From an uncultured Gammaproteobacteria bacterium (lineage in GTDB: Bacteria > Patescibacteriota > Microgenomatia > CAZETR01 > Amesbacteraceae), in the NCBI GenBank assembly GCA_964518565.1, contig CAZFGX010000001.1, positions 669,404-733,403 of the forward strand: a stretch of 64,000 nucleotides of DNA, written 5' to 3'. The translations under genes were made by a program, and so were the position numbers. Shown here one piece after another: positions 1 to 64,000 of this stretch (positions within the stretch are counted from its first letter, which is position 1; every line of letters starts with the position of its first letter). A model generated the notes under the pieces. That model made no database searches, was not told the origin of the DNA, and was given only the letters and a program-made list of their open reading frames with translations.

Positions 1-566
1 TTGACGGTGGCATCAAACCCACCTCGGTTTCCACCCAACTCAAACGCAATACGAATCAGTTGCATGGTCTCAAAAGCCACACCAGCATAGTCACAATCCA
101 CATACTGTGTTGAGCGATTACGCGACAAAGGCTTACCGACAACCATCGGATCCTCTTGGACAAAGTCCTCGGGGACCACACCGATCGGATACAACCGAAC
201 CAAGCGACCACCGACATAAATACTGGGCTGCTTAAAATTGGCATCGCGACGAAGATCACTGATGTAGGCAGCAGTTTCCTGCACTGCCACTTCACGAGTC
301 CCCGGCTTGAAAGCCACGACAGGTTCGTTTCCAAACTTGCCCTGCAAAATGCCAACGGCAATATTGTCCGGATCTGTCGGTTCGTACATGTCGAGCAATG
401 CATCGATCTTGATCAAACCTAACAGCCGGCTTACATCACCACTTCCCATGAGCGCCATCATCAAGACATTTTGATCAACACCCAAAGTCTTTGCGATGGA
501 CTTGTCTTGTTGCACTTGCGTCTTGGTCGGCTTCACGATTTTCTTAGCAGTTTTCTTAGGAGCCAT
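1..566 (-). CDS. hypothetical protein, partial (3' end outside window); lysine-rich N-terminus MAPKKTAKK
   Basis: ATG at 566 on the minus strand opens a frame that runs past position 1 with protein-like composition. The track ORF 56..403 is in a different frame and shorter. No recognisable motif. Confidence 0.45.
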   Translation of the reverse strand, partial: MAPKKTAKKIVKPTKTQVQQDKSIAKTLGVDQNVLMMALMGSGDVSRLLGLIKIDALLDMYEPTDPDNIAVGILQGKFGNEPVVAFKPGTREVAVQETAAYISDLRRDANFKQPSIYVGGRLVRLYPIGVVPEDFVQEDPMVVGKPLSRNRSTQYVDCDYAGVAFETMQLIRIAFELGGNRGGFDATV

Positions 567-614
567 AGTAGATACTTCCTTTTTATACTGAATTGAAAAA
601 TTAAAAAACAAAAA

Positions 615-1076
615 CTATTTCGTCGGCCAAGTATAACTTGGACGCATTTCGGCAGCCATATTCAACAAATCCCGCTGGCTGCCTCTGCGTGTACAATACA
701 ACCAAAGATTTGCGATCTTCACAACCTTTGTGTTGCCACCAATGTTGCTAGGATCAGCCTGCATGGCCGTACACAAATCGATAACATCAGCCATACTAAA
801 AGCTTGATTGGCAACATCGGTAAATTGAGTAACCAGATTCTTTCCGACCAATCTGCGCGGATTCATCGAACACATCTGTTCAGCTGCTTCTTGCAATTTG
901 TCGAAAGTGCCACGACGATTTTGGTGCTGAATCAGCTGCAAGGCCTTCCCTTCTTTGGTATCACCAGAAATATTCTCCCAATCAGCAAACTCCAAACAAA
1001 GCAGCATGATCTCGTCCAGATCAAAATTATCAACCAAATACTGTCGTAATTGCGGTGGCGTCTTTCGTTCTGACAT
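615..1076 (-). CDS. small all-helical protein with two tandem death-like/EAD-like repeats
   Basis: 153 aa. Two copies of the pattern L..L...F...E...LC.......I.G.TK....LI....RRG....L, resembling effector-associated/death-like domains. No enzymatic motif. Confidence 0.5.
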   Translation of the reverse strand: MSERKTPPQLRQYLVDNFDLDEIMLLCLEFADWENISGDTKEGKALQLIQHQNRRGTFDKLQEAAEQMCSMNPRRLVGKNLVTQFTDVANQAFSMADVIDLCTAMQADPSNIGGNTKVVKIANLWLYCTRRGSQRDLLNMAAEMRPSYTWPTK

Positions 1077-1301
1077 AAAACCTCCATATCAAACAAAAAA
1101 TGAGTATTTTTCCTCCCGTAGGGAGACGATCCCAACACGAAATAAGCCGCTTAAAATAATGGATGCATTCATCCAATCTCTTAGAGCGACTTCTCATGTC
1201 GGAATAACTCCCTACGAAAATAGCTTTTTAAGGAGCCAGAACACTCTGCCCACTTTAGCATATTGAACTCAAAAATGCAACTATAGGCCTAGTGAATAAC
1301 C

Positions 1302-1342
1302 CAAAAAATGCGCCCTAGGGTGGAAATTCCACCCCAAGGCGC
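1302..1342 (-). terminator. intrinsic terminator for the minus-strand gene ending at 1355
   Basis: Two-tier hairpin GCGCC-cta-GGGTGGA-aat-TCCACCC-caa-GGCGC (1310-1342), followed on the minus strand by a U-run (plus-strand A-run 1303-1308). Confidence 0.5.
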
Positions 1343-1354
1343 AAACATCACAAT

Positions 1355-1639
1355 TTAGCGTAGCGTAATCGTCATGCGACGAGACGTCTTATCCAAGACT
1401 TTATCCAAATTTCCTGTCACTGGCGGTCGCTGACCTGCTGCACAGCAGCATCGCACTCTACCGGTAGAGATCTTGTCTGAATTTTGGCAATTCGGACATG
1501 GTTTGTTCTTCGGCGTCTGATTGCTGCCATTGGGCACATAGGTCAAACCATTACACGTCGGGCACGTTGCCCAGCCACTTCCCTGACATGTGCAAATCGA
1601 AACTGTTGCCTTCACTGGCTTCACGGAACTCTTATTCAT
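1355..1639 (-). CDS. small DnaJ-type (CxxCxGxG-like) zinc-finger protein
   Basis: The track ORF extends to 1801, but its N-terminal 54 aa are not protein-like. An internal ATG at 1639 has AGGAG about 11 nt upstream. Motifs CTCQGSGW, CPTCNG, CPNC and CCC, with a basic tail. Confidence 0.4.
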   Translation of the reverse strand: MNKSSVKPVKATVSICTCQGSGWATCPTCNGLTYVPNGSNQTPKNKPCPNCQNSDKISTGRVRCCCAAGQRPPVTGNLDKVLDKTSRRMTITLR

Positions 1640-1814
1640 ATCTAAACTTACTCCTATCAAAAAACTGTGAATGTACGCTGGGTGTCCTTTGGCAAAAAAT
1701 GCCGCGATTGGCCTCAGTTTTGCTCCTAGCCCCAGTCTGTCAATTATACCCCATAAAAAAAGCCGGAGAAAACCTATCAAGGTTTGCCCCGGCTGACCCA
1801 CTGATATGCAAATA

Positions 1815-2015
1815 CTATTTCACCAACTCCCGTTCATGTCGCACTCGCAAAAATTCCTTATGTAGATCCAAATCAGGCTGGATTTGCTCCCGCCAAACCC
1901 TGTCTACAAAGTCTTTTGCCCGCCGCTGCACAGCTACTTGTTCAGCAAACGACAATTTACGAGTCGTAGATTGGTTAAAAAATTTATCCCACATGTTTTT
2001 CCACCATTGTTCCAT
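1815..2015 (-). CDS. small hypothetical protein (66 aa)
   Basis: ORF overlaps the end of the upstream membrane-protein gene by 32 nt. GGAGG lies adjacent to the start. Weak support. Confidence 0.3.
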   Translation of the reverse strand: MEQWWKNMWDKFFNQSTTRKLSFAEQVAVQRRAKDFVDRVWREQIQPDLDLHKEFLRVRHERELVK

Positions 2016-2373
2016 CCCTCCACCATCCTAAAAACGCTGCCCCTGTTGCCAGAGTCGAAAAACCAAATCCTACTTCCAAGCTCAGCACTACACTTCCCAA
2101 GGCATACGCGGCTGCCAACAATCCACCCAAGATAAAACAGACCAATGCCCAGATGGTCAGCCGATAAGCCACCCCAGTCATAAATACTCGCAAAAACCAG
2201 CCCAGTGCACCTAATGCTATCAAAATAGCCACCGGGGTGACAAAAGCAATCGCCTCAGGCACATATAGCTTGGAAAATCCATTTGTCGCACTCGCCAAAA
2301 ACATTCCAGCGGTAAATGTCACAGTCGCTAACATTCCAAACACGACTCCCGGCCAAGACAATTGTCTTTCCAT
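1984..2373 (-). CDS. integral membrane protein (about 4 TM helices)
   Basis: 129 aa with four hydrophobic helices. Strong SD AAGGAG 7 nt upstream of the ATG at 2373. Confidence 0.6.
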   Translation of the reverse strand: MERQLSWPGVVFGMLATVTFTAGMFLASATNGFSKLYVPEAIAFVTPVAILIALGALGWFLRVFMTGVAYRLTIWALVCFILGGLLAAAYALGSVVLSLEVGFGFSTLATGAAFLGWWRDGTMVEKHVG

Positions 2374-2386
2374 TCGATATCTCCTT

Positions 2387-2806
2387 CTAACGAATCACAT
2401 TGCCCTGAGCATCCAATACCATGGTATAAGTTTTTCCATCATATTGGACAAAAACTCCAGTCCCATCCCAGGACATCATTGTTCCCACAGGCACACACGC
2501 CACATCTTTTGGCAATGCCACCACCGTCTCATTTTCTACCAACACCAACGCCACTTCACAGCCGCGTCGCGTATATAGACTCAGCATTCTGGCACCCAAA
2601 ATGACTACATCTTCGCAGCCTTTTTTACCTACTGGCGTATAGCGTTTACCGTCAAAACAGGCCTGTCCCATTGGCGGAGCTGTTGGCACTGTCGCTGCGG
2701 CTAAATTTCCCACAAGCGCAGCTGGTTTTACCCCTGTCGTAGTGGGCACTGCAGGGTTTGAACAAGCACACAGTATCAAAACCAACCACCAGATAAACCA
2801 TTTCAT
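2387..2806 (-). CDS. secreted/lipoprotein-like protein
   Basis: The internal start MKWFIWWLVLILCACS is a signal peptide with a Cys-containing lipobox-like end. AGGAGG lies 4 nt upstream of the ATG at 2806. The track ORF extends to 2875. Confidence 0.55.
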   Translation of the reverse strand: MKWFIWWLVLILCACSNPAVPTTTGVKPAALVGNLAAATVPTAPPMGQACFDGKRYTPVGKKGCEDVVILGARMLSLYTRRGCEVALVLVENETVVALPKDVACVPVGTMMSWDGTGVFVQYDGKTYTMVLDAQGNVIR

Positions 2807-3032
2807 TTCACCTCCTTTGCATATCAATGTCAAAGTTCTAGACCAATCCTCCACTGCATCAGTGGGGTTGATCAATTTGAGCTAATTATAGGACAATTCT
2901 CACCATTGACGCAAATCAAAAAAAAGCGTTTACTAAATCCCAGCTGTGTTCAAGGAACCGAGGTGAAACTCCCGGACTGTGCCGCAACCGTAAAGTCGGA
3001 AAACTAGCAGCCTTATTATCCCGAGCAGGAAT

Positions 3033-4214
3033 ATGTCGTATCAAACAAAAGAAAATTATCATGTCCCCCAGTTTTGGTTTGAGGCCGAATATGCCAAAGC
3101 CCGTACTATTTTAGATTCCTCTCCACTTCCCGATGCCAAACACTTGATATACGACCACATCACAGATAGTCTCAAGGGTACTCACAATGAATTTTTCCTC
3201 AATTTAGATGGTCAGCGCAGCCCAGTGCTCCCTTTCAAACTCGAAATTCGCGACCAGCGTTTATATGGCTTTGGGGATTGGTATACCGACGCCATAAAAA
3301 CTGAAGAACACCACGGCCAAACCAAAGCTACTTGCCAAAAAATCGAGCAGTTTCTCATCTCTGCCCCAGAAGGCAAACTGGCCTTCTTTGTCAGCCCATC
3401 TGGCCCCTCAGGCATGGAGGATGAACATGGCCAACCAGTTATTTATAAAGATACTGCTATTTATTTTTTTCAGCGTACCTCAACCACCCAAGTCCAATGC
3501 TGGAATGTCTTTACCGATCTATCTCTTTTAGAAAGCGAGCGCCTACTCCAATCGTATGGCATCAAATCCGACACGACAAAAGATTTACCAGATCGCATGG
3601 AGCATGTCATCGCTTCACCAGTATTTCCTTCTTCGGGTATTAGTGGGGTATTACACGATGTTCAGACCCTCCTCAATACCCCGTATATAAAAGGTACTCA
3701 AACATTCGAATATACTCAATGGTTAGTGGATAATCCAGATATTGTCGAGCAGTCTTGGAGCACATCAGAACAAATAAAATCTCTACTTTCTCAATTTGAA
3801 CAACTCATCCAAGCTGCTCCTGACAATATCTTGCTAATGAGCACACTCCAACGGGAACTCCCCACTCTCCTACTCAAAATTTCTGCCGTTGCTCGTGGCA
3901 AAGATGCCGCAAAGGCGGATCTATCACATGAAGCGAGTTATATTAGCTCTTTAGACGGTTGTACGAGTTCAGGCAGCGGTCTGGAAAATATTTCCGGCTA
4001 CCGCGAAACATATATCGATGGCGATAGCTACGTCATGTCTGGTGGCGTGTACCATTACGAAGTCGTTATCAAAACTCCCTGGGGCTACAAACGCTGCCGA
4101 CCACAACCAGTTCTGCGCTGCCCACACACTGGCTGCAACAAAGCCTATTACGGCCAGACGCTGCCTGTAGGCTTTCGTTGTGACTGCCGGCAGATCTTCT
4201 GGGGCATTTGTTAA
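3033..4214 (+). CDS. hypothetical protein with C-terminal Cys-rich (zinc-ribbon-like) tail
   Basis: 393-aa ORF with AGGA upstream. C-terminus CRPQPVLRCPHTGC...CDCRQ. No recognised catalytic motif. Confidence 0.6.
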   Translation: MSYQTKENYHVPQFWFEAEYAKARTILDSSPLPDAKHLIYDHITDSLKGTHNEFFLNLDGQRSPVLPFKLEIRDQRLYGFGDWYTDAIKTEEHHGQTKATCQKIEQFLISAPEGKLAFFVSPSGPSGMEDEHGQPVIYKDTAIYFFQRTSTTQVQCWNVFTDLSLLESERLLQSYGIKSDTTKDLPDRMEHVIASPVFPSSGISGVLHDVQTLLNTPYIKGTQTFEYTQWLVDNPDIVEQSWSTSEQIKSLLSQFEQLIQAAPDNILLMSTLQRELPTLLLKISAVARGKDAAKADLSHEASYISSLDGCTSSGSGLENISGYRETYIDGDSYVMSGGVYHYEVVIKTPWGYKRCRPQPVLRCPHTGCNKAYYGQTLPVGFRCDCRQIFWGIC

Positions 4215-4235
4215 ATAGCAAATTTGTGCTATACT
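4208..4235 (+). promoter_or_regulatory. candidate sigma70-type promoter for secE-nusG-rplK (TTGTTA-16-TATACT)
   Basis: -35-like TTGTTA at 4208-4213 and -10 TATACT at 4230-4235, preceded by TG. Confidence 0.3.
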
Positions 4236-4282
4236 ATTGACAGCGAGCCGAAAGGCTTTTTTTTAATGGTAGAATACAATCT

Positions 4283-4462
4283 ATGAACCCTGTCACGTAC
4301 TTTAAAGAGACCATGTCCGAACTGCGCCAAGTCCGCTGGCCTACCCGCCAAACGACCATCCAACTAACCAGTATCGTCATTGTTGTCTCCTTAATTGTTG
4401 CCTTGTACGTCGGTGCTCTAGATTTTAGCTTTACCAAATTACTCTCAGAACTGGTCAAATAA
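4283..4462 (+). CDS. secE: preprotein translocase subunit SecE (59 aa; below the ORF-track size cutoff)
   Basis: MNPVTYFKETMSELRQVRWPTRQTTIQLTSIVIVVSLIVALYVGALDFSFTKLL is a typical SecE sequence with a single TM helix. It lies immediately upstream of nusG. Confidence 0.8.
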   Translation: MNPVTYFKETMSELRQVRWPTRQTTIQLTSIVIVVSLIVALYVGALDFSFTKLLSELVK

Positions 4463-4479
4463 ACTGCTAAAATAAACAT

Positions 4480-5103
4480 ATGCAAGACGAAAATCCAAAT
4501 AAATCTATCAACGAACGAGGTCTTGGTGGCAAAGCCATCCCTGGCCATATCGTCGTCAACAGTGACGTCGCACTCACCGAAAAAGCCAAATGGTACGTCG
4601 TCCACACCTACTCTGGCCACGAAGCTCGTGTCGCCGAAACTCTTCGCCAACGTCTCGCCACCCTTGGCCAGACCGACAAGGTCGCCGAACTCCTCATCCC
4701 TACTCAAGATCAAATTCATATCAAATCTGGTAAAAAATACTCCGTCAAAGAAAAGATTTTCCCAGGATATCTACTGATCAAAATGATCGTCGATGACGAA
4801 TCCTGGCTGGTCGTTCGTACCACCCAAGGTATTACTGGCTTCGTCGGCGTAGGCAACAAGCCTACCCCACTCTCAGTCAAAGAAGTCGAAGCCATCATGC
4901 AATTTGCTCAGATCGGTGCACCAAAGCACAAGACCAACTTCACCACTGGCGAAGCCGTCAAAATTACCGATGGTCCATTTGCCGATTTCCTGGGCTCCAT
5001 CGAATCTATCGACGAAGCTCACGGCAAACTCCGCGTCCTGGTCTCTATCTTCGGCCGGGAAACGCCAGTCGAACTCGACTTTTTACAAGTAAAGAAGATA
5101 TAA
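4480..5103 (+). CDS. nusG: transcription antiterminator NusG (with N-terminal extension)
   Basis: NGN-domain sequence WYVVHTYSGHE and a KOW region. Canonical secE-nusG-rplK context. Confidence 0.9.
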   Translation: MQDENPNKSINERGLGGKAIPGHIVVNSDVALTEKAKWYVVHTYSGHEARVAETLRQRLATLGQTDKVAELLIPTQDQIHIKSGKKYSVKEKIFPGYLLIKMIVDDESWLVVRTTQGITGFVGVGNKPTPLSVKEVEAIMQFAQIGAPKHKTNFTTGEAVKITDGPFADFLGSIESIDEAHGKLRVLVSIFGRETPVELDFLQVKKI

Positions 5104-5115
5104 TCCCTACACTAT

Positions 5116-5541
5116 ATGGCAGCCAAAAAAATTAAAGTCATTTTAAAGCTCAATCTCCCAGCTGGTGGCGCAACTCCTGCACCACCTGTCGGTCCAGCTC
5201 TCGGTCAGCACGGTATTCCCATCATGGAATTCGTCAAACAATACAATGACCGCACCAAAGACCAAAAAGGTGACATTATCCCTGCTGTTATCACCGTCTA
5301 CGAAGATCGCAGCTTTACCTTTATCACCAAACTTCCCCCAGTCTCAGCCATGATCAAAAAGGCCTTAAACCTTGAATCTGCTTCCAAAAAACCCGGCCGT
5401 GAATCAGCCGGCAATATCACCAAAGATCAAATCCGCGAAATCGCCCAACGCAAACTCGTAGATCTCAATACTGACAATATCGAATCCGCCGTCAACTCCG
5501 TCGCCGGCACCGCCCGCTCCATGGGTATCAAAGTGATCTAA
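5116..5541 (+). CDS. rplK: 50S ribosomal protein L11
   Basis: [20 protein letters not shown] is the L11 hallmark. Confidence 0.95.
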
Positions 5542-6095
5542 TGGACATTTACCTGCTTAGCAAAAACTCCGGCAAGATCGCAGCCGCCAACTCTGTCTTC
5601 AACCAATACCACATCACGGTAAAAAGTATTTCCGAGGAATTCCCTGAAATTCAAGCCAATTCTAGTGCAGAGATCGCCAAATTTACCGTTCTAGAAGCGG
5701 TCCAAAAACTCCAGCTCCCCGTCATTCGTGAAGATCATAGTTTGTATATTCATGCCCTCGGTATCCCCGGGCCATATACGGCATTTATAGAAAAGACTCT
5801 GCCAGCAACCAAGCTCCTAGAAATCCTCGCCCTGCATCCAGATCGTACTGGCCATTTCGAAATCTCCGCCGCCTATGCCGATCCATCTGGCACACTCAAA
5901 GAATATTCCTATACAGTTCCCATCCATTTCAAAATCCAAGAAGTAGTCCCAGACCCTCGTGGAGGTTGGAGTGGACTCATGTGTCTAGAAGGCGAAACAC
6001 GAGCATTTACTGAATATCCAGAAGAAGACCGCCTATCTGTCTGGAACAAAAACTATATAGAAATAGCTAAATACCTCACTCAGGCTCAAGTATAG
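5541..6095 (+). CDS. Ham1/RdgB-family non-canonical purine NTP pyrophosphatase-like protein
   Basis: NSGKI...EDHSLYIHALGIPGPYTAF parallels Ham1 ATGNPGK...DDSGL.VDAL.G.PG.YSAR. A C-terminal EEDRLSVWNKN region resembles the EEKN..SHRG segment. Confidence 0.65.
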   Translation: MDIYLLSKNSGKIAAANSVFNQYHITVKSISEEFPEIQANSSAEIAKFTVLEAVQKLQLPVIREDHSLYIHALGIPGPYTAFIEKTLPATKLLEILALHPDRTGHFEISAAYADPSGTLKEYSYTVPIHFKIQEVVPDPRGGWSGLMCLEGETRAFTEYPEEDRLSVWNKNYIEIAKYLTQAQV

Positions 6096-6125
6096 TATAA
6101 TTAGCCTCCAGTCGAGGCTAAACAC

Positions 6126-6154
6126 TTGACAAATACAATACTATAGGATATAAT
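6126..6154 (+). promoter_or_regulatory. consensus sigma70 promoter TTGACA-17-TATAAT
   Basis: TTGACA at 6126-6131 and TATAAT at 6149-6154 with an exact 17-nt spacer. It lies upstream of a 176-nt structured leader before the gene at 6331. Confidence 0.5.
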
Positions 6155-6330
6155 CCTATTTAGGATAAGTTAGTGAGATCCAACATCTCGTTGACCATCT
6201 CACTCCTTGTTCAGCTCTTTAAAAATCGAGCGTGGACAAAATACTTCTGGACTCTCTTCCAGCGGCCATCTACGGCTGCTTAACAAATAATCTAAACAAT
6301 ATTCAAGTTCGTTTTTCAGGAGGTTAAGTT

Positions 6331-7029
6331 ATGCAAGCTAAGAAACAATCTAATCCATTCGCTATTGTTTTCATTGCCCTGCCAGTAGTAGTGGTAGTAG
6401 CACTGATAGTGTTCGGCATGTCCGACTCACCTTCTATCAGCCTCTCCACTGGAAACATTGCAGACGCAGCGCCAGAAAAAATCAATGTTTCATCGGTCAG
6501 CATGGACATGCCATCTATCGACGAACAATCACTAGAAGCTATCGTCCAAGTAGTAGAACCCGATGGTACATTGACGCTGCCTGCTGCAGATCCCGAAGGA
6601 TTTCAGCATGCCATGGAACGCCGTGGCATTTCAGCTGCTGGCTGTCCAGCCAAAACGAAGTATGCAGAACAGGCCGTGAATCAAGGGTATTTCATGATTA
6701 TGTCATGCTATGACCATGTTCGTGATAATCCCGAAGGCGCCTTTTTCTCACCCACCGCTGGAACAATCATGGTAATTGCCAACGCACCCCAACCTGTTGG
6801 GGCAATCGTTGTCATTTTCCAAGCAAACGTCCAGGGTGGAAATCTAATCGGCTTCGGCCGACCGTTAACCGTCTTAGTCAAAGGTGTAAATGTACACCGA
6901 GCTCGACTTTCTTCTTGTGCTAGCACACAGTTCTTTCCGCTAACCCAAGTGAAATTCCAGCCGGAATACGAACCACCCCCACTAGGCGGAGGCACCTGCC
7001 TCAAAAATAATAACGTCCATTCGTTTTAG
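6331..7029 (+). CDS. membrane-anchored hypothetical protein
   Basis: AGGAGG SD. N-terminal TM helix IVFIALPVVVVVALIVFG, followed by an extracytoplasmic domain. Confidence 0.6.
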   Translation: MQAKKQSNPFAIVFIALPVVVVVALIVFGMSDSPSISLSTGNIADAAPEKINVSSVSMDMPSIDEQSLEAIVQVVEPDGTLTLPAADPEGFQHAMERRGISAAGCPAKTKYAEQAVNQGYFMIMSCYDHVRDNPEGAFFSPTAGTIMVIANAPQPVGAIVVIFQANVQGGNLIGFGRPLTVLVKGVNVHRARLSSCASTQFFPLTQVKFQPEYEPPPLGGGTCLKNNNVHSF

Positions 7030-7044
7030 TAGCCACGCTCGTAG

Positions 7045-7082
7045 CCACCAGCCGACTCTTAGTTGGCTGGTGGTCTTTTTTG
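7045..7082 (+). terminator. rho-independent terminator
   Basis: Perfect 9-bp stem CCACCAGCC/GGCTGGTGG with an 11-nt loop, followed by TCTTTTTTG. Confidence 0.6.
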
Positions 7083-7119
7083 AAAAATTTCAATTATTTA
7101 CCAAAATATCGTATAATTT

Positions 7120-7677
7120 ATGGAGAACAAAATTGACATGATACCAAAATCTGAAGTTACAGCTATGCGCTCTGACGCTCCGAAGGCAGTACAACCAACA
7201 GAACTGGATCAACAAAACGAATTACTTAGAGATATTGATATGCGAAAAATTGCAGAAGCAACCACAAACACGTCTATTACCCAAGAAATGGTTCAAAAAC
7301 TGGTCGATTCAGAACCAGGGAGTTTGCGTAACCATTTATTTGGAATTAATGGCCAAAATCGAATGCGAAACCTCTGGCAAATATTGCAAATGAGCCTCTT
7401 GAGCGATGAAGATAAACAAAAAATGGTCGCGGGTGTAATAACTCAAATTGGGCTAGCCACTAAAGAAGCCTTAGACGAAAATGGATCAACAAAAGTTTTT
7501 AAACACGACATTACCCCAAGTGAATTACAAGTTCTAAAAACAGAAATGAATCCAGTTGTGATGAGTGAAGCCATGGAAATTCTAGACCATCCTGAAAAAA
7601 TTGAATCAACCGAAATCACTCCTGCACACATTGCAGCCATTGCAATGTTAAAAATAAACTCCACTACGAAAGAGTAA
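7120..7677 (+). CDS. hypothetical protein (alternative start 7138)
   Basis: 185-aa ORF of unknown function. TATAAT at 7112-7117 suggests the in-frame ATG at 7138 may be the true start. Confidence 0.55.
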   Translation: MENKIDMIPKSEVTAMRSDAPKAVQPTELDQQNELLRDIDMRKIAEATTNTSITQEMVQKLVDSEPGSLRNHLFGINGQNRMRNLWQILQMSLLSDEDKQKMVAGVITQIGLATKEALDENGSTKVFKHDITPSELQVLKTEMNPVVMSEAMEILDHPEKIESTEITPAHIAAIAMLKINSTTKE

Positions 7678-8023
7678 CATTCTCATAGTGGTTGATTCGT
7701 AACACGTCACCTTCTCTACCAAGCACAATCGCCACCATATCTATCCGGCAGGCCACTTCATCTCCTTTCAAATACACCTGTGCCATCCGTTTGACCTTGG
7801 TATATTTCCCTTTAGTAAACATCTCCTCAGGCCTTCCGTACCCTTCACCAATTTTTGTCTTCACTTCCACAAAAACCAATATTTTTTTATCCAGAAATAT
7901 CAGATCTATTTCCCCAAAACGAGTAGAAAAATTCCTCTGCACCAGTTCATAACCTTTTTTCATTAAATATTGCTCAGCTATCCCCTCACCCACTTGTCCA
8001 GTCGCTCGATTTTGCTGCTTCAT
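7664..8023 (-). CDS. yraN: YraN-family (UPF0102) endonuclease-like protein
   Basis: GEGIAEQYL...GYELVQRN...GEIDLIF......VFVEVKTK matches the UPF0102 pattern. The track ORF extends to 8071. Confidence 0.7.
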   Translation of the reverse strand: MKQQNRATGQVGEGIAEQYLMKKGYELVQRNFSTRFGEIDLIFLDKKILVFVEVKTKIGEGYGRPEEMFTKGKYTKVKRMAQVYLKGDEVACRIDMVAIVLGREGDVLRINHYENVTLS

Positions 8024-8052
8024 ACCGTATTGTACGAGTATAATCCCCCACA

Positions 8053-8772
8053 ATGGAACGCAATAGACCAATAAATCTGGATCACTATGTCGACGTCCTC
8101 GATGGCTGGCGATACAACAACGATTTTTTCTTAGCGCCTGAAGATATAAATCAGGCCGAAACCTATCTCCAAAATCAATATTCTCGTCTAGACACCCACA
8201 TGCTCAAAGAAGTGGCCAGTCGCACAATATTAGATCAGGACAGTCGACTGAAACCCCAAATTGTCCTAGCCCGTCAATTCTTACGTCAATTTTTTGGTGA
8301 TCTACCAGAACTGCAACCACTCACAAAATCCGGCGGCGGCATCGTTTTATACGGATCGCTGCAATATAACGATCCCAGAAACTTCGATGCAGATATTTTA
8401 ATCGTAAATCCAGGCCAAAAAGCTATTCGGGACTTTTCCTCACCACAATATCTGCAAATCGAACGCGAATTTATCTCCAAGTGGAGTCGCTACGGCAGCG
8501 AACCCCATATCGACGAACTCATGCTCAAATCTGCCCCATCCCAACTCGCCAGCCTACAAAAAACCGAAGGCGGCTGGTTCAACAATCTATCAATTCACAT
8601 TACCAAAGTGGTCACTGGACTTCCTCTCTGGCCAATTCCTACCAAATGGCATAACAATTGTTTCACTCAGGCCAAACAGATCTTAGAATCACACCCGCTC
8701 GCAGCTGCTCTAGCCAATGTCAGCATAGCCGAGACGCTCGATATCCGTCGCCAGCGCCAAAAACAAATCTAA
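8053..8772 (+). CDS. nucleotidyltransferase-fold (Pol-beta superfamily) domain protein
   Basis: GGGIVLYGSLQYNDPRNFDADILIV gives a hG[GS]-x9-DxD signature. Its partner and function are unknown. Confidence 0.55.
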   Translation: MERNRPINLDHYVDVLDGWRYNNDFFLAPEDINQAETYLQNQYSRLDTHMLKEVASRTILDQDSRLKPQIVLARQFLRQFFGDLPELQPLTKSGGGIVLYGSLQYNDPRNFDADILIVNPGQKAIRDFSSPQYLQIEREFISKWSRYGSEPHIDELMLKSAPSQLASLQKTEGGWFNNLSIHITKVVTGLPLWPIPTKWHNNCFTQAKQILESHPLAAALANVSIAETLDIRRQRQKQI

Positions 8773-10286
8773 ATCATTTGCCGATACTGCAACGCTTCAG
8801 CCAAATGACGAGCCAGTATCTGCTCAGAATCAGCCAAATCAGCAATAGTTCTCGCTACTTTAATAATCCGAAAATAGCTTCTAGCTGACAAATCAAATCG
8901 TTCTACCGCCAATCTCATCACCCCTTCCCCTTCAGGATCCAGCTTACAATATCGTTTTACCTGTTTATTTTTCATTTGCGAATTTGTATACATTCCATCA
9001 GATTCGAGCCTATGTTGCTGGATATTTCTACATTGGACAACCTGTTTTCTGATCTGTCCAGAATTAATCTGCTCCACTCCAGCCGCACCAGTCAGCTTCT
9101 CCACCTCCACCACACTTACATTAATATGCAAATCAATCCGGTCCAGTATTGGACCAGACAATCGGGCTCTATACTTAGCAATTTGCTTAGGAGAACAAAT
9201 GCACGCTCGCTTAGGATGCCCTAAATAGCCACACGGGCATGGATTCACAGCTGCCAAAAGCGTAAAACTAGCCGGATAACTCACATGAGCCGTAGCTCGG
9301 ACTATGCCTACAACCCCATCTTCCATTGGTTGCCTCAATGATTCCAAGACCGATCTGCCAAATTCTGGCATCTCATCCAAAAATAATACTCCCAAGTGAG
9401 CCAAGCTTACCTCACCAGGCATAGGATTGGATCCACCACCTATCATGCCTGCCGCGGATACTCCATGATGTGGACTACGATATGGCCGTCTTCGCACCAC
9501 AGATTCTCCCGGCTGCAGCAATCCAGATACTGAATATATTCGTGTTACCTCTAATGCTTCAGAGACTGAAAGTGGAGGCAAAATTCCCGGCATCGCTCGT
9601 GCCAACATCGTCTTTCCTGTACCCGGCGGCCCCCACAACAGCAAGTTGTGCCCACCTGCTGCCGCAATAGTCAGTGCCCGTTTGGCTTGTTCCTGACCAA
9701 TCACCTCTGCCAAATCAAATTCTATATGTGCATCTTCCACTAGCTCTTCTACTGCCAGACTTCGTAGCTGTTCCACAGATTTCACACCATTCAAATGATC
9801 TACCAGCTCCCCTAATTGTCGTATAGGATATACCGCGACACCTTTTACAATCGTTGCCTCATTCGCAGATTCAATGGGCACAAAAATAGCTCTCGACTTG
9901 GCAAACAAAGCTACCAACAGCACTCCCTTGGTAGCTCGGACTCCACCGTCTAAGCCTAATTCACCATAAAATATTCTCTCCTCAATACTCGCCACCGGTA
10001 TCTGGCCACTAGCTGCCAAGATGCCCACCGCTATCGCCAAATCATAAGCTCCGCCGTCCTTGGGCAAATCAGCGGGTGCTAGGTTCACAGTAATTTTCTT
10101 TGGTGGAAAGTCTAGACCAGAATTCCCGATCGCCGTCTTCACTCGCTCTCGAGCTTCTTCTACTGCCTTACCTGCCAATCCCACAATAGTAAATCCTGGA
10201 AATCCTTGATCTGCCACATCTACCTCCACCACAACCCCCACACTCTCCAGTCCCACATGTGCCACACTGTGGACTTTTACCAACAT
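8769..10286 (-). CDS. comM: Mg-chelatase-like AAA+ ATPase ComM/YifB
   Basis: N-terminal Lon-like domain, Walker A GPPGTGKT, Walker B LFLDE, and a C-terminal YifB-type region. Confidence 0.9.
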   Translation of the reverse strand: MLVKVHSVAHVGLESVGVVVEVDVADQGFPGFTIVGLAGKAVEEARERVKTAIGNSGLDFPPKKITVNLAPADLPKDGGAYDLAIAVGILAASGQIPVASIEERIFYGELGLDGGVRATKGVLLVALFAKSRAIFVPIESANEATIVKGVAVYPIRQLGELVDHLNGVKSVEQLRSLAVEELVEDAHIEFDLAEVIGQEQAKRALTIAAAGGHNLLLWGPPGTGKTMLARAMPGILPPLSVSEALEVTRIYSVSGLLQPGESVVRRRPYRSPHHGVSAAGMIGGGSNPMPGEVSLAHLGVLFLDEMPEFGRSVLESLRQPMEDGVVGIVRATAHVSYPASFTLLAAVNPCPCGYLGHPKRACICSPKQIAKYRARLSGPILDRIDLHINVSVVEVEKLTGAAGVEQINSGQIRKQVVQCRNIQQHRLESDGMYTNSQMKNKQVKRYCKLDPEGEGVMRLAVERFDLSARSYFRIIKVARTIADLADSEQILARHLAEALQYRQMI

Positions 10287-10310
10287 AATTTATGCTAACA
10301 CAACACACCT

Positions 10311-11102
10311 CTAAATCACCCAATACTTTCCGTCTCGTTCTTCAATTTGTCCCAACAATTGTAACTGCATCAATTCATAACTTAGTACATCAATTGGCTT
10401 TTCAACTAATCGACACAATTCATCAATTGTTAATGGTTCATTTTGTAACAAACTATATAAATCAGTAGATTTAATGTATCGATATTTTTTCATTTGCGGC
10501 ATCCAAAGTTTTGCCTGTCCGGTCGCAATCAAAGAATTGGTTCCCAAAGAAACAGCACTAGTAATCGGACCCGGCACAGCCCAAATTTCCTTGCCCATTT
10601 TTTTGGCAATTTCTACTGTTCCCAATGACCCAGATTTGACCCCTGCTTCGATGACATATACTCGCTGACAAAGTGCTGCCACAATTCGGTTGCGCAAAGG
10701 AAAAGTCCACAGTGCTCCTTTCTGTTTTTTCCACTCCGAAAAGATCAGTCCATCGGCTGCCAAAATAGCTCTTCCCAAATCATCGATTTGTTCATCAATT
10801 CCCCACCCCAAAACTGCAATAGTTTTTCCGCCCACGGTCAGACAAATCTCATGTGCGGTTCGATCCACTCCGTACATAAATCCGGACACAATTGTCCACC
10901 CGTCAGCGACCAACTGTGGCACCAAAATTTCCACCGCTCGTCTGCCGTATTGGGTCATCTGCCTGCTGCCAATAACTGCAGCCATTCGGGGTGGCATTTC
11001 ACCTTGCCAATTACCCAAATACCATAGCTCTTTCACAATCGGTTTCACATCTGCCAACCACCTCTCCAACACCCCCTGATCTAGTTGCCCAGCAGTTAGC
11101 AT
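10311..11102 (-). CDS. dprA: DNA processing protein DprA/Smf
   Basis: AVIGSRQMTQYGRR ... SGFMYGVDRTAH ... LGWGID is the DprA Rossmann core, with a C-terminal winged-helix tail. Confidence 0.9.
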   Translation of the reverse strand: MLTAGQLDQGVLERWLADVKPIVKELWYLGNWQGEMPPRMAAVIGSRQMTQYGRRAVEILVPQLVADGWTIVSGFMYGVDRTAHEICLTVGGKTIAVLGWGIDEQIDDLGRAILAADGLIFSEWKKQKGALWTFPLRNRIVAALCQRVYVIEAGVKSGSLGTVEIAKKMGKEIWAVPGPITSAVSLGTNSLIATGQAKLWMPQMKKYRYIKSTDLYSLLQNEPLTIDELCRLVEKPIDVLSYELMQLQLLGQIEERDGKYWVI

Positions 11103-11165
11103 ATATCAATATTAATTATATTGACTTTCTATGTGAAGTATGGGCACAATAGATACATAGTTAGA

Positions 11166-11220
11166 ACTTGTAAAAACTGGTAAAAACAGCTTCAAAAAAT
11201 TGTAAAAAGTTGTCAAAACC
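11166..11220 (+). repeat. phased array of T(T)GTAAAAA / TTGTCAAAA motifs upstream of the HTH-TM-Cache gene
   Basis: Copies start at 11168, 11178, 11200 and 11210 (about 10-11 bp phasing). The same motif, reverse-complemented, forms a longer array at 38097-38170. Confidence 0.6.
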
Positions 11221-11234
11221 AGCCCTGCCAAAAA

Positions 11235-13070
11235 ATGCCCAAAACATTCACCGTCAAAGAAGTCGCTGATGCCTTGGGTTTTTCGACCAATACCGTCTAC
11301 AAATACCTAGACGAAGGCAAGATAAAAGCTACCCGTTTAGGGTCAGAAGGTCGCTTCAAAATCCCAGCTTCTGAAGTAGAAAGATTACTAGGAAAACCCA
11401 AGACGGTTCAGGTCATAAATCAACCCGTCCAAACAGTCACAGTCGTAGAAGAAACTGCCGAAAGTTTGATCCGCGAAAAGCCCGCCTCATCCCCAGAACT
11501 TTTTGATTGGCTCCTCTCCCTAACTGCAGTGTTTACAGGCATCTCCCAACTGACCAGTCCAATCAAAAATTTTGCCCTAGCTTCAGATCAATTTCGCACT
11601 CTGTTTTCTATCGCAAATATTGACCTAATTTTGGCAGGTGGATCACTGTTTGCCCTGGACATGTTTTCCCCAAAAAAAACTCGCATATTTTCACTGATCG
11701 CACGCATTCCTCTTGCTGCCACTTTTGGCTATTTAAGCTACCTCCATTTCGTCACCAAAGACATGTGGCAAGCCAGTTATTTTTTTGTACTCAGTCTATT
11801 TACGTTTGCGTCATGTGTATGGCCGGAAAAACACTTTGAAACAAAGTGTTCTCTATTCATGTTTTCTCTTATTAGCATCACGGCAATCGCCTATAGTCGC
11901 AACCCTCAACCGTTTATTTTTTCCGACCCACGCTATGAAATTTCCAACAACCCCAATGGCTTTGTTATGGGAGTGCTTGCCGTCAGCGCCATCATCACCG
12001 CCATTCTGATTTTTGCCAAAAATCGCAGTCGAGTCCTATACCCCATCTTTACTACTTTGACCGGTTGCATCTTTTTGGTTTTGACCATCAGCTATATCGC
12101 TACTGGCGACTTAGCCAAAACCATTATTTGTTTATTCACTGGCTGCTTTGCCCTGATACTTCCACTCACCAACCAAATCGAGTCTTTCTCTCACTATACC
12201 AAACGCCAACTTGCAATTGGATTCATTTGGATCGTTGCTGCCATCGCTCTGGGAGTTGTCGGGGTTCAAGTCACCAAGGCTACCACTGGTTCTCTCGCTA
12301 TCAAAAATGCAAAAGACAAAACCGACTCTACAGCCAAAGTAGCCGACCGCAGTATCTCTGATGCTTCACTGAATGTGATTCGTGCTGCCTCAGATGACCG
12401 ACTCGATTCTCTTCCTATATCCGAAGCCTCTGAAACGACCCTACTGGAAATGTCCAAAAGTATCTATTTCACATCTTCACTTACTCGTCGAGTCTTTTTT
12501 GCCGACCAAGATGGGAACACGTTTGGTGTTTATCCCCCAATCAACTCCAATATCCGTTCAGTAGCTACGCGTGACTTCTTCCAACAAACCAAATCAACTC
12601 GCAAAACCGTAGTCTCAGATGTAATCCAACCCCAAGTAGCCCTTCCAGCCACCGTTTATATCTCCACTCCAATCATTTCTGAAGCCAATGAATTTCGCGG
12701 CACGATCACCATAGCTATTGATCCACAACTACTTCAGGATCGATTGACACTCATGACTCAAGCCGAAAACAGTCGGATTCTCATCACAGATGTCAAAGGT
12801 GATTATTTATTTGGCCAAGAGGTTCTCTCAAAAGAATCAGCCAAAAATCAAAACTCAATTGTATTCGATAATTCAAAAAATCTAGCCGTGCAAACCAAGT
12901 CAAAAGCCGAAGCTCTAGGCTGGAATATTACTCTAGTTCAACCATATGACGAGGTATTCAAAGAATCCACAGCCATCTCATCTTTCATCTTTTTTGTGAG
13001 CGCAGTCCTTGGTATTGGCGCTCTGCTTATAAACACCCACTTACCTCACACACAAAAAGACCATGAATAA
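11235..13070 (+). CDS. membrane protein with an N-terminal excisionase/MerR-type HTH, about nine TM helices, a Cache-like extracytoplasmic domain and a final TM helix
   Basis: FTVKEVADALGFSTNTVYKYLDEGKIKATRLGSEGRFKIPASEVERLL is an HTH_17-like domain. Multiple hydrophobic helices follow. FFADQDGNTFGVYPP...RDFF...VVSDVIQP...TVYISTPII...GTITIAIDPQLL is a Cache-like region. The stop overlaps the giant gene start by 8 nt. Confidence 0.75.
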   Translation: MPKTFTVKEVADALGFSTNTVYKYLDEGKIKATRLGSEGRFKIPASEVERLLGKPKTVQVINQPVQTVTVVEETAESLIREKPASSPELFDWLLSLTAVFTGISQLTSPIKNFALASDQFRTLFSIANIDLILAGGSLFALDMFSPKKTRIFSLIARIPLAATFGYLSYLHFVTKDMWQASYFFVLSLFTFASCVWPEKHFETKCSLFMFSLISITAIAYSRNPQPFIFSDPRYEISNNPNGFVMGVLAVSAIITAILIFAKNRSRVLYPIFTTLTGCIFLVLTISYIATGDLAKTIICLFTGCFALILPLTNQIESFSHYTKRQLAIGFIWIVAAIALGVVGVQVTKATTGSLAIKNAKDKTDSTAKVADRSISDASLNVIRAASDDRLDSLPISEASETTLLEMSKSIYFTSSLTRRVFFADQDGNTFGVYPPINSNIRSVATRDFFQQTKSTRKTVVSDVIQPQVALPATVYISTPIISEANEFRGTITIAIDPQLLQDRLTLMTQAENSRILITDVKGDYLFGQEVLSKESAKNQNSIVFDNSKNLAVQTKSKAEALGWNITLVQPYDEVFKESTAISSFIFFVSAVLGIGALLINTHLPHTQKDHE

Positions 13071-16000
13071 ACGCGGTATTTCACCCATCATCATCTTGCT
13101 CGTCATTGGCCTTGCTACTACTGTCACCTTTGGCACAGCCACGCTTGTTCGCCATTATTCAAACCCGTTCGCCAAAGCCAATCTCCAGCTCAATCTCAAA
13201 AACAGTCCAGACGTAATTGATGCCAGCAAACTAGCTGGAGCTGTACTCCAAAGCCCAGTCGTAGGCATTACCCAATTGGAATCTGGCAAATACACCGCGT
13301 TCCAAATCCAAGATGCCGATATCCAAAATATAGACAACACCCCAACGCTATCTCTCAGTGCCCGACTACTTTCACTTTCCAACGACCCAATATCTCTGAG
13401 TGGCCCAAACAAAATCGACTACATCGAACTCAAAAATCATAAAACTTCCAATGCGAAGGTTGTGATCCCTGGTATCGTCCAAGTCAAAACCAAATCCGGC
13501 GACATCATAAACGTTCTCCTTTCCCAGGCCAAAATTCGCAACGGCCAAATCATCGATGCCTTTTATGGCCAGGTCGTAGATTCAGCCCATTTAATCGCTG
13601 GTGTAGGTGAAATCTCCGGCAATCTTACCTACCCAGCTGTCGAAATCGGTGGCCAACCTGCCAATTCAGGCATTTCGTCACTAGTCAGACAAGCCATGCG
13701 GGTTGTACCTTCACTTTCACTAGATTCCCGACCAATTTCAATCTCCCAAACCCAAGGTACAGTTGTACTGGGTGCAACTACGGACATGCTCCAAAGTCTA
13801 AATCTAGATTTCTCTGCTCCATACGATGCTGTCTTCGATGAAAAGTCTGGCACTTGGACTTTGCCTGGTCAATCTGGCGTATCAATTTCTACCATTGCCA
13901 CAGACCGCCAAGTAGCCAAGGCAATTGAAGACAAAATTAGTTCAGGTGATTTAGTGCTACCTACAGCCACAAATGGCATTACCGAAATCAAATCAGCCAA
14001 CGACAAGCTTACAGTGACCACTAACGAATCGCTAGTTACTCTAAGACTATCACTCGTAAACAGTATCGACTCTGATAGTATTATTGACGGTTCCATCACC
14101 AATTCTGATATCTATTCCGGAGCAAATATTGGCGATAGTAAGCTAGATCAAATCAAATCAGCCAACAAAGTGGCTGGCTCAGCCATCCAACTCTCTACCA
14201 CTGGTGGACTAGAAAATAATTCTGGACTATCCCTACTTACCTCATGTTCAATTAACCAAGTTCTCAAATGGGATGGGTCGGACTGGATTTGTGCTACCCA
14301 ATCTGGTGGTGGTGGCAGTAGTATAGATATTCAAGAAAACGACAGCACAATTACCAGTGCCGCAGCTTTTCTGGATTTTCTGGGTTCAGACTTCACCGTC
14401 ACCAACTCTCCGAGCGGTGAAGCAAATGTAGCTATCGATTACACAAATTCAGCCATCACTCGCTCCAATCAAAATGAAACTATCTCCGGTACTTGGACCT
14501 TTTCTAGCACACCCACCATCACCAATCTTCCCAATTCAGCTTTAGCCAACTCTGGTATTACTGTCACCGCGGGTACAGGCCTATCTGGCGGCGGAGCAGT
14601 CTCCCTCGGCGGTTCAGTCACCTTGTCTTCTACCCTCGGCACAGCCATCGATTCCTCTGAAATCACTAACGACACAATAGTCAATGCCGACATCAATTCA
14701 GCAGCCGCAATAGACTTCACAAAACTCGCCAGTCTGACTGCTGGGTATATCTTGCTCGGAAACTCTTCAAACGTAGTTACCGCCACCGCTCTTAGTGGCG
14801 ATATCACCATAGATAGTTCCGGTGTCACTACCATCGGCGCGGACAAAGTCGCCCTGGGTACCGATACTACCGGCAACTACGTTGCTGGCGCCACCACAAA
14901 TGGCGGTCTGGCACTCACTGGCACCGAAGCTGGCACACTCGGCCTCATCACTTCTTGTAGCGACAACCAAGTGCTCAAATATACAGCGGCCGGCGGTTGG
15001 GCATGTGCCAACGATACCACTGGTGGTGGATCAGGAAATTCATTCGAAACTATTTCCACTGCCTCTGGCACTTCCCCAGTCGCTGATTCCTCTACAGATA
15101 CGTTGTCGCTTACTGCTGGTTCAGGAATCACAATTGTAGGCGATGCCTCAAACGACAGTATCGCTATTGCGGCAACGCTAGGCAACACTATCGATTCTTC
15201 AGAAATCACCAATGACACCATCGTCAATGCCGATATCAACTCTGCTGCCGCCATCGACTTCTCAAAGTTAGGTGCACTCACAGCTGGGAACATTCTTTTG
15301 GGTAACAGTTCAAACGTCGCCACCTCCACTGCCATGTCAGGTGATATTACGATCGACAGTTCTGGCGTCACCACCATCGGCGCAGACAAAGTGGCTCTGG
15401 CCACCGACACTACTGGCAACTATGTCGCCACTGTCACTGGCAATTCTCAAATCTCAGTGTCTGGATCTGGTTCAGAAAATGCTGGCGTTTCTCTTTCCAT
15501 CGCCGCTGATAGTATTGGTGATTCACAGCTCGCCTTCAATACCGGCCAAAACCTGACCACTTCCTCCACGCCAACATTTAGCGCGCTAACACTAAACGGC
15601 AATCTGACTCTAGCCAATGCAGAAACCTTATCCAATGGTACCGACGGTCAAATTACTTTTGGTCGAAATGATGCTGGCACAGTCACACTGACTGCCGCTG
15701 ACAATGACTCCACCGCAGCACTGACTATCTTGCCCGGCGGCGCCGCAGGATTGACTCTCGGCGGATCGTCTACCACGGCTATCACCATAACCACCGATGG
15801 CACTGGTGACAGTGAAGTCGTTCTACCTGCAAATTCCGTAGGTAATTCAGAATTGGTAAATTCTAGTATTACCATCAATTCCGCTGGCATCCTCTCTGGT
15901 GGCGCCTCAGTATCTCTCGGTGGAAATATCACCCTCACCGCCACAGAAGCAGACACGCTCAACACCGTTGCGGGGCGTGGTGCATCTACTGCCACTGCAT

Positions 16001-19000
16001 TGACCCTCTCCTCCACCTCAAATGCCATCACCGCCGGCACACTAACCATCAATGGCGACACGTTTACTGATTTAACCGGTACCGGCTTGACCATTTCTGG
16101 CGGCGCTCTGCAAACTACACTTGGCACAGCAATTGATAGTTCCGAAATTACCGACGATACAATTACCGCCTCAGATCTAGCTGCCACACTCACATTCGCC
16201 GACGGTGATCTTTTAGATCTTTCCAATATCAACAACTCTTCTACATCTGAAGGCTTAAAACTCCCCCAAGCTACCGCTTGTACTTCAGCTACTGCTAACG
16301 GTCAAATTTGTTGGGACAACGACACCTTTGTTCTATATGTTGGCAACGGTACAACCGCCAGCTCCATCTCAAACCCCTTTGGTGTCAGTATCGACAGTAG
16401 CGAAATTACCAACGACTCCATCGTCAACGCTGACATCAACTCATCTGCAGCCATCGACTTCTCAAAATTAGCTACTCTAACTGCTGGAAATGTTTTACTC
16501 GGCAATAGTTCAAACGTCGCCACCTCCACTGCTCTTTCCGGCGATGTCACAGTCGACAGTTCCGGTGTGACCACTATTGGTGCAGACAAAGTCGCCCTGG
16601 CCACCGACACTACTGGCAACTATGTTGCTACCGTGACGGGAAACTCCCAAATCTCCGTCTCTGGTTCTGGTTCAGAAAACGCAGGCGTATCACTCAGTAT
16701 CGCTGCAGACAGTATTGGCGATTCTCAACTGGCATTCAATACTGGCCAAAATTTGACCACCGCCTCTTCTCCATCATTTGCTAGCCAAACACTTTCAAAC
16801 ACTACCAACCAACTCGTTCTCGGTACGACCAACACTACGACCATTTCCAGCACTGCACCAAGTACATCCAGAACCTACACCATTCCAGACTTTGGTTCCA
16901 ACGATTCTTTTGTTGGTTTAGCCGCTACTCAGACTCTAACCAATAAAACCATTTCCGGTTCATCAAACACACTGAGTAACATTGGCAATTCTTCACTCAC
17001 CAACTCATCCATCACCATAAACACTAGCGGCATTCTTACTGGTGGCGCCTCCGTCTCACTCGGCGGCAACATTACTCTCACAGCTACTGAAGCAGACACA
17101 CTAGCCACAGTTACAGGTCGCGGCGCTTCCACCTCGACAACACTTTCTCTTGCTGCTTTCACCGCATCTGACACTTTCACTCAAACCTATACTCCAGCCG
17201 GCACAGTAGCATCTCCCCGCGGCGTCATTCTGACTCCTACGTTTGGCATCGACGCTACAGATCAAACCTTAGCTGCTCTCTATATCAATCCCAACACCAA
17301 CTCCAACTCAGATTCTGGCGACTCCCTCAACGGAATAAATATCGCCGCCATTACAGCTTCATCCGCCAATGAAACCGCCATTCTTATTGGCTCTGCCGGT
17401 GGTGGCTCTACTGGCTGGAACAATATATTGGCCGTCAACAGCAGTGTCATCATCAATGGTTCAGGTGTTCTACAATCTGCAGCTCTTTCCGGCACATATA
17501 GCAATGCTCTCACCTTGTCTTCAACCTCAAATGCCATTACTGCTGGTACAGTTACCGTCAACTCCGACGCTATCACCGACTTTACTGGTACTGGACTCCA
17601 GATGAACAGTGGTTCACTCGAAACCACGTTGGGCACAGACATTACCAATTCAGAAATCAACGCCTCCGCTGCCATCGATTTTTCAAAGCTTGCGACCCTC
17701 ACAGCTGGCAACGTCTTGCTCGGCAATGCTTCCAACATCGCCACCTCTACTACCTTGTCTGGCGATATCACTGTAGACAATTCCGGTGTTACTACTATTG
17801 GTGCAGACAAAGTGGCTCTAGGAACAGATACCACCGGCAACTATGTTTCTTCAGCCACCACAAACAAAGGTTTAACTCTATCTGGCACCGAAGGTGGTTC
17901 ACTGGGACTCCAAAACTGTGCTGACAACGAAATCCTCAAATATTCCACTGGCACTTCTACTTGGAGCTGTGCTTCAGATGCCACAGGCGGCACTATCAAT
18001 TCTTTTGAAACTATCACCACTACCTCAGGCACTTCCCCAGTAGCCGATTCTTCTACAGACACTCTTACTCTTACAGCTGGCACTGGTATCACTGTCACTG
18101 GCGATTCTTCTACTGACACTATTACACTCGCCGCCACTCTTGGCACTGCAATTGATTCTTCAGAAATCACCAACGACACCATCGTCAATGCAGATATCAA
18201 CTCGGCTGCTGCCATCGACTTCTCCAAACTCGCCGCGTTAACAGCAGGCAATATTCTTCTTGGAAACGGTTCCAATGTCGCTACATCCACCACTCTGTCT
18301 GGTGATATTACGATCGACAGCTCTGGCGTCACCACCATCGGTGCCAACACTGTTGCATTAGCTACAGATACTACTGGCAACTACGTTGCCACAATTACCG
18401 GCAACTCTCAAATCTCCGTCTCTGGTTCTGGTTCAGAAAACGCAGGTGTATCACTCAGCATTGCTGCCGATTCCATTGGTGATTCTCAACTAGCTTTCGA
18501 TACTGGTCAAAATCTGACCTCCACTTCCACTCCTACATTTGGCGCCTTAACTCTAAATGGCAGTCTTACTCTGGCCAACTCGGAAACTATTGCAAACTCT
18601 ACCAACTCTCAATTCACTTTTGGCCGCAACGATGCCGGTACAGTCACATTGACGGCTGCAGACAATGATGCCACTGCCGCACTTAGTATTCTCCCTGGTG
18701 GCGCAGCCGCTCTGACACTGGGTGGATCTTCCACTACAGCCGTTACTTTGACAACTGACAATACCGGCGATGCAGAAGTAGTTCTACCAGCCAACTCAAT
18801 AGGCAATTCAGAATTAGTCAATTCCAGTATTACGATCAACTCTGCCGGCATTCTCACCGGCGGCGCCTCAGTCTCACTCGGTGGCAATATCACCCTCACT
18901 GCGACAGAAGCAGACACGTTAGACGCAGTTGCTGGCCGAGGCGCCTCTACTTCCACAGCCCTAACTTTATCCTCCACATCAAATGCCATCACAGCTGGCA

Positions 19001-22000
19001 CACTTACTATTTCCGGAGATGCCTTCACTGATTTAACAGGCACCGGGTTGACTATCTCTGGCGGTGCTCTTCAAACAACACTAGGTACTGCCATCGATAG
19101 CTCTGAAATTACCGACAACACCATCACTGCTTCAGATCTCAATGCCACATTGACCTTTGCAGACAGCGATCTACTAGATCTTTCCAGTATCAACAACTCC
19201 TCTGCCAGTGAGGGGTTGTTATTACCCCAAGCCACTGCTTGTACTTCAGCTACCGCCAATGGTCAAATTTGTTGGGACAACGACACATTTGTGTTGTACG
19301 TTGGTAACGGCACCACAGCCACCTCAATTTCAAATCCTTTTGGCGCCAGCATTGATTCATCTGAAATTACCAACGACACCATCGTCAATGCCGACATCAA
19401 TTCCGCTGCTGCCATCGATTTCTCCAAACTTGCGACCCTCACAGCTGGCAACGTCTTGCTCGGCAATGCTTCCAACATCGCCACCTCTACTACCCTTTCC
19501 GGAGACGTAACCGTCGACAGTTCTGGTGTGACAACTATTGGTGCAGATAAAGTCGCCCTGACAACAGACACCACCGGTAACTACGTCGCTTCAGTCACCA
19601 ACGGCAACGGTATCACCGGTGGCAATGGTGGTTCCGAAGGCGCAGCTCTGACTCTCGCCGTCGACCAAACCTACGCCTTTACCTGGACTGGTCTCCAAAC
19701 CCACACCAACACCATTACCGACGACGGTAGTCAATCAATTTTCAATCTGACGCTTGGCAACGACGCCAATACCGATACCGTTTCCGCCATCAAAGTAGCT
19801 GCTACCTCCGCCGCCACCGGTGACGCTGATACCATCTACGGCCTAGATATTGCCAATCTTGCTTCAGCAAACGCTACTGTTGCCGAACAGGCTATCCATA
19901 TCGGTTCTGGTTGGGACAATATCTTTGATATCAACGGCACACTTATTTCAGCCACTGAAATTGGCTTGCTTGATGGTCTATCTGGCACAATTCTGACTTC
20001 TGGCAACTACTCTTCCACTCTGGACAGTGTCTACGTCAACGTCGGTGAATCTCCCGCTGCTGGAGATATCACTGGCTCATTCTCCGGCGGTTTAACTATC
20101 GGTTCAGACTCAGTCGCCTTAGCCACTGACACTACCGGTAATTATGTCGCCACAGTTACTGGCAACTCTCAGATTTCTGTTTCAGGATCTGGTTCCGAAA
20201 ATGCCGGCGTTTCACTCTCAGTAGCTGCGGACAGTATCGGCGATTCCCAACTTGCCTTTGATACTGGTCAAAATCTGACTTCCACCTCCACTCCAACCTT
20301 TGGCTCATTAACTCTCAACGGCTCCCTTACCCTGGCCAACTCAGAAACTATTGCCAATAGCACAAATTCCCAATTTACTTTCGGCCGCAACGATGCCGGT
20401 ACAGTTACTCTGACCGCTGCCGACAATGATGCTACTGCTGCTCTGAGTATCTTGCCTGGCGGAGCAGCTGCATTTACTCTCGGCGGAGCTTCCACTACTG
20501 CCATAACTCTCACTACCGACAGCACAGGTGACAGTGAAGTAGTCTTACCAGCCAACTCAATCGGTAATTCAGAATTAGTGAATTCTAGTATCACCATAAA
20601 TTCTGCCGGCATCCTCACTGGCGGTGCATCTGTATCCCTCGGTGGAAATATCACACTCACTGCCACTGAAGCCGACACTCTAAATTCAGTCGCCGGTCGC
20701 GGTGCATCTACTGCCACAGCTTTAACACTTTCCTCTACTTCAAATGCTATTACTGCTGGAACGCTTACAATCAACAGTGACGCGTTTACAGATCTGACAG
20801 GCACTGGTCTGACAATCTCAGGTGGAGCACTGCAAACCACACTCGGAACTGCTATCGATAGTTCTGAAATTACCGACGATACAATCACCGCCTCTGATCT
20901 AAACGCTACCTTAACATTCGCAGACGGTGATCTAATCGATCTTTCCTCAATCAATAACTCCTCCACCACCGAAGGTCTAAAACTTCCCCAAGCCACTGCC
21001 TGTACTTCAGCCACCGCCAATGGACAAATTTGTTGGGACAACGATACATTTGTGTTGTATGTCGGCAATGGTACTACTGCTACCTCCATCTCCAATCCAT
21101 TTGGCGCTAGTATAGATTCTTCAGAAATCACCAACGACACCATAGTCAACGCGGACATCAATTCTGCCGCTGCAATAGACTTCTCCAAACTAGCCGCTCT
21201 TTCTTCTGGAAACATCCTCGTCGGTTCAGTGGGCAACGTCGCCACCTCAGTCGCCATGTCTGGAGACGTCACTATAGATAATGCCGGCGCCACAACTATT
21301 GGTGCCGACAAAGTGGCACTAACAACTGATACTACCGGCAACTATGTCGCTTCAGTTACCAACGGCACAGGTATTACAGGTGGCAACGGTGGTTCAGAAG
21401 GTGCTGCTCTAACCTTGGCAGTAGACCAATCAACAGCATTTACTTGGACCGGTCTCCAAACTCATACCAATACAATCACAGACGACGGATCTCAATCTAC
21501 CTTCAACCTCACCCTTGGCAATGATGCAAATACCGACACCATTTCTGCCATCAAAGTCGCCGCCACTTCGGCTGCCACTGGCGACATCGATACAGTCTAC
21601 GGACTCGATATCGCCAACCTAGCTTCCGCCAATGGTACTGTCTTAGAACAAGCCATTCATATCGGCACAGGTTGGGACAATATCTTTGATCTAAACGGCA
21701 CACTTATTTCTGCCACTGAACTAGGTCTTTTGGACGGTCTATCAGGTACACTACTTACGTCAGCCAATTACACGTCCACTCTCGACAGTGTCTATGTCAA
21801 TGTCGGCGAATCACCTGCCGCAGGCGACATTGCCGGTTCCTTCTCTGGCGGCCTAACGGTCGGCGCTGATTCCGTTGCTCTAGCTACAGATACTACTGGA
21901 AACTATGTCGCCACTATCACTGGCGATTCTCAAGTTTCAGTCTCTGGTTCTGGATCTGAAAATGCTGGCGTATCTATCTCCATAGCTGCAAATAGCATCG

Positions 22001-25000
22001 CCGACGCCCAACTAGCTTTCAACACAGGTCAACACTTAACCACTACATCCACACCTACTTTTGGTTCACTCACCCTCAATGGATCCCTCACTTTGGCCAA
22101 CAGCGAAACGATTGCAAACGGCACAGACGGCCAAATCCTCTTCTCTCGCAACGACGCCGGCACAGTCACGATCAATGCTGCCGATAACGATGCCAATGCA
22201 GACCTCGTAATCAGAGCTGGTGGCACAGGTGCATTAACCTTTGGCAATGCAAGCAACACGTCCATCACCCTTACCACTGATAGTACTGGTGACGCGGAAG
22301 TCGTCCTACCAGCAAGCTCAGTTGGCAATTCTGAACTAGTAAATTCCTCAATTACCATCAATTCATCAGGCATCCTAACTGGTGGCGCTTCAGTATCTCT
22401 TGGTGGAAATATTACCCTAACCGCCACTGAAGCAGACACTCTAAACTCAGTCGCTGGTCGTGGCGCATCTACTGCCACTGCCCTGACACTTTCTTCCACT
22501 TCAAATGCCATTACTGCCGGTACGATCACAGTTAACGCCGATGCTATTACAGACTTCACCGGCACTGGTATCACGATTTCCGGTGGTGCACTCCAAACCA
22601 CTCTCGGTACTGCGATCGATTCTTCAGAAATTACTGACAATACTATCACTGCCTCAGATCTCAATGCCACATTGACCTTTGCAGACAGTGATCTAATCGA
22701 CCTCTCTGCCATAAACAACTCCTCAACAACTGAAGGCTTACTTCTTCCTCAAGCCACCGCTTGTACTTCAGCTACTGCCAACGGCCAAATCTGCTGGGAC
22801 AACGATTCCTTCACACTCAGTATCGGCAATGGCACAACTACCACATCCATAGGCAACCCCTTCGGTGCCAGTATCGATTCTTCAGAAATCACCAATGACA
22901 CCATCGTTAATGCCGACATCAACTCCGCTGCCGCCATCGACTTTTCCAAGCTGGCCGCTCTTTCCTCTGGAAACATCTTGGTCGGTTCTGTAGGCAACGT
23001 TGCCACATCAGTTACCATGTCTGGCGACATCACTATCGACAACACTGGCGCCACTACTATCGGAGCAGATAAAGTCGCCTTAACTACCGACACCACTGGT
23101 AACTATGTCACTTCCGTCACCAACGGCACAGGTATTACAGGTGGCAATGGTGGATCTGAAGGTGCAGCCTTAACCTTGGCTGTAGATCAAACCACCGCTT
23201 TCACTTGGACTGGTCTCCAAACCCACACCAACACCATCACCGACGATGGTAGTCAATCTATATTCAACCTCACTCTAGGCAACGATGCTAACACCGACAC
23301 TATTTCTGCCATCAAAGTCGCAGCCACTTCTGCGACCACTGGCGATGCCGACACAGTCTACGGTCTAGATATCGCCAACTTATCTTCAGCTGATGGCACT
23401 GTTGCAGAAAATGCAATTCACATCGGCACAGGCTGGGACAACGTCTTCGACCTCAACGGTACTCTTATTTCCAGCTCAGAACTTACTTTATTAGATGGAG
23501 TTTCTGGCACTCTCGTCACCACCACCACCAACCCCACTTCAGCCGACATATCTGGTTCATTCTCAGCTGGATTCACAGTCGCAGCTAATGCAGTAGCCTT
23601 AGCTACCGACACTACTGGCAATTATGTCGCAACCGTCGCCGGTGATTCCCAAATCTCAGTTTCAGGCTCTGGTTCAGAAAACGCTGGAGTTTCACTCTCA
23701 ATTGCCGCCGACAGTATTGGCGATTCCCAACTCGCTTTCAATACCGGTCAAAATCTAACCACTACTTCTACTCCCACCTTTGGCTCACTCACTCTCAATG
23801 GCTCTCTCACCCTCGCCAACTCAGAAACTATTGCCAATGGTACAGATGGTCAAATTCTTTTCTCTCGCAACGATGCTGGCACTGTCACCATAAACGCCGC
23901 AGACGATAATGCCAACGCAGATCTGGTTGTCAGAGCCGGCGGCACTGGCGCTCTTACACTCGGAAACTCTAGCAATACTGCCATTACACTAACCACTGAC
24001 AGTACTGGTGATGGCGAAATCGTTCTACCTGCCAACTCTATCGGCAACTCAGAACTCGTAAACTCTGCCATCACCATCAATTCCGCTGGCATTCTCTCCG
24101 GAGGCGCTTCCGTTTCACTAGGCGGCAATGTCACTCTAACCGCCACTGAAGCAGACACGCTCAACACAGTTGCAGGTCGCGGCGCCTCCACTGCTACTGC
24201 CTTGACACTCTCCTCCACATCAAACGCCATTACCGCCGGAACCATCACCGTCAATTCAGACGGAATCACCGACTTTACTGGTACTGGCTTACAAATGAAC
24301 AGTGGATCCTTAGAAGCCACCCTGGGTACCAGTATCGTTTCCGGCGAAATCACCGACGACACTATTACTGCCTCAGACCTAAACGCTACTCTCACATTTG
24401 CTGACAGTGACATGATTGACCTCTCCAGTATCAACGGTTCATCTACTACTGAAGGGCTTAAACTCCCACAAAATACCTCCTGTGCTTCATCTACTGCCAA
24501 TGGCCAGATTTGTTGGGACAACGACGGTTTTGTTCTCTACATCGGTAACGGCACTACGACCACGGCCATTACTGGTGGTGGCGGAAATTCATTTGAAACT
24601 ATCACTACCACTTCTGGCTCTTCCCCAGTCGCCGATTCTTCCACCGACACACTCACACTTACCGCCGGAACCGGTATGACCGTTACCGGTGATTCCTCTA
24701 CTGACACCATTACTCTCGCCACTACTCTCGGCACTGCTATCGATAGTTCAGAAATCACTAACGATTCGATCGTTAATGCTGATATTAATTCGGCTGCCGC
24801 CATCGACTTCTCCAAGCTCGCTACCTTGTCTTCAGGCAACATTCTCGTTGGATCAGTCGGCAATGTCGCCACATCAGTCGCGATGTCTGGCGACGTCACT
24901 ATCGACAACACAGGTGCCACCACCATCGGTGCAGACAAAGTTGCCTTAACGACAGACACCACTGGCAACTATGTCCAAAGTATCACCAACGGTACAGGTA

Positions 25001-28000
25001 TCTCCGGCGGCAATGGTGGTGGCGAAGGCTCAGCTCTTACTCTTGCAGTGGATCAAACCACGGCCTTCACTTGGACAGGTCTACAAACTCATACCAACAC
25101 TATTACCGATGATGGGGCCCAATCTACCTACAACCTCACCCTCGGCAATGATGCCAATACAGATACGGTTTCAGGTGTAGCTATCAATGTCACCTCCACA
25201 GCTACTGGTGACGCCGACACACTCTACGGTCTAAACATTGCCAATATCACTGCCCAAGCCGTGGTCACTGAAACCGCTATCAACATCGGCACAGGTTGGG
25301 AACAGGCTATCAACGCCGGCGGTACGTTGATCTCCCTCTCAGAACTCCAATTAATCGATGGTGGTATAGCTCTATCTGAACTCACTGATTCTGGTACTCT
25401 GACAGCTGGCACAGTCGACATCAACGGTGGCGCAATTGACGGCGTAACTATTGGTGGCTCTTCAGCAGGTGCCGGCACATTCACCACCCTAACAGCTACC
25501 GGCGATGTCACCATGAACGATGCTGGCGCAGACAATATCTTAATCGGTGCCGCCGCAGACACACTGACTCTGACATCAAATTCCCTCTCGCTCACCGATG
25601 ACAACTGGAGTATTTCCACCTCCGGCGCTCTTACCACTTCCGGAGCCATCAATGCCAACGGCGGCATCACCACATCCACTTCAAACACAGCTCTCGCTTT
25701 CACTGTAAACGGATCTGGAGACTTCACCTTTACTGCCGACAGTGACAGCCAAGTCCAAATCAGTCTCGACGACAGCAGTACCAACACCGGTCTCGAACTT
25801 CTGCGCCTGACCCGCACTACTTCCAGTACAGCAGCTGACAGTATCGGTGGCTACATAAGCTTCTATATCGAAAACGATACTAGTACTGCCGAAGCTGCCC
25901 GCATCTTAGCCAACCTCCGCGATGCCAATGTCGCCACAACAGTAGGTACAGATATAACCATGTACGTAGCACGCGACGGATCCACCGGTGAATTGATCGA
26001 CGGTATGACAGTCTATGTGGACGCTGCCAACAAATGGGTCTGTGGTAACGCCAACAAACTCGGCAACGATGGCTACGACTGTTTCGGTTTCCAAATCGGT
26101 ACATCCAACATCATCAACTTTAGCTTTGATGGGAGTAATAGATTCAATGTGGATTACAGTTCAGGTAGTACTCAGCTAGCTCTTTATTCTGTAAACAGTG
26201 GCGACGATCTCTTGGTTAAAACTCTCGGCGACCAGGCCATCAGCTTTGACCAAAACAACGACGGCAACAACATGGTTATTGATACTGATGGCCAAGTAGG
26301 TATCGGTACTGATACTCCAGCCAATGCCCTAGAAGTCTTGTCTACCACCACTCCCCAATTTAGAGTTTCCTACGACACCAGCAACTACACCACTTTCGCC
26401 GTTTCCTCCACCGGCGTACTCACCATCGACTACACTGGTACAGCTGGCGGAATTACTCTAGCCGATTTCACCGGCGGTGGCTCTGGCTGTTCAGCCCTGG
26501 AGACCAACAGTTCAGGCGTCCTTGCCTGTGGCACAGACGATACTGGTGGATCCTCCACTATGCAAGGTGTATATGACAACGATGTCAACGGCAGCGATGT
26601 TACTATTGCCATGAATACTACAGACGGCTCAATCATTTTCACAGAAGCTGCTGGTACTAATCACCAAATCACAACCACTGCCGCCCCAACGCTTGACCAG
26701 CTGGCTCTTACAAATACTGGATTTGGCACCACCACTGATGGTGTAGATGGTCTATCAATTGTCTTCGAACAAGCCGACGATGCCGACGCCACAGATACAA
26801 ACGCCGGCCTAAATGTTTCCGTCTCTGGAGCCTCTGGAGACCTAGGAGATATCCTTTCAGGAATCAGTATTAACACAACTGCTCAAACAGCCAACAATCG
26901 CGAAATTGGTCTCACTATCGGTACAGGATTCGATGAAGACATTCGCTTTGCTTCCGCTTCTGCAATAATTCGTATGCAAGACGGTGGCACACTCAGCTTT
27001 ATGGATGGCTCATATGGCCAAGGTGCTACAAAGGATCAACCAAATGCCCGCGTAATTGAGTACTTTAGCACCGCAAACTATGGCGTCTTTGAAGCTGGTG
27101 GGTTTGTAAATATTGATGGTAGCTACTATCAAGATAACTTTAGTATCCCCATGACAGCAGTAACAGCGGATGTGACTAGTCGCACAAACCGATTTGGTGA
27201 CCATGGAAACTGGTCGTTTGACGAAGCCGGTACCGGCGGTGGCTCAACCGCGACCAACTCAACAAAGTATGGATGTACTCTATCTCAAGGTGGTTCTGGT
27301 GCAGGAGCTGGTACAAACACATCCTTTGGTCGTTTAGAGTTCTCTCCAGATTTGGGAACACACACACATACTGCCGCAGATTCTGCCTGTGTCGCCCATC
27401 TTGGTATAGGCACCGGCACAAACACTGCTGGTGTATTAAACGCTGCCTACAAATATGTTCAATATTTCAAAGTTGGTTTTTCATCAGGTTTCACCAACAA
27501 CAATTCAGCCAATCAAGCGTTTGTAGGTGCACACAATTACACAGAAGCCTGGGGACAGAATTGGAGCTCAATTGCAGCAACTCATGGCTTTATTGGGTTT
27601 GCGAATCTTATCTCCACAACCACAGCCACAGATGCACAAGGCGGCACCCAATGGAACGGATTTGCTCGCGTAGGCAACGCTATTAGCTCGGTCGCCTGTG
27701 GAACAACCGGAAATATTAGTACAGCTTCAAATGCCTGGGCACTTATGCGTATCGAAGCACGTGCCACAAATGACGTGCACTTCTTTATTGATAGTGACGT
27801 AAGCAATGGTATAGCACTAACAGAGTGTGGCGCTGGTGTTTCTTCAAACATCTCCACTCGCAACTTAAACCCAGCCATGAATGTTGTCCATCAACAAAAC
27901 CTTTCCTCTGCCGGTAATTCTTGGACCATGTATGTAGACTTATATGCCCACGTTCAAGACGATCCAAAACCAGAAAATGGTCCAATAGCCTTCAGTGACA

Positions 28001-29262
28001 CAGTAGACACCAACTCACCACTGGATCCCATTTCTGGCGCGGACGTAGCCGAATACTACCAAATGCCAAACGGCTATGATTCTATAAACATTGGTGACAT
28101 CGTCTCCTTGGGCTCTGAGCCAGGCAAGGCTGAAGTTGCAACAAAACCTCAAGACCGAAAAATGCTAGGTGTAGTTTCCGAAAAGCCTGGACTCACACTC
28201 GGCCAATCTGAAGGCCAAAACATGATGCCTATTGCTCTCACCGGCCGCGTACCGGTTCGTATTAGCTCTAAAAATGGCACCATTAAAATCGGCGACGCAA
28301 TCACCTCTTCAGATATACCAGGTGTAGGTATCAAGGCTACCCAACCAGGAAAAATTCTCGGAACTGCCATGGAAAACTTCGACTCAAATGACGAAGGCCG
28401 CATCATGGTAAACATCAATGTCGGATATTACCTAGGTGAAGAATCTGAACAACCCCTACTCGTCCAAAAAAATGAAATAAACATCACACCTTCTATTGAA
28501 TCTGACACATCAATGGCCACAGATAGCGCTGGATTAACAGCTGGGTCAGTCGGAGAATTTATCATTAACAAACCCTCAGTGTTCCAACAACTCTCTCAAT
28601 TCATGAATGACATAATAGTGAACGGCAAAGCGACGTTTAACAATTCAGTAGCCTTCTTGGGCAACACACTATTTAAAGGTAAAGCAACCTTTGAAAAAAC
28701 TGTAGAGTTTAATGAAGACGCCGCTGGTTATGCTGTAATCAAAGCCGGCCATCGTGCAGTGAATATTACCTATGCTACTGAGTATTCAAATAATCCATTA
28801 GTAAACACCTCTCTCGTCGTCACCAAAATTACTCCAGAAATCTACACTGATCGTGTATCTCGCGGCATCTGTAATGAGACGGCCGGCATGCAAGCCTGCC
28901 AAGACAATATGGTAAATGAGGTACTTGGAAACGATGTAAAATTTGCCATCGTCGACAGCAGTACCCAAGGATTCATGATTCTTCTCAACAAGCCAACTCA
29001 AGTAGACATGACCTTCTCATGGACAGCTACTGCAGTAACAAAAACAAAGGTAAGCACAAGTACAACCGATCCAGCTCTAGAATCAGCATTTAAAAATATC
29101 AGCGAGTCATCGTCTGACTCAGCTAGTTTAATCCAGGAGATAAACGAACAAATAGCTACAACATCAGCAATTCTAGGAAGTCAAATCAGTATAAATGACC
29201 AATTGTTAAACGAAAATTCAGCTACTTCTTCAGCCTCACCCTCAGCATCGACATCCCCATAG
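13063..29262 (+). CDS. giant (5399 aa) secreted/surface-anchored repeat protein, fibre/adhesin-like
   Basis: Single uninterrupted ORF with an N-terminal signal anchor. Thr/Ser/Gly/Asn-rich beta-type repeats and a non-repetitive C-terminal 1300 aa containing VGIGTDTPANALEV and a beta-rich terminal domain. All minus-strand ORFs in this interval are shadows. Confidence 0.85.
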   Translation: MNKRGISPIIILLVIGLATTVTFGTATLVRHYSNPFAKANLQLNLKNSPDVIDASKLAGAVLQSPVVGITQLESGKYTAFQIQDADIQNIDNTPTLSLSARLLSLSNDPISLSGPNKIDYIELKNHKTSNAKVVIPGIVQVKTKSGDIINVLLSQAKIRNGQIIDAFYGQVVDSAHLIAGVGEISGNLTYPAVEIGGQPANSGISSLVRQAMRVVPSLSLDSRPISISQTQGTVVLGATTDMLQSLNLDFSAPYDAVFDEKSGTWTLPGQSGVSISTIATDRQVAKAIEDKISSGDLVLPTATNGITEIKSANDKLTVTTNESLVTLRLSLVNSIDSDSIIDGSITNSDIYSGANIGDSKLDQIKSANKVAGSAIQLSTTGGLENNSGLSLLTSCSINQVLKWDGSDWICATQSGGGGSSIDIQENDSTITSAAAFLDFLGSDFTVTNSPSGEANVAIDYTNSAITRSNQNETISGTWTFSSTPTITNLPNSALANSGITVTAGTGLSGGGAVSLGGSVTLSSTLGTAIDSSEITNDTIVNADINSAAAIDFTKLASLTAGYILLGNSSNVVTATALSGDITIDSSGVTTIGADKVALGTDTTGNYVAGATTNGGLALTGTEAGTLGLITSCSDNQVLKYTAAGGWACANDTTGGGSGNSFETISTASGTSPVADSSTDTLSLTAGSGITIVGDASNDSIAIAATLGNTIDSSEITNDTIVNADINSAAAIDFSKLGALTAGNILLGNSSNVATSTAMSGDITIDSSGVTTIGADKVALATDTTGNYVATVTGNSQISVSGSGSENAGVSLSIAADSIGDSQLAFNTGQNLTTSSTPTFSALTLNGNLTLANAETLSNGTDGQITFGRNDAGTVTLTAADNDSTAALTILPGGAAGLTLGGSSTTAITITTDGTGDSEVVLPANSVGNSELVNSSITINSAGILSGGASVSLGGNITLTATEADTLNTVAGRGASTATALTLSSTSNAITAGTLTINGDTFTDLTGTGLTISGGALQTTLGTAIDSSEITDDTITASDLAATLTFADGDLLDLSNINNSSTSEGLKLPQATACTSATANGQICWDNDTFVLYVGNGTTASSISNPFGVSIDSSEITNDSIVNADINSSAAIDFSKLATLTAGNVLLGNSSNVATSTALSGDVTVDSSGVTTIGADKVALATDTTGNYVATVTGNSQISVSGSGSENAGVSLSIAADSIGDSQLAFNTGQNLTTASSPSFASQTLSNTTNQLVLGTTNTTTISSTAPSTSRTYTIPDFGSNDSFVGLAATQTLTNKTISGSSNTLSNIGNSSLTNSSITINTSGILTGGASVSLGGNITLTATEADTLATVTGRGASTSTTLSLAAFTASDTFTQTYTPAGTVASPRGVILTPTFGIDATDQTLAALYINPNTNSNSDSGDSLNGINIAAITASSANETAILIGSAGGGSTGWNNILAVNSSVIINGSGVLQSAALSGTYSNALTLSSTSNAITAGTVTVNSDAITDFTGTGLQMNSGSLETTLGTDITNSEINASAAIDFSKLATLTAGNVLLGNASNIATSTTLSGDITVDNSGVTTIGADKVALGTDTTGNYVSSATTNKGLTLSGTEGGSLGLQNCADNEILKYSTGTSTWSCASDATGGTINSFETITTTSGTSPVADSSTDTLTLTAGTGITVTGDSSTDTITLAATLGTAIDSSEITNDTIVNADINSAAAIDFSKLAALTAGNILLGNGSNVATSTTLSGDITIDSSGVTTIGANTVALATDTTGNYVATITGNSQISVSGSGSENAGVSLSIAADSIGDSQLAFDTGQNLTSTSTPTFGALTLNGSLTLANSETIANSTNSQFTFGRNDAGTVTLTAADNDATAALSILPGGAAALTLGGSSTTAVTLTTDNTGDAEVVLPANSIGNSELVNSSITINSAGILTGGASVSLGGNITLTATEADTLDAVAGRGASTSTALTLSSTSNAITAGTLTISGDAFTDLTGTGLTISGGALQTTLGTAIDSSEITDNTITASDLNATLTFADSDLLDLSSINNSSASEGLLLPQATACTSATANGQICWDNDTFVLYVGNGTTATSISNPFGASIDSSEITNDTIVNADINSAAAIDFSKLATLTAGNVLLGNASNIATSTTLSGDVTVDSSGVTTIGADKVALTTDTTGNYVASVTNGNGITGGNGGSEGAALTLAVDQTYAFTWTGLQTHTNTITDDGSQSIFNLTLGNDANTDTVSAIKVAATSAATGDADTIYGLDIANLASANATVAEQAIHIGSGWDNIFDINGTLISATEIGLLDGLSGTILTSGNYSSTLDSVYVNVGESPAAGDITGSFSGGLTIGSDSVALATDTTGNYVATVTGNSQISVSGSGSENAGVSLSVAADSIGDSQLAFDTGQNLTSTSTPTFGSLTLNGSLTLANSETIANSTNSQFTFGRNDAGTVTLTAADNDATAALSILPGGAAAFTLGGASTTAITLTTDSTGDSEVVLPANSIGNSELVNSSITINSAGILTGGASVSLGGNITLTATEADTLNSVAGRGASTATALTLSSTSNAITAGTLTINSDAFTDLTGTGLTISGGALQTTLGTAIDSSEITDDTITASDLNATLTFADGDLIDLSSINNSSTTEGLKLPQATACTSATANGQICWDNDTFVLYVGNGTTATSISNPFGASIDSSEITNDTIVNADINSAAAIDFSKLAALSSGNILVGSVGNVATSVAMSGDVTIDNAGATTIGADKVALTTDTTGNYVASVTNGTGITGGNGGSEGAALTLAVDQSTAFTWTGLQTHTNTITDDGSQSTFNLTLGNDANTDTISAIKVAATSAATGDIDTVYGLDIANLASANGTVLEQAIHIGTGWDNIFDLNGTLISATELGLLDGLSGTLLTSANYTSTLDSVYVNVGESPAAGDIAGSFSGGLTVGADSVALATDTTGNYVATITGDSQVSVSGSGSENAGVSISIAANSIADAQLAFNTGQHLTTTSTPTFGSLTLNGSLTLANSETIANGTDGQILFSRNDAGTVTINAADNDANADLVIRAGGTGALTFGNASNTSITLTTDSTGDAEVVLPASSVGNSELVNSSITINSSGILTGGASVSLGGNITLTATEADTLNSVAGRGASTATALTLSSTSNAITAGTITVNADAITDFTGTGITISGGALQTTLGTAIDSSEITDNTITASDLNATLTFADSDLIDLSAINNSSTTEGLLLPQATACTSATANGQICWDNDSFTLSIGNGTTTTSIGNPFGASIDSSEITNDTIVNADINSAAAIDFSKLAALSSGNILVGSVGNVATSVTMSGDITIDNTGATTIGADKVALTTDTTGNYVTSVTNGTGITGGNGGSEGAALTLAVDQTTAFTWTGLQTHTNTITDDGSQSIFNLTLGNDANTDTISAIKVAATSATTGDADTVYGLDIANLSSADGTVAENAIHIGTGWDNVFDLNGTLISSSELTLLDGVSGTLVTTTTNPTSADISGSFSAGFTVAANAVALATDTTGNYVATVAGDSQISVSGSGSENAGVSLSIAADSIGDSQLAFNTGQNLTTTSTPTFGSLTLNGSLTLANSETIANGTDGQILFSRNDAGTVTINAADDNANADLVVRAGGTGALTLGNSSNTAITLTTDSTGDGEIVLPANSIGNSELVNSAITINSAGILSGGASVSLGGNVTLTATEADTLNTVAGRGASTATALTLSSTSNAITAGTITVNSDGITDFTGTGLQMNSGSLEATLGTSIVSGEITDDTITASDLNATLTFADSDMIDLSSINGSSTTEGLKLPQNTSCASSTANGQICWDNDGFVLYIGNGTTTTAITGGGGNSFETITTTSGSSPVADSSTDTLTLTAGTGMTVTGDSSTDTITLATTLGTAIDSSEITNDSIVNADINSAAAIDFSKLATLSSGNILVGSVGNVATSVAMSGDVTIDNTGATTIGADKVALTTDTTGNYVQSITNGTGISGGNGGGEGSALTLAVDQTTAFTWTGLQTHTNTITDDGAQSTYNLTLGNDANTDTVSGVAINVTSTATGDADTLYGLNIANITAQAVVTETAINIGTGWEQAINAGGTLISLSELQLIDGGIALSELTDSGTLTAGTVDINGGAIDGVTIGGSSAGAGTFTTLTATGDVTMNDAGADNILIGAAADTLTLTSNSLSLTDDNWSISTSGALTTSGAINANGGITTSTSNTALAFTVNGSGDFTFTADSDSQVQISLDDSSTNTGLELLRLTRTTSSTAADSIGGYISFYIENDTSTAEAARILANLRDANVATTVGTDITMYVARDGSTGELIDGMTVYVDAANKWVCGNANKLGNDGYDCFGFQIGTSNIINFSFDGSNRFNVDYSSGSTQLALYSVNSGDDLLVKTLGDQAISFDQNNDGNNMVIDTDGQVGIGTDTPANALEVLSTTTPQFRVSYDTSNYTTFAVSSTGVLTIDYTGTAGGITLADFTGGGSGCSALETNSSGVLACGTDDTGGSSTMQGVYDNDVNGSDVTIAMNTTDGSIIFTEAAGTNHQITTTAAPTLDQLALTNTGFGTTTDGVDGLSIVFEQADDADATDTNAGLNVSVSGASGDLGDILSGISINTTAQTANNREIGLTIGTGFDEDIRFASASAIIRMQDGGTLSFMDGSYGQGATKDQPNARVIEYFSTANYGVFEAGGFVNIDGSYYQDNFSIPMTAVTADVTSRTNRFGDHGNWSFDEAGTGGGSTATNSTKYGCTLSQGGSGAGAGTNTSFGRLEFSPDLGTHTHTAADSACVAHLGIGTGTNTAGVLNAAYKYVQYFKVGFSSGFTNNNSANQAFVGAHNYTEAWGQNWSSIAATHGFIGFANLISTTTATDAQGGTQWNGFARVGNAISSVACGTTGNISTASNAWALMRIEARATNDVHFFIDSDVSNGIALTECGAGVSSNISTRNLNPAMNVVHQQNLSSAGNSWTMYVDLYAHVQDDPKPENGPIAFSDTVDTNSPLDPISGADVAEYYQMPNGYDSINIGDIVSLGSEPGKAEVATKPQDRKMLGVVSEKPGLTLGQSEGQNMMPIALTGRVPVRISSKNGTIKIGDAITSSDIPGVGIKATQPGKILGTAMENFDSNDEGRIMVNINVGYYLGEESEQPLLVQKNEINITPSIESDTSMATDSAGLTAGSVGEFIINKPSVFQQLSQFMNDIIVNGKATFNNSVAFLGNTLFKGKATFEKTVEFNEDAAGYAVIKAGHRAVNITYATEYSNNPLVNTSLVVTKITPEIYTDRVSRGICNETAGMQACQDNMVNEVLGNDVKFAIVDSSTQGFMILLNKPTQVDMTFSWTATAVTKTKVSTSTTDPALESAFKNISESSSDSASLIQEINEQIATTSAILGSQISINDQLLNENSATSSASPSASTSP
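14600..25200 (+). repeat. intragenic tandem repeats of about 1.2-1.8 kb (6-7 units, roughly 85-90% nt identity)
   Basis: The motif coding for IDSSEITNDTIVNADINSAAAIDF recurs near 14641, 15181, 16381, 18141, 19341, 21111, 22861 and 24731. TGTTGGGACAACGAC recurs at 16311, 19271, 21031, 22791 and 24521. Confidence 0.8.
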
Positions 29263-30880
29263 CATCTAATTCAGGTGCAGCCTCAAACATAAACTTACGA
29301 GTAACTTCAGTACATTTATCAGGGTAGCGATCACAAGTATAAGTCTGAAGCAGATAAACATCTTTTCCTTTAGCTAATTGTTCTTGAACAAATTCTTGGG
29401 CAGAAGTGTTGTATAAAAAAGATCCATAGTAAACAACAGTGTGTCCATGCAACAAAGACAAAGCGGTCATCGCATGTATGACAACCGCATCAGAAGAAAT
29501 ACGCGGTGTCACGTAATCCTCAATATATGTATGAACATCCCGAGGTCCCTTATCCACATACTCATAATAAGGAGATACAGAAATCATTCTTTTATATCGA
29601 AAAACAGTCGGCAAAAGCGACAAAGCCACCACAACACTTAAAAGTATAAAAAAACTCTTTCTCTGACGATGCACAAAATACGCTCTGAGTAGTGATGCAG
29701 AATACCAAACAGCTAAAATCGTCAAGGGAACGACTAAAATTAAAAAATATCTACCATAAGACCCAGAATACTCAACAGAAAAAAACTCCCCAGCAAAATA
29801 AAACGAATAAATTAAAAAATAAAATCCAAACCAAGCAACAAACGCCCACTTACGAACATCTTTTATGGTCAAGATGCCCAGCAATGAAAATACAGTAAGA
29901 ACCACCGGCCACTCAGGCCTTTTAAATAAAGACAAAATATTGGGTAATGTATTCCTAATAACATATCCCACACTAAATGCTTCTAAAGGAGTTGCGTCTC
30001 CACAACACCACGTTTGACCTAAAACAGATAAAGACACGATAGCTCGGAATCCAATCAAGCATCCACTAACCAGCGCGTAGCCTACATCCTTTTTAGTAAA
30101 AAGAGGCAAACCCAACTGTTTACGAATAGCAAAAATAGCCATTAGCTGAACTCCCAAAAATAAAAAGGCTTCCAAACGCACAAACAATAAAAGTAGGGTA
30201 GCCGAAAGCAAAAATAACCAACTCCCAAACGCTGGACGAGATCCATACCAAGCAGCTCCAATGAAAGCAAGTAAAGCAAAAAAAACAAAGTAAGAATCCA
30301 ATCCAATAGACAAACTCCAAAAAATAGGCACTGGTAATATAGCAAAAATTCCAGCAGCCACCAAGCCCATACTACGTGACCGTAAATACATAACTACAGC
30401 TATAAAAACAAAAATAATTTGGCTAGTGCTAAAAATTCTTGAACCAATAAATAGGTATTTTTCACTATAACCGAACACTTTAAATATCCAAGCATTTAAA
30501 GTCGGAACTGTGACTCGCGCAACCAAATCCGGATCGCCTGTGAGAAAAGTATCATTTGTCGCAACGTTTATCAGACGCTGAGTGCCGAATTTTGCAAAAG
30601 TTACAGCCCCGGAAAGATAACGATCCTCATCAAAATAAATTCTATGTTGATCTGGACTATAAAAACGTAATAGTCCTCCAACAACAACAATAACTCCAAG
30701 CAATACCCAAATCCAAACAGACTGAGATCGACAATATTTAAAAATTTTCCCTAGCTGAAACAACCCAATAAATACTAAAACAAAACCACATATACTTACA
30801 ACCCAAGGAGACACATCCGAGATAAGCCAACTTCCCATATTACTTATTATCACTATCTGCTTCATCAATTGCCACACCAA
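29222..30880 (-). CDS. GT-C fold membrane glycosyltransferase (PMT/ArnT-like, GT39/GT83 type)
   Basis: More than 10 TM helices. The first extracytoplasmic loop carries RFYSPDQHRIYFDEDRY (DE motif). The 3' end overlaps the 3' end of the giant gene by 41 nt, convergently. Confidence 0.7.
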   Translation of the reverse strand: MVWQLMKQIVIISNMGSWLISDVSPWVVSICGFVLVFIGLFQLGKIFKYCRSQSVWIWVLLGVIVVVGGLLRFYSPDQHRIYFDEDRYLSGAVTFAKFGTQRLINVATNDTFLTGDPDLVARVTVPTLNAWIFKVFGYSEKYLFIGSRIFSTSQIIFVFIAVVMYLRSRSMGLVAAGIFAILPVPIFWSLSIGLDSYFVFFALLAFIGAAWYGSRPAFGSWLFLLSATLLLLFVRLEAFLFLGVQLMAIFAIRKQLGLPLFTKKDVGYALVSGCLIGFRAIVSLSVLGQTWCCGDATPLEAFSVGYVIRNTLPNILSLFKRPEWPVVLTVFSLLGILTIKDVRKWAFVAWFGFYFLIYSFYFAGEFFSVEYSGSYGRYFLILVVPLTILAVWYSASLLRAYFVHRQRKSFFILLSVVVALSLLPTVFRYKRMISVSPYYEYVDKGPRDVHTYIEDYVTPRISSDAVVIHAMTALSLLHGHTVVYYGSFLYNTSAQEFVQEQLAKGKDVYLLQTYTCDRYPDKCTEVTRKFMFEAAPELDAMGMSMLRVRLKK

Positions 30881-32864
30881 AATCCTTAGCGACTTTCCTT
30901 ACCCGTTCCCGTTCATCAGGAGGAAGTGGATAAGAATTATATCTCTTAAAATAATGTTCAGCTTTCGGGATATCGTGCAAACATCCTGCATACAAAACAG
31001 CAAGATCCAATACTGCCTTTGACACATTTGTTTCCTTGCGCTGGTCTAAAGCCAAAATAAACCATTTCTCAGCTAATCGACACTCACCCTTAGCTGCTTG
31101 AAGCCGAGCCATTTCCACCATGACGGAAAACGACCAATTTGCATCAGGAATTTCCTTTAAAATCCGCTCTGCATCAGCATAACGCTTCTGAATCCGCAAA
31201 ACAGTCGCCAACTGACCTCGGGCTAAAACTGCGTGTGGATAAAGTTTTACAAATCTTTCCAGTTCCAAAATAGCTTCATTACTTTTTTCAGGATCAAATC
31301 CCAAACTACGTCCAAACGTTACAGCGGAAAACCCCCTTGTCCTCAAATAATCATTTGACACTGCCGTTTTTCGCACATATACAAAGCCATCTTCATCAAA
31401 ATAAACAAGAGACCAATCAGGACTCTTACTTGTCGTGGCTATAAGATAATCAGCACTCCGACTCAAAAGAAGTGCATTAATGTTCTGGTCACGATAAAAC
31501 CGTTCAAATGCACTATTCTGTTCAGGCACCAATAAAGAATAAACATTAATACTTTCATATTCATCAAAAAACAAATCCATTACATCCAAATTCGCTAACC
31601 GTGGATATTGCACATAAAACATGTAAGCCGAAATATCAGGAGTAGTCGCTATATTTCCTTCTATATGTAGACTTCGAAGAGATCTTTCAGACTCTTGAGG
31701 TAAACGAAGAAGCAAGGCTTTGGGCGGAAAAAAAATAGTAAATACAGTTATCCCAAAAGCCAACCCGCAACAAATCAAAAAGATTTTTTTATAAAAAACT
31801 TTCTCCCAAAAGAGGTTCGTTAATATCCACGCAAACGGTACAATAAGCAAAATCCCTGAAAAAGGGACAAAACGAACCCACCAATACCCACTTAACGAAA
31901 GAATAAGTAAAGGTAAAAATACAGTAACACTAACAAATCCATTCCAGCCTCTACGTACCACATAAATCAAAAAACCCACAACACTAAACAGGCTAAGTAA
32001 TAGGAAAATTACATAGGGGTATGTGGATATATTTTCTCGAATATAATTTGAATTTGCTGCAATCAATATTCCAGATAGCGAGCTGTAAACCTTATTCGCA
32101 CCCGACAAGAGCCGCAAGTTATCAATATTCAACCACAATCGAATACCGTGGGGATTTATCAGTGTCAACCCAATACTCACAACCGACCACACGATCAAAG
32201 GGCTGATTTGTTTATTTGGCCGCTTGAAATCCAATTTCCATATTCGACTACAAATTATATAAATAGATTCCAAAATACATATCAAAATTAACAACCCAAA
32301 ACCCAAAGCAATATACTCACCCGCCAACTGTGCCCACAACCACATCACAAGTGGAAAAAGAATAAAAAGTGTTTTTCCTTTCAAAACCCATCGCTGATAC
32401 ACAAAAAAGAGGATCAACAACATAGCGGGAACCAACACCAGTGGATGAAGTTTCCAAAAAATCCCCACAAAAACCGCACTAAACAACCACAGCACGAGTA
32501 AAAGAGGCTGAGGAATTTTTAGTTCTTTACCCAGAAAAACAATGAGCCAACCTATTCCAAACCACAATAAAATTAACACAGAAACAACACTCCATGAACC
32601 GGCCAAAAATAGTACATAACTTAAAAGATCAAATAGCCACGAGGTGGCAACGAGTTGGTTTTCAACAGGAATTACTTTAAAAGAGATATCTTGGTGATCA
32701 GGTATGTGTCTATTTTCCAAAATAAACCTTCCAATACCCACATGAATCCATGAATCAGGAGCCATAAATGTAGCCAAACTTCCCACACGAAAAAGAATAC
32801 ATACTGAAATCACACCCATAACCAAAAACAACCAAGACTGTTTAATATGCGTCCACATACTCAT
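30840..32864 (-). CDS. polytopic membrane protein with C-terminal TPR repeats (probable GT-C-type glycosyltransferase)
   Basis: About 12 TM helices followed by soluble TPR-like helices (RGQLATVLRIQKRYADAERILKEI ... AEKWFILALDQ). Confidence 0.6.
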   Translation of the reverse strand: MSMWTHIKQSWLFLVMGVISVCILFRVGSLATFMAPDSWIHVGIGRFILENRHIPDHQDISFKVIPVENQLVATSWLFDLLSYVLFLAGSWSVVSVLILLWFGIGWLIVFLGKELKIPQPLLLVLWLFSAVFVGIFWKLHPLVLVPAMLLILFFVYQRWVLKGKTLFILFPLVMWLWAQLAGEYIALGFGLLILICILESIYIICSRIWKLDFKRPNKQISPLIVWSVVSIGLTLINPHGIRLWLNIDNLRLLSGANKVYSSLSGILIAANSNYIRENISTYPYVIFLLLSLFSVVGFLIYVVRRGWNGFVSVTVFLPLLILSLSGYWWVRFVPFSGILLIVPFAWILTNLFWEKVFYKKIFLICCGLAFGITVFTIFFPPKALLLRLPQESERSLRSLHIEGNIATTPDISAYMFYVQYPRLANLDVMDLFFDEYESINVYSLLVPEQNSAFERFYRDQNINALLLSRSADYLIATTSKSPDWSLVYFDEDGFVYVRKTAVSNDYLRTRGFSAVTFGRSLGFDPEKSNEAILELERFVKLYPHAVLARGQLATVLRIQKRYADAERILKEIPDANWSFSVMVEMARLQAAKGECRLAEKWFILALDQRKETNVSKAVLDLAVLYAGCLHDIPKAEHYFKRYNSYPLPPDERERVRKVAKDFGVAIDEADSDNK

Positions 32865-33531
32865 ATACTAATCTAAAAATCTTTTCAAACAAATCATCAC
32901 TTTTAGCCATCATGCACAATACGTAGGGTCTCTTCGGTCGGTAGACCAAACGGCAATCTCCAACGTTATTTTTTGATTTGAATCGAAACATGGAAACATC
33001 TGCTTCAGACACGTGTTGAACATGAGATTTTAAAATTTTATTTGAATTTTCCAAATCTAAATAAGTAGATAAATACAAATTTCTCAAAACAGATGAAAAA
33101 TTCTTAGGACTCACGACCAAATCAGAATCGTTTTGACTCTGAGGAAAATCTAAATAATCAAAAATAGGCTGATGAGAATTAAGGCTTTCTAATTCATTCA
33201 AAAGCGGAATCTGAGTCGTAGCAAACATGGGCACCTTTTCGTTTACCCCCACATAGACACCTGAGGGTAAATATTCAAAATATATACCCATGGCAGTATT
33301 CGCCACAATTTGCTCCAGTTGAGTTCGTAAGGAGACAAAGTTTATAAGAACATCATTTGGCTGGTTTATAAATACTCTCGGTGATAAAAACCGATAGGAT
33401 AAAACACTTGCAGATTGGAGCGATGAAGCCTGAACGGGATTATAGACGCGACGAAATATGATAACAAATAAAACAATATTTGTGACACATGATGCACAGA
33501 AAAAAACCCAAAATGAATGTTTTTTTGTCAT
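32842..33531 (-). CDS. degenerate paralog of the class A beta-lactamase-fold proteins (lacks SxxK and SDN)
   Basis: Shares the YFEYLPSGV..G.NE, SPKN.SSVLR.LY.S.YLD and RPYVLCMM blocks with its two neighbours, but the catalytic motifs are missing. Confidence 0.55.
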   Translation of the reverse strand: MTKKHSFWVFFCASCVTNIVLFVIIFRRVYNPVQASSLQSASVLSYRFLSPRVFINQPNDVLINFVSLRTQLEQIVANTAMGIYFEYLPSGVYVGVNEKVPMFATTQIPLLNELESLNSHQPIFDYLDFPQSQNDSDLVVSPKNFSSVLRNLYLSTYLDLENSNKILKSHVQHVSEADVSMFRFKSKNNVGDCRLVYRPKRPYVLCMMAKSDDLFEKIFRLVYEYVDAY

Positions 33532-34469
33532 GGAGTAGGTAATTTTGACACATAGTCATATACAATAGTAGAAATCCCCTTCATAGTAACATCAGCTTCT
33601 GCCTCTGAAGAATTAATCATCATACACAACAAATACGGTCTTTGAGGTAAATAAAAAATTCCGCAGTCAGTAAATACATCACTTACTCCTGGCTTTCCCT
33701 TTCGTACACCTATTTTGTGAGCAACAGTCAAATCTTTTGGCACCCCAGCTACAATCATGTCGGAAAACTCACTACGACTAAGCAAATCCAGAACTGAATT
33801 GGAATTTGTTGGATTTATAAAAGACGAAAAATATAAGCTTCGCAAAATTGAAGAATAATTCTTAGGGGAAATCGTTGGCTCTTCACCAAAATCTTTAGGA
33901 ATTCCCAAATAATCATAAACATCCACTATTTGTTGCTGAGATACAAGTTTGAACAACAAATTTCTGGCAGTATTATCAGATTCTGCCAAAATTTTTTCCA
34001 AAGCGACAGACACGGTTAGTCGAGTACCTACCCCTTGTTTATACAACTCACCAAAATTCGGGTCTATGTCTTGTTCGGCTATTTCGATTTGATCCCCCGT
34101 ACCAATCCTTCCACTTTCGACTTGTTTCAAAACCGCCATGGCTAAAGGAATTTTCAACAACGACGCTTGAATAAATTCTTGATTTTCATGAATGCCAATA
34201 GACGTCCCACTGGGCAAATATTCAAAATACAATCCAACATTATCCTTTGTAGCCAGTATCTCGTTGAGAGCGGAACGTAAAACCACAAAATTAGTTAACA
34301 AGTGATATTGATGTCCTGCAAAAACACGCCGTGAGATATAAGGATACTGCTGGCTTAAATCTGAAGCCTGAGACACACCACTTTCCAAAGCTTTGGGTGA
34401 AAAATTAATTAAAAACGCCGCTAAAACAATATTTATACCAACAGAAACACAAAACAAAACATATTTCAT
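33528..34469 (-). CDS. class A beta-lactamase-fold serine hydrolase-like protein with signal anchor
   Basis: ASLLK (SxxK), ESDNTARNLL (SDN motif, close to the TEM sequence SDNTAANLL), an EEP...SP omega-loop-like segment, and HKIGV in the KTG position. Confidence 0.7.
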   Translation of the reverse strand: MKYVLFCVSVGINIVLAAFLINFSPKALESGVSQASDLSQQYPYISRRVFAGHQYHLLTNFVVLRSALNEILATKDNVGLYFEYLPSGTSIGIHENQEFIQASLLKIPLAMAVLKQVESGRIGTGDQIEIAEQDIDPNFGELYKQGVGTRLTVSVALEKILAESDNTARNLLFKLVSQQQIVDVYDYLGIPKDFGEEPTISPKNYSSILRSLYFSSFINPTNSNSVLDLLSRSEFSDMIVAGVPKDLTVAHKIGVRKGKPGVSDVFTDCGIFYLPQRPYLLCMMINSSEAEADVTMKGISTIVYDYVSKLPTP

Positions 34470-34471
34470 AA

Positions 34472-35401
34472 TTAGTAATCCCTAATATATGAATATACAT
34501 CCTGAGAAATACTCTTAAACACGGATCGAGCCACATCTTCACTAGACTTCATCATCAAACATAAAATGTATGGCCGCTTCGGCATATATACTATTCCACA
34601 ATCTGTATATACCGAATCTGGAGTATCAGGTGAATAAACACCAATTTTATGAGCCACTTTTACCTGTTCAGGTACACCAGCTCGCAATTTATCGGTAAAT
34701 TTACTTTGAGTCATTAAATCCAATATCTCATTTGAATCAGCCATATCTAAATAAGAAGATAGATACAAGCTTCTAAGTACCGAAGAATAATTTTTAGGTG
34801 TCACCACTACAGTATTTTGTTCTAATTCCTTAGGAATATCCAATGAATCAAACACATCTTCAATCGTTCCTGCAGGCAATCTATTAAACAACACACTTTT
34901 TGCCGTATTGTCAGACTCGGTAAGCACCAAACGAACCGCATCATTTACTGAAATTTTCGCCCCCACCCCCTGTTTCCAAAAATCCCCAAAATTATTATCT
35001 ATATTCTCAGGTTGTATGGTTAATATTTCATTCATATCCAGAGCATGGTTCTCTTTCTGTTTATATACACCCATAACCATAGGGACTTTCAAAAGCGACG
35101 CCAATACAAACTGTTTTTTTTCATTAATCCCTATAGATACACCCGAAGGCAAATATTCAAAATACACACCAAGTTCACCTGAAACAGTCGAGGAATTAAT
35201 TACTTCTCGTAATTCTGACCGCAATTTCACAAAATTTATAAGTATTTCATTCTTCTCACTCGCCATTATCCTCGGAGACAAAAATTGAAATTCCTGCTTA
35301 TCATAAACATGCAAATGACGAAATGGCCTACGGAGCAAAAAGTAGCCATTGATGATAAGGCTAACAATCAAAAACCCTAGCAAAAGCATCCTGCTTCGCA
35401 T
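34472..35401 (-). CDS. class A beta-lactamase-fold serine hydrolase-like protein with signal anchor (paralog)
   Basis: ASLLKVPMV (SxxK), ESDNTAKSVL (SDN) and HKIGV. Start taken at MRSRM (35401). The track ORF extends to 35428. Confidence 0.7.
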   Translation of the reverse strand: MRSRMLLLGFLIVSLIINGYFLLRRPFRHLHVYDKQEFQFLSPRIMASEKNEILINFVKLRSELREVINSSTVSGELGVYFEYLPSGVSIGINEKKQFVLASLLKVPMVMGVYKQKENHALDMNEILTIQPENIDNNFGDFWKQGVGAKISVNDAVRLVLTESDNTAKSVLFNRLPAGTIEDVFDSLDIPKELEQNTVVVTPKNYSSVLRSLYLSSYLDMADSNEILDLMTQSKFTDKLRAGVPEQVKVAHKIGVYSPDTPDSVYTDCGIVYMPKRPYILCLMMKSSEDVARSVFKSISQDVYSYIRDY

Positions 35402-35426
35402 GAATATATGCAGTATACTCCAACCC

Positions 35427-36350
35427 ATGCCAAAAAAAATTGTCCTTACTGGTAGTTCAGGTTTTTTAGGCCAGCACCTTTTCTCAAGCCTGAAAAGAGT
35501 CTACCCAAAAAGCATTATCAGTACTCCCAGTTCAAAAGATGCAGATCTAAGAATTCTTGAAAATTGTCTAAAAATTACTACTAAAGCGGATTTAGTAATC
35601 CACGCAGCAGCTAATGTTGGAGGTATTGGTAAAAATCAACAACTTCCCGGTACCTTGCTTTACGACAACGCCATCATGGGTCTGTATATGATCGAAGCAG
35701 CTAAATTAAATAAGGTGTCTAAAACAATAGTTATAGGTACGGTATGTGAATACCCCAAATATACCGACATTCCGTTCAAAGAATCAGATATATGGCTCGG
35801 ATATCCTGAATCAACCAACGCGCCCTACGGACTAGCCAAAAAACTTCTCCTTGTTCAAGGTCAAGCATATCATCAAGAATTTGGCATAAATATCATCCAC
35901 ATCCTACCCACAAATTTATATGGACCACACGACCACATAGACGCACAATATGCTCATGTAATCCCCGACCTAATTCGCAAATTTCATACCGCAAAGAACA
36001 CAAAACAACCCACTGTCACACTCTGGGGCGACGGCTCAGCCACCAGAGAATTCATGTATGTAGCAGATGCGGCTGATGCAATTGTACTAATTAGCAAAAA
36101 ATACGATTCCCAAGATCCAATAAACATTGGCTCAGGCGAAGAAATCTCTATTAAGGACCTAGCCGAACTAATAAAAAATAAAATAGGGTATACGGGTGAA
36201 ATAATTTGGGACACCAGCCGTCCAAACGGCCAACCTCGTCGGCTAATTGATCATTCTAAACTTGCGAGTCTGAAATTTAAACCCAAAACAAATATTTCCA
36301 CTGGACTAGATAAAACAATTAATTGGTATATCAAAAGCATTCAAACATGA
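35427..36350 (+). CDS. NAD(P)-dependent epimerase/reductase, GDP-L-fucose synthase (Fcl/WcaG)-like
   Basis: Rossmann start KKIVLTGSSGFLG, then AAANVGGI, GTVCEYPK, and NAPYGLAKK (YxxxK). The track's start at 35349 is a TTG. ATG 35427 fits the family's N-terminus. Confidence 0.75.
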   Translation: MPKKIVLTGSSGFLGQHLFSSLKRVYPKSIISTPSSKDADLRILENCLKITTKADLVIHAAANVGGIGKNQQLPGTLLYDNAIMGLYMIEAAKLNKVSKTIVIGTVCEYPKYTDIPFKESDIWLGYPESTNAPYGLAKKLLLVQGQAYHQEFGINIIHILPTNLYGPHDHIDAQYAHVIPDLIRKFHTAKNTKQPTVTLWGDGSATREFMYVADAADAIVLISKKYDSQDPINIGSGEEISIKDLAELIKNKIGYTGEIIWDTSRPNGQPRRLIDHSKLASLKFKPKTNISTGLDKTINWYIKSIQT

Positions 36351-37537
36351 ACAATCTGCAACGTTTCTATCTCAATCAGCATTCAAACTTAATCAACCAT
36401 CTAGTACCAGTTGGTGCCCATTCCAACTATCGAGTACTAAATGACAATATTGGCGAACAAACAGATATTTTAAAAACTCTAGAAAAAGCCCGAAGTGAAT
36501 TGTCTGCCAATGGTCGGATAGTCTTCACATCTATTAATTTCCTATGGCAACCCATAGTTACCCTAGCTGAGTACCTAAAAATCAAAAGGCCACAACCGCA
36601 ACAAAGCTGGCTATCACATACCGACATAAAAAATTTACTCTATCTTGCAAATTTTGAAGTTGTCACATCAGGCACCCACCTCCTATTGCCTATCTATATC
36701 CCTTATTTCAGTTCATTTATAAACCAATATATAGCTCGTCTTCCTATTATTAAACACCTTTGCCTTATTCAGTATTTCGTCGCCAAAAAAATACCCCAGA
36801 CAAACCCAGACAAAGACTATAGTGTATCTATTATCGTCCCAGCCAGAAACGAATCAGGAACTATAGAGACCATTATCAAAAACCTACCTTATCTAGGCAC
36901 CCATACAGAAATTATTTTTGTCGAAGGTCATTCAAAAGATGGTACCAACACAACTATTCGCCAAGCAATTACAAAATTCAAACATAAAGATATAAAACTA
37001 ATTACTCAAACCACTACATCTGGCAAAGGCGATGCCGTTAGAAAAGGTTTTAATCGAGCCACTGGTGACATACTTGTGATATTTGACGCAGATCTATCCA
37101 TGTCCGCAAATGAATTACCCATTTTTTACCACGTGCTTAGAACCCACAAAGCAGACTTTGTCATGGGTTCGAGACTTATTTACCCCATGGAAAACCAAGC
37201 CATGAGGTTTCTAAACATTTTAGGCAATAAAGCATTTAGTCTCATTTTTTCTTGGATTTTAAATCTACCAGTAAAAGATACGCTCTGTGGCACAAAGTGT
37301 TTATTTAAAAAGGACTATCAGTTAATAGCTAAAAATAGAGCATATTTTGGCGACTTTGATCCCTTCGGCGATTTTGACCTCATTCTTGGCGCCTCAAAAG
37401 CAAATCTAAAAATTATCGAAGTTCCTATTCATTACAAAGCAAGAGTCTATGGCAAAACCAACATTAGTCGTTTCCGCCACGGTTGGTTACTAGTACAAAT
37501 GACTTTATTTGCCGCCAAAAAGCTCAAATTCTTTTAA
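36347..37537 (+). CDS. GT2 glycosyltransferase, DPM1/GtrB-like polyprenyl-phosphate sugar synthase with N-terminal extension
   Basis: ATGA overlap with the upstream gene. VSIIVPARNESGTIETII, FVEGHSKDGT and GKGDAVRKGFNRATGDILVIFDADLS are GT2 signatures. Confidence 0.75.
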   Translation: MNNLQRFYLNQHSNLINHLVPVGAHSNYRVLNDNIGEQTDILKTLEKARSELSANGRIVFTSINFLWQPIVTLAEYLKIKRPQPQQSWLSHTDIKNLLYLANFEVVTSGTHLLLPIYIPYFSSFINQYIARLPIIKHLCLIQYFVAKKIPQTNPDKDYSVSIIVPARNESGTIETIIKNLPYLGTHTEIIFVEGHSKDGTNTTIRQAITKFKHKDIKLITQTTTSGKGDAVRKGFNRATGDILVIFDADLSMSANELPIFYHVLRTHKADFVMGSRLIYPMENQAMRFLNILGNKAFSLIFSWILNLPVKDTLCGTKCLFKKDYQLIAKNRAYFGDFDPFGDFDLILGASKANLKIIEVPIHYKARVYGKTNISRFRHGWLLVQMTLFAAKKLKFF

Positions 37538-38117
37538 AAACCAGCCTGGTAATAGGAAACCAGGTCGGATTTTTCTCCACCAAAGCTAACCCCACACTCC
37601 TGGCTTGATTCACAATCTTGGGCATATCCACTCTTTGATGAGGACCTTCAGGCATTTTCCAGCCCATTTTTTCCCAGACTATCAGTAACGGCTCCCAAAA
37701 CGGACCCACAAATGTCACTATCAGCCGACCATCAGCTTCTAAATGCGATTTAATCCAATCCAAGTCCCCTCTCAGATCCATTGTGTGCTCTACAACATCT
37801 GCCATAATCACTGTATTAAATTTGTCTTTTATCTCTGATTTTTTAGCCGTAAATCTGAAGTTTGGGAATTTTCTTGCCGCAAGTTTTACCATTTCACTAC
37901 TAATATCAAAACCTGTTCCCATTATCGGGTCTAAATAAGCCAATATCTGGCCAGTTCCGCATCCATAATCTAATACGTTTTTTTTATTACCAGCTTTTGA
38001 ACGAATTATCCTTTTAAGTACACTATAATAAATGCCATTTTTTCGCTTAAAACTGTCATACAAATGTGCGATTTCATCAAAATGTTGTTCTACGTCGTTT
38101 TTACAAGTTTTTACCAT
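37524..38117 (-). CDS. class I SAM-dependent methyltransferase
   Basis: VLDYGCGTGQILAYL (motif I) and ADVVEH (post-I acidic region). Confidence 0.8.
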   Translation of the reverse strand: MVKTCKNDVEQHFDEIAHLYDSFKRKNGIYYSVLKRIIRSKAGNKKNVLDYGCGTGQILAYLDPIMGTGFDISSEMVKLAARKFPNFRFTAKKSEIKDKFNTVIMADVVEHTMDLRGDLDWIKSHLEADGRLIVTFVGPFWEPLLIVWEKMGWKMPEGPHQRVDMPKIVNQARSVGLALVEKNPTWFPITRLVFKRI

Positions 38118-38170
38118 ATTTTAGCCTTGTTTTTACAAGTTTTTACAACTTATTACAAGTGTTTACAATC
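38097..38170. repeat. phased array (6-7 copies, about 10.5 bp period) of TTTTTACAAG, the reverse complement of CTTGTAAAAA
   Basis: Copies start at 38098, 38108, 38130, 38140, 38151 and 38162. The array overlaps the methyltransferase start codon and matches the array at 11166-11220. Confidence 0.65.
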
Positions 38171-38218
38171 AATAAAATGCTTGCAATTTAGATAAAAATA
38201 GTGCTAAGGTAATTTTAG

Positions 38219-38962
38219 ATGGCATTTATTACCAAAAAGAAACTCCTTATTGGCACGGTTGTCTTACCATTTATCGCCGGAATTGCTGGCGGCGGTTATT
38301 ATTTCTACAAACAATATAGCACTACCAAGTCCCAACTAGAGCAACTCAAGTCTCAAGCTCCAAACAATGCTTCAGCTGAGGAAAACCAAAAAACCGTCTC
38401 CCAAGTAGCCAAGCTCATGGACCTCCCATCAGATCAGCCAACAGTAGCAACCATCACAGACAAAGAAAAGCTTAAAGATCAGCCATTTTTTAGCCGTGCA
38501 GACAACGGTGACAAGGTTTTAATATTCGCCGCCTCTAAAAAAGCCATTATCTATAGACCTAGTACAAACAAAATTGTAGATATTGCCCCAATCAATATCT
38601 CAAATGCCACACCCTCTGGTCAAACCGCTCAGCCGACTGGAAAAGTAGCCGGAGCCACGGCCTCCACACCCACGACTAAACCCCTGAGCGTACTACTGGT
38701 AAATGGTACAGATTCTTCTGGCTTGACCAACAAATTCGAAGCCTCTGTCAAAAAAGTAATTACCGGAGCCACTGTCACCAAGGAACAAGGCCAAAAACAA
38801 GATCATGACAAATCAGTCATTGTCGTCTCAAAAGATGAATTTAAAGACGCCGCCGACAAACTCAGCAAAGAGTTAGGTATATCTCTGGGAGATTCCCCCT
38901 ATGGCGAAGATCTAGCCGGCAAAGCTGACATCGTAGTTCTATTCGGCACAGATAAAAAATAA
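38219..38962 (+). CDS. membrane-anchored LytR_C-domain protein
   Basis: N-terminal TM helix. C-terminal VLLVNGTDSSGLTNKFEASV...DIVVLFGTD resembles the LytR C-terminal (cell envelope-related) domain. Confidence 0.6.
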   Translation: MAFITKKKLLIGTVVLPFIAGIAGGGYYFYKQYSTTKSQLEQLKSQAPNNASAEENQKTVSQVAKLMDLPSDQPTVATITDKEKLKDQPFFSRADNGDKVLIFAASKKAIIYRPSTNKIVDIAPINISNATPSGQTAQPTGKVAGATASTPTTKPLSVLLVNGTDSSGLTNKFEASVKKVITGATVTKEQGQKQDHDKSVIVVSKDEFKDAADKLSKELGISLGDSPYGEDLAGKADIVVLFGTDKK

Positions 38963-39017
38963 ACCAAAACAAAGGCAATTCACTTTTTAAATCGAATCTT
39001 GTATAATCCTCCAAGCC

Positions 39018-39806
39018 ATGGGTAAAAAACGCGCTGCAGTTCTTGGATCAGACCAAGAAGAATCATTAAAAGCTGAAAAAGCCGTCAAACGCGAGCAAAA
39101 AAAATTGCGTGAAGGCCAAACAGTAAAAAAATCTTCTGAAAAAGAAGCTGCTCCTGTCATGGAACAAACAGCCCCTGAAGTAGAAACCAAATCCACTTCT
39201 CCCAAAAAAGACCATCATCGCTCTAAAGCCTATCAAACAGCAAAATCCGCAATTGACAGTAATAAAGTATATTCAATCGATGCTGGACTTACTCTGCTTC
39301 GCAAAGTTTCACTTACCAAATTTGATTCCACCGTCGAGCTTCACATTGTTCTCAAAAAAGCCCCAGAAGCCAAACTCTCAGTAAATCTTCCTCACAACAC
39401 CAAAGCTGGCAAAAAAGTTTCCCTCGTTACCGATGAACTCCTAGCCAAGCTCGAATCTGGCAATACCAATCTTGATCTAGACTTTATCGTCGCCACTCCA
39501 GCTCAAATGGGCAAACTCGTCAAATTTGCCAAAGTCTTAGGTCCAAAAGGTCTAATGCCAAATCCAAAAACCGGAACCGTCAGCGAAAAGCCAGAAGAAG
39601 CAGCCAAAAAACTCGCCGCAGACACCTCCATGGCTTTAAAAATCGACAAATCCGCCCCAGTAATCCACACAACAGTCGGCAAACTCTCACTCAAAGACGA
39701 TCAACTCCAAGAAAATATCCAAGCAATTCTCACTCTTTTACCCGGAAATCTGAAAAAAATCGTACTCAAATCAACTATGTCCCCAGCCATCAAGTTGCAA
39801 GCCTAA
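39018..39806 (+). CDS. rplA: 50S ribosomal protein L1 with lysine/glutamate-rich N-terminal extension
   Basis: KVYSIDAGLTLLRKVSLTKFDSTVELHIVLKK and the downstream L1 core. Immediately precedes rplJ. Confidence 0.9.
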   Translation: MGKKRAAVLGSDQEESLKAEKAVKREQKKLREGQTVKKSSEKEAAPVMEQTAPEVETKSTSPKKDHHRSKAYQTAKSAIDSNKVYSIDAGLTLLRKVSLTKFDSTVELHIVLKKAPEAKLSVNLPHNTKAGKKVSLVTDELLAKLESGNTNLDLDFIVATPAQMGKLVKFAKVLGPKGLMPNPKTGTVSEKPEEAAKKLAADTSMALKIDKSAPVIHTTVGKLSLKDDQLQENIQAILTLLPGNLKKIVLKSTMSPAIKLQA

Positions 39807-39823
39807 GCTTCTCTTGATACAAT
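39795..39823 (+). promoter_or_regulatory. candidate promoter for rplJ-rplL (TTGCAA-17-TACAAT), overlapping the rplA stop
   Basis: TTGCAA at 39795-39800 and TACAAT at 39818-39823 with a 17-nt spacer. Confidence 0.4.
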
Positions 39824-39878
39824 ACGTATCGTTAACCAAAGACAGCGTGCACACAAATAAGCCACGCCGAGGCAAAAT

Positions 39879-40391
39879 ATGGCTCCCAAAAAACTATCCA
39901 CCAAAAAAACAGATTCATTAGCCAAAATTAAAGATTTACTTCAAAAATCTAAATCTGTTGCTGTCGTCGACTACACTGGTCTAAAAGTCTCCCAAGCTAC
40001 TGAACTTCGAAAAACTATTCGCCAAGCAGGTGGTGAATATTTAGTTACCAAAAATACCCTCTTCAAGATTGCTACGGGAAACGACGAAGTCAATGTCACT
40101 GGTCTTTCAGGCTATGTCTTTTCTACTAAAGATGAAGTCTCAGCTATCAAATCCGTCGCAGAATTTTCAAAGAAAAACAACGTTTTAGCCTTCAAGGGTG
40201 GCATGCTTGGAGAAAAAATCCTGTCAGCCGAAGAGGTTTCCCAACTAGCTTCCCTACCAGACAAGCCAACCATGGTCGCCAAAATGCTGGGCAGTGTCAA
40301 AGCGCCTCTATTCAATCTAACCTACAACCTCAACTGGAATATTTCCAAATTAGTTCGCACGCTCGATGCAGTAGCCAAATCAAAATCTTAA
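39879..40391 (+). CDS. rplJ: 50S ribosomal protein L10
   Basis: L10 fold sequence. Sits upstream of L7/L12. Confidence 0.9.
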
Positions 40392-40410
40392 AGGAGGTGA
40401 CCAATTAACA

Positions 40411-40800
40411 ATGTCAGACAAAGTAACCAAAATCATAGAACATATCGAAGCCTTGACCGTTATTGAACTCAACGAATTGGTCAAAGCATTAGAAGAAAAA
40501 TTCGGCGTCACAGCCGCAGCCCCAGTAGCTATGGCCGCAGCCCCAGCCGCTGGTGGAGCAGATGCTGCTGCCGCAGGTGAAGAAAAGTCTTCTTTCACCA
40601 TCGTCTTGAAAGATGCCGGAGCTCAAAAAATCGCCGTCATTAAAGCTCTTCGCGAAATCAACCCCAACTTAGGTTTGAAAGAAGCCAAAGATCTTTCAGA
40701 AAAAGCTGGTGCAGTTGTAGCAGAAAACGTCAACAAAGCTACAGCCGATGAAGCCAAAGCTAAACTCACCGCCGCAGGTGCAACCGTAGAACTGAAGTAA
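40411..40800 (+). CDS. rplL: 50S ribosomal protein L7/L12
   Basis: Ala-rich hinge and a C-terminal domain [10 protein letters not shown]...LGLKEAKDL. Confidence 0.95.
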
Positions 40801-40814
40801 AGCTTCCTCTACAA

Positions 40815-40847
40815 ACAAAAAAAACGCTCCCATAAGGAGCGTTTTTT
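40815..40847. terminator. bidirectional intrinsic terminator
   Basis: AACGCTCC-cataa-GGAGCGTT flanked by an A-run (5') and a T-run (3'). It ends rplL on plus and the gene ending at 40856 on minus. Confidence 0.6.
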
Positions 40848-40855
40848 AATCCAAA

Positions 40856-41146
40856 TTACCCTCTACGCAGAATTTTTGCAGCCACATACACAGACACCCT
40901 TTGTTCATGAGAAAGCCGAATGGGAGAATCAGGATTTGCATGAGATTTAATTTTTGCCGACGCGTCATCAATAAGCTGCTGCAAATATACCCCAGAATTT
41001 CTGGATGTTTGGCGATTATTCATCGCACGTAAAGCAGTCACAACATCAGACACAGAGTCTATATACAGCTCTCCTGATGCAAAAAGTTTATCCAATCTGT
41101 CAGCACAGGCCTCATTGACCAATCGCTGTACGTCTCGTTCTATCAT
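40856..41146 (-). CDS. small hypothetical protein (96 aa)
   Basis: ORF with a protein-like helical sequence. No recognised motif. Confidence 0.45.
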   Translation of the reverse strand: MIERDVQRLVNEACADRLDKLFASGELYIDSVSDVVTALRAMNNRQTSRNSGVYLQQLIDDASAKIKSHANPDSPIRLSHEQRVSVYVAAKILRRG

Positions 41147-41226
41147 GGCGGTATTATACTATAAGTCTAAAAAAACAGCCAATGTTAAAATAAATCCCAA
41201 TCCCCCTCGCACATTCAAAAAGGAGT

Positions 41227-42006
41227 TTGATAAAAATGGTAAATGTTTTGTTATTTATCAGTATCGTTCTTATCTCTGTAACCTTGCACGAAATTGGTCA
41301 CTATATCTTCGCAAAACTATTTAATGTGTTTACAAACGAATTTGGCATCGGCGGACCTCCGTTTGGTCCTAAAAAGGTTTTATTCAAAATTGATGGAATG
41401 CCAGTTGTTCTACGCCCAATTCCTATAATGGGCTATGTGAAAGTTGCCACCGAAAAGGAAGACGTACCTTCAAATATGAAAAACAAGTTTGCCCTAGAAG
41501 AAATTTCAAAAATCAAGCAAATATTTTTCCTACTCTCAGGCGTAATTATGAACTATATCCTAGCAGTATTTGCATTTATTCTAGCTGCTATAGAAAAATT
41601 TAATGGTCATTTACTTGAGTTGTTCCTTCGAGCCATATCCGCACCAGTTCTTGGTATGGGTTTTATGTTTCAGTTGTTTTTTGGGACATTAAAGAATGCT
41701 TCATTCACTGACTTTTCAAATGTAAACGCGCTCGATATTGTGTCTCAAAAACCTACCATTGTTGGTAGTGATATTTGGGTATATGTATTTTTAATCAACC
41801 TGAGTTTAATTTTCTTCAATCTATGCTTACCAATTTTTGGGGTAACTGATGGTGGAAAAATCATTTTGATAGTTATAGAAAAAATCTTTGGCAAGCATGG
41901 ACCGTTTATCAAACAAATTTTAACCGCAACCGGAGTATTTGTGTTCTTATTATTTGTTTTGGTCAGCTGTGGCGCTGATGCTTTTCATCTAATAACACGC
42001 AAATAA
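41227..42006 (+). CDS. M50-family (site-2 protease-like) membrane zinc metalloprotease
   Basis: HEIGHY in the first TM helix (HExxH), polytopic, no PDZ domain. SD AAAGGAG lies upstream. Confidence 0.65.
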   Translation: MIKMVNVLLFISIVLISVTLHEIGHYIFAKLFNVFTNEFGIGGPPFGPKKVLFKIDGMPVVLRPIPIMGYVKVATEKEDVPSNMKNKFALEEISKIKQIFFLLSGVIMNYILAVFAFILAAIEKFNGHLLELFLRAISAPVLGMGFMFQLFFGTLKNASFTDFSNVNALDIVSQKPTIVGSDIWVYVFLINLSLIFFNLCLPIFGVTDGGKIILIVIEKIFGKHGPFIKQILTATGVFVFLLFVLVSCGADAFHLITRK

Positions 42007-42014
42007 ACTCTACA

Positions 42015-42048
42015 CCCCAGCATCACAATTGTGATTCTGGGGTTTTTT
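42015..42048 (+). terminator. intrinsic terminator after the M50 gene
   Basis: CCCCAG-c-ATCACAA/TTGTGAT-t-CTGGGG hairpin followed by TTTTTT. The T-run overlaps the mreB stop on the opposite strand. Confidence 0.5.
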
Positions 42049-43054
42049 ATTTCTTAGTCACACTTTTTTTGTACAAATCCAAATTTTCAATCGCAATTCC
42101 TGTTCCCCGAACCACACATAATAGCGGCTCTTCAGCCACATGACATGGCACTCCAGTCAGTTCTGTCATCAATCGATCAAAATTTCGTATCGTGGACGTT
42201 CCGCCACTCATGACAATCCCCTTATCAATAATATCTGATGCCAATTCTGGTGGAGTTTCCTCTAGCACTCCACGAGCGGCACCCACTATTTGCATCAAAA
42301 CTGGTCGGATAGCCTCCGTAATTTCAGTGGAAGTTACCATCATTGCTCTGGGTAATCCGGTGACATAATCCCGACCCTTAACCTCCACTGTTTCAACGAC
42401 TGGCAATACTGTGGCTGAGCCAATTCGTTTTTTTACCTCTTCTGCCGTCGTATCACCCACCAACAAATTATGACGTTTTTTAAGATACATAATAATCGCC
42501 TCATCTATTTTATTTCCCGCCACCCGCACGCTTTTATGTACCACCACTCCACCCAAAGAAATCACCGCTGCTTCGGCCGACCCACCACCAATATCGATAA
42601 TCATATTTCCACTGGCTGCAGCAATCGGAATTTTTGCTCCAATAGCGGCTGCCAATGGCTCATCTATTAAATATGCCACCTTAGCCCCTGCTGAAAGCGC
42701 AGCATCCAATACCGCCCGCCGTTCAACCTGGGTCACCCCTGCTGGCACGCAAATCATTACTTCTGGTTTGAGAAAAAACACTCTTCCGCAGACTTTTTGA
42801 ATAAACACCTGCAACATAGCTTGGGTTACTTTGTAATCCGCAATCACCCCATCACGCATCGGGCGTGAAGCTTTAATATTGCCGGGGGTCTTCCCCAGCA
42901 TTTCTTTTGCCTCATTCCCCACCGCCAATACCCGACCATCATCACTCGAAACCGCCACTACAGTTGGCTCATTCATCACAATCCCTTCTCCAGCCACATA
43001 GACCAGACTATTCGCAGTCCCCAAATCAATACCTATACGTCTTCCAAATTTCAT
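42047..43054 (-). CDS. mreB: rod-shape-determining actin homolog MreB
   Basis: IGIDLGTANSLVY phosphate-1 motif and the actin-fold motifs throughout. Confidence 0.95.
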   Translation of the reverse strand: MKFGRRIGIDLGTANSLVYVAGEGIVMNEPTVVAVSSDDGRVLAVGNEAKEMLGKTPGNIKASRPMRDGVIADYKVTQAMLQVFIQKVCGRVFFLKPEVMICVPAGVTQVERRAVLDAALSAGAKVAYLIDEPLAAAIGAKIPIAAASGNMIIDIGGGSAEAAVISLGGVVVHKSVRVAGNKIDEAIIMYLKKRHNLLVGDTTAEEVKKRIGSATVLPVVETVEVKGRDYVTGLPRAMMVTSTEITEAIRPVLMQIVGAARGVLEETPPELASDIIDKGIVMSGGTSTIRNFDRLMTELTGVPCHVAEEPLLCVVRGTGIAIENLDLYKKSVTKK

Positions 43055-43094
43055 AAAAAAAATAAATATCTAACTCGAGCAGATTGTACAGTAA

Positions 43095-44336
43095 ATGCTA
43101 GAATCTATGTATATGCAAGGCGCATTAAAAACTCGCATCCTCCTCTCATGTCTCAGTGTGATTGTCGTGATTATTGGAACCATCTTCGCCATTAAGTTTG
43201 CCAAAGGTTACCGACCAGATTTACAAAATGGCACTTTTCGACCAACCGGAATCATTAACATGGAGTCATATCCTGAATCCGCAAAGGTTTATATCAATGG
43301 CGAATACAAAACTATTACCAAAGACAAAATAAATCTTGACCCAGGTATCTATGATGTAGAAATTCGTCTCGATGGCTTTGTTACCTGGAAAAAACAAATT
43401 ACAATCGAACCCGAAGTCGTGAGCAACGTCACTGCCTGGCTTTTCCCATCAGTCCCATCACTCAAGGCAATTACTAGTAACGGCGCCAGTATGCCAGTCA
43501 TCTCTCCAGATGGCACAAAAATTGCCTATATCAGAACAGAAAAAAATAGCAATAAACTATACACACTAGATCTTACAGAATCAGCTTTTGGCTTCATCAG
43601 CCGCGACCCAAAAGAGATCTCTACTGATCTTTCTACTCCAAATTCCATTCGTTGGTCACCTGACAGTCGACAAATTTTATATTCCGCCTCCGCCTCTGCA
43701 ATACTTATTGACACCAACGGTCAAAAAACCACCCCAGATGTCGTAGCACTCCAAAAACAATGGCAAACACTCGCCGACCAAAAAGAAGCAGATAAATTTG
43801 CGAATCTACCAGAGAAACTGCAACAGATTTTTGCCACTTCTTCGGCCAATGTTGTCTGGTCACCAAAAGAAGACAAAATTATGTATACCGCTACCGCTTC
43901 GGCCGTTATAGCTGAAAATATCATTCCCCAATTACCCGGATCCAGTTCCCAAATCCAACAACGTACACTAGTACCAAACCATGTTTATATTTATGATGTC
44001 GAAGAAGATCGAAATTTCTTAATAGATACCATCAATCCAGTAATTCCTACTCAATGTCCACCAAAATCCAAATGCCCAAACATAAATCCTGTGAACACGT
44101 CAGCCAAAAATAATAATTGGCAATGGTTCCCCACCTCAAACCACATTATTCGCGCTCTTGATGGCAAAATTACAATCATGGAATACGATGCGCAAAATGC
44201 CACCACTGTCTATGCAGGACCCATGGAAAGCAATTTCATCGCCCCATACCCATCCACCAAACAAGTACTCATCCTCTCAAATCTCAACCCCACTCTCTCC
44301 CTCACACCCAACCTCTACGCAGTGAGCCTTAGGTAA
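43095..44336 (+). CDS. membrane-anchored PEGA-domain / TolB-like beta-propeller protein
   Basis: TM helix, then AKVYINGEYKTITKDKINLDPGIYDVEIRLDGF (PEGA), then repeated SPDG/SPDS/SPKE..Y blades. Confidence 0.6.
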   Translation: MLESMYMQGALKTRILLSCLSVIVVIIGTIFAIKFAKGYRPDLQNGTFRPTGIINMESYPESAKVYINGEYKTITKDKINLDPGIYDVEIRLDGFVTWKKQITIEPEVVSNVTAWLFPSVPSLKAITSNGASMPVISPDGTKIAYIRTEKNSNKLYTLDLTESAFGFISRDPKEISTDLSTPNSIRWSPDSRQILYSASASAILIDTNGQKTTPDVVALQKQWQTLADQKEADKFANLPEKLQQIFATSSANVVWSPKEDKIMYTATASAVIAENIIPQLPGSSSQIQQRTLVPNHVYIYDVEEDRNFLIDTINPVIPTQCPPKSKCPNINPVNTSAKNNNWQWFPTSNHIIRALDGKITIMEYDAQNATTVYAGPMESNFIAPYPSTKQVLILSNLNPTLSLTPNLYAVSLR

Positions 44337-44357
44337 TTGTATATAATCATCTCTGAC

Positions 44358-44432
44358 GCCCTAGTAGCTCAACGGATAGAGCAGACCCGTCCTAAGGGTA
44401 AGATGAGGGTTCAATTCCTTCCTGGGGCACCA
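44358..44432 (+). tRNA. tRNA-Arg (anticodon CCU), CCA encoded
   Basis: Cloverleaf with acceptor GCCCTAG/CTGGGGC, D-stem GCTC/GAGC, anticodon loop gUCCUaa, T-arm GAGGG-TTCAATT-CCTTC, discriminator A and CCA. Confidence 0.8.
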
Positions 44433-44454
44433 AAGAGTAAAATAACGTGATTCT

Positions 44455-44529
44455 CGGGGTGTAGGTCATCGGTAGACCGCCTGTTTCGGGTACAGGAGGC
44501 AGAGGGTTCAATTCCCTCCACCCCGACCA
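44455..44529 (+). tRNA. tRNA-Pro (anticodon CGG), CCA encoded
   Basis: Acceptor CGGGGTG/CACCCCG, D-stem GGTC/GACC, anticodon stem CCTGT/ACAGG with loop uUCGGGu (G37), T-arm GAGGG-TTCAATT-CCCTC and CCA. Confidence 0.85.
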
Positions 44530-44532
44530 AAT

Positions 44533-44565
44533 GGAGGAAATAAAAGACACCGCCTTCGCGGTGTC
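44533..44565 (-). terminator. intrinsic terminator for the long minus-strand operon (reads through the ndk 3' region)
   Basis: GACACCGC-cttc-GCGGTGTC hairpin at 44546-44565, followed on the minus strand by UUUUAUUUCC. Confidence 0.45.
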
Positions 44566-44910
44566 ATAATAAAAACTCCAACCAAAAATATCCTACGCAA
44601 AATCTCCACCGACCAACAAGAAATCTTTAATAACGGAAAAGATATTTTTTACTGTCACTGGTTTCTCTTCCACAATGGGTGAAGCGATTTTTTTGATTAC
44701 CAATCCTTTTATCTTTATAGCAGTCATAAATATATAGAACCACTTAGCTCATAGTACTGTCAATACCCAGAAATTAAAAACAAACACAATTTGTGTTCAT
44801 TTATTAGACCAATATATACTCAATAAAATGCCTCAACATCGGCCAATAAATAAAATTAATTAATCAATTTTTATATACAATTTCAGAAGAGGACCAAAAT
44901 ACTATGAGAC

Positions 44911-45384
44911 TTATTTTCTCTCTTGTTCGGAGTATACCAATGCATCCATGCCACTTTGATAATCAAAAATTTCTTCTTTTTTAAACAACATAGCAATTTC
45001 TTTTTCTGCTGATTCTATTGAGTCAGAAGCATGAATCATATTTTGTGCACCACTCATTCCGAAATCTCCACGGATAGATCCCGCCTCTGCTTCTCTGCCT
45101 TTTGTAGAACCAACTATTTTACGAACAGCAGGAATAACATCATATCCTTCTAGCACCATAGCAACTACTGGTGTCCATTGCATAAAACTCTTCAATTCAC
45201 CAAAAAAACTCTTCTCCTTGTGGTGAGCATACCAAGTGTCAATAATCTGATCAGTCAACGCCACCATTTTGAGCCCTAGAATTTTTAGTCCTTTACGTTC
45301 GAATCGATGAACTATTTCACCCACCAAACCACGTTGCATGCCATCCGGCTTTATCAACACAACAGTTTTTTGCATATTTATCAT
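44911..45384 (-). CDS. ndk: nucleoside diphosphate kinase
   Basis: VVLIKPDGMQRGLVGEIV ... catalytic His region NMIHASDS. The family start is probably MQKT at 45375. Confidence 0.9.
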   Translation of the reverse strand: MINMQKTVVLIKPDGMQRGLVGEIVHRFERKGLKILGLKMVALTDQIIDTWYAHHKEKSFFGELKSFMQWTPVVAMVLEGYDVIPAVRKIVGSTKGREAEAGSIRGDFGMSGAQNMIHASDSIESAEKEIAMLFKKEEIFDYQSGMDALVYSEQERK

Positions 45385-45402
45385 TTGCTGATTATATCAA
45401 AG

Positions 45403-46686
45403 CTAATCCAAACTGAGAAGACTACGCAAACTCTTTGCTCTGTCTTTATTGACAGGTCCCACCACTGCCAAATTCAAATTCTGAGTCACAAAGATATCTT
45501 TTGCTATATTTTGTATATCGTCCACGGTAACTTTATTCATACCCTCTTCTATTTGCGAGTAGGTCAACACCTCCTCTGGCGTATCTAATACTTGTTTGGC
45601 ATAAAAATTCATTTGGTTAATTGGATTCTCCATTGAAAACAACATCGGTCCTCGCAGTTTCTCTCTGGCAGCATCCAATTCAGATTGAGTTAATTTTTCC
45701 GTCTTCATTCGTTTTAGCTCAGCCAGAATAGCCACGATCGCATCTTCCAACTTTTCAATATTCAACCCAGCATAGACTCCCCAAATACCAGTATCTGGAT
45801 ACCGCTCCTCCGATGCATGAACGGCATAACACAAACCTCGCTTCTCTCGTAGTTCCAAAAACAACCGACTAGACAATCCGCTACCCAAATAAGAAGTCAA
45901 TATTCCCAATGCAAACCTACGCGGATCTTTTGAAGTCAATCCTCGCAAACCAATCTCGATGTGTACTTGTTGTGCCAAATCTTTTTCATGAACCAAAATT
46001 TCCGGACCAGTTTGATTGACCTCAACTGGAGCAAACCCACCAGGCTCACCATCCCGAGCCCCCAAAAACCAGTCACCGATGACCGATCTGACAGTGGCCA
46101 TATCAGAGATTTTTCCCGCCAAAACTACGACGATATTTTTGGCCACATATTGAGATTGGTGATAATCCAAAAAATCTTGACGCGAAATCTGTTTAATATT
46201 CTCTGCCGGACCCAAAACAGTCATACCCAAAGAATTTTGACCAAATAACAACTGGTACAAATCTTCAGATACAATCTCATCTGGACGATCTTCACGTCTG
46301 TTAATTTCTTCCAATATTACTCCACGCTCAATTTCCAGATCATTAGCAGGCAATGTCGGGTTCAGGGCCAGCTCTTTCACCAGTTCCAGCCCTTCAGACC
46401 AACGATTATGAGGCACCTTACACCAATAAGCCGTAGCATCTACATCCGTCCAGGCGTTTTGGATGGCACCTAGTCCTTCCAAATAACTTGTTTCAGTATG
46501 TGAAGGGTATTTCTTGGTTCCTTTAAATACCATATGTTCCAAAAAATGTGAGATACCATTAATTCGAGTAGATTCATATCGAGATCCTGTTCCCACATAA
46601 ACACCAATAGCAGTACTTTGTACACCTTCCATTGGCACCATAACTACTCGCACACCATTTGCCAATGAATATTGTTCAAAACTCAT
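45403..46686 (-). CDS. M16-family (insulinase/pitrilysin-like) zinc peptidase
   Basis: Inverted zinc motif HFLEHMVFKGT (HxxEH) and a downstream E in the typical M16 position. Confidence 0.85.
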   Translation of the reverse strand: MSFEQYSLANGVRVVMVPMEGVQSTAIGVYVGTGSRYESTRINGISHFLEHMVFKGTKKYPSHTETSYLEGLGAIQNAWTDVDATAYWCKVPHNRWSEGLELVKELALNPTLPANDLEIERGVILEEINRREDRPDEIVSEDLYQLLFGQNSLGMTVLGPAENIKQISRQDFLDYHQSQYVAKNIVVVLAGKISDMATVRSVIGDWFLGARDGEPGGFAPVEVNQTGPEILVHEKDLAQQVHIEIGLRGLTSKDPRRFALGILTSYLGSGLSSRLFLELREKRGLCYAVHASEERYPDTGIWGVYAGLNIEKLEDAIVAILAELKRMKTEKLTQSELDAAREKLRGPMLFSMENPINQMNFYAKQVLDTPEEVLTYSQIEEGMNKVTVDDIQNIAKDIFVTQNLNLAVVGPVNKDRAKSLRSLLSLD

Positions 46687-46698
46687 CGCTGTATTCTC

Positions 46699-48432
46699 CT
46701 ACATTCGTTTCACTGCTTCAATGCCCAAAATATGCAGGCCATTTTTCAATACCTGGCCGACAGCGGTAGTCATTAAAATTCGAAAATCCCGCTGAATAGC
46801 CTCATCTGCCTGCAATACACTAAAATTATTATAAAAAGCATTGTAACTTTGGGCTAATTCAAATAAATAATTACATAGCAGATTTGGCTGTAGTCTGCTA
46901 GCCGACTGTTCAACAACAGAGCCAAATTTAATGACAGTTTTTACAACCATTTCTTCAGCCAAATTTATCCTGTAATCTTTAAACATGTCTATATCAAAGG
47001 ATTTTTTTTCATATTTCTCTAGGATACTTTGCGTACGCGCATATGCATATTGCAAGTAAGGTCCAGAGTTACCTTGTAAAGCCATAATCGACTCCCAATC
47101 AAAAACAATGTCTGAAGAAATATTGTGAGACAGATCAAAATATTTGACGGCACCTACACCGACCGAAGTTGCAGTCTCGCGATCGTCCACCCCTAAACGA
47201 GTGGCCCGATCGATCGCCTCCTCCAAAACAGCCTCAAGTTTAACAGTCTTACCAGAACGAGTGCTAAACTTTTTACCATCTGGCGCCAGGTATAAACCAT
47301 GTTTTGTATGAACAAGTTCTGTAGAAGCAGTGGTATAGCCCAACGCCGATGCCACGGAAAATATCTGCTGAAAATGCAATGTTTGTTCATGACCCACTTC
47401 GTAAATAATTTTTACCGGTTTCCACTCTTGCATACGAAACTTTATCGTCGCCAAATCTCGAGTTGCGTAGGTACTCGCCCCATCGCTCTTGACCAACATT
47501 AGAGGCGTGTGACTACCGGGTACATCTATCACAAGAGCCCCCTCACTTTCGTATGCCAAACCTAGACGTTTTGCATCGGAAATCACTTCCGGCATAATTT
47601 GCTCGTAAAAACTCTCACCATACGCATGATCAATCGTTACATTTAGCAGTGAGTAAATCGGTTTATATTCAGACATAGATATATCTACACATATCTTCCA
47701 TAGTTTCTTAGCTTGTTCATCTCCAGACTCCAATCGTTTAAACCATTCTCGCCCAGCTTGTTCTAATTCAGGCTCTTTCTCCAATCGAGAGTGAAATTCT
47801 ACATACCACTGCTCTAGTTTTTCGATCGTGAGATTTGAATCCTTTTTTTCATCAATCATGTAAAGCAATTTACCAAATTGTGTACCCCAATCTCCCAAAT
47901 GGTTGTCCCCTATGACTTTATAGCCCTGGAATCGCAAAAGATTATAGAGAGCTTGACCAATAATCGTAGACCGCAAGTGGCCAATCCCAAAAGGTTTTGC
48001 TATATTAGGAGCAGAATAATCGACAACTATTCGCTTCTCTTCATCTATTTTACCTTTTCCATACTCTTTACCCTCTTTTAGCACTCTATACAAATCTTTG
48101 ATAACGCAATCAGTTTGGAGCCATATATTGAGAAAACCGGGTCCTGCAACTTCTACCTTTTTAATAATTTCATCACCAGTAAGATTTGCACAAATATAAT
48201 TGGCAAACTCTTTAGTATTACTGAATTTACTAGGAATATTATTAGTTTTAACTCCAGAAATTGAAGTTTTTATTTTTTTAAATGCTATTAAAGCCAAGTT
48301 TGTTGATATATCACCAAATTCACTAGAGTCAGGATATTCTAAATGTATTTCTGATTCTTCAAAATTTTCAATAATTTGATCTTTTAAGATATTAAATATT
48401 CTTCTTTTAATATGTGATTGTATATTATCCAT
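46699..48432 (-). CDS. argS: arginyl-tRNA synthetase
   Basis: PNIAKPFGIGHLRSTIIG (HIGH-class signature region) and a C-terminal DALR anticodon-binding region. Confidence 0.9.
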   Translation of the reverse strand: MDNIQSHIKRRIFNILKDQIIENFEESEIHLEYPDSSEFGDISTNLALIAFKKIKTSISGVKTNNIPSKFSNTKEFANYICANLTGDEIIKKVEVAGPGFLNIWLQTDCVIKDLYRVLKEGKEYGKGKIDEEKRIVVDYSAPNIAKPFGIGHLRSTIIGQALYNLLRFQGYKVIGDNHLGDWGTQFGKLLYMIDEKKDSNLTIEKLEQWYVEFHSRLEKEPELEQAGREWFKRLESGDEQAKKLWKICVDISMSEYKPIYSLLNVTIDHAYGESFYEQIMPEVISDAKRLGLAYESEGALVIDVPGSHTPLMLVKSDGASTYATRDLATIKFRMQEWKPVKIIYEVGHEQTLHFQQIFSVASALGYTTASTELVHTKHGLYLAPDGKKFSTRSGKTVKLEAVLEEAIDRATRLGVDDRETATSVGVGAVKYFDLSHNISSDIVFDWESIMALQGNSGPYLQYAYARTQSILEKYEKKSFDIDMFKDYRINLAEEMVVKTVIKFGSVVEQSASRLQPNLLCNYLFELAQSYNAFYNNFSVLQADEAIQRDFRILMTTAVGQVLKNGLHILGIEAVKRM

Positions 48433-48444
48433 AAGCCAATTTTA

Positions 48445-50923
<2,479 letters not shown>

Positions 50924-50925
50924 AT

Positions 50926-52359
50926 TCAGTTTGAAAATAAAATGTTGGCTATAGATCGGATTTTTTCAGTCAATTTTTGCAAAGAATCAGAAGAAGTGAC
51001 AGCAGTCTCAACTTTCTTTTGATAGTCCTGATCTTTCGTATATTTCTCTACTAGTGGCGAGATATTTTTACCATCCCACATCCCAGAGAGTAATGCAGCA
51101 AGTAACACAAGTTGTAAAGAAAATGGTAAGGGTAAATATGCAGGTTGATCAAAAAATGCCAAAATTTTATCTCCCAAAGCCAATATTTGCCTGGAATTTT
51201 CTCCGAGTTCGGCACCAAAACGCAAAAATTGCTGGGTCTTCTCATACTCTCCCATGAGTTGTAACAACTGTCTACCTGCTTCTTTAGCAATCAAACTCTG
51301 CGTCTGATGACCTACACGAGTAACCGAAATAAACGGATTTATAGCCGGTCTTCTTCCTTTGAAGAATAAATCACTGTCAAAATAAATATGCCCATCTGTC
51401 ATAGACATCAAATTTGTCTGAATATAACCAGTGATGTCACCTTGAACAGTTTCTACAACGGGCAAACAGGTAATAGAAGCTTCTTTATCCCCAATTTGAA
51501 AATTTCCCGCCCGTTCTACCAGCTTTGAATGAACATAAAATATGTCACCGGGATAGGAATCTCTACCTGGGAATTTCCGGGATAATAAAGATAATTCTCG
51601 ATAAAACTTTGCGTGCGTGGACATATCATCAAAAACTACCAACACATCTCGACCTTGATCTCTAAAATACTCCGCAATTGTCATTGCGGTATAAGGAGCC
51701 AAAAAAATCTCCGCTGCAGAATCTTCTAATGCTGCACCTACGATAATAGTATTATTACGAACACCTTGTTGGACAAATAAATCGCCTATTCGTGCTATTT
51801 CAGTATTTTTTTTGCCCACTGCTGCATATACACACACTGTTCCAGAACGAGCCTGATTTAAAATCGTTTGAGACAACAAATAACTTTTACCAGTTTTACG
51901 ATCTCCCATTATCAACTCACGCTGACCATAACCAATAGGCACCACCAGATCAATCATGGCAACGCCCGTCACTAACTGTCGGCCAATTTTTCGTCTAGGC
52001 ACAATACCCTGAGGTGTAATATCTATTTCTCGTGTTTCGCTAGATTCGAAAAAATCTTCCCCTACACCAATTGCATTTACCGACTTTCCCAAAAGGGCCT
52101 CTGATACAGAAATTGTTAATGCCGACCCAGTACGAGCCACACGTGTCCCTACAGCCACTGGTATAGATGACAATACCAAAACTTCAACAGTTGATACTGT
52201 CAATGCAGAAACCATCCCCGACTGACCACTTTCAAACAACACCAGTTCACCCAAACGCACAGTCGGCAATCCATCGACAATTGCCACCCAATGAATAGAC
52301 TTACTTACAAAGCCAACCTCACCCAATTCATGAAGGCATACTTGAAAAGTTTTGATCAT
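50926..52359 (-). CDS. atpA: F-type ATP synthase alpha subunit
   Basis: GDRKTGKS Walker A variant and the alpha-type nucleotide-binding core. Confidence 0.95.
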   Translation of the reverse strand: MIKTFQVCLHELGEVGFVSKSIHWVAIVDGLPTVRLGELVLFESGQSGMVSALTVSTVEVLVLSSIPVAVGTRVARTGSALTISVSEALLGKSVNAIGVGEDFFESSETREIDITPQGIVPRRKIGRQLVTGVAMIDLVVPIGYGQRELIMGDRKTGKSYLLSQTILNQARSGTVCVYAAVGKKNTEIARIGDLFVQQGVRNNTIIVGAALEDSAAEIFLAPYTAMTIAEYFRDQGRDVLVVFDDMSTHAKFYRELSLLSRKFPGRDSYPGDIFYVHSKLVERAGNFQIGDKEASITCLPVVETVQGDITGYIQTNLMSMTDGHIYFDSDLFFKGRRPAINPFISVTRVGHQTQSLIAKEAGRQLLQLMGEYEKTQQFLRFGAELGENSRQILALGDKILAFFDQPAYLPLPFSLQLVLLAALLSGMWDGKNISPLVEKYTKDQDYQKKVETAVTSSDSLQKLTEKIRSIANILFSN

Positions 52360-52826
52360 AACTCAAAATACCCCCTAATCCAGTCAGATTGTTTTGAAAA
52401 AAAGTCTAAAAATTTCGTCTTAAATGATAAATCAATATAATTTCCCTTATAAGAAATAGTCGCTCCAGATATCAACCCTGGATTGTAAATAAATTCGACA
52501 AGACAGGCCTCAGAAATATTCTCTTTCACCCATGAAACGATGCTATTTTGTGATTCCGAATCTAAATTTATGGCTATTCGCAACTCTACAATATCCATAG
52601 CTAATATTTGCTCAGATATTTGAGATAGCAATCCTTTACGAGGCAAAATATCAGTTCTATCTTCAATATTAGAATCTAAAAACAACCTCAAATTATCAGC
52701 AATCTTTGAGGATTGCTGACTAATAACAGTTGGAGTAAATATAGATTTACTTAATTGATCTATTTCAAATAACCAATCAATCTGCTCTGATCTCGTACCG
52801 ATTTTTTTAAGAAGTTCAGAATACAT
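52356..52826 (-). CDS. atpH: F-type ATP synthase delta (OSCP) subunit
   Basis: Size and position. The C-terminal ISGATISYKGNYIDLSFKTKF resembles the delta C-terminal strand motif. Confidence 0.6.
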   Translation of the reverse strand: MYSELLKKIGTRSEQIDWLFEIDQLSKSIFTPTVISQQSSKIADNLRLFLDSNIEDRTDILPRKGLLSQISEQILAMDIVELRIAINLDSESQNSIVSWVKENISEACLVEFIYNPGLISGATISYKGNYIDLSFKTKFLDFFSKQSDWIRGYFEL

Positions 52827-53373
52827 GCCCCTCCTTTGCTTCTTCCAAACTTTTTAAAATAAATTCCTTTTGGGTTTCCGGTTTTATTGAATCAGACAAA
52901 ACTTTTAAAGACAGTTCTTTGATAAAAGACATCATGCGGTTATTAATTTCAATAATTTTTTTCTGCTTATAATCATCCACTTGTTGTTCTGCGGTTTTTA
53001 ATAATTCCCGCATTTTATCGTCTACAATATTTTTACCTTCAATTATTTCCCGCACACTCGAATCTTCGATATCTTTTGATACCTTTTGTATTGTTTGTTT
53101 ATATTCTTTGAGTTCTGTTTCATTTACCGCATCTAGTTTTGAATCAAGACTATTTTGAATTTTCTTCGCATCTACATGAGCCGAGTCAACGATTCTTATT
53201 GCTTCTGCGTTTGCATCATCAATAATCCTCTTTGCACGAGCCTTCAATTCTTTCTCGTGTTCAGAGTTTACAGATTCCAGCTTTGATATTTTCCGCATCC
53301 GAAGCTGATATACCCACAACAATGCTGCTACACAAATTGCCAGTAATAAAACAATAATATGTTCAATAATCAT
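52816..53373 (-). CDS. atpF: F-type ATP synthase subunit b
   Basis: Single N-terminal TM helix followed by a long charged coiled coil. Operon position. Confidence 0.6.
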   Translation of the reverse strand: MIIEHIIVLLLAICVAALLWVYQLRMRKISKLESVNSEHEKELKARAKRIIDDANAEAIRIVDSAHVDAKKIQNSLDSKLDAVNETELKEYKQTIQKVSKDIEDSSVREIIEGKNIVDDKMRELLKTAEQQVDDYKQKKIIEINNRMMSFIKELSLKVLSDSIKPETQKEFILKSLEEAKEGHVF

Positions 53374-53377
53374 ATAA

Positions 53378-54160
<783 letters not shown>

Positions 54161-54189
54161 TCATGCTAAAAGCAATCTCAGGCTGTGTC

Positions 54190-54350
54190 AACCAATGTCC
54201 AAGTTTTTTTCCCGAAAATTTTGAGGCTAAAAATTTTTTTTAAGTCAAAATTGAACAGATCTTGTATCCAAAAATGATCGACATAAAAAAATGAATACTC
54301 TAGGATATTTACCCTGCAAAAAATGTCCAAGATTTTTTCCGAAAAAAATA
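54190..54350. repeat. pair of direct repeats AATGTCCAAG-T7-CCGAAAA(A), 128 bp apart, in the divergent intergenic region
   Basis: Copies at 54194-54222 and 54322-54347. Each contains the near-palindrome T(n)CC(C)GA(n). Confidence 0.55.
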
Positions 54351-54458
54351 ATGTTTTTTTGACCTATTTATTTTGGAGAAATTAGCTTCATTTGTCCAAA
54401 AATTTTACTGACAGAATTGTAAAAGATTTTTTGACTGATCAAAAATAAAAACTACATA

Positions 54459-54488
54459 TTGACACAGGAGTCAAAATTACCGTAATCT
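54459..54488 (+). promoter_or_regulatory. candidate promoter for giant gene 2 (TTGACA-18-TAATCT)
   Basis: Consensus -35 TTGACA at 54459-54464. A -10-like TAATCT lies at 54483-54488. Confidence 0.35.
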
Positions 54489-54526
54489 AAAGTTAGACAT
54501 ACTTATACATTTCGATTCTGCCAAAA

Positions 54527-57500
54527 ATGCCCAACTCAATTTCAGATTTAAATGCAAATTCCCGCTTAACTATTCAAGAAGCGGCAAAAATTCTCAAAGT
54601 CTCCACAAAGACTCTTCGTCGTTGGGAAGCCCAAGGCTTGATCGTTCCAGAAAGAACACCAGGCAACCAAAGACGCTACAACAAATATCAATTAGAAAAT
54701 ATTGGCAAATCCCCTATTTTAGTCAAAGCACCAGTCATAAATCCCGAACCAGAAATTGATTCCATCATCGAAGAAAAAAATAACGAAGAAGTTGTTCATC
54801 AAATTCCCGCATCTATACCCACCACACCAAAACGTTCATTGTCCAAGTTCCCCTTTATTGCCACTGCAGCCATAGCTGTATTCATAGGTCTCATTGCAGC
54901 TAGTAAATCATTTAGTGCGGAAAAACTTACCCAAATTCTCCCTAAATTCACTGCCTCAAAATCTGAACCCACTATCAAAGCAATCGCCCAAGACGTCAAA
55001 AATATTCAACAAGGCACAGTTCTTGCAGAACAAACATCCGCGCTAAATGACTATATATTCTCAGTCAATGTTCCAGCTAAATTTGCCCAAGATGCGACCA
55101 TCTCAGGCAAGTTGACTGCTCCTAATGTCGTTTACAATATAAATGCAGGCACAGGTATCACCCTTTCTGGCGATCCACAAACCCCCACCATCTCAGCAAA
55201 CACCTCCGCCTTAGATTTCTTTAATAGTATCAAGGTCTCTGGTCAATCAGATGTAGTGGCCAATACCAACAACGATAGTTTTACCTTAGTCGGCGGATCC
55301 AATGTTTCTATTACTACAGATGCCACAAATAAAAAAATTACTATCACTTCAACTGATACTCAAGGTCTTACAGGCACAATTGAAGTTGGTAATGGTGGAA
55401 CTGGTCTCACTTCTTACACCACTGGAGACATTTTATATGCCTCAGCCGACGATACTCTTAGCGCTTTACCCATCGGCAGTGCCAATCAAGTGCTTACAGT
55501 CTCCGGTGGCATTCCTTCATGGACCACTTCATCCTCCAGCTGTGTTGGTGGCTGTGTTGGCCTGAATCCTTCTGCCACTCAGACTATCACTCCCGGATCT
55601 AGCACTGTCACTGGCTTAGTAGTAGCCCAAGCCTCTAGTGGCTCAGTGGATGTCTTCTCTGTTACCAACAATGCTGGCTCCACCAAATATCTATATGTAG
55701 ATTCTACTGGCAGTTTAAACGTAAATTCGCAAATAAGCTTTCCCGGTGCTGGCAGTGTCAAGTCTACTTCGACAAGTAGCCTCACTTTAGACTCTGGAAC
55801 CACCGGAGATGTGAACCTGGGTACTGGAAACAATCCCAAAACCGTCAACATCGCCACTGGTACTGGTGGAGACATTACAAATATCTCCACAGACAACACC
55901 ACCGCCGACACTATAAACATTGGCTCCTCTTTAGATACCACAACCATCCTCGGTACCACACTTATTCGTGGTGCAACTACTATCAACGACACTGGATCCA
56001 CAGCTACAAACATCGGTACAGGCTCTTCGACTGGCACCATCACTCTCGGTCGAACAACTGGTACAGACCTAGTCTTAAACGATTCAAACTGGAACATTTC
56101 CGGAGCTGGTGCAGCCAATTTTGCCACTATCGGCGCCACCACTCGCGGTACCGGCGCCTTCACTACACTTGGTGCGAATTCCACAGTCACCTTCTCTGGA
56201 CTATCATCTGGATCTGGAACAAATCTATGTCTAGATGGTAGCAACAACGTTGTTACTTGTAGCGGTGCTACTGGTATCACTGGAAGTGGCACCACAAACC
56301 GGCTCGCCAAATTCACATCTGCCTCAGTCATCGGTGACGCTATTCTTTCAGACGATGGCACTACCGTTTCTTGGACTTCCACAGCCACCACCGCAGATGC
56401 TCTTGATATCACAGCTTCATCACTCACCACAGGTAAATTGGCCAATTTCACAGGTACTTCTACTCCAGCTACAAATACAGCTACAAGTCAAAATCTGTTT
56501 GATGTCACCTACGCTCAAAGCAGCTTGGCCAACACTGCCGGCTTTGCTGGTATCAGCCTAAACTTTACCAACAATCCTACAGTTGCTGGCAATACCGAAT
56601 ATGCGATGCGAATTCAAAATCAAATCACTACAAACACTACTGACAACGCCGTCGCCGCTTTGCTCTTACTAGACAACGCTGACACTGCTGGCACTGGATC
56701 CACTGTAGTGACAGACGCCCTACGCATTACAAATTCCGGAGCTATCGGTAGCGGTATTACCAACGGTATTACATTTGGCTCTACCTCTATTGCTACCGGA
56801 TTAAACTTCTCCTCCACGCCTACTACAAATTACGTTTCAGGCACAAATTGGAGTATTACCGCAGCTGGTGCGCAAACTCTAGCCTCCTCACTCCAAGCCA
56901 CAGCTGGTACCTTTACTACGGGAAATGTCGCCATCACTGCCGGAGCTCTCACTTTAAATGGCACTACCCGCATCGCCAATTCAGGTGTAGCCACTTTGGC
57001 CGCCAACTCCACTATCGGTACTCAAACTTTTAGTGCCAATAGCATTACCGACTCCGGATCGCTAACCATCAACTCAACTAGTAATAATGCCCTGACATTG
57101 GACTCCGGTACTACTGGTACCGTAAATATCGGTACAGGCAGTGCCGGCAAAACTATCAACATCGCTACCGACAATTCAAACGCCGATACTATTAATATTG
57201 GCTCAGGCTTAGACACATTAACACTTCTTGGCACCACCAATATCAACACCACCGGCACCGCGACCACTACTCTTGGCGCCACTAGCAACACAAATCTAGT
57301 TCTCAACGACGCAGATTGGAACATTTCCGGCGCAGGAGCTGCAAACTTCGCCAGTATCGGCGCCACCACCCGCGGCACTGGAGCATTTACTACCCTTGGT
57401 GCTAATTCTACCGTCACATTCTCCGGCCTATCAGGCGGCAACGGTACAGCCTTATGTCTAGATGGTTCCAACAATGTAGTTACCTGTACAGCCGGTAACG

Positions 57501-60500
57501 GTGCCATCACCGGTTCAGGTACCACCAACCAACTAGCCAAATTCACAGCTACAGGCATCATCGGCGATAGTAGTATCTCAGACAACGGCACTACTGTGAC
57601 CATCGCTGCAGGTAAAAACCTCAGTCTAGCCGACGGGGTTGGTACATTTGCACAAACCTTCTCTCCTCTAGGAACAACTGCCACTGCTAACGGCCTTACA
57701 ATTACTCCCAAATTTACTCTGGATGCTACAGATCAAACCTTATCTTCAATATATGTAAACGCCAACAGCAACTCAAACAACGATTCCGGCGATACTCTTT
57801 ATGGCATAAACTTGGACAACATCACTTCCTCTTCAGCCTCAGAAACAGCCATAAAAGTCGGCACTGGTTGGGACAATATTATTTCATCCGCAAACTTTAC
57901 AGTTACGCAGTCTGGTGGAGTGACTGCTACTAGTGCTAGCCTCACTGGAACAGTCGACATCAACACTTCTGGATCAGCCACCACCACCATCGGCGCTGCA
58001 TCTGGCACGAACCTAGTCTTGGCCGATGCCGATTGGAATATCGCCGGCAACGGTACGGCAAACTTTGCCAGTATCGGCGCCACCACCCGCGGCACCGGCG
58101 CCTTCACCACCCTAGCCGCCAACTCTACAGTCACCTTTTCAGGTCTCTCATCTGGTACTGGCACTTCACTTTGTGTAGACGGTTCAAACAACGTCGTCAC
58201 TTGTACTGCTACTTCTAGTCAATGGCAAACAAACAGCAATGTGGTCAATCTGGTCACTTCTACTGACAATGTCACTGTCGGTTCAGCCACAAATCTGGGC
58301 AAACTCGCTGTCGATGGCGACACAGATGAAGTCCAATTGCTTATCCAAGGCAATGGCACTCAGACTTCAAATCTAGCCGTCTTCGAACAAAGCGATGGCA
58401 CAGACGCCTTCTCTATCACCAACGCTGGAAATGTTACAGTTGCTGGCACAATTACAGCCGGTTCAGGTGGTCAAGTAATCACCACTTCAGCAGGTAAAAT
58501 TGATGCAGACGCAATTGGCCTTATTTCCTCTGATGGTACTGGTGGCACTAGCTCTGGATCTGGCCTAGAAGTAGATACAGATCGACTAGGTCTATTACAA
58601 GGTTGTAGTGATGGCCAAGTTCTCAAGTGGAACGATTCAAATACCAATTGGGAATGTGCCAACGACACTGGCGCCACCTCAGCTGTCGTAAACATTCAAA
58701 ATAATGATGTAGCCGTTGGCACTAGTGTAGACACTATCGATTTCTCAACTGATTTCTCAGTCACAGCCTCACCTTCAAACGAAGCCAATATCGCCATCGA
58801 TTACTCTGCTTCAGGTATTACTCGCAAAGCTCAGGCCGAGAGTATCACTGGTGGCTGGACATTTGGTACAGGCAGCACCACCTTCAATTCCCTTTCTACC
58901 TTCAACACCGACGTAGATCTGACTTTTGCTGGTACAGAAAATCTTAGCCTTACCTCAGATCTAGCCGGCACTGTAAATCTCGCCTCCATAGTAGGTACAC
59001 CTTCTTCTACTTCAGGTACCACTCGCGGTCTATTTATCCAACAAGCCAACAGTGCCAATACAAACGGGTTAGATACAGCCATCGCTATAGACAATGCTGA
59101 TGCAGATCTAGCTCTCACCACAGCTATTAGTATCGCCAATTCTGGGGGTGGTGGCTACACCACTATTCTAGATACCACTTCCCTCGACATCTCCGGCACT
59201 GGTGCTATTACAGGTGCCACTGGTATCACCTCCTCAGGCACAATCAACTTCTCTGGTCTAACGGCCAGCAAAGTCGTCTTTACTGATGGTTCAAAAAATC
59301 TGACCTCTTCAGGCACAGTCGGTGTCGATCAAGGTGGTACTGGTGCCGGTACATTTACAACCAACGGCGTTCTCTATGGCAACGGTACTTCAGCCATTGG
59401 CGTAACCGCCGCAGGCACAAATGGTCAATTATTATTAGGCGTCACTTCCAGCGCTCCAGCCTTTGGCACTATGAGCGGCGATGCTACCATAAACAATACC
59501 GGCACACTCACCATAGCCGCGGATGCAGTAGCTCTCGGCACAGACACTACTGGAAATTACGTCGCCACAATTACCGCTGGAAATGGTATTTCCGGTTCAG
59601 TCTCTTCTGAAGGATCCACTCCCACTATTGCTCTATCAGCACTAACTGGAGACTGGGATCAAACCGGTGCTTTCGATATACTTCTAGATAATGCTAGCTC
59701 AGAATTAAAGATTTTAGAATCTTCGGGTGCCACCTATTTTGGCATCATTGATGTCGGTGACCTATCCGCAGATCGTACGTATACTTTCCCAGATGCCACC
59801 GGCACTGTGTGTTTAACTTCTGGAAACTGTTCTGGTGTCGGCGGCAGTGTCAGCACTGCGGGTGGCAGCACTAATCAACTGGCCAAATTCACTGGCGCCT
59901 CCTCTATTGGCGACTCAAATATTTCCGATGACGGCACTACAGTTACCATTGCTGCTGGCAAAAATTTAGCTCTAGCCGACGGAGTTGGCACATTTGCTCA
60001 AACTTTCTCCCCCTTAGGTACCACTTCTAATGCCAATGGTCTGACTGTCACTCCTAAATTTACTCTGAATGCTACTGACCAAACTCTATCAGCCATCTAC
60101 ATAAATCCCGACACAAATTCAAACAACGACACCGGTGACACGCTCTACGGCTTAAACATCGACAACATTACTGGATCTTCTGCAAATGAATTTGCCCTCA
60201 GACTTGGATCTGGTTATGACGCTCCCATCTATTTCGAACTCGGCTCAAATGATCTCAAACTCACCGCCACTGCCCCATCTGGTGCAACTCGTGCAGTAAA
60301 CATTCCTGCAGTTTCGGCTGACGATGAATTTTGTATCCGCACACTTGGAAATTGTTTTGGTGGCGGTGGTGGTGGTATCACTGGATCCGGTTCGGCCAAC
60401 CAAGTCGCCTATTGGTCTTCTAGTTCTGCAATCGCTGGAAATGCTGGTTACACCTTTGATCCTTCCGCCACTACCGGAAATACTCTTGCGCTTTCAAACA

Positions 60501-63500
60501 CCGGTCTAACTACCGGAAAGCTGACCTCATTCACTGGGACTTCTACTCCAGCAGCCAACACCGCTACTACTCAAAATCTATTCGATATTACATTTGCCCA
60601 ATCTACTGCCGCCAATACCAATGGCTTTACAGGTCTGGGAGTAAATTTCACCAACAACCCATCTATTTCTGGAAACACCGAATACGCAGCACGCATCCAA
60701 AACCAAGTTACTACAAACACCACTGACAATGCCGTCGCCGCTTTATTACTTTTAGACAACGCTGACACCAATGGTACTGGTTCCACCGTAGTTACCGATG
60801 CGTTAAGAATTACCAATTCTGGTGCCATCACTGCCGGCGTCACCAACGGTATCACCTTTGGTTCCACCACTATCGGAACTGGCTTAAACTTCTCTTCTAC
60901 ACCAGCTACTAACTATGTCTCTGGTACAAATTGGAGCATCACTGCCGCTGGTGCCGAAACACTCGCCTCTTCACTTCAAGCTACAGCTGGTACTTTCACT
61001 ACAGGTGACGTCGCCATCACTTCTGGCGCCCTCACTTTAAATGGCTCAACCCGAATCTCAAATGCTGGTGTCGGCTCATTCATCACCGGCACCACTATCG
61101 GTTCTCAAACATTCACGACCAACAACATTGCCGATTCAGGTGCTTTGACTATCAAATCTGCCACATCAAATGCCATTACTCTAGATTCCGGCACCACTGG
61201 TACTGTCAATATCGGTACCGGCTCATCCGGCAAAACTATTAATATCGGCACTGACAACACCAATGCAGACACCATCAACTTGGGTTCAATTGCTGACACC
61301 ACTGCTATTTCCGGAACCATCAACATTGGCACTGGCTCAAACACTGGCACCATCACCCTCGGTCGCACTGCTAGCACAGATTTAGTCTTAAACGATGCTG
61401 ATTGGAATATTTCTGGAGCTGGTGCGGCAAATCTAGCCAGTATCGGTGCCACCACTCGCGGTACTGGTGCATTTACCACGCTGGCTGCCAATTCCACAGT
61501 CACTCTTTCTGGCATATCCTCTGGTTCCGGCAGTGCTCTATGTCTAGATGTTTCAAACAACGTAGTTACTTGTTCCTCAGGATCCTCCGTCTCCGGTTCT
61601 GGTGCCGCAAACCGAGTTGCTTATTGGTCAGGCGCCAGCTCACTTACTAGTAGTGCCAACTTTACTATCGATCCTTCAGCTACCACCGGCAACACTCTGG
61701 CTCTTACAAACACTGGTCTTACCACAGGCAAACTCTTAAACCTCACTTCCACCACCAATTCAGCCGCAAACACTGCCTGGGCTGCCAATCAATTCAATGT
61801 CACCAACGCTCAAGGTACTACTGCTGTCTCCACCGGTTCAATCGCCGGAGTCGATGTTCAATTCACCCAAGGCACATCAGTTTCTGGCAACAACGAAACC
61901 GCCCTTCGAGTCAATGCAGCTCAAAACGATTCTTCCACCACAGATGCCACCATTGCTTCACTTATCGATGTCGCCAACAATGATACGTCCACTGGCAATC
62001 AAATCACCGTTACTGATGGCTTGAAAATTACTGGCTCAAACATCACCAACGGTATAAATCTATCTGGCACATTCGGCACAAATCTCATCACTTCTTCAAA
62101 CTTTAGTGTTTCCCAAGCCGGTGCCATCACTGCAGCAACTTCTAGCAACACCATCAATGGATTGATAATTAATTCTGGTGCTCTTTCCGGCATCACTGGC
62201 TACACCCAAACCTCAGGAAACTTTGCCATGTCTGGCACAGGCAGCTTTGGCACAGGTACTGGCGCCATCTCTCTCAATGGTGATACTACTATTGCTGCCG
62301 ACAAAAACTTCGTCATGACTTCTGGTACTGGCAACTTCACTGAAACTTTTGCCCCAGCTGGCACTTCTGCTACTGCCCGAGCCATGATCTTGACTCCCAC
62401 ATTTGGCATCGACGCTACAGATCAAACTCTCGCGGGTCTATACATTAATCCAAATACAAACAGCAACAGTGATTCTGGTGACGCGCTTAACGGTATAAAT
62501 ATCGCCGCGATTACCGCTTCATCGGCAAACGAAAGCGCGATCCTTATTGGTTCAGCTGGTGGTGGATCATTGGGCTGGAACAATATTTTAGTCTCAAATA
62601 GTACAGTCCTTATCAATGGTTCAGGTATCGTCCAGTCATCTGCCATCTCTGGTAGTTACACCGGTATCACCGGCACCGGTGCCTTAGATGCCGGCTCCAT
62701 CACTTCAAACTTTGGTGCCATAGATACAGGTGCCGACAACATCACCACGACTGGTACAGTCTTTGCCAACAACTTTGATCGCTCCACTTCTGGCGCCCTC
62801 ACCTTTGGCAACACCAATGCCACCTCAGTTTCTATTTGTAACTCAGCGGCATGTGACACCATCGATATCGGCACCAACACCGACGCAGATACTATTACTC
62901 TTGGTGACACAAACGACACCCTCTCTATCGCCTCCACTGGTCTAAACGTCTCTTCTGGTGGCGCACTCACTGGAGTGGCATCAATTGATACTATTGCCAC
63001 CTCAGCTACAGCATTAACATTTGCCGGTGCTGGCACAATTTCTTCAACAACCACTAGTGCTCTGACACTAGATACTGGCTCAACTGGTACATTAAATCTC
63101 GGCACAGGCAACAACGCCAAAACTATTAATCTCGGCACAGGCAATGCTGGTGACACTATCAATATCGGTACAAACAACACAGTTGCCGATACAATCAACA
63201 TTGCCTCAGCATTAGACACCACCACAGTAGCTGGAGCTGTTAAATTAACCAATCTTTCATCTGGCACAGGCAATGCTATTTGTCTGGATGGCACAAATGC
63301 ACTAGTTACTTGTACTGTTGGTTCCGGCGGCGTATCCGGCTCTGGTTCTGCCAACCAAATCACCTACTTCAGTGGCACCTCTGCCGTCACTGGGAATGCC
63401 AACTTCACTATCAACCCCGGCTCTACCACTGGCAACACCCTTGCACTGGCCAACACATCTCTGACTACAGGTTCACTGGCAAACTTCTCCGCCACTTCCA

Positions 63501-64000
63501 CACCCACCGGCGCCGCATCTACTTCAAATGGTATAACATTAGATCTTACTGAATCAGCTGGTACCAATGCCACGACATATACAGGCTTAAATCTTAAATT
63601 CACCAGCACTCCAACTGTAGCTGGTAACACCGAATACGTCGCCCAAATCCAAAACCAAGCCACCACCAATACTACCGACAATTCAGTAAATGCACTTCTT
63701 TTACTGGACAACGCTGACACAAATTCTACTGGCTCAACCGTAGTCGCAGACGCACTCCGCATTACCAATTCTGGTGCTATCTCTGGCGGTATCACCAATG
63801 GCATCACTTTTGGCTCAGCCACCATTAGTAATGGTATTAATTTCAGCAGTGATCCGGCTTCCAAATACATCAACTCCACCAACTTCAATGTCACCACAGC
63901 TGGCGCCATGACACTCGCCTCTTCACTTCAAGCCACAGCTGGTACTTTCACTACAGGTGACGTCGCCATCACATCTGGCGCCCTAACCCTAAACGGCTCC
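54527..64000 (+). CDS. second giant repeat surface protein (over 3158 aa, continues past window end) with N-terminal MerR/excisionase-type HTH and a single TM helix
   Basis: Frame checked open from 54527 to 64000. LTIQEAAKILKVSTKTLRRWEAQGLIVPERTPGNQRRYNKYQLENI is the HTH. FPFIATAAIAVFIGLIAASKSF is the TM helix. Large Thr/Ser/Gly/Asn repeats follow, sharing segments with giant gene 1. Confidence 0.8.
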   Translation, partial: MPNSISDLNANSRLTIQEAAKILKVSTKTLRRWEAQGLIVPERTPGNQRRYNKYQLENIGKSPILVKAPVINPEPEIDSIIEEKNNEEVVHQIPASIPTTPKRSLSKFPFIATAAIAVFIGLIAASKSFSAEKLTQILPKFTASKSEPTIKAIAQDVKNIQQGTVLAEQTSALNDYIFSVNVPAKFAQDATISGKLTAPNVVYNINAGTGITLSGDPQTPTISANTSALDFFNSIKVSGQSDVVANTNNDSFTLVGGSNVSITTDATNKKITITSTDTQGLTGTIEVGNGGTGLTSYTTGDILYASADDTLSALPIGSANQVLTVSGGIPSWTTSSSSCVGGCVGLNPSATQTITPGSSTVTGLVVAQASSGSVDVFSVTNNAGSTKYLYVDSTGSLNVNSQISFPGAGSVKSTSTSSLTLDSGTTGDVNLGTGNNPKTVNIATGTGGDITNISTDNTTADTINIGSSLDTTTILGTTLIRGATTINDTGSTATNIGTGSSTGTITLGRTTGTDLVLNDSNWNISGAGAANFATIGATTRGTGAFTTLGANSTVTFSGLSSGSGTNLCLDGSNNVVTCSGATGITGSGTTNRLAKFTSASVIGDAILSDDGTTVSWTSTATTADALDITASSLTTGKLANFTGTSTPATNTATSQNLFDVTYAQSSLANTAGFAGISLNFTNNPTVAGNTEYAMRIQNQITTNTTDNAVAALLLLDNADTAGTGSTVVTDALRITNSGAIGSGITNGITFGSTSIATGLNFSSTPTTNYVSGTNWSITAAGAQTLASSLQATAGTFTTGNVAITAGALTLNGTTRIANSGVATLAANSTIGTQTFSANSITDSGSLTINSTSNNALTLDSGTTGTVNIGTGSAGKTINIATDNSNADTINIGSGLDTLTLLGTTNINTTGTATTTLGATSNTNLVLNDADWNISGAGAANFASIGATTRGTGAFTTLGANSTVTFSGLSGGNGTALCLDGSNNVVTCTAGNGAITGSGTTNQLAKFTATGIIGDSSISDNGTTVTIAAGKNLSLADGVGTFAQTFSPLGTTATANGLTITPKFTLDATDQTLSSIYVNANSNSNNDSGDTLYGINLDNITSSSASETAIKVGTGWDNIISSANFTVTQSGGVTATSASLTGTVDINTSGSATTTIGAASGTNLVLADADWNIAGNGTANFASIGATTRGTGAFTTLAANSTVTFSGLSSGTGTSLCVDGSNNVVTCTATSSQWQTNSNVVNLVTSTDNVTVGSATNLGKLAVDGDTDEVQLLIQGNGTQTSNLAVFEQSDGTDAFSITNAGNVTVAGTITAGSGGQVITTSAGKIDADAIGLISSDGTGGTSSGSGLEVDTDRLGLLQGCSDGQVLKWNDSNTNWECANDTGATSAVVNIQNNDVAVGTSVDTIDFSTDFSVTASPSNEANIAIDYSASGITRKAQAESITGGWTFGTGSTTFNSLSTFNTDVDLTFAGTENLSLTSDLAGTVNLASIVGTPSSTSGTTRGLFIQQANSANTNGLDTAIAIDNADADLALTTAISIANSGGGGYTTILDTTSLDISGTGAITGATGITSSGTINFSGLTASKVVFTDGSKNLTSSGTVGVDQGGTGAGTFTTNGVLYGNGTSAIGVTAAGTNGQLLLGVTSSAPAFGTMSGDATINNTGTLTIAADAVALGTDTTGNYVATITAGNGISGSVSSEGSTPTIALSALTGDWDQTGAFDILLDNASSELKILESSGATYFGIIDVGDLSADRTYTFPDATGTVCLTSGNCSGVGGSVSTAGGSTNQLAKFTGASSIGDSNISDDGTTVTIAAGKNLALADGVGTFAQTFSPLGTTSNANGLTVTPKFTLNATDQTLSAIYINPDTNSNNDTGDTLYGLNIDNITGSSANEFALRLGSGYDAPIYFELGSNDLKLTATAPSGATRAVNIPAVSADDEFCIRTLGNCFGGGGGGITGSGSANQVAYWSSSSAIAGNAGYTFDPSATTGNTLALSNTGLTTGKLTSFTGTSTPAANTATTQNLFDITFAQSTAANTNGFTGLGVNFTNNPSISGNTEYAARIQNQVTTNTTDNAVAALLLLDNADTNGTGSTVVTDALRITNSGAITAGVTNGITFGSTTIGTGLNFSSTPATNYVSGTNWSITAAGAETLASSLQATAGTFTTGDVAITSGALTLNGSTRISNAGVGSFITGTTIGSQTFTTNNIADSGALTIKSATSNAITLDSGTTGTVNIGTGSSGKTINIGTDNTNADTINLGSIADTTAISGTINIGTGSNTGTITLGRTASTDLVLNDADWNISGAGAANLASIGATTRGTGAFTTLAANSTVTLSGISSGSGSALCLDVSNNVVTCSSGSSVSGSGAANRVAYWSGASSLTSSANFTIDPSATTGNTLALTNTGLTTGKLLNLTSTTNSAANTAWAANQFNVTNAQGTTAVSTGSIAGVDVQFTQGTSVSGNNETALRVNAAQNDSSTTDATIASLIDVANNDTSTGNQITVTDGLKITGSNITNGINLSGTFGTNLITSSNFSVSQAGAITAATSSNTINGLIINSGALSGITGYTQTSGNFAMSGTGSFGTGTGAISLNGDTTIAADKNFVMTSGTGNFTETFAPAGTSATARAMILTPTFGIDATDQTLAGLYINPNTNSNSDSGDALNGINIAAITASSANESAILIGSAGGGSLGWNNILVSNSTVLINGSGIVQSSAISGSYTGITGTGALDAGSITSNFGAIDTGADNITTTGTVFANNFDRSTSGALTFGNTNATSVSICNSAACDTIDIGTNTDADTITLGDTNDTLSIASTGLNVSSGGALTGVASIDTIATSATALTFAGAGTISSTTTSALTLDTGSTGTLNLGTGNNAKTINLGTGNAGDTINIGTNNTVADTINIASALDTTTVAGAVKLTNLSSGTGNAICLDGTNALVTCTVGSGGVSGSGSANQITYFSGTSAVTGNANFTINPGSTTGNTLALANTSLTTGSLANFSATSTPTGAASTSNGITLDLTESAGTNATTYTGLNLKFTSTPTVAGNTEYVAQIQNQATTNTTDNSVNALLLLDNADTNSTGSTVVADALRITNSGAISGGITNGITFGSATISNGINFSSDPASKYINSTNFNVTTAGAMTLASSLQATAGTFTTGDVAITSGALTLNGS

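What the first reader, a model, noticed from the sequence alone, without database searches (positions are those of the whole stretch)
29222..38117. Protein-glycosylation-type gene cluster convergent with, and overlapping the 3' end of, the giant gene
A GT2 DPM1/GtrB-like enzyme makes a polyprenyl-phosphate sugar. Two GT-C fold membrane transferases (one PMT/ArnT-like with a DE loop motif, one with TPR repeats) would transfer it on the outer face. A GDP-fucose-synthase-like epimerase and a SAM methyltransferase could supply or modify the sugar. The PMT-like gene overlaps the giant gene's stop by 41 nt. The giant proteins are extremely Ser/Thr-rich and full of N-x-S/T. The working hypothesis is that this cluster O-glycosylates the giant fibres, in the manner of a Gtr-like (GtrB plus GT-C) or PMT-like system.
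Basis: inference. Interest (0 to 1): 0.65.

Follow-up and report, generated by a model that had tools for sequence, protein, structure and literature searches.

The report
Glycosylation gene module tied to giant fibre
In a group of tiny uncultured bacteria (Microgenomates), a set of membrane sugar-transfer enzymes and cell-wall enzymes always sits tail-to-tail with the gene for a very large surface fibre protein, so it probably decorates or installs that fibre, although no experiment shows this yet.

Summary
Window 29222-38117 encodes a DPM1-like GT2, a GDP-fucose-synthase-like SDR, a SAM methyltransferase and two membrane proteins. High-confidence models of both membrane proteins have the GT-C fold. 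M1 is distantly PMT_2-like, with an invariant loop motif (FDEDRY in the window protein). M2 is a GT-C with a C-terminal TPR domain and matches no Pfam family. M1's 3' end overlaps the giant gene's stop by 41 nt.

Synteny is very strong. In about 20 non-redundant Microgenomates loci the order PBP-A-like, M2, M1 is followed by a convergent large gene (about 1,570 to 5,399 aa). These large proteins share a roughly 830-aa C-terminal region, and most end in a Ser/Thr/Pro-rich tail.

Dedicated O-glycosylation of the fibre by a lipid-linked sugar is the best reading (about 0.5) but remains inference. N-x-S/T sequons are not enriched. The PBP-A-like genes, and one lineage with M1 inside the dcw cluster, keep a cell-wall-glycosylation or anchoring rival alive (about 0.3).

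Closest known systems: streptococcal Pgf and GtrB/PgtC2. Verdict: new variant of a known kind.

The parts
13063..29262 (+). Giant secreted fibre protein, 5,399 aa. It has an N-terminal hydrophobic anchor or signal, five to six repeats of about 587 aa, a conserved C-terminal region and a low-complexity tail.
   Evidence: ORF. Ser+Thr is 27.5%. Repeat period is 587 aa. Orthologous C-terminal region found in relatives.
26542..29034 (+). Conserved C-terminal region of the fibre ('GiantC', aa 4494-5324). This is the only part shared by the large proteins of all related loci.
   Evidence: 41-51% identity to the giants of L002, L003 and L005, and 77% to L001. The HMM built from alignment A5 hits the convergent gene in every locus with enough flank. 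No hit to any solved structure by sequence.
27973..28212 (+). Segment matching Pfam Peptidase_G2, the intramolecular-chaperone autoproteolytic domain of phage fibre and appendage proteins.
   Evidence: PF11962, E = 5.6e-07, 29.6 bits against a cut-off of 25. Profile positions 32-101 of 228 are covered. Three of five homologues match.
29035..29259 (+). Low-complexity C-terminal tail rich in Ser, Thr, Ala and Pro (ends ...SATSSASPSASTSP). Its last codons overlap M1's 3' end.
   Evidence: In 11 of 15 distinct relatives at least half of the last 60 residues are Ser, Thr, Pro or Ala. Overlap read from sequence.
29222..30838 (-). M1: GT-C fold membrane glycosyltransferase, distantly PMT_2-like. Its first outer loop carries the motif RIYFDEDRYL.
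   Evidence: AF2 model pLDDT 90.8. Foldseek: AglB, PglB and STT3 at E about 1e-6; ArnT at TM-score 0.55. D70 and E71 are invariant in 44 of 44 sequences. PF13231 matches 18 of 44 homologues, but not the window protein itself.
30840..32864 (-). M2: GT-C fold membrane domain (aa 1-386), then an alpha/beta domain and TPR repeats on the outer face. The membrane domain matches no Pfam or NCBIfam family.
32842..33531 (-). PBP-A-like paralogue 3. It is degenerate: the segment carrying the SxxK and SDN motifs is deleted.
   Evidence: Alignment A3. The same degenerate copy is present in L001.
33528..34469 (-). PBP-A-like paralogue 2: a membrane-anchored serine DD-peptidase-like protein (Beta-lactamase2 family).
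   Evidence: PF13354, E = 2e-39. Best solved relative is Tll2115 (PBP-A, 2J9O), E = 1e-17. SxxK, SDN and H-K-I-G motifs are kept and no conserved E166 equivalent is present. One N-terminal TM helix.
34472..35428 (-). PBP-A-like paralogue 1.
   Evidence: PF13354, E = 6.5e-38. Motifs retained. Start codon uncertain.
35400..36350 (+). SDR of the GDP-L-fucose-synthase (3,5-epimerase/4-reductase) type. The start codon is uncertain; the ORF opens at 35349.
   Evidence: NCBIfam Fcl: 270 bits, below the equivalog cut-off of 500. Solved Fcl enzymes match at E = 1e-57. Present in 9 of 19 loci.
36323..37537 (+). GT2 of the polyprenyl-phosphate-sugar synthase type (DPM1, ArnC, AglJ-like). It has no TM helix. 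An N-terminal extension of about 160 aa is a remnant of half a methyltransferase.
   Evidence: PF00535. AglJ model: 97 bits, below its cut-off. 5MLZ Dol-P-Man synthase at E = 4.7e-11, then ArnC. DAD motif visible in the sequence. No TM helix. N-terminal extension versus the neighbouring methyltransferase: E = 6e-8. A GT2 lies in 14 of 19 loci.
37524..38117 (-). Class I SAM-dependent methyltransferase.
   Evidence: PF13489, E = 3e-15. Close homologues in only 3 of 19 loci.
38219..38962 (+). Single-pass membrane protein with a Ser/Thr/Pro/Ala-rich linker and a weakly LytR_C-like C-terminal domain. It is a frequent member of the module.
   Evidence: Family present in 12 of 19 loci, 19 copies in all. 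PF13399: E = 0.011, 17 bits, below the cut-off of 22.

Best explanation
The interval is the enzyme half of a conserved, Microgenomates-specific module. The other half is the convergently encoded large fibre protein.

Proposed mechanism:
1. On the cytoplasmic face, the DPM1-like GT2 loads a sugar onto a polyprenyl phosphate. The sugar varies between lineages. In the window it is probably a 6-deoxyhexose made with the Fcl-like SDR, possibly methylated.
2. The lipid-linked sugar is flipped across the membrane by an unidentified flippase.
3. On the outer face, the two GT-C enzymes use it as donor. M1 carries the invariant D-E-D loop. M2's TPR domain would hold the protein substrate.
4. The acceptor is most probably Ser/Thr of the fibre as it emerges from the Sec channel. 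Candidate sites include the fibre's disordered Ser/Thr/Pro tail.
5. The membrane-anchored PBP-A-like DD-peptidases and the LytR_C-like protein are proposed to open or adapt the peptidoglycan so the fibre can cross it or be held in it.

Shown: gene content, predicted folds, conserved motifs and synteny. Inferred: the donor, the acceptor, the order of steps and the role of the peptidases.
For: Folds:
- M1 is GT-C.
- M2 is GT-C.

Conserved motifs:
- The acidic motif in M1's first outer loop is invariant in 44 of 44 sequences.
- D37 in M2's equivalent loop is at least 90% conserved.

Sugar-loading enzyme:
- The GT2's closest solved relatives are Dol-P-Man synthase and ArnC.

Operon structure:
- The PBP-A-like, M2 and M1 genes overlap or abut.

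Synteny:
- The convergent GiantC gene is present in 18 of 19 non-redundant loci, and in L031 and L032, at only 35-66% M1 identity.
- The reverse search from GiantC finds M1-M2 in 3 of 4 loci.
- The fibres share only their C-terminal region of about 830 aa.

Substrate features:
- In 11 of 15 distinct fibres, at least half of the last 60 residues are Ser, Thr, Pro or Ala.
- The fibres are 18-31% Ser+Thr.

Variable sugar genes, as expected for surface glycans:
- Fcl-like SDR in the window and other loci.
- DegT aminotransferase plus SDR in L031.
- A C-methyltransferase in L005.

Support for M2 as a transferase:
- Remote M2-type proteins in Geomonas and Clostridium innocuum sit beside small DPM1-like GT2 genes. 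In C. innocuum the two genes overlap by 8 nt.

Experimental precedents:
- PgfS, PgfE, PgfM1 and PgfM2 modify the adhesins Cnm and WapA (PMC5856776).
- TPR-bearing GT-C enzymes that are protein O-mannosyltransferases: TMTC1-4 (PMC7801869) and TMEM260 (PMC10214176).
Against: - No result here shows sugar on the fibre.
- GT-C enzymes also modify lipids and wall polymers. ArnT gives M1's best TM-score.
- The conserved core contains peptidoglycan-type enzymes: PBP-A-like proteins in 17 of 19 loci.
- An M1 orthologue nested within the family lies alone between mraY and ftsW in one lineage.
- No flippase gene lies in the cluster.
- The sugar pathway in the cluster is incomplete. No 4,6-dehydratase gene is present.
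- The Peptidase_G2-like segment suggests that the last 350 or so residues, tail included, may be cleaved off after folding. That would weaken the tail as the functional target.
- Four of the 15 tails have less than half Ser, Thr, Pro or Ala in their last 60 residues.
Confidence: 0.5

Rival explanations
1. Cell-wall glycosylation or anchoring module. GT2, M1 and M2 glycosylate peptidoglycan, lipid II or a secondary wall polymer rather than the fibre. The PBP-A-like and LytR_C-like proteins act on the same wall. The fibre's conserved C-terminal region binds to, or is anchored on, the modified wall. This would resemble S-layer proteins and their modified wall polysaccharide, or the mycobacterial GT-C arabinosyltransferases working with LCP ligases.
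For: - PBP-A-like DD-peptidase homologues are in the core: 17 of 19 loci, with catalytic motifs kept. PBP-A itself is a peptidoglycan DD-peptidase (PMC11189452).
- A LytR_C-like protein is present in 12 of 19 loci.
- M1 lies between mraY and ftsW in L012 and L029.
- L031 has an Arn-like gene set: DegT, SDR, GT2 and GT-C.
- M1's structural matches include ArnT, Emb and Aft enzymes.
- The L002 fibre carries a Peptidase_M23 domain.
Against: - This reading does not explain why the strict partner is the fibre's 3' end rather than wall-synthesis genes.
- It does not explain M2's TPR domain, which is typical of protein-substrate GT-C enzymes.
- The dcw location is a derived relocation in a single lineage. 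Its sister, P0007, has the standard module.
- In streptococci the substrates of the analogous system include cell-wall and division proteins, so a dcw context is also compatible with protein glycosylation (bioRxiv 10.1101/2024.05.05.592596).
Confidence: 0.3
2. General surface O-glycosylation system. The enzymes glycosylate many secreted proteins that have Ser/Thr-rich linkers. The fibre is only one substrate, and the gene linkage reflects co-expression rather than dedication.
For: - The streptococcal GtrB/PgtC2 and Pgf systems act on many proteins (bioRxiv 10.1101/2024.05.05.592596).
- The LytR_C-like neighbours also carry short Ser/Thr/Pro/Ala linkers.
- The second giant protein in the window (54497 onward) is 29.6% Ser+Thr.
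Against: Tail-to-tail linkage to one particular conserved protein region survives across roughly 35-66% sequence divergence. That is unusual for a general system.
Confidence: 0.12
3. N-glycosylation by an oligosaccharyltransferase. On this reading M1 or M2 is an AglB/PglB-type OST acting on the fibre's N-x-S/T sequons.
Against: - No WWDYG-type motif occurs in any of 44 M1 or 41 M2 sequences.
- Sequons are at the level expected from composition: 130 against 113 expected, and 81 against 85 in the second giant.
- The cluster has a polyprenyl-monophosphate-sugar type GT2 and no initiating phosphoglycosyltransferase.
Confidence: 0.03

Closest known systems
Streptococcus mutans Pgf system: PgfS (GT2), PgfE (epimerase), PgfM1 and PgfM2 (GT-C), acting on the adhesins Cnm and WapA (PMC5856776; bioRxiv 10.1101/2024.05.05.592596)
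   Same: - Same parts list: a GT2, a nucleotide-sugar SDR/epimerase and two different GT-C membrane proteins.
- The catalytic loops face outward.
- In both, the enzyme genes accompany a Ser/Thr-rich surface protein that is their substrate (Pgf) or presumed substrate (here).
   Different: - No orthology. The PgfS model scores 30.7 bits against a cut-off of 500.
- M2 carries a TPR domain and belongs to a family no library models.
- The sugar genes differ (GDP-fucose-synthase-like).
- The CPR module also has PBP-A-like DD-peptidases and a LytR_C-like protein as conserved members.
- The partner is a fibre of 1,570 to 5,399 aa with a phage-fibre-type Peptidase_G2 segment.
Three-component Gtr-type glycosylation: GtrA flippase, GtrB GT2 and GtrC/YfhO GT-C. 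Examples are CsbB/YfhO and GtrB/PgtC2.
   Same: The logic is the same. A polyprenyl-phosphate-sugar is made inside the cell and then used by a GT-C enzyme outside.
   Different: - No GtrA-like gene lies in the cluster.
- The GT2 lacks GtrB's C-terminal TM helices.
- There are two GT-C enzymes rather than one.
Protein O-mannosyltransferases of the GT-C/PMT clan: PMT (GT39) and the TPR-bearing TMTC1-4 and TMEM260 (PMC7801869, PMC10214176)
   Same: - M1 has the acidic D-E motif in its first loop, and its homologues hit PMT_2.
- M2 has the architecture of a GT-C membrane domain followed by lumenal or outer TPR repeats, as in the protein-specific TMTC and TMEM260 enzymes.
   Different: - M1 has no MIR domains and essentially no PF02366 match.
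- M2's membrane domain has no detectable sequence relation to any modelled GT-C family or to M1.
PBP-A of Thermosynechococcus elongatus (Tll2115), a DD-peptidase with the class A beta-lactamase fold (PMC11189452)
   Same: It is the best solved relative of the two intact paralogues. SxxK, SDN and K-x-G motifs are present, and the beta-lactamase Glu166 is absent.
   Different: - The CPR proteins are anchored by an N-terminal TM helix.
- They occur in one to three copies, one of them degenerate in the window.
- They are locked into an operon with two GT-C genes.

Membership tests
GT-C glycosyltransferase superfamily (M1) | Multi-pass membrane fold shared by STT3, PglB, ArnT, PMT, ALG and Emb enzymes | tested here: met
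   AF2 model pLDDT 90.8. The top 39 Foldseek PDB hits are all GT-C enzymes or the GT-C-like PIG-U subunit.
GT-C glycosyltransferase superfamily (M1) | Conserved acidic residue or residues in the first extracytoplasmic loop | tested here: met
   D70 and E71 are invariant in 44 of 44 sequences and D72 in 43 of 44. The outward orientation is inferred from the positive-inside rule only.
GT-C glycosyltransferase superfamily (M2) | GT-C membrane fold | tested here: met
GT-C glycosyltransferase superfamily (M1 and M2) | Use of a polyprenyl-phosphate-linked sugar donor | not testable with these tools
   Inferred from the adjacent DPM1-like GT2. Remote M2 relatives are also paired with small GT2 genes.
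PMT (GT39) protein O-mannosyltransferase | Match to PF02366 and MIR domains in loop 5 | tested here: not met
   PF02366 matches 1 of 44 homologues, at E = 0.007. No MIR domain was reported.
PMT_2 (PF13231; ArnT/GT83-like) | Match to the family profile | tested here: inconclusive
   The window protein has no hit. Eighteen of 44 homologues match, best E = 3.5e-10.
STT3/AglB/PglB oligosaccharyltransferase (GT66) | WWDYG motif in the C-terminal domain | tested here: not met
   Found in 0 of 44 M1 and 0 of 41 M2 sequences.
Polyprenyl-phosphate-sugar synthase GT2 (DPM1, GtrB, ArnC, AglJ type) | GT2 catalytic domain with a DxD motif, closest to enzymes of this class | tested here: met
   PF00535, E = 2e-22. 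5MLZ Dol-P-Man synthase at E = 4.7e-11, then ArnC. DAD motif visible in the sequence.
Polyprenyl-phosphate-sugar synthase GT2 (DPM1, GtrB, ArnC, AglJ type) | Equivalog-level score to a named enzyme; C-terminal TM helices as in GtrB | tested here: not met
   AglJ scores 97.5 bits against a cut-off of 325, and ArnC 33 against 529. No TM segment is predicted.
Gtr-type three-component system | GtrA-family flippase gene encoded with the GT2 and GT-C genes | tested here: not met
   No unassigned small multi-TM ORF lies between 29.2 and 41.3 kb. A flippase may be encoded elsewhere in the genome.
Pgf-type protein glycosylation machinery | GT2, epimerase and two GT-C genes linked to a Ser/Thr-rich surface protein gene | tested here: met
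   Gene content. Linkage.
Pgf-type protein glycosylation machinery | Orthology to PgfS, PgfM1 and PgfM2; demonstrated glycosylation of the neighbouring protein | tested here: not met
   PgfS model scores 30.7 bits against a cut-off of 500. M1 and M2 are not related to each other. Their relation to PgfM1 and PgfM2 was not tested directly. The modification itself cannot be tested here.
GDP-L-fucose synthase (Fcl) | Equivalog-level match | tested here: inconclusive
   NCBIfam: 270 bits against a cut-off of 500. Best solved relatives are Fcl enzymes at E = 1e-57. No GDP-mannose 4,6-dehydratase gene lies in the cluster.
Class A beta-lactamase | Family cut-off score and the deacylating Glu166 | tested here: not met
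   bla_class_A scores 91 and 88 bits against a cut-off of 200. No conserved Glu at the omega-loop position. The proteins are closest to the DD-peptidase PBP-A.
Peptidase_G2 intramolecular-chaperone domain (in the fibre) | Pfam gathering score | tested here: met
   29.6 bits against a cut-off of 25, E = 5.6e-07, but only profile positions 32-101 of 228 are covered. Autocleavage cannot be tested here.

The most novel reading that the evidence does not exclude
The module is a dedicated fibre-installation machine not described before. The two unrelated GT-C enzymes glycosylate the fibre's C-terminal region as it leaves the Sec channel. The PBP-A-like acyl-serine enzymes do more than trim peptidoglycan: they open the wall for the fibre or covalently couple the fibre, or its glycan, to the wall. 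That would be a sortase-independent anchoring route in CPR bacteria. It may be coordinated with trimerisation and self-cleavage at the Peptidase_G2-like segment. As a corollary, M2 would found a new family of protein-specific GT-C enzymes paired with DPM1-like GT2 genes in several phyla.
Probability: 0.08. Interest if true: 0.85.

Novelty: new variant of a known kind. Interest (0 to 1): 0.55.

Why it matters
CPR bacteria are thought to live attached to host cells, and very large surface proteins are candidate attachment organs. How these proteins are matured and mounted is unknown.

This work defines a compact gene set conserved in every related locus examined: the fibre's C-terminal region, two GT-C enzymes, PBP-A-like peptidases and a lipid-sugar synthase. 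That set gives concrete, testable handles:
- catalytic residues to mutate;
- a tail to use as a reporter;
- a TPR domain for binding studies.

It also identifies a GT-C family with TPR repeats (M2) that matches no Pfam or NCBIfam model and no solved structure by sequence. Distant relatives sit beside small DPM1-like GT2 genes in Geomonas and Clostridium.

If the glycosylation reading is right, the streptococcal and actinobacterial mode of outer-face O-glycosylation extends to the CPR.

Tried and rejected
Searches that returned nothing:
- Direct Pfam, NCBIfam and PDB-sequence searches of M1 and of M2's membrane domain. Only TPR families matched.
- Profile-profile comparison of M2 with M1 found no relation. 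The best result was a 7.8%-probability alignment of the two first-loop motifs.
- The word-indexed homologue search for M2 found only two close relatives. The exhaustive HMMER search was needed.
- PHROGs gave no hit for the fibre.
- The fibre's C-terminal profile hit no solved structure by sequence.
- Tandem Repeats Finder at the DNA level found no repeats in the giant gene. The 587-aa repeats appeared only from k-mer spacing in the protein.
- Promoter and terminator scans were at background level for promoters and uninformative for terminators.
- Literature searches for CPR giant genes together with glycosylation found nothing relevant.

Readings rejected:
- Antibiotic-resistance beta-lactamases: scores are far below the family cut-offs and Glu166 is missing.
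- N-glycosylation by an OST: no WWDYG motif and no sequon excess.
- The 41-nt overlap as a conserved feature: it recurs only in the closest relative, L001. Other loci have gaps of 2 nt to 5 kb.

Full report
**Setting.** The window is a chromosomal stretch of a CPR bacterium of the Microgenomates group.
- Housekeeping genes surround the finding: ribosomal L1, L10 and L7/L12, MreB, DprA, ArgRS and the F-ATPase.
- Homologues of the cluster's proteins come from Levyibacteria, Gottesmanbacteria and Roizmanbacteria MAGs.
- M2 is 100% identical to a protein on a 1.0-Mb NCBI contig.

**The observation.**
- Minus strand, running towards the giant gene: PBP-A-like 1 (34472-35428), PBP-A-like 2 (33528-34469), PBP-A-like 3 (32842-33531), M2 (30840-32864) and M1 (29222-30880).
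- M1's real start is probably the ATG at 30838, giving 538 aa. These genes overlap or abut, as in an operon.
- Plus strand, divergent from these: an SDR (ORF from 35349, ending 36350) and a GT2 (36323-37537).
- Further along: a convergent methyltransferase (37524-38117) and a single-pass membrane protein (38219-38962).
- M1's stop codon (29222-29224) lies 41 nt inside the 3' end of the 5,399-aa giant ORF (13063-29262).

**Family assignments.**
- *GT2.* It carries PF00535. Its best solved relatives are Pyrococcus Dol-P-Man synthase (5MLZ, E = 4.7e-11) and ArnC. It has a DAD motif and no TM helix. It is therefore a polyprenyl-phosphate-sugar-synthase-type enzyme at family level, but it reaches no equivalog cut-off. 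Its first 160 residues are a remnant of the C-terminal half of a methyltransferase like its neighbour.
- *SDR.* It is closest to GDP-L-fucose synthases: E = 1e-57 to solved enzymes, and 270 bits against an equivalog cut-off of 500.
- *M1.* It has no Pfam hit itself, but 18 of 44 homologues match PMT_2. An AlphaFold model built on 44 sequences (pLDDT 90.8) matches only GT-C enzymes, plus the GT-C-like PIG-U subunit, in its top 39 PDB hits. These include AglB, PglB, STT3, ArnT (TM-score 0.55), Pmt4, ALG9 and Emb/Aft. The loop motif RIYFDEDRYL has D70 and E71 invariant.
- *M2.* It has about ten TM helices (aa 1-386), then an alpha/beta domain and TPR repeats. Sequence methods found nothing for the membrane part. 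It is also unrelated to M1 at the profile level.
- Neither protein has the WWDYG motif of oligosaccharyltransferases.

The three genes at 32842-35428 belong to Pfam Beta-lactamase2.
- Two of them keep the SxxK, SDN and H-K-I-G motifs but have no conserved Glu166 equivalent.
- They score far below the class A beta-lactamase cut-off (about 90 bits against 200).
- They are closest to Tll2115/PBP-A, a cyanobacterial DD-peptidase (PMC11189452).
- Each has an N-terminal membrane anchor.
- The third copy has lost the active-site segment, and the same is true in the nearest relative, L001.

**Synteny.** I collected M1-bearing loci in three ways: exact look-ups of homologues, a scan of one genome per species, and a scan of metagenome contigs started from the fibre's C-terminal profile. 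I annotated them with HMMs built here.
- Counts over the 19 non-redundant loci:

| Component | Loci with it (of 19) |
|---|---|
| M1 | 19 |
| M2 | 19 |
| Convergent large gene | 18 |
| PBP-A-like | 17 |
| GT2 | 14 |
| LytR_C-like family | 12 |
| Fcl-like SDR | 9 |

- The one locus without the large gene ends 276 nt after M1.
- L031, L032 and the fragment L013 add three more positive cases.
- M1 identity across these loci is only 35-66%.
- The gap between M1 and the large gene ranges from an overlap of 41 nt (the window and L001) to about 5 kb. The larger gaps are filled by an extra TPR protein and a sugar C-methyltransferase.
- Starting from the fibre instead, 3 of 4 loci carry M1-M2.

**The large proteins.**
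- They range from about 1,570 to 5,399 aa and are 18-31% Ser+Thr.
- They share only a C-terminal region of about 830 aa (window aa 4494-5324; 41-51% identity to more distant relatives). Their N-terminal parts diverge.
- This shared region contains a segment that passes Pfam's cut-off for Peptidase_G2, the self-cleaving intramolecular-chaperone domain of phage fibre and appendage proteins.
- After the last folded domain comes a low-complexity tail. In 11 of 15 distinct sequences, at least half of its last 60 residues are Ser, Thr, Pro or Ala.
- The window protein also has five to six repeats of 587 aa.
- N-x-S/T sequons are not enriched: 130 against 113 expected.

**Interpretation.** The parts list and the direction of the catalytic loops fit outer-face glycosylation from a polyprenyl-phosphate sugar.
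- This mechanism is established experimentally for GtrB/PgtC2 and for PgfS/PgfM1 in streptococci. There it targets Ser/Thr-rich disordered regions next to folded domains (bioRxiv 10.1101/2024.05.05.592596).
- In S. mutans the machinery comprises a GT2, an epimerase and two GT-C proteins, and it modifies the adhesins Cnm and WapA (PMC5856776).
- TPR-bearing GT-C enzymes are known protein-specific O-mannosyltransferases: TMTC1-4 (PMC7801869) and TMEM260 (PMC10214176).
- Distant relatives of M2's membrane domain sit next to small DPM1-like GT2 genes in Geomonas and in Clostridium innocuum. In C. innocuum the genes overlap by 8 nt. This supports M2 being a transferase in its own right.
- The tight tail-to-tail linkage to one conserved protein region makes the fibre the most likely acceptor.
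- A membrane enzyme could reach sites along a 5,399-aa chain only as the chain emerges from the Sec channel. This last point is my inference.

**Why confidence stops at about 0.5.**
- Nothing here shows a glycan on the fibre.
- GT-C enzymes also modify lipids and wall polymers.
- The conserved presence of peptidoglycan-type DD-peptidase homologues and of a LytR_C-like protein points to the wall.
- In one lineage (L012, L029) an M1 orthologue lies alone between mraY and ftsW in the dcw cluster.
- That orthologue is nested inside the family. Its sister P0007 has the standard module, so the dcw position is a secondary relocation.
- The dcw position is nonetheless compatible with a wall-directed activity. 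It is equally compatible with glycosylation of wall-synthesis proteins, as seen in streptococci.
- If the Peptidase_G2-like segment really self-cleaves, the tail would leave with the released fragment.
- No flippase gene and no 4,6-dehydratase gene lie in the cluster.

**Novelty and score.** The mechanism class is known. The following features are new:
- a GT2 plus two unrelated GT-C enzymes locked to PBP-A-like peptidases and to the 3' end of a large fibre gene;
- restriction of the close M1 and M2 families to the Microgenomates-type genomes sampled here;
- M2's membrane family, which no profile library models.

I rate it a new variant of a known kind, with interest 0.55.

Noticed in passing
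window 54497-64000 (+), running off the window end: A second giant ORF of at least 3,157 aa, 29.6% Ser+Thr. It begins with an HTH_17-type DNA-binding motif, then a linker of about 60 aa, one TM helix and the fibre-like repeats. It therefore looks like a membrane-tethered DNA-binding domain joined to a giant extracellular part. The L026 GiantC fibre starts with the same kind of HTH.
   Followed up: partly
window 11235-13070 (+): A 611-aa protein with HTH_17 and dCache domains overlaps the start of the first giant gene by 8 nt. L002 has a 92-aa HTH_17 gene at the 5' end of its giant gene. An HTH_17 domain thus recurs at the 5' side of these fibre genes, either fused or adjacent.
   Followed up: partly
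window 53378-54157 (-): A 259-aa protein, just upstream of the ATP synthase genes, with an N-terminal hydrophobic segment, a domain shared with the fibre's C-terminal region (HMM E = 3e-17; motif ...[30 protein letters not shown]) and hydrophobic C-terminal segments.
   Followed up: no
window 36323-36820 (+): The GT2 carries an N-terminal extension of about 160 aa that resembles the C-terminal half of the neighbouring SAM methyltransferase (BLASTP E = 6e-8) and lacks the SAM-binding half. L001 and L032 also have long GT2 proteins. Most relatives have a GT2 of about 250 aa.
   Followed up: partly
L012 9886-11361; L029 10001-11476: A 491-aa M1 orthologue without the first N-terminal helix sits between mraY and ftsW in a complete dcw cluster (mraZ-mraW-ftsI-mraY-M1-ftsW-murG-ftsQ-ftsA-ftsZ). 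Neither M2 nor the fibre gene is nearby.
   Followed up: partly
L033 8001-11816 (Geomonas); L034 7304-9449 (Clostridium innocuum); L035 6001-10445 (Omnitrophota): Distant relatives of M2's membrane domain share the motifs DxDxWxHL, RPE and WxNxHG. They sit beside small DPM1-like GT2 genes in Geomonas (next to Tad-pilus genes) and in C. innocuum. In an Omnitrophota MAG they occur as tandem paralogues without a GT2. No Pfam or NCBIfam model covers this membrane domain.
   Followed up: partly
L002 9221-15412 (-): The Levyibacteriota fibre (2,063 aa) carries a Peptidase_M23 domain after the conserved region. M23 enzymes cleave peptidoglycan, which suggests some of these fibres attack a cell wall.
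   Followed up: no
L031 4188-7016: In this relative the sugar genes next to the core are a DegT-type aminotransferase, an SDR and a GT2. This resembles the ArnB/ArnA/ArnC set rather than the Fcl-like set, so the sugar apparently differs between lineages.
   Followed up: no
window 1-64000: GC skew is negative in every 2-kb bin, whichever strand is coding. The two giant genes have about 49% GC, against about 38% for the glycosylation cluster and 37-44% for the other neighbouring genes.
   Followed up: no

What the first reader, a model, noticed from the sequence alone, without database searches (positions are those of the whole stretch)
32842..35401. Three tandem class A beta-lactamase-fold paralogs, one with the catalytic motifs deleted
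Two neighbours carry clear SxxK (ASLLK), SDN (ESDNTARNLL / ESDNTAKSVL, very close to TEM SDNTAANLL) and KTG-position (HKIG) motifs behind signal anchors. The third copy (32842-33531) keeps the flanking blocks but has lost SxxK and SDN. A tandem expansion with a pseudo-enzyme member inside a glycosylation cluster suggests these are not antibiotic resistance enzymes. They may be acyl- or peptidyl-transferases or binding proteins acting on a cell-wall or glycan substrate.
Basis: partly seen in the sequence, partly recalled or inferred. Interest (0 to 1): 0.5.

Follow-up and report, generated by a model that had tools for sequence, protein, structure and literature searches.

The report
Tandem PBP-like hydrolases plus dead paralog
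Three adjacent genes in a tiny-genome (Patescibacteria) bacterium encode membrane-anchored relatives of penicillin-binding cell-wall peptidases rather than antibiotic-destroying beta-lactamases; one is a selectively maintained, catalytically dead truncation, and the family usually sits beside the tail end of a giant surface-fibre gene.

Summary
Three tightly packed minus-strand genes are paralogs: C (34472-35428), B (33528-34469) and A (32842-33531). B and C match Pfam Beta-lactamase2 over its full length. They keep Ser70-x-x-Lys73, Ser130-Asp-Asn and Lys234-x-Gly. They lack the omega-loop segment holding Glu166 and Asn170, carry Ile instead of Thr/Ser235, and score far below NCBI's class A cut-off.

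By sequence and by predicted fold, their nearest solved relative is PBP-A of Thermosynechococcus, a DD-carboxy/endopeptidase. I therefore read B and C as membrane-anchored PBP-A-like cell-wall peptidases, not resistance enzymes.

Copy A lacks the region from the nucleophile through SDN, and also the KxG strand. It is still a real gene: an ortholog carries the same deletions, and dN/dS is 0.19. It occurs only in a narrow clade.

The family itself is common in Patescibacteria and has already been counted as "class A beta-lactamases" in resistome surveys.

New context: in 49 of 51 related loci that carry the domain, the gene lies next to the 3' end of a giant fibre gene. That fibre gene ends in a phi29 gp12-like autocleaving chaperone domain. 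Here two GT-C-type membrane proteins lie between them.

Function is inferred; nothing was assayed.

The parts
34472..35428 (-). Copy C: membrane-anchored PBP-A-like serine hydrolase (318 aa from the first ATG; probable start at 35401)
   Evidence: PF13354 E 6.5e-38; family HMM 442 bits; ASLLK, SDN and HKIG present; groups with single-copy orthologs such as L006.
33528..34469 (-). Copy B: membrane-anchored PBP-A-like serine hydrolase (313 aa)
   Evidence: PF13354 E 2.2e-39; AF2 model pLDDT 92.2, pTM 0.85; Foldseek top hit PBP-A, E 9e-21, TM 0.82; phmmer top PDB hit Tll2115/PBP-A, E 1.3e-17.
32842..33531 (-). Copy A: truncated, catalytically dead paralog (229 aa). It keeps the TM helix, the juxtamembrane motif, the beta-sheet and the terminal helices.
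   Evidence: Family HMM E 4.5e-51 with positions 103-171 missing; no SxxK/SDN/KxG; ortholog in L001 with the same deletions; dN/dS 0.19 against L082; AF2 pLDDT 79.7; Foldseek top hit still PBP-A, E 4e-7.
30840..32864 (-). 674-aa polytopic membrane protein with a C-terminal TPR domain, immediately downstream (23-nt overlap with copy A)
   Evidence: TPR Pfam hits at aa 529-641, all below Pfam's curated cut-offs; orthologs directly follow the hydrolase gene in 12-17 related loci; membrane part unassigned.
29222..30880 (-). 552-aa polytopic membrane protein, probable GT-C glycosyltransferase (PMT_2-like)
   Evidence: The window protein has no Pfam hit. Orthologs do hit PMT_2: L010 at 28.2 bits against a cut-off of 26.1, and 2 of 9 orthologs with best E 1.7e-10. 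Invariant DEDRY loop motif.
13063..29262 (+). Giant (5399 aa) Thr/Ser/Ala/Gly-rich protein with an N-terminal anchor, convergent with the hydrolase operon
   Evidence: ORF; composition and N-terminus; only its C-terminal ~500 aa is conserved next to family genes, in 51 loci.
27985..28482 (+). Conserved C-terminal block of the giant protein (aa ~4975-5140): phi29 gp12-like intramolecular-chaperone autocleavage domain, invariant D-L-A-E-x-Y
   Evidence: PF11962 Peptidase_G2 30.9 bits against a cut-off of 25; profile hit to gp12 starting at the first residue of fragment 3gqh, E 0.002; PHROG matches for 13 of 15 members.
35349..36350 (+). Divergent neighbour: GDP-L-fucose-synthase-like NAD-dependent epimerase/reductase (probable start at 35427)
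   Evidence: PF01370 E 3e-46; NCBIfam GDPFucSynFcl 270 bits, below its cut-off of 500.
36323..37537 (+). GT2 glycosyltransferase resembling polyprenyl-phosphate hexose transferases
   Evidence: PF00535 E 2e-22; best NCBIfam matches are AglJ and dolichyl-phosphate hexose transferase, all below their cut-offs.
38219..38962 (+). 247-aa membrane-anchored LytR_C-domain protein, a recurrent neighbour of the family
   Evidence: Found near the family gene in 31-34 loci; 9 of 9 orthologs hit LytR_C, best E 1e-7.

Best explanation
B and C are type-II membrane-anchored, extracytoplasmic penicillin-binding-protein-like serine peptidases of the PBP-A/class-A-lactamase lineage. Inferred mechanism: Ser103 (Ambler 70), activated by Lys106 (Ambler 73), attacks a D-Ala-D-Ala or cross-link peptide bond of a peptidoglycan stem peptide. 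Ser164-Asp-Asn and Lys252 assist proton shuttling, and the peptidyl-enzyme is then hydrolysed (DD-carboxypeptidase/endopeptidase). The omega-loop segment carrying Glu166 and Asn170 is absent, so a beta-lactam acyl-enzyme would not be turned over efficiently. They should therefore bind penicillins and not destroy them. Copy A lost the helical subdomain with the nucleophile and the KxG strand before the two sampled lineages split, and selection has kept it since. It most likely acts as a non-catalytic partner (scaffold or regulator). It would work through the parts it still shares with the family: the TM helix with conserved Ser/Asn, the juxtamembrane motif, the beta-sheet and the Cys pair. The operon continues into two GT-C-type membrane proteins and faces the 3' end of a giant fibre gene. 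I infer that the hydrolases remodel the wall locally, in connection with export, glycosylation or anchoring of that fibre. Shown here: homology, motif state, fold, selection and synteny. Inferred: substrate, topology, the role of copy A and the link to the fibre.
For: Homology and fold: PF13354 full length. PBP-A is the top hit by phmmer (E 1e-17), by family profile (97 bits, E 7.6e-27) and by Foldseek on a pLDDT-92 model (E 9e-21, TM 0.82).

Motifs over 121 family members: Ser, Lys, SDN(T) and H-K-x-G are invariant. TEM Arg164-Ala172 has no counterpart, and there is no invariant acidic residue in that loop. PBP-A Leu158 and PER-1 'NEAQMH' fall in insertions relative to the family profile.

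Published biochemistry: PBP-A is a DD-carboxy/endopeptidase that lacks the omega-loop glutamate (PMC11189452).

Other support: some family members also carry weak Peptidase_S11 hits. NCBIfam class A scores 88-91 bits against a cut-off of 200.

Copy A: same deletions in the L001 ortholog; dN/dS 0.19 over 229 codons with no indels; family invariants retained outside the deleted parts; predicted to fold.

Context: LytR_C protein, GT-C, GT2 and sugar-nucleotide genes. Giant-fibre C-terminal domain within 6 kb in 31 of 48 well-flanked loci. The 3' end of the fibre gene faces the hydrolase gene in 49 of 51 loci, in two different orientations.
Against: No activity was measured. Identity to PBP-A is only 23-24%. 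The KTG threonine, which binds the substrate carboxylate in PBPs and lactamases (own knowledge), is Ile in 96% of the family, so the substrate may differ from a canonical D-Ala-D-Ala terminus. Position 193 is Asp or Glu in 77% of members and could in principle substitute as a general base. I could not inspect model coordinates. A published study reports 'some beta-lactamase activity' for two CPR class-A-like proteins of unknown relation to this family (PMC9145738). The synteny with the fibre gene could be inherited gene order without functional coupling. The IMC-domain assignment rests on marginal scores.
Confidence: 0.55

Rival explanations
1. B and C are genuine class A beta-lactamases that protect the cell (or its host) from beta-lactams, and the tandem array is a resistance gene amplification.
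For: SxxK, SDN and KxG are present. Sources label homologs 'beta-lactamase class A'. CPR resistome papers count about 1600 class A genes and report some LC-MS-detected beta-lactam degradation for two expressed CPR proteins.
Against: The Glu166/Asn170 omega-loop segment is absent family-wide. NCBIfam class A scores 88-91 bits against a cut-off of 200. Thr/Ser235 is replaced by Ile. The nearest relative is a PBP. The proteins are membrane-anchored. One array member is catalytically dead yet conserved. The conserved neighbours are cell-envelope genes.
Confidence: 0.08
2. The enzymes act on the giant fibre protein or another non-peptidoglycan substrate. For example, they may process it or transfer it covalently onto the wall (a sortase-like acyl transfer by a PBP fold), or act as esterases/amidases on a glycopolymer. 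This is.
For: The family gene is adjacent to the 3' end of a giant fibre gene in 49 of 51 loci, often with gaps under 100 nt and in two orientations. Ile replaces the carboxylate-binding Thr of KTG. The local operon includes GT-C proteins.
Against: No precedent was tested here. All catalytic motifs are those of DD-peptidases, and the closest characterised enzyme acts on muropeptides. The fibre's own C-terminal domain already supplies an autocleavage mechanism. Adjacency does not identify a substrate.
Confidence: 0.2
3. B and C are non-turnover binding or sensor proteins for beta-lactams or muropeptides, like the BlaB/BlaR-type penicillin-recognising proteins. Copy A is one more step along the same loss of catalysis.
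For: BlaB (2wuq) and BlaR1/MecR1 sensor domains appear among the sequence and fold hits. One paralog has already lost catalysis.
Against: There is no cytoplasmic output domain, only a single TM helix. Every catalytic residue needed for acylation and peptide turnover is invariant across 121 members, which argues for an enzyme.
Confidence: 0.1
4. Copy A is a decaying pseudogene or an assembly/annotation artefact with no function.
For: No Pfam hit. It evolves faster than B and C (pN 0.365 against 0.26-0.30). It is restricted to two 50%-identity clusters among 1.84 billion representatives.
Against: The same ORF occurs in independent assemblies (L002, L082, L001). It has identical deletion boundaries and an intact frame after synonymous saturation. 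dN/dS is 0.19 at low divergence. It is translationally coupled in the operon.
Confidence: 0.05

Closest known systems
PBP-A (Tll2115) of Thermosynechococcus elongatus and its cyanobacterial family (PDB 2j7v, 2j9o)
   Same: Best hit by sequence, by profile and by fold. Same SxxK, SDN and A-H-K-x-G motifs. No catalytic omega-loop glutamate. Experimentally a DD-carboxy/endopeptidase that binds penicillin (PMC11189452).
   Different: Only 23-24% identity. The family here has an N-terminal TM anchor plus a conserved juxtamembrane motif. Its omega loop is even shorter (7-8 residues fewer). It has Ile instead of Thr in KTG and an invariant Cys pair on strands beta4/beta5. Its activity is untested.
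Class A beta-lactamases (TEM, PER, TLA, CTX-M)
   Same: Same fold (TM ~0.8), with Ser70, Lys73, Ser130-Asp-Asn132, Lys234 and Gly236 aligned.
   Different: The Arg164-Ala172 segment with Glu166 and Asn170 is missing. Residue 235 is Ile. NCBIfam class A score is under half the cut-off. The proteins are membrane-anchored rather than secreted.
LRA-5, a metagenomic class A 'precursor' lactamase lacking Glu166 (PDB 8eo5)
   Same: A class A fold without the catalytic glutamate, among the top fold hits.
   Different: LRA-5 keeps a full-length omega loop (a V166E mutant was crystallised as 8eo7). Its sequence match is weaker than PBP-A's.
CPR 'class A beta-lactamases' of resistome surveys (Maatouk et al., PMC8651080, PMC9145738)
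   Same: Most likely the same or overlapping gene set: about 1600 class-A-like genes in CPR, enriched in Microgenomates.
   Different: Those papers interpret them as resistance or pleiotropic enzymes from motif presence. In the passages I retrieved (term searches, not the full text) I found no treatment of the omega-loop loss, the PBP-A affinity, the dead paralog or the giant-gene linkage.
phi29 gp12 pre-neck appendage protein (Peptidase_G2 autochaperone), for the neighbouring giant gene
   Same: The conserved block aligns to gp12 from the first residue of its crystallised C-terminal fragment, 'DFAEYFE' against 'DLAExY'. Pfam PF11962 is above its cut-off for the window protein.
   Different: E-values are marginal. 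Most orthologs miss the Pfam threshold. The host protein is a 5399-aa cellular protein, not a phage appendage.

Membership tests
Class A beta-lactamase (Ambler) | Ser70-x-x-Lys73 nucleophile motif | tested here: met
   S103/K106 of copy B align to TEM S70/K73 and are 100% conserved in 121 sequences. Absent from copy A.
Class A beta-lactamase (Ambler) | Ser130-Asp-Asn132 loop | tested here: met
   S164-D-N-T is 100% conserved. Absent from copy A.
Class A beta-lactamase (Ambler) | Omega loop with Glu166 (general base for deacylation) and Asn170 | tested here: not met
   TEM Arg164-Ala172 has no aligned counterpart. PBP-A L158 and PER-1 NEAQMH lie in insertions relative to the family. The loop has no invariant acidic residue; position 193 is D/E in 77%.
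Class A beta-lactamase (Ambler) | Lys234-Thr/Ser235-Gly236 | tested here: inconclusive
   K and G are invariant, but residue 235 is Ile in 96% of members.
Class A beta-lactamase (Ambler) | Score at or above NCBIfam bla_class_A (NF033103) cut-off | tested here: not met
   91.0 and 88.2 bits against a cut-off of 200.
Class A beta-lactamase (Ambler) | Efficient hydrolysis of beta-lactams | not testable with these tools
   Needs nitrocefin/penicillin kinetics on purified protein.
PBP-A-type class-A-like DD-peptidases | Closest sequence and structural similarity to PBP-A rather than to lactamases | tested here: met
   PBP-A ranks first (E 1.3e-17; Foldseek E 9e-21, TM 0.82; profile E 7.6e-27).
PBP-A-type class-A-like DD-peptidases | Absence of the omega-loop catalytic glutamate | tested here: met
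   This property of PBP-A is described in PMC11189452.
PBP-A-type class-A-like DD-peptidases | DD-carboxypeptidase/endopeptidase activity on (amidated) muropeptides, and penicillin acylation | not testable with these tools
   Biochemical assay required.
PBP-A-type class-A-like DD-peptidases | Orthology with the cyanobacterial family | tested here: not met
   Only 23-24% identity. The family has its own TM anchor, juxtamembrane motif, KIG and Cys pair. It is a distinct Patescibacteria family, not an ortholog.
Pfam PF13354 Beta-lactamase2 | Score above the gathering threshold | tested here: met
   B 135.5 bits and C 130.7 bits against a cut-off of 22. Copy A has no hit at E <= 1, but it matches the family-specific HMM at 171 bits.
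Pseudoenzyme (catalytically dead, selectively retained paralog), for copy A | Loss of all catalytic residues, with homology retained | tested here: met
Pseudoenzyme (catalytically dead, selectively retained paralog), for copy A | Purifying selection and conservation in other genomes | tested here: met
   dN/dS 0.19. The ortholog has the same deletions after synonymous saturation.
Pseudoenzyme (catalytically dead, selectively retained paralog), for copy A | Expression and a non-catalytic function | not testable with these tools
   Needs transcript/proteome data and interaction assays.

The most novel reading that the evidence does not exclude
Across Patescibacteria, a membrane-anchored PBP-fold acyl-enzyme is a dedicated accessory of giant gp12-like surface fibres. 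It either opens the peptidoglycan locally so the fibre can pass, or covalently couples the autocleaved fibre to the wall, which would be a sortase-independent anchoring route. In this lineage the system has diversified into two active enzymes plus a truncated non-catalytic subunit that regulates or scaffolds them, together with GT-C glycosyltransferases.
Probability: 0.18. Interest if true: 0.7.

Novelty: new variant of a known kind. Interest (0 to 1): 0.45.

Why it matters
Thousands of Patescibacteria genes are currently counted as class A beta-lactamases in resistome surveys. If this family consists of PBP-A-like wall peptidases, those counts overstate resistance potential, and an unrecognised low-molecular-weight PBP class emerges in bacteria with minimal genomes.

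The selectively retained truncated paralog is a natural example of a PBP/lactamase fold surviving loss of its catalytic helical subdomain.

The conserved pairing with giant fibre genes offers a testable lead on how ultrasmall epibionts assemble their largest surface structures through their own cell wall.

Tried and rejected
- The promoter/terminator scan of 28.8-36 kb found no more sites than shuffled sequence, so it was uninformative.
- The first dN/dS attempt, against L001, was saturated (pS >= 0.75), so no ratio could be computed.
- The dN/dS printed for the downstream TPR gene is invalid, because the two sequences were offset by two codons. I do not use it.
- The 674-aa membrane protein could not be assigned beyond TPR repeats by Pfam, NCBIfam or a PDB profile.
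- A profile of the 552-aa protein found no solved relative.
- Pfam on ten other giant C-termini mostly missed the Peptidase_G2 threshold, so that call stays tentative.
- A term search of the Saccharibacteria Tn-seq paper for lactamase, penicillin, carboxypeptidase, S-layer, 'large protein' and peptidoglycan found no occurrence.
- I considered a BlaR-type sensor and rejected it, because there is no output domain.
- I considered a recent pseudogene for copy A and rejected it on selection and orthology.
Full report
**1. Observation**

The region holds three consecutive minus-strand ORFs:
- C, 34472-35428 (318 aa)
- B, 33528-34469 (313 aa)
- A, 32842-33531 (229 aa)

The genes are packed like an operon. 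C and B are 2 nt apart, B and A share an ATGA overlap, and A overlaps the next gene by 23 nt.

B and C match Pfam PF13354 (Beta-lactamase2) end to end, with E 2e-39 and 6.5e-38. A has no Pfam hit.

A is nevertheless 36-41% identical to B and C. It scores 171 bits (E 4.5e-51) against an HMM built from the family. HMM positions ~103-171 are missing, which is the stretch from the catalytic serine to just past SDN. The KxG strand is also gone.

**2. What B and C are**

Against NCBI's curated class A model they score 91 and 88 bits, where the cut-off is 200.

The best solved relative is Tll2115, i.e. PBP-A of Thermosynechococcus. This holds by three methods:
- phmmer, E 1.3e-17
- a 36-sequence family profile, 97 bits, E 7.6e-27
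- Foldseek on a confident AlphaFold model (pLDDT 92.2, pTM 0.85), E 9e-21, TM 0.82, 23-24% identity

True class A lactamases follow at lower scores.

I aligned 121 family members with TEM-1. The results, in copy B numbering with Ambler numbers in brackets, are:
- Ser103 (70), Lys106 (73), Ser164-Asp-Asn-Thr (130-133), His251-Lys252 (234) and Gly254 (236) are invariant.
- Residue 253 (235) is Ile in 96% of members, in place of Thr or Ser.
- TEM Arg164-Ala172, which contains Glu166 and Asn170, has no counterpart.

Independent HMMER alignments agree on the last point. PBP-A's Leu158 (the Glu166-equivalent position that was mutated to Glu in 2j9o) falls in an insertion relative to the family, and so does PER-1's NEAQMH.

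No acidic residue in the short loop is invariant. Position 193 is Asp or Glu in 77% of members.

PBP-A has been shown to be a DD-carboxypeptidase/endopeptidase specific for amidated muropeptides. It differs from class A lactamases by lacking the omega-loop glutamate (PMC11189452).

I therefore read B and C as PBP-A-like DD-peptidases that would be acylated by beta-lactams but would not hydrolyse them efficiently. This is an inference from homology and motif state. No activity was measured.

**3. Family-specific features**

- An N-terminal helix (residues 2-22, pLDDT 96) with conserved Ser9 (88%) and Asn13 (93%).
- A juxtamembrane motif at positions 42-65, with several residues above 95% conserved, that TEM lacks.
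- Two invariant cysteines, 269 and 282, on the neighbouring strands 265-272 and 279-286. If the hairpin is in the simple register they face each other. That would suggest a disulfide and an extracytoplasmic location, but this is inference.

**4. Copy A is a maintained gene**

A relative whose copy-B ortholog is about 60% identical (L001) has the same gene order. Its 235-aa ortholog of A has the same two deletions at the same boundaries.

At that divergence synonymous sites are saturated (pS 0.78). pN is 0.365 for A, against 0.26 for B and 0.30 for C. So A evolves faster but remains constrained.

Against a 93%-identical relative (L082) there are no indels, and dN/dS is 0.19 (dS 0.20, dN 0.038).

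The AlphaFold model of A has moderate confidence (pLDDT 79.7). It keeps the TM helix, a five-stranded sheet and the terminal helices. Its best fold match is still PBP-A (E 4e-7, TM ~0.6).

A retains the family invariants that lie outside the active site: the TM Ser/Asn, the juxtamembrane motif, YFEYLPSG, the SPKN-SS-LR-LY helix, and DC...RPY.LC. This fits a non-catalytic partner role.

An exhaustive phmmer search of 1.84 billion representatives found only two proteins that match A in one continuous stretch. Every other strong hit is a full-length family member matched in pieces. The dead paralog is therefore confined to a narrow clade.

**5. Distribution and duplications**

The family is large and comes mainly from Patescibacteria. 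Source labels include Gottesman-, Roizman-, Levyi-, Chisholm-, Uhr-, Andersen- and Nomurabacteria, Saccharibacteria and Peribacteria. Some TPA MAGs labelled Gammaproteobacteria look mislabelled.

Of 79 genome loci, 71 hold one copy within about 8 kb and 8 hold two. The three-copy form occurs only in this lineage.

A rough neighbour-joining tree places B and C in a 15-member Microgenomates-type subclade. C lies next to single-copy orthologs, and B is more diverged. A is a long branch whose nearest sequences by distance lie in the same subclade. Independent tandem pairs exist elsewhere.

Resistome surveys already count about 1600 'class A beta-lactamases' in CPR, especially in Microgenomates, and report some beta-lactam degradation for two expressed proteins (PMC8651080, PMC9145738). 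The gene family as such is therefore not new.

**6. Context**

Downstream in the same operon are two membrane proteins:
- A 674-aa polytopic protein with C-terminal TPR repeats. Its membrane part could not be assigned.
- A 552-aa polytopic protein. The window protein has no Pfam hit, but its orthologs reach the Pfam PMT_2 threshold (28.2 bits against 26.1; 2 of 9, best E 1.7e-10). All nine share an invariant DEDRY loop motif. This points to a GT-C glycosyltransferase.

Divergently upstream lie a GDP-fucose-synthase-like reductase, a GT2 resembling polyprenyl-phosphate hexose transferases, and a methyltransferase. A TM-anchored LytR_C protein also lies upstream. It recurs near the family gene in 31-34 loci, and 9 of 9 of its orthologs hit LytR_C.

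However, the two GT-C-type genes accompany the hydrolase in only 12-17 loci.

**7. The most conserved neighbour is a giant gene**

The window's 5399-aa ORF (13063-29262) is rich in Thr, Ser, Ala and Gly and has an N-terminal anchor. It converges on the operon.

In 51 related loci an ORF near the family gene matches only the last ~500 residues of this protein. In 49 of those 51, the 3' end of the giant gene faces the hydrolase gene. 28 are convergent and 21 are co-directional, often with gaps under 100 nt, and both arrangements occur within Saccharibacteria.

Among loci with at least 4 kb of flank on both sides, 31 of 48 carry the domain within 6 kb. This is a lower bound.

The shared ~140-aa block has an invariant D-L-A-E-x-Y motif. 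For the window protein it reaches the Pfam Peptidase_G2 threshold (30.9 bits against 25). As a profile it hits phi29 gp12 starting at the first residue of the crystallised C-terminal fragment (E 0.002). It also matches phage PHROGs for 13 of 15 members.

Most other orthologs miss the Pfam threshold, so I treat the autochaperone assignment as probable, not established.

I found no paper describing this linkage. Large proteins in Patescibacteria have been noted as putative adhesins (PMC11809585).

**8. Mechanism and rivals**

- Best-supported reading (confidence about 0.55): B and C are membrane-anchored PBP-A-like wall peptidases. A is a retained non-catalytic partner. The set works on the envelope in connection with the giant fibre and its glycosylation.
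- Genuine resistance lactamases (0.08): contradicted by the omega-loop loss and the curated-model scores.
- Action on the fibre or another non-peptidoglycan substrate (0.2): favoured by the synteny and the KIG substitution, but untested.
- Binding or sensor proteins (0.1): no output domain, and the catalytic residues are invariant.
- Copy A as junk (0.05): contradicted by selection and orthology.

**9. Novelty and score**

The family is a known, annotated kind, so the finding is not categorically new. Three things go beyond the passages I read and the literature searches I ran:
- the evidence that these 'class A lactamases' of Patescibacteria are PBP-A-like and lack deacylation machinery
- the selectively retained truncated paralog
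- the conserved pairing with giant gp12-like fibre genes

I rate the finding a new variant of a known kind, with interest 0.45.

Noticed in passing
window 54497-64000 (+): A second giant open frame of at least 3167 codons runs off the window end, so the ORF lister did not show it. It is Thr/Gly/Ser-rich and shares repeat blocks with the first giant (70% identity over 133 aa). Its N-terminus reads like a MerR/excisionase-type HTH ('LTIQEAAKILKVSTKTLRRWEAQGLIVPER'), followed by a TM segment and then the giant ectodomain. This is an odd HTH-TM-giant fusion.
   Followed up: partly
window 11235-13070 (+): A 611-aa protein with HTH_17 plus a dCache_1 sensor domain overlaps the start of the first giant gene by 8 nt. 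It may be a membrane-bound one-component regulator of the giant gene.
   Followed up: no
window 27985-28482 (+) and loci L003-L081: A conserved ~140-aa block with invariant D-L-A-E-x-Y sits near the C-terminus of giant proteins in 44-51 Patescibacteria loci. It aligns to the start of the phi29 gp12 autochaperone fragment. The parts C-terminal to it vary between loci (H-type lectin, Ig-like, K1-lyase_C).
   Followed up: partly
window 38219-38962 (+): A TM-anchored LytR_C-domain protein (~240 aa) recurs near the family gene in 31-34 loci, usually divergent and about 1 kb upstream.
   Followed up: partly
window 1-64000: GC skew is strongly negative (-0.07 to -0.31) in every 2-kb bin, whichever strand the genes are on. 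GC content rises to ~0.49-0.51 inside the giant genes, against ~0.36-0.41 around them.
   Followed up: no
copies A, B, C (B numbering: C269, C282; S9, N13): Two cysteines on adjacent strands are invariant in all family members, including the dead copy. The TM helix carries conserved Ser and Asn. These suggest a disulfide and helix-helix contacts in the membrane.
   Followed up: partly
loci L003, L005, L008, L012 and others: Many TPA MAG records that carry this Patescibacteria-type gene neighbourhood are titled 'uncultured Gammaproteobacteria/Pseudomonadales'. Their taxonomic labels look unreliable.
   Followed up: no
window 35389-35427: With the most plausible starts (copy C at 35401 or 35389; the reductase at 35427, 'MPKKIVLTG'), the divergent intergenic space is only about 25-37 nt. 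Any promoters would have to lie inside coding sequence.
   Followed up: no

What the first reader, a model, noticed from the sequence alone, without database searches (positions are those of the whole stretch)
38097..38170. Helically phased array of TTTTTACAAG (CTTGTAAAAA) motifs, also present upstream of the HTH/giant operon
Six to seven copies lie at 10-11 bp spacing (38098, 38108, 38130, 38140, 38151, 38162), overlapping the methyltransferase start codon. The same motif in the opposite orientation forms a four-copy phased array at 11166-11220, directly upstream of the HTH-TM-Cache gene. A related AATTGTAAAAG copy sits at about 54417, upstream of giant gene 2. Phased A5 tracts give intrinsically curved DNA, and a repeated 10-mer on one face is the classic layout of a cooperative transcription-factor binding array. 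The adjacent HTH proteins are obvious candidate binders.
Basis: seen in the sequence. Interest (0 to 1): 0.6.

Follow-up and report, generated by a model that had tools for sequence, protein, structure and literature searches.

The report
Phased direct-repeat operator arrays in Microgenomates
Two clusters of a 10-base motif, (C/G)TTGTAAAAA, repeated once per DNA helical turn, are real and conserved control sites, most likely the landing pads of a membrane-anchored sensor-regulator encoded next to one of them, which would be the first regulator-and-operator pair proposed for this uncultured bacterial group, as far as the library searches here show.

Summary
At 38098-38169 there are seven 10-bp slots (TTTTTACAAG on +), and at 11167-11218 five slots of the same unit on the other strand. 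Both include a 2-bp phase correction, so the average step is about 10.5 bp. The single motif is not enriched in the window, but the clustering is far beyond chance.

Comparative data decide the meaning.
- The same unit occurs in direct repeat just upstream of the HTH_17-TM-dCache gene in 10 of 10 lineages examined (23-60% protein identity), whatever the neighbouring gene.
- The 38-kb array is kept upstream of the LytR_C-rplA-rplJ-rplL cluster in the three closest relatives. The overlap with the methyltransferase start is therefore not its conserved feature.

The N-terminal domain of the 11235 protein is nearly invariant. It matches mycobacteriophage Xis by sequence and BldC by fold. Both of those bind phased direct repeats head-to-tail.

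Best reading: these are operator arrays for a membrane-tethered, Cache-sensing, Xis/BldC-like regulator. It would autoregulate its own operon with the giant gene and also control the LytR_C cluster. Binding itself is inferred, not shown.

The copy at 54416 and the 54527 MerR-type protein are not supported as parts of the system.

The parts
38098..38169 (.). Array 1: seven 10-bp slots of (C/G)TTGTAAAAA, read on the - strand (TTTTTACAAG on +). Slot 3 (38118-38127) is degenerate and is followed by a 2-bp phase correction (38128-38129).
   Evidence: Orthologous arrays in L122, L123 and L124.
38181..38210 (+). Candidate promoter P2 of the LytR_C cluster: TTGCAA-18-TAAGGT, 8 nt before the ATG. The array lies 11 nt upstream of its -35 hexamer.
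   Evidence: Read. The same layout, TTGnnn-17/18-TAnnnT close to the ATG, is seen in L123, L124 and L122 and in many distant orthologues. Inferred, not mapped.
38142..38169 (+). Alternative candidate promoter P1 inside the array: TTTACA-16-TACAAT (10 of 12 consensus positions).
   Evidence: It is not convincingly conserved in L122-L124.
38219..38962 (+). LytR_C-type membrane protein gene, first gene of the cluster with rplA (39018-39806), rplJ (39879-40391) and rplL (40411-40800). This is the conserved neighbour of array 1.
37524..38117 (-). SAM-dependent methyltransferase gene. Its ATG lies in slot 2 of array 1 and its AAGG ribosome-binding site lies in slot 3. It is divergent from the LytR_C gene.
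   Evidence: It is adjacent to the array only in the window and in L122.
11167..11218 (+). Array 2: CTTGTAAAAA, CTGGTAAAAA, 12 bp degenerate, ATTGTAAAAA, GTTGTCAAAA. It is on the same strand as the HTH gene and ends 16 nt before that gene's ATG.
11121..11150 (+). Candidate promoter of the HTH-dCache/giant operon: TTGACT-18-CACAAT. This places array 2 at about +10 to +62 of the transcript.
   Evidence: It is conserved as TTGACG-18-CACAAT in L205 and as TTGACT-17-TGCAAT in L207. Inferred.
11235..13070 (+). Gene for the proposed binder. The product has an Xis/BldC-like winged HTH (residues 1-52), a disordered linker (54-80), about nine TM helices, an extracytoplasmic dCache domain and a final TM helix (576-602).
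13063..29262 (+). Giant gene (5399 aa, no Pfam domain) that overlaps the end of the regulator gene by 8 nt. It is the presumed co-regulated cargo.
   Evidence: A large downstream gene overlaps or abuts the regulator gene in nearly all related loci; L217 is the exception.

Best explanation
The two arrays are double-stranded DNA operator sites. Each is made of head-to-tail copies of (C/G)TTGTAAAAA placed once per helical turn, with occasional 1-2 bp corrections that keep every unit on one face of the helix.

The most likely binder is the N-terminal Xis/BldC-type winged helix-turn-helix of the membrane protein encoded at 11235-13070. By analogy with BldC and Xis, each monomer would put its wing into the narrow minor groove of the A5 tract and its recognition helix into the adjacent TTGT major groove. 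Neighbouring monomers would touch head-to-tail, giving a short cooperative filament on already curved DNA.

The domain is joined by a flexible linker of about 27 residues to a multi-pass membrane region and an outward-facing dCache ligand sensor. Occupancy would therefore report an extracellular signal.

At its own operon (regulator plus giant gene) the array lies between the candidate promoter and the start codon. This suggests negative autoregulation. In the source clade a second array lies just upstream of the promoter of the LytR_C-rplA-rplJ-rplL cluster, in the opposite orientation, and touches the divergent methyltransferase start. This brings that cluster under the same control, with the sign unknown.

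Shown: the arrays, their phasing, their conservation and gene linkage, and the fold class and conservation of the domain.
Inferred: who binds, the direction of regulation, and the promoter positions.
For: 1. The arrays are real and non-random.

2. Linkage to the regulator gene. Two to seven (C/G)TTGTAAAAA-like units lie on the gene's strand in front of the gene in 10 of 10 lineages: window, L205, L084, L206, L219, L213, L207, L220, L222 and L223. The last unit ends 6-47 nt before the called start in nine of them, and about 340 nt before it in L207, where an ORF is inserted. Protein identity runs from 60% down to 23%. The upstream neighbours differ: dprA, an HTH_17+PIN pair, a LysM-M23 peptidase, lepA, a GalT-like gene. 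The background is 0.1 unit per 140 nt. L084 turned up by motif alone and proved to sit in front of such a gene.

3. Phasing. All steps between units are 9-13, 20-24 or 44 bp. The usual pattern 0,10,20,32,42 averages 10.5 bp.

4. The DNA-binding domain is under far stronger constraint than the rest of the protein. Identity is 48-76% over 65 residues against 21-33% overall, except for the 61%-identical closest relative. F16, S17, T18, N19, T20, Y22, R34, G39, R40 and F41 are invariant. This matches an invariant DNA unit.

5. Fold class. Pfam HTH_17 E=3.7e-10. Pukovnik Xis 4j2n E=5.7e-6 with the single sequence and 6.8e-8 with a profile. The AF2 model (pLDDT 79) best matches Xis and the BldC-DNA complexes 6ama/6amk (TM 0.8-0.9, rmsd 1.1-2.0 A).

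6. Precedent. BldC binds 9-bp direct repeats head-to-tail, with the wing in an AT-rich minor groove. Xis and D29 Gp36 behave similarly (PMC5859096, PMC12266134).

7. Array 1 is kept upstream of the LytR_C cluster in L122, L123 and L124 with the same '2 units + 2 bp + 3 units' layout, although the upstream gene differs.

8. The orientation differs between the two gene classes and no RNA structure is predicted. Both argue for a role as duplex DNA.

9. The full-length model (pLDDT 83) shows HTH, disordered linker, about nine TM helices, dCache and a last TM helix. The sensor matches the ligand-binding dCache domains of KinD, Mlp37 and PctA.
Against: - There is no binding experiment, and no whole-genome scan of the source organism. 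Another factor with the same site preference cannot be excluded, for example an OmpR/PhoB-type response regulator or another of the many HTH_17 proteins of these bacteria.
- A five-unit array in a Roizmanbacteria genome lies between two convergent genes, with no such regulator gene in the 8 kb held. Not every array is next to the gene.
- The promoters are consensus guesses. The sign of regulation is therefore open.
- A DNA-binding domain fixed to the membrane must draw chromosomal sites to the membrane. This is known for ToxR and CadC but is untested here.
- The LytR_C-linked array is limited to a narrow clade. It is absent from 69 more distant orthologous loci.
- The fixed orientation and short distance to the start codon at the regulator gene, together with the absence of a Shine-Dalgarno sequence, would also fit a role in the mRNA leader.
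Confidence: 0.6

Rival explanations
1. The arrays are binding sites for a different direct-repeat-binding regulator, most plausibly an OmpR/PhoB-family response regulator. Known boxes of that family are hexamer direct repeats one helical turn apart. From my own knowledge: Bacillus PhoP TT(A/T/C)ACA with about 5 bp between, which resembles TTTACA on one strand here, and WalR TGTWAH-N5-TGTWAH, which resembles TGTAAA on the other. The regulator operon would then simply be a constant member of that factor's regulon.
For: The units read TTTACA / TGTAAA in tandem. Groups of two or three units are typical of sites for tandem dimers. The array in L010 is not next to an HTH_17-dCache gene.
Against: No response regulator is encoded among the window's genes scanned against Pfam. 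The step is 10-10.5 bp rather than 11 bp. Ten of ten lineages keep the array at the HTH_17-dCache gene, whose DNA-binding domain is nearly invariant. Autoregulation is therefore the simpler account. The resemblance to the PhoP and WalR boxes is recalled from memory and was not tested.
Confidence: 0.15
2. The arrays act without a dedicated protein. They would be intrinsically curved, A-tract-phased promoter DNA (UP-element-like) or clusters of overlapping sigma-70-like hexamers (TTTACA / TACAAT) that raise or tune transcription of the adjacent genes.
For: Both arrays rank in the top five predicted curvature peaks of the window. TTTACA-16-TACAAT scores 10/12 inside array 1. Array 1 lies just upstream of the conserved candidate promoter P2. 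A few distant LytR_C loci carry other A/T-rich tandem repeats at the same place (L137, L147, L202).
Against: Curvature needs only phased A-tracts, yet TTGT is as conserved as the A-tract (34-36 of 37 and 19-20 of 20 units). At the regulator gene the array lies downstream of the candidate promoter, with only 6-25 nt left before the start codon in eight of the ten lineages, and no room for a promoter in the window itself (16 nt). The in-array promoter is not conserved in L122-L124. Only 5 of 69 distant LytR_C loci have any tandem repeat.
Confidence: 0.12
3. At the regulator operon the repeat works in the mRNA leader. An A-rich, unstructured (CUUGUAAAAA)n stretch would serve as a translation enhancer or a binding platform for an RNA-binding protein, on a gene that lacks a Shine-Dalgarno sequence.
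For: The orientation relative to the gene is constant (10/10), and in nine of the ten lineages the last unit ends only 6-47 nt before the start codon. No Shine-Dalgarno sequence is visible in the window, L205, L084, L213 or L222. The leader is predicted to be unstructured.
Against: The same unit occurs in the opposite orientation, upstream of the candidate promoter, at the LytR_C cluster in four genomes. It also occurs between convergent genes in L010. Steps that are multiples of the duplex helical repeat, with 2-bp corrections, have no meaning for single-stranded RNA. In L207 the array stays with the promoter after a GIY-YIG ORF was inserted between it and the gene.
Confidence: 0.08
4. The arrays are chance or neutral tandem duplications (replication slippage) in AT-rich spacers, with no function.
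For: The single motif is not enriched in the window. Two-unit matches occur by chance in many unrelated genomes.
Against: The arrays are conserved across lineages whose proteins share only 23-60% identity and whose spacers are otherwise unalignable. They keep the same unit, strand and phase. Clusters of 6 and 4 units were never approached in 600 simulations.
Confidence: 0.02

Closest known systems
BldC of Streptomyces (founding member of the BldC family of MerR-like winged-HTH regulators; PDB 6ama, 6amk; PMC5859096)
   Same: It is a minimal winged HTH without a coiled coil. It binds a variable number (2-4) of direct repeats head-to-tail, one monomer per repeat, with the wing in an AT-rich narrowed minor groove and a few base contacts in the next major groove. 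The DNA is bent. The model of the window's domain superposes on BldC at TM 0.8-0.9.
   Different: BldC is a free 68-residue cytoplasmic protein, whereas here the domain is the N-terminus of a 611-residue polytopic membrane protein with a dCache sensor. The BldC unit is 9 bp (AATTxxxxC), whereas here it is 10 bp with 2-bp corrections. BldC is not detected by sequence search, only by fold.
Mycobacteriophage Pukovnik/L5 Xis (gp37, PDB 4j2n) and lambda-type excisionases; D29 Gp36 (PMC12266134)
   Same: This is the closest solved relative by sequence (41% identity, E 6.8e-8). These proteins form cooperative filaments on tandem direct sites and bend DNA. Gp36 shows that such a domain can act as a transcriptional repressor on direct repeats.
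   Different: Excisionases are architectural factors of site-specific recombination on mobile elements. Here there is no integrase or attachment site, the gene is chromosomal and conserved across a bacterial group, and the domain is fused to a membrane sensor.
Membrane-bound one-component regulators ToxR, TcpP and CadC (own knowledge)
   Same: They have a cytoplasmic N-terminal DNA-binding domain, membrane anchoring and an outward sensor domain. ToxR binds tandem direct repeats (TTTTGAT) upstream of ctx.
   Different: Those proteins use an OmpR-type winged helix and a single TM helix. This one uses an Xis/BldC-type domain, about ten TM helices and a dCache sensor. No homology.
OmpR/PhoB-family response-regulator boxes (PhoP TT(A/T/C)ACA repeats, WalR TGTWAH-N5-TGTWAH; own knowledge)
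   Same: These are hexamer direct repeats about one helical turn apart, in groups of two or four, placed at or near promoters. The hexamers resemble TTTACA / TGTAAA.
   Different: Their period is 11 bp against 10-10.5 bp here. No receiver-domain protein is linked to the arrays. The resemblance was not tested.

Membership tests
BldC/Xis-type (Pfam HTH_17) direct-repeat-binding winged HTH proteins | MerR-like winged helix-turn-helix without a coiled-coil dimerisation helix | tested here: met
   Pfam HTH_17 E=3.7e-10. Xis 4j2n E=6.8e-8. The AF2 model has the order strand-helix-helix-strand-strand-helix and best matches Xis and BldC. Residues 54-80 are disordered and no coiled coil follows.
BldC/Xis-type (Pfam HTH_17) direct-repeat-binding winged HTH proteins | Target sites are direct (not inverted) repeats, about one per helical turn, in variable number | tested here: met
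   There are 2-7 units, all on one strand. The steps are 9-13 bp or multiples, and the mean is about 10.5 bp. That this protein uses these sites is inferred from gene linkage.
BldC/Xis-type (Pfam HTH_17) direct-repeat-binding winged HTH proteins | Each unit combines an AT-rich narrow-minor-groove segment with a few specific bases in the adjacent major groove | tested here: inconclusive
   The unit is an A5 tract plus a conserved TTGT, which fits the pattern. Groove contacts cannot be tested by sequence.
BldC/Xis-type (Pfam HTH_17) direct-repeat-binding winged HTH proteins | Cooperative head-to-tail oligomerisation on DNA | not testable with these tools
   This needs EMSA, footprinting, stoichiometry or a structure of the complex.
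BldC/Xis-type (Pfam HTH_17) direct-repeat-binding winged HTH proteins | Small free-standing protein (about 55-75 residues) | tested here: not met
   The protein has 611 residues with about ten TM helices and a dCache domain. It is therefore a fused variant, not a typical member.
Excisionase / recombination directionality factor | Encoded with an integrase on a mobile element and acting at an attachment site | tested here: not met
   No integrase was found among the window genes scanned. The flanking genes are dprA, comM, nusG and rplK, which are chromosomal. The gene is conserved with a giant gene in about 240 clusters at 50% identity.
OmpR/PhoB response-regulator operator | A receiver-domain regulator with an OmpR-type winged helix linked to, or encoded with, the sites | tested here: inconclusive
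   None was found among the window's genes scanned against Pfam. The rest of the genome could not be searched.
UP element / intrinsically curved promoter DNA | Phased A-tracts located upstream of the -35 hexamer | tested here: inconclusive
   Curvature is predicted. The position fits array 1 if P2 is the promoter. It does not fit array 2 or its nine counterparts, which lie downstream of the candidate promoters.
Plasmid/phage iterons or partition-site repeats | Association with replication-initiator or partition genes, or an origin | tested here: not met
   No such genes were found among those scanned. Cumulative GC skew is monotonic across the window, with no turning point. The arrays go with specific chromosomal operons.
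DNA uptake sequence (considered because dprA and comM are adjacent) | Strong genome-wide over-representation of the motif as dispersed single copies | tested here: not met
   12 matches against 8.5 expected in 64 kb. The arrays persist where dprA is not adjacent.
Structured cis-regulatory RNA (Rfam families, leaders) | Match to a known family, or significant and conserved secondary structure | tested here: not met
   Rfam finds only two tRNAs in the window. The folds of the leaders have z-scores of -0.2 to -0.8.

The most novel reading that the evidence does not exclude
A family widespread in Microgenomates (about 240 clusters at 50% identity) of membrane-embedded, dCache-sensing regulators has an Xis/BldC-like domain that polymerises on phase-corrected (C/G)TTGTAAAAA arrays. 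This would couple an extracellular ligand directly to transcription of giant cell-surface genes and, in one clade, of an envelope and ribosomal-protein cluster. It would be the first regulator-operator-regulon assignment I am aware of in this uncultured group, and a new architecture in which an excisionase-type DNA-filament former is turned into a transmembrane one-component signalling device.
Probability: 0.5. Interest if true: 0.7.

Novelty: new variant of a known kind. Interest (0 to 1): 0.6.

Why it matters
Almost nothing is known about gene regulation in Candidate Phyla Radiation bacteria, because they are not cultured and their regulators have no assigned sites. Three things come together here:
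- a short, sharply defined DNA unit;
- a nearly invariant 55-residue domain;
- a constant gene linkage.

This gives a hypothesis that can be tested in a day with synthetic DNA and a small recombinant peptide.

If it holds, it identifies what controls the giant genes typical of these genomes. It also shows that the BldC/Xis mode of binding (head-to-tail filaments on direct repeats) has been coupled to a transmembrane ligand sensor. Finally, it supplies a motif with which regulons can be read from metagenomes.

Tried and rejected
1. Motif scan of genome contigs with TTTTTACAANTTTTTACAA. The two-unit hits in other CPR genomes (L015, L023, L049, L086) lie inside coding regions and are chance.

2. 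The idea that array 1 serves the methyltransferase. Rejected as the conserved role, because L123 and L124 keep the array without that gene. It may still matter in the window and in L122, where the last unit ends 12 and 4 nt before the ATG.

3. The idea that array 2 is the dprA promoter (TTTACA-17-TATTGT on the - strand). Rejected, because eight lineages keep the array with other neighbours.

4. Eighty more distant LytR_C loci from metagenomes. None has the array upstream of the gene, so that linkage is clade-restricted.

5. Singleton motifs at 4727 and 5080 lie inside nusG coding sequence and are chance.

6. Rfam and RNA folding gave nothing.

7. The literature search for the tandem motif found only primers and unrelated sequences, and no paper holds the tandem form. 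No paper combined CPR, Cache and HTH terms.

8. A hydropathy count of TM helices was too crude. It was replaced by the AF2 model.

9. The Ch65 'Chazhemtobacterium' genome was considered as the source because of the skew. Its size (801,504 bp) does not match the 1,001,365-bp source contig.
Full report
**The observation**

The sequence at 38097-38170 is as described, with small corrections. On the + strand the slots are:
- TTTTTACAAG (38098)
- TTTTTACCAT (38108)
- ATTTTAGCCT (38118, degenerate), followed by TG
- TTTTTACAAG (38130)
- TTTTTACAAC (38140)
- TTATTACAAG (38150)
- TGTTTACAAT (38160)

Tandem Repeats Finder reports a period-10 array of 7.0 copies at 38097-38168. The start codon of the - strand methyltransferase (CAT at 38115-38117) lies in the second slot.

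The second array carries the same unit on the other strand: CTTGTAAAAA (11167), CTGGTAAAAA (11177), 12 degenerate bases, ATTGTAAAAA (11199) and GTTGTCAAAA (11209). It ends 16 nt before the ATG at 11235.

The motif as such is not enriched: 12 matches with one mismatch against 8.5 expected, and TGTAAAA is below expectation. A weight-matrix scan finds just these two clusters in 64 kb. They hold six and four units within 75 bp, while 600 Markov-simulated windows never exceeded two. Two isolated perfect or near-perfect copies at 4727 and 5080 lie inside nusG and are chance.

**Setting**

The window is chromosomal DNA of a Microgenomates-type CPR bacterium. It carries nusG-rplK, a Ham1-family gene, comM and dprA, rplA-rplJ-rplL, mreB, argS, F-type ATP synthase genes and two giant genes. 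The source is a contig of 1,001,365 bp.

Both arrays lie in divergent spacers:
- methyltransferase (-) | 247-aa membrane protein (+), followed by rplA, rplJ and rplL;
- dprA-comM (-) | HTH_17-TM-dCache gene (+), followed by the 5399-aa gene.

Homologues of the 247-aa protein carry the LytR_C domain PF13399.

**What array 1 belongs to**

The closest relatives of the 247-aa protein were traced to their contigs.

- L123 (63% identity). The upstream gene is on the same strand. The spacer reads TTTTTACAAG TTTTTACAAG TTCTTACAAC CG TTTTTACAAG TTCTTACAAG.
- L124 (40% identity). A beta-lactamase-like gene lies upstream on the same strand. The spacer reads TTTTTACAAG TATTTACAAC TTTTTACAAG TG TTTTTACAAG TTTTTACAAG.
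- L122 (49% identity). The methyltransferase is divergent, as in the window, and the array is present but interrupted.

The array therefore goes with the LytR_C-rplA-rplJ-rplL cluster, and the overlap with the methyltransferase start is not its conserved feature. That gene may still be affected in the two genomes where it is adjacent: in L122 the last unit ends 4 nt before its ATG.

The layout is shared. In the CTTGTAAAAA orientation it is two units, two extra bases, then three units. The window has two further units on the LytR_C side.

Sixty-nine more distant orthologous loci from metagenomes (43% identity or less) lack the array. Only five of them have any tandem repeat, and none has period 10. 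This linkage is thus clade-restricted.

Many of those loci show a canonical TTGACA-17-TAnnnT close to the start codon. The four array-bearing loci have TTGnnn-17/18-TAnnnT in the same place: in the window TTGCAA-18-TAAGGT at 38181-38210, 8 nt before the ATG. If this is the promoter, array 1 occupies roughly -45 to -120. A stronger-looking TTTACA-16-TACAAT inside the array is not conserved in the relatives. Both assignments are inference.

**What array 2 belongs to**

The 611-aa protein has 52 word-indexed relatives and about 240 clusters at 50% identity with E of 1e-10 or better. Nearly all are 600-690 residues long. The source names point to Woesebacteria and the Parcubacteria group.

Ten lineages were inspected.

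| Locus | Identity to window protein | Upstream neighbour | Units and notes |
|---|---|---|---|
| window | - | dprA (divergent) | five slots |
| L205 | 60% | dprA (divergent) | GTTGTAAGAA CTTGTAAAGA |
| L084 | N-terminal 65 residues 55% | not determined | Woesebacteria; TTTGTAAAAA CTTGTAAAAA; found only by the motif scan |
| L206 | 33% | HTH_17 + PIN pair | five units |
| L219 | 31% | HTH_17 + PIN pair | three units |
| L213/L216 | 47% over the HTH region only | LysM-M23 peptidase | Woesebacteria; units 22 bp apart, degenerate slots between |
| L207 | 30% | two unannotated same-strand ORFs | GTTGTGAAAA CTTGTAAAAA CA CTTGTAAATA CTTGTAAAAA |
| L220 | 23% | lepA | at least three units |
| L222 | 25% | LysM-M23 peptidase | three units |
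| L223 | 27% | GalT-like gene | seven units in two groups |

In every case the units are on the coding strand. In nine lineages the last unit ends 6-47 nt before the called start. The background frequency of the relaxed core is 0.1 per 140 nt.

In L207-L211 a GIY-YIG ORF has been inserted between the array and the gene. In L212, which encodes the identical protein, it has not. The array stays with the promoter.

The best candidate promoters lie upstream of the arrays:
- window: TTGACT-18-CACAAT, 11121-11150;
- L205: TTGACG-18-CACAAT;
- L207: TTGACT-17-TGCAAT;
- L213: TTGACA-17-AATAAT.

The units therefore fall in the first 60 or so transcribed base pairs.

**Phasing**

Across 57 units the consensus is the same in both gene classes. 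Position 1 is C or G. T2, T3, G4, T5, A6 and A7 are each held in 31-36 of the 37 regulator-linked units and in 19-20 of the 20 LytR_C-linked units, followed by A/G, A/T and A.

All steps between neighbouring units are 9-13, 20-24 or 44 bp. The recurrent pattern 0,10,20,32,42 averages 10.5 bp, which is the helical repeat of B-DNA. A strict 10-bp repeat would drift off one face of the helix, and the inserted 1-2 bp bring it back. This feature makes sense only for duplex DNA that is contacted from one side or bent in one plane.

A wedge-model trajectory ranks both arrays among the five most curved places in the window, under two parameter sets. The parameters were recalled from memory, so only the ranking should be trusted.

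**The candidate binder**

The first 52 residues match Pfam HTH_17. They match the excisionase of mycobacteriophage Pukovnik, 4j2n, with E=5.7e-6 for the single sequence and 6.8e-8 for a profile.

An AlphaFold2 model of the domain (pLDDT 79) is most similar to that Xis and to BldC in its DNA complexes 6ama and 6amk (TM 0.8-0.9 on the target, rmsd 1.1-2.0 A), and then to RacA.

BldC binds two to four 9-bp direct repeats as a head-to-tail chain. Its wing sits in an AT-rich narrowed minor groove, one or two residues of the recognition helix contact bases in the next major groove, and the DNA bends (PMC5859096). Xis proteins form similar filaments, and D29 Gp36 represses transcription from direct repeats (PMC12266134). 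A unit made of an A5 tract plus TTGT is what such a domain would be expected to read.

Within the family the domain is 48-76% identical over 65 residues, while the whole proteins, apart from the closest relative at 61%, are 21-33% identical. F16, S17, T18, N19, T20, Y22, R34, G39, R40 and F41 are invariant. This parallels the invariance of the DNA unit.

The full-length model (pLDDT 83) shows, in order:
- the HTH;
- a disordered linker (54-80);
- about nine TM helices;
- a long helix leading into a double-Cache domain that matches the ligand-binding domains of KinD, Mlp37, PctA and Tlp3;
- a final TM helix.

With the HTH in the cytoplasm, an odd number of helices puts the Cache domain outside.

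**Mechanism proposed**

A membrane-embedded one-component sensor uses an Xis/BldC-like domain to assemble on phased direct repeats.

At its own operon the site position, from the transcription start to just before the start codon, suggests negative autoregulation of the regulator and the translationally coupled giant gene (8-nt overlap in the window).

In the source clade a second array of opposite polarity, upstream of the LytR_C cluster promoter, extends the regulon. Its sign is unknown.

The linkage, phasing, conservation and fold class are shown. Binding, cooperativity, sign and promoter positions are inferred.

**Rivals**

- An OmpR/PhoB-type regulator could read TTTACA/TGTAAA direct repeats. 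None is encoded among the window's genes scanned against Pfam, but the genome could not be searched.
- Pure curvature or UP-element action explains neither the conserved TTGT nor the position downstream of the promoter at the regulator gene.
- An RNA-leader role fits the constant orientation and the missing Shine-Dalgarno sequence there. It does not fit the reversed, promoter-upstream array at the LytR_C cluster, the duplex-type phasing, or the lack of predicted structure.
- Neutral slippage is excluded by the conservation.

A caution: a five-unit array in a Roizmanbacteria genome (L010) lies between convergent genes, with no such regulator in the 8 kb held. The factor, whoever it is, has sites elsewhere.

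**The third site of the finding**

AATTGTAAAAG at 54416-54426 is a single unit, 100 nt upstream of the 54527 ORF. It aligns as the third, weaker copy of a different 25-30-nt repeat (…AATGTCCAAGwTTTTTTCCGAAAA…) found at 54186 and 54314, 128 bp apart.

The 54527 ORF is one reading frame of at least 3157 codons that begins with a classical MerR-type HTH. That is not the conserved HTH_17 domain. Neither is supported as part of this system.

**Comparison and novelty**

The binding mode proposed is that of BldC and Xis. The signalling logic is that of ToxR and CadC. The combination differs from both in three ways:
- an excisionase-type domain is fused to a polytopic dCache sensor;
- it is constantly paired with a giant gene;
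- a defined 10-bp operator unit is conserved across a CPR group.

This combination was not found in the literature searched. I class it as a new variant of a known kind.

Noticed in passing
window 54527-64000 (+): 'Giant gene 2' is a single open reading frame of at least 3157 codons that runs off the window. Its first 60 residues are a classical MerR-type HTH (PF00376 E=6.6e-14). A DNA-binding domain at the N-terminus of a giant protein is unusual.
   Followed up: partly
The spacer also ranks high in predicted curvature.
   Followed up: partly
window 1-64000: GC skew is strongly negative (about -0.2) in every 2-kb bin regardless of gene orientation, so cumulative skew falls monotonically. This matches the strand disparity described for order UBA1400 Microgenomates (Ch65, Collierbacteria, Beckwithbacteria; PMC7143001). 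The source is not Ch65 itself, because the sizes differ.
   Followed up: partly
L207 2720-3001 (also L208-L211) versus L212: A 93-codon GIY-YIG ORF sits between the operator array and the regulator gene in five contigs. It is absent from a sixth contig that encodes the identical protein. This looks like a polymorphic insertion of a mobile endonuclease gene into the leader.
   Followed up: partly
L010 3388-3440 (Roizmanbacteria CAWJTN010000001.1): A five-unit array (CTTGTAAAAA CTTGTAAAAA TTGGTAAAAAA ATTAGTAAAAA GTGTTAAAAA) lies between two convergent genes, with no HTH_17-dCache gene in the 8 kb held.
   Followed up: partly
window 11219-11237; L205 1385-1407; L084 3482-3504; L222 3995-4003: The regulator genes lack a Shine-Dalgarno sequence. 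They share a C-rich CTGCC(C/A) stretch immediately before the ATG, and in the window and L205 a complementary GGGCA lies at the candidate -10 region. This is unexplained.
   Followed up: no
window 13063-13070 and related loci: The regulator gene overlaps or abuts a very large downstream gene (over 500 to 5399 codons, many truncated by contig ends) in nearly all related loci; L217 is the exception. The 5399-aa product has no Pfam domain.
   Followed up: partly
window 4480-5541 versus 38219-40800: rplK follows nusG, but rplA is 33 kb away, behind a LytR_C-domain membrane-protein gene. The order LytR_C-rplA-rplJ-rplL is kept in the relatives whose contigs were annotated here (L122, L124). The rplA product is 262 aa, and the Pfam match covers only residues 149-256.
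   Followed up: partly
L123 141-155, L124 9861-9871, L122 9893-9908, window 54216-54231: A short TTTTGAGGCT(G/A) element directly abuts the LytR_C-linked arrays in the relatives, and it occurs again in the spacer before giant gene 2. In the window's array 1 the reverse complement (CAAGGCTAAAA) supplies the methyltransferase ribosome-binding site.
   Followed up: no
L135 1070-1130: In a more distant LytR_C locus, two to four units (CTTGTAAGAA CTTGTATAAA … CTGGTAAAAC) lie just downstream of the LytR_C stop codon rather than upstream of the gene.
   Followed up: no
L137 about 9750-9950, L147 about 1735-1815, L202 about 5575-5605: Some distant LytR_C loci carry unrelated A/T-rich tandem repeats (periods 7, 8 and 16) in the spacer upstream of the gene, ahead of a canonical promoter where one is visible.
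   Followed up: partly
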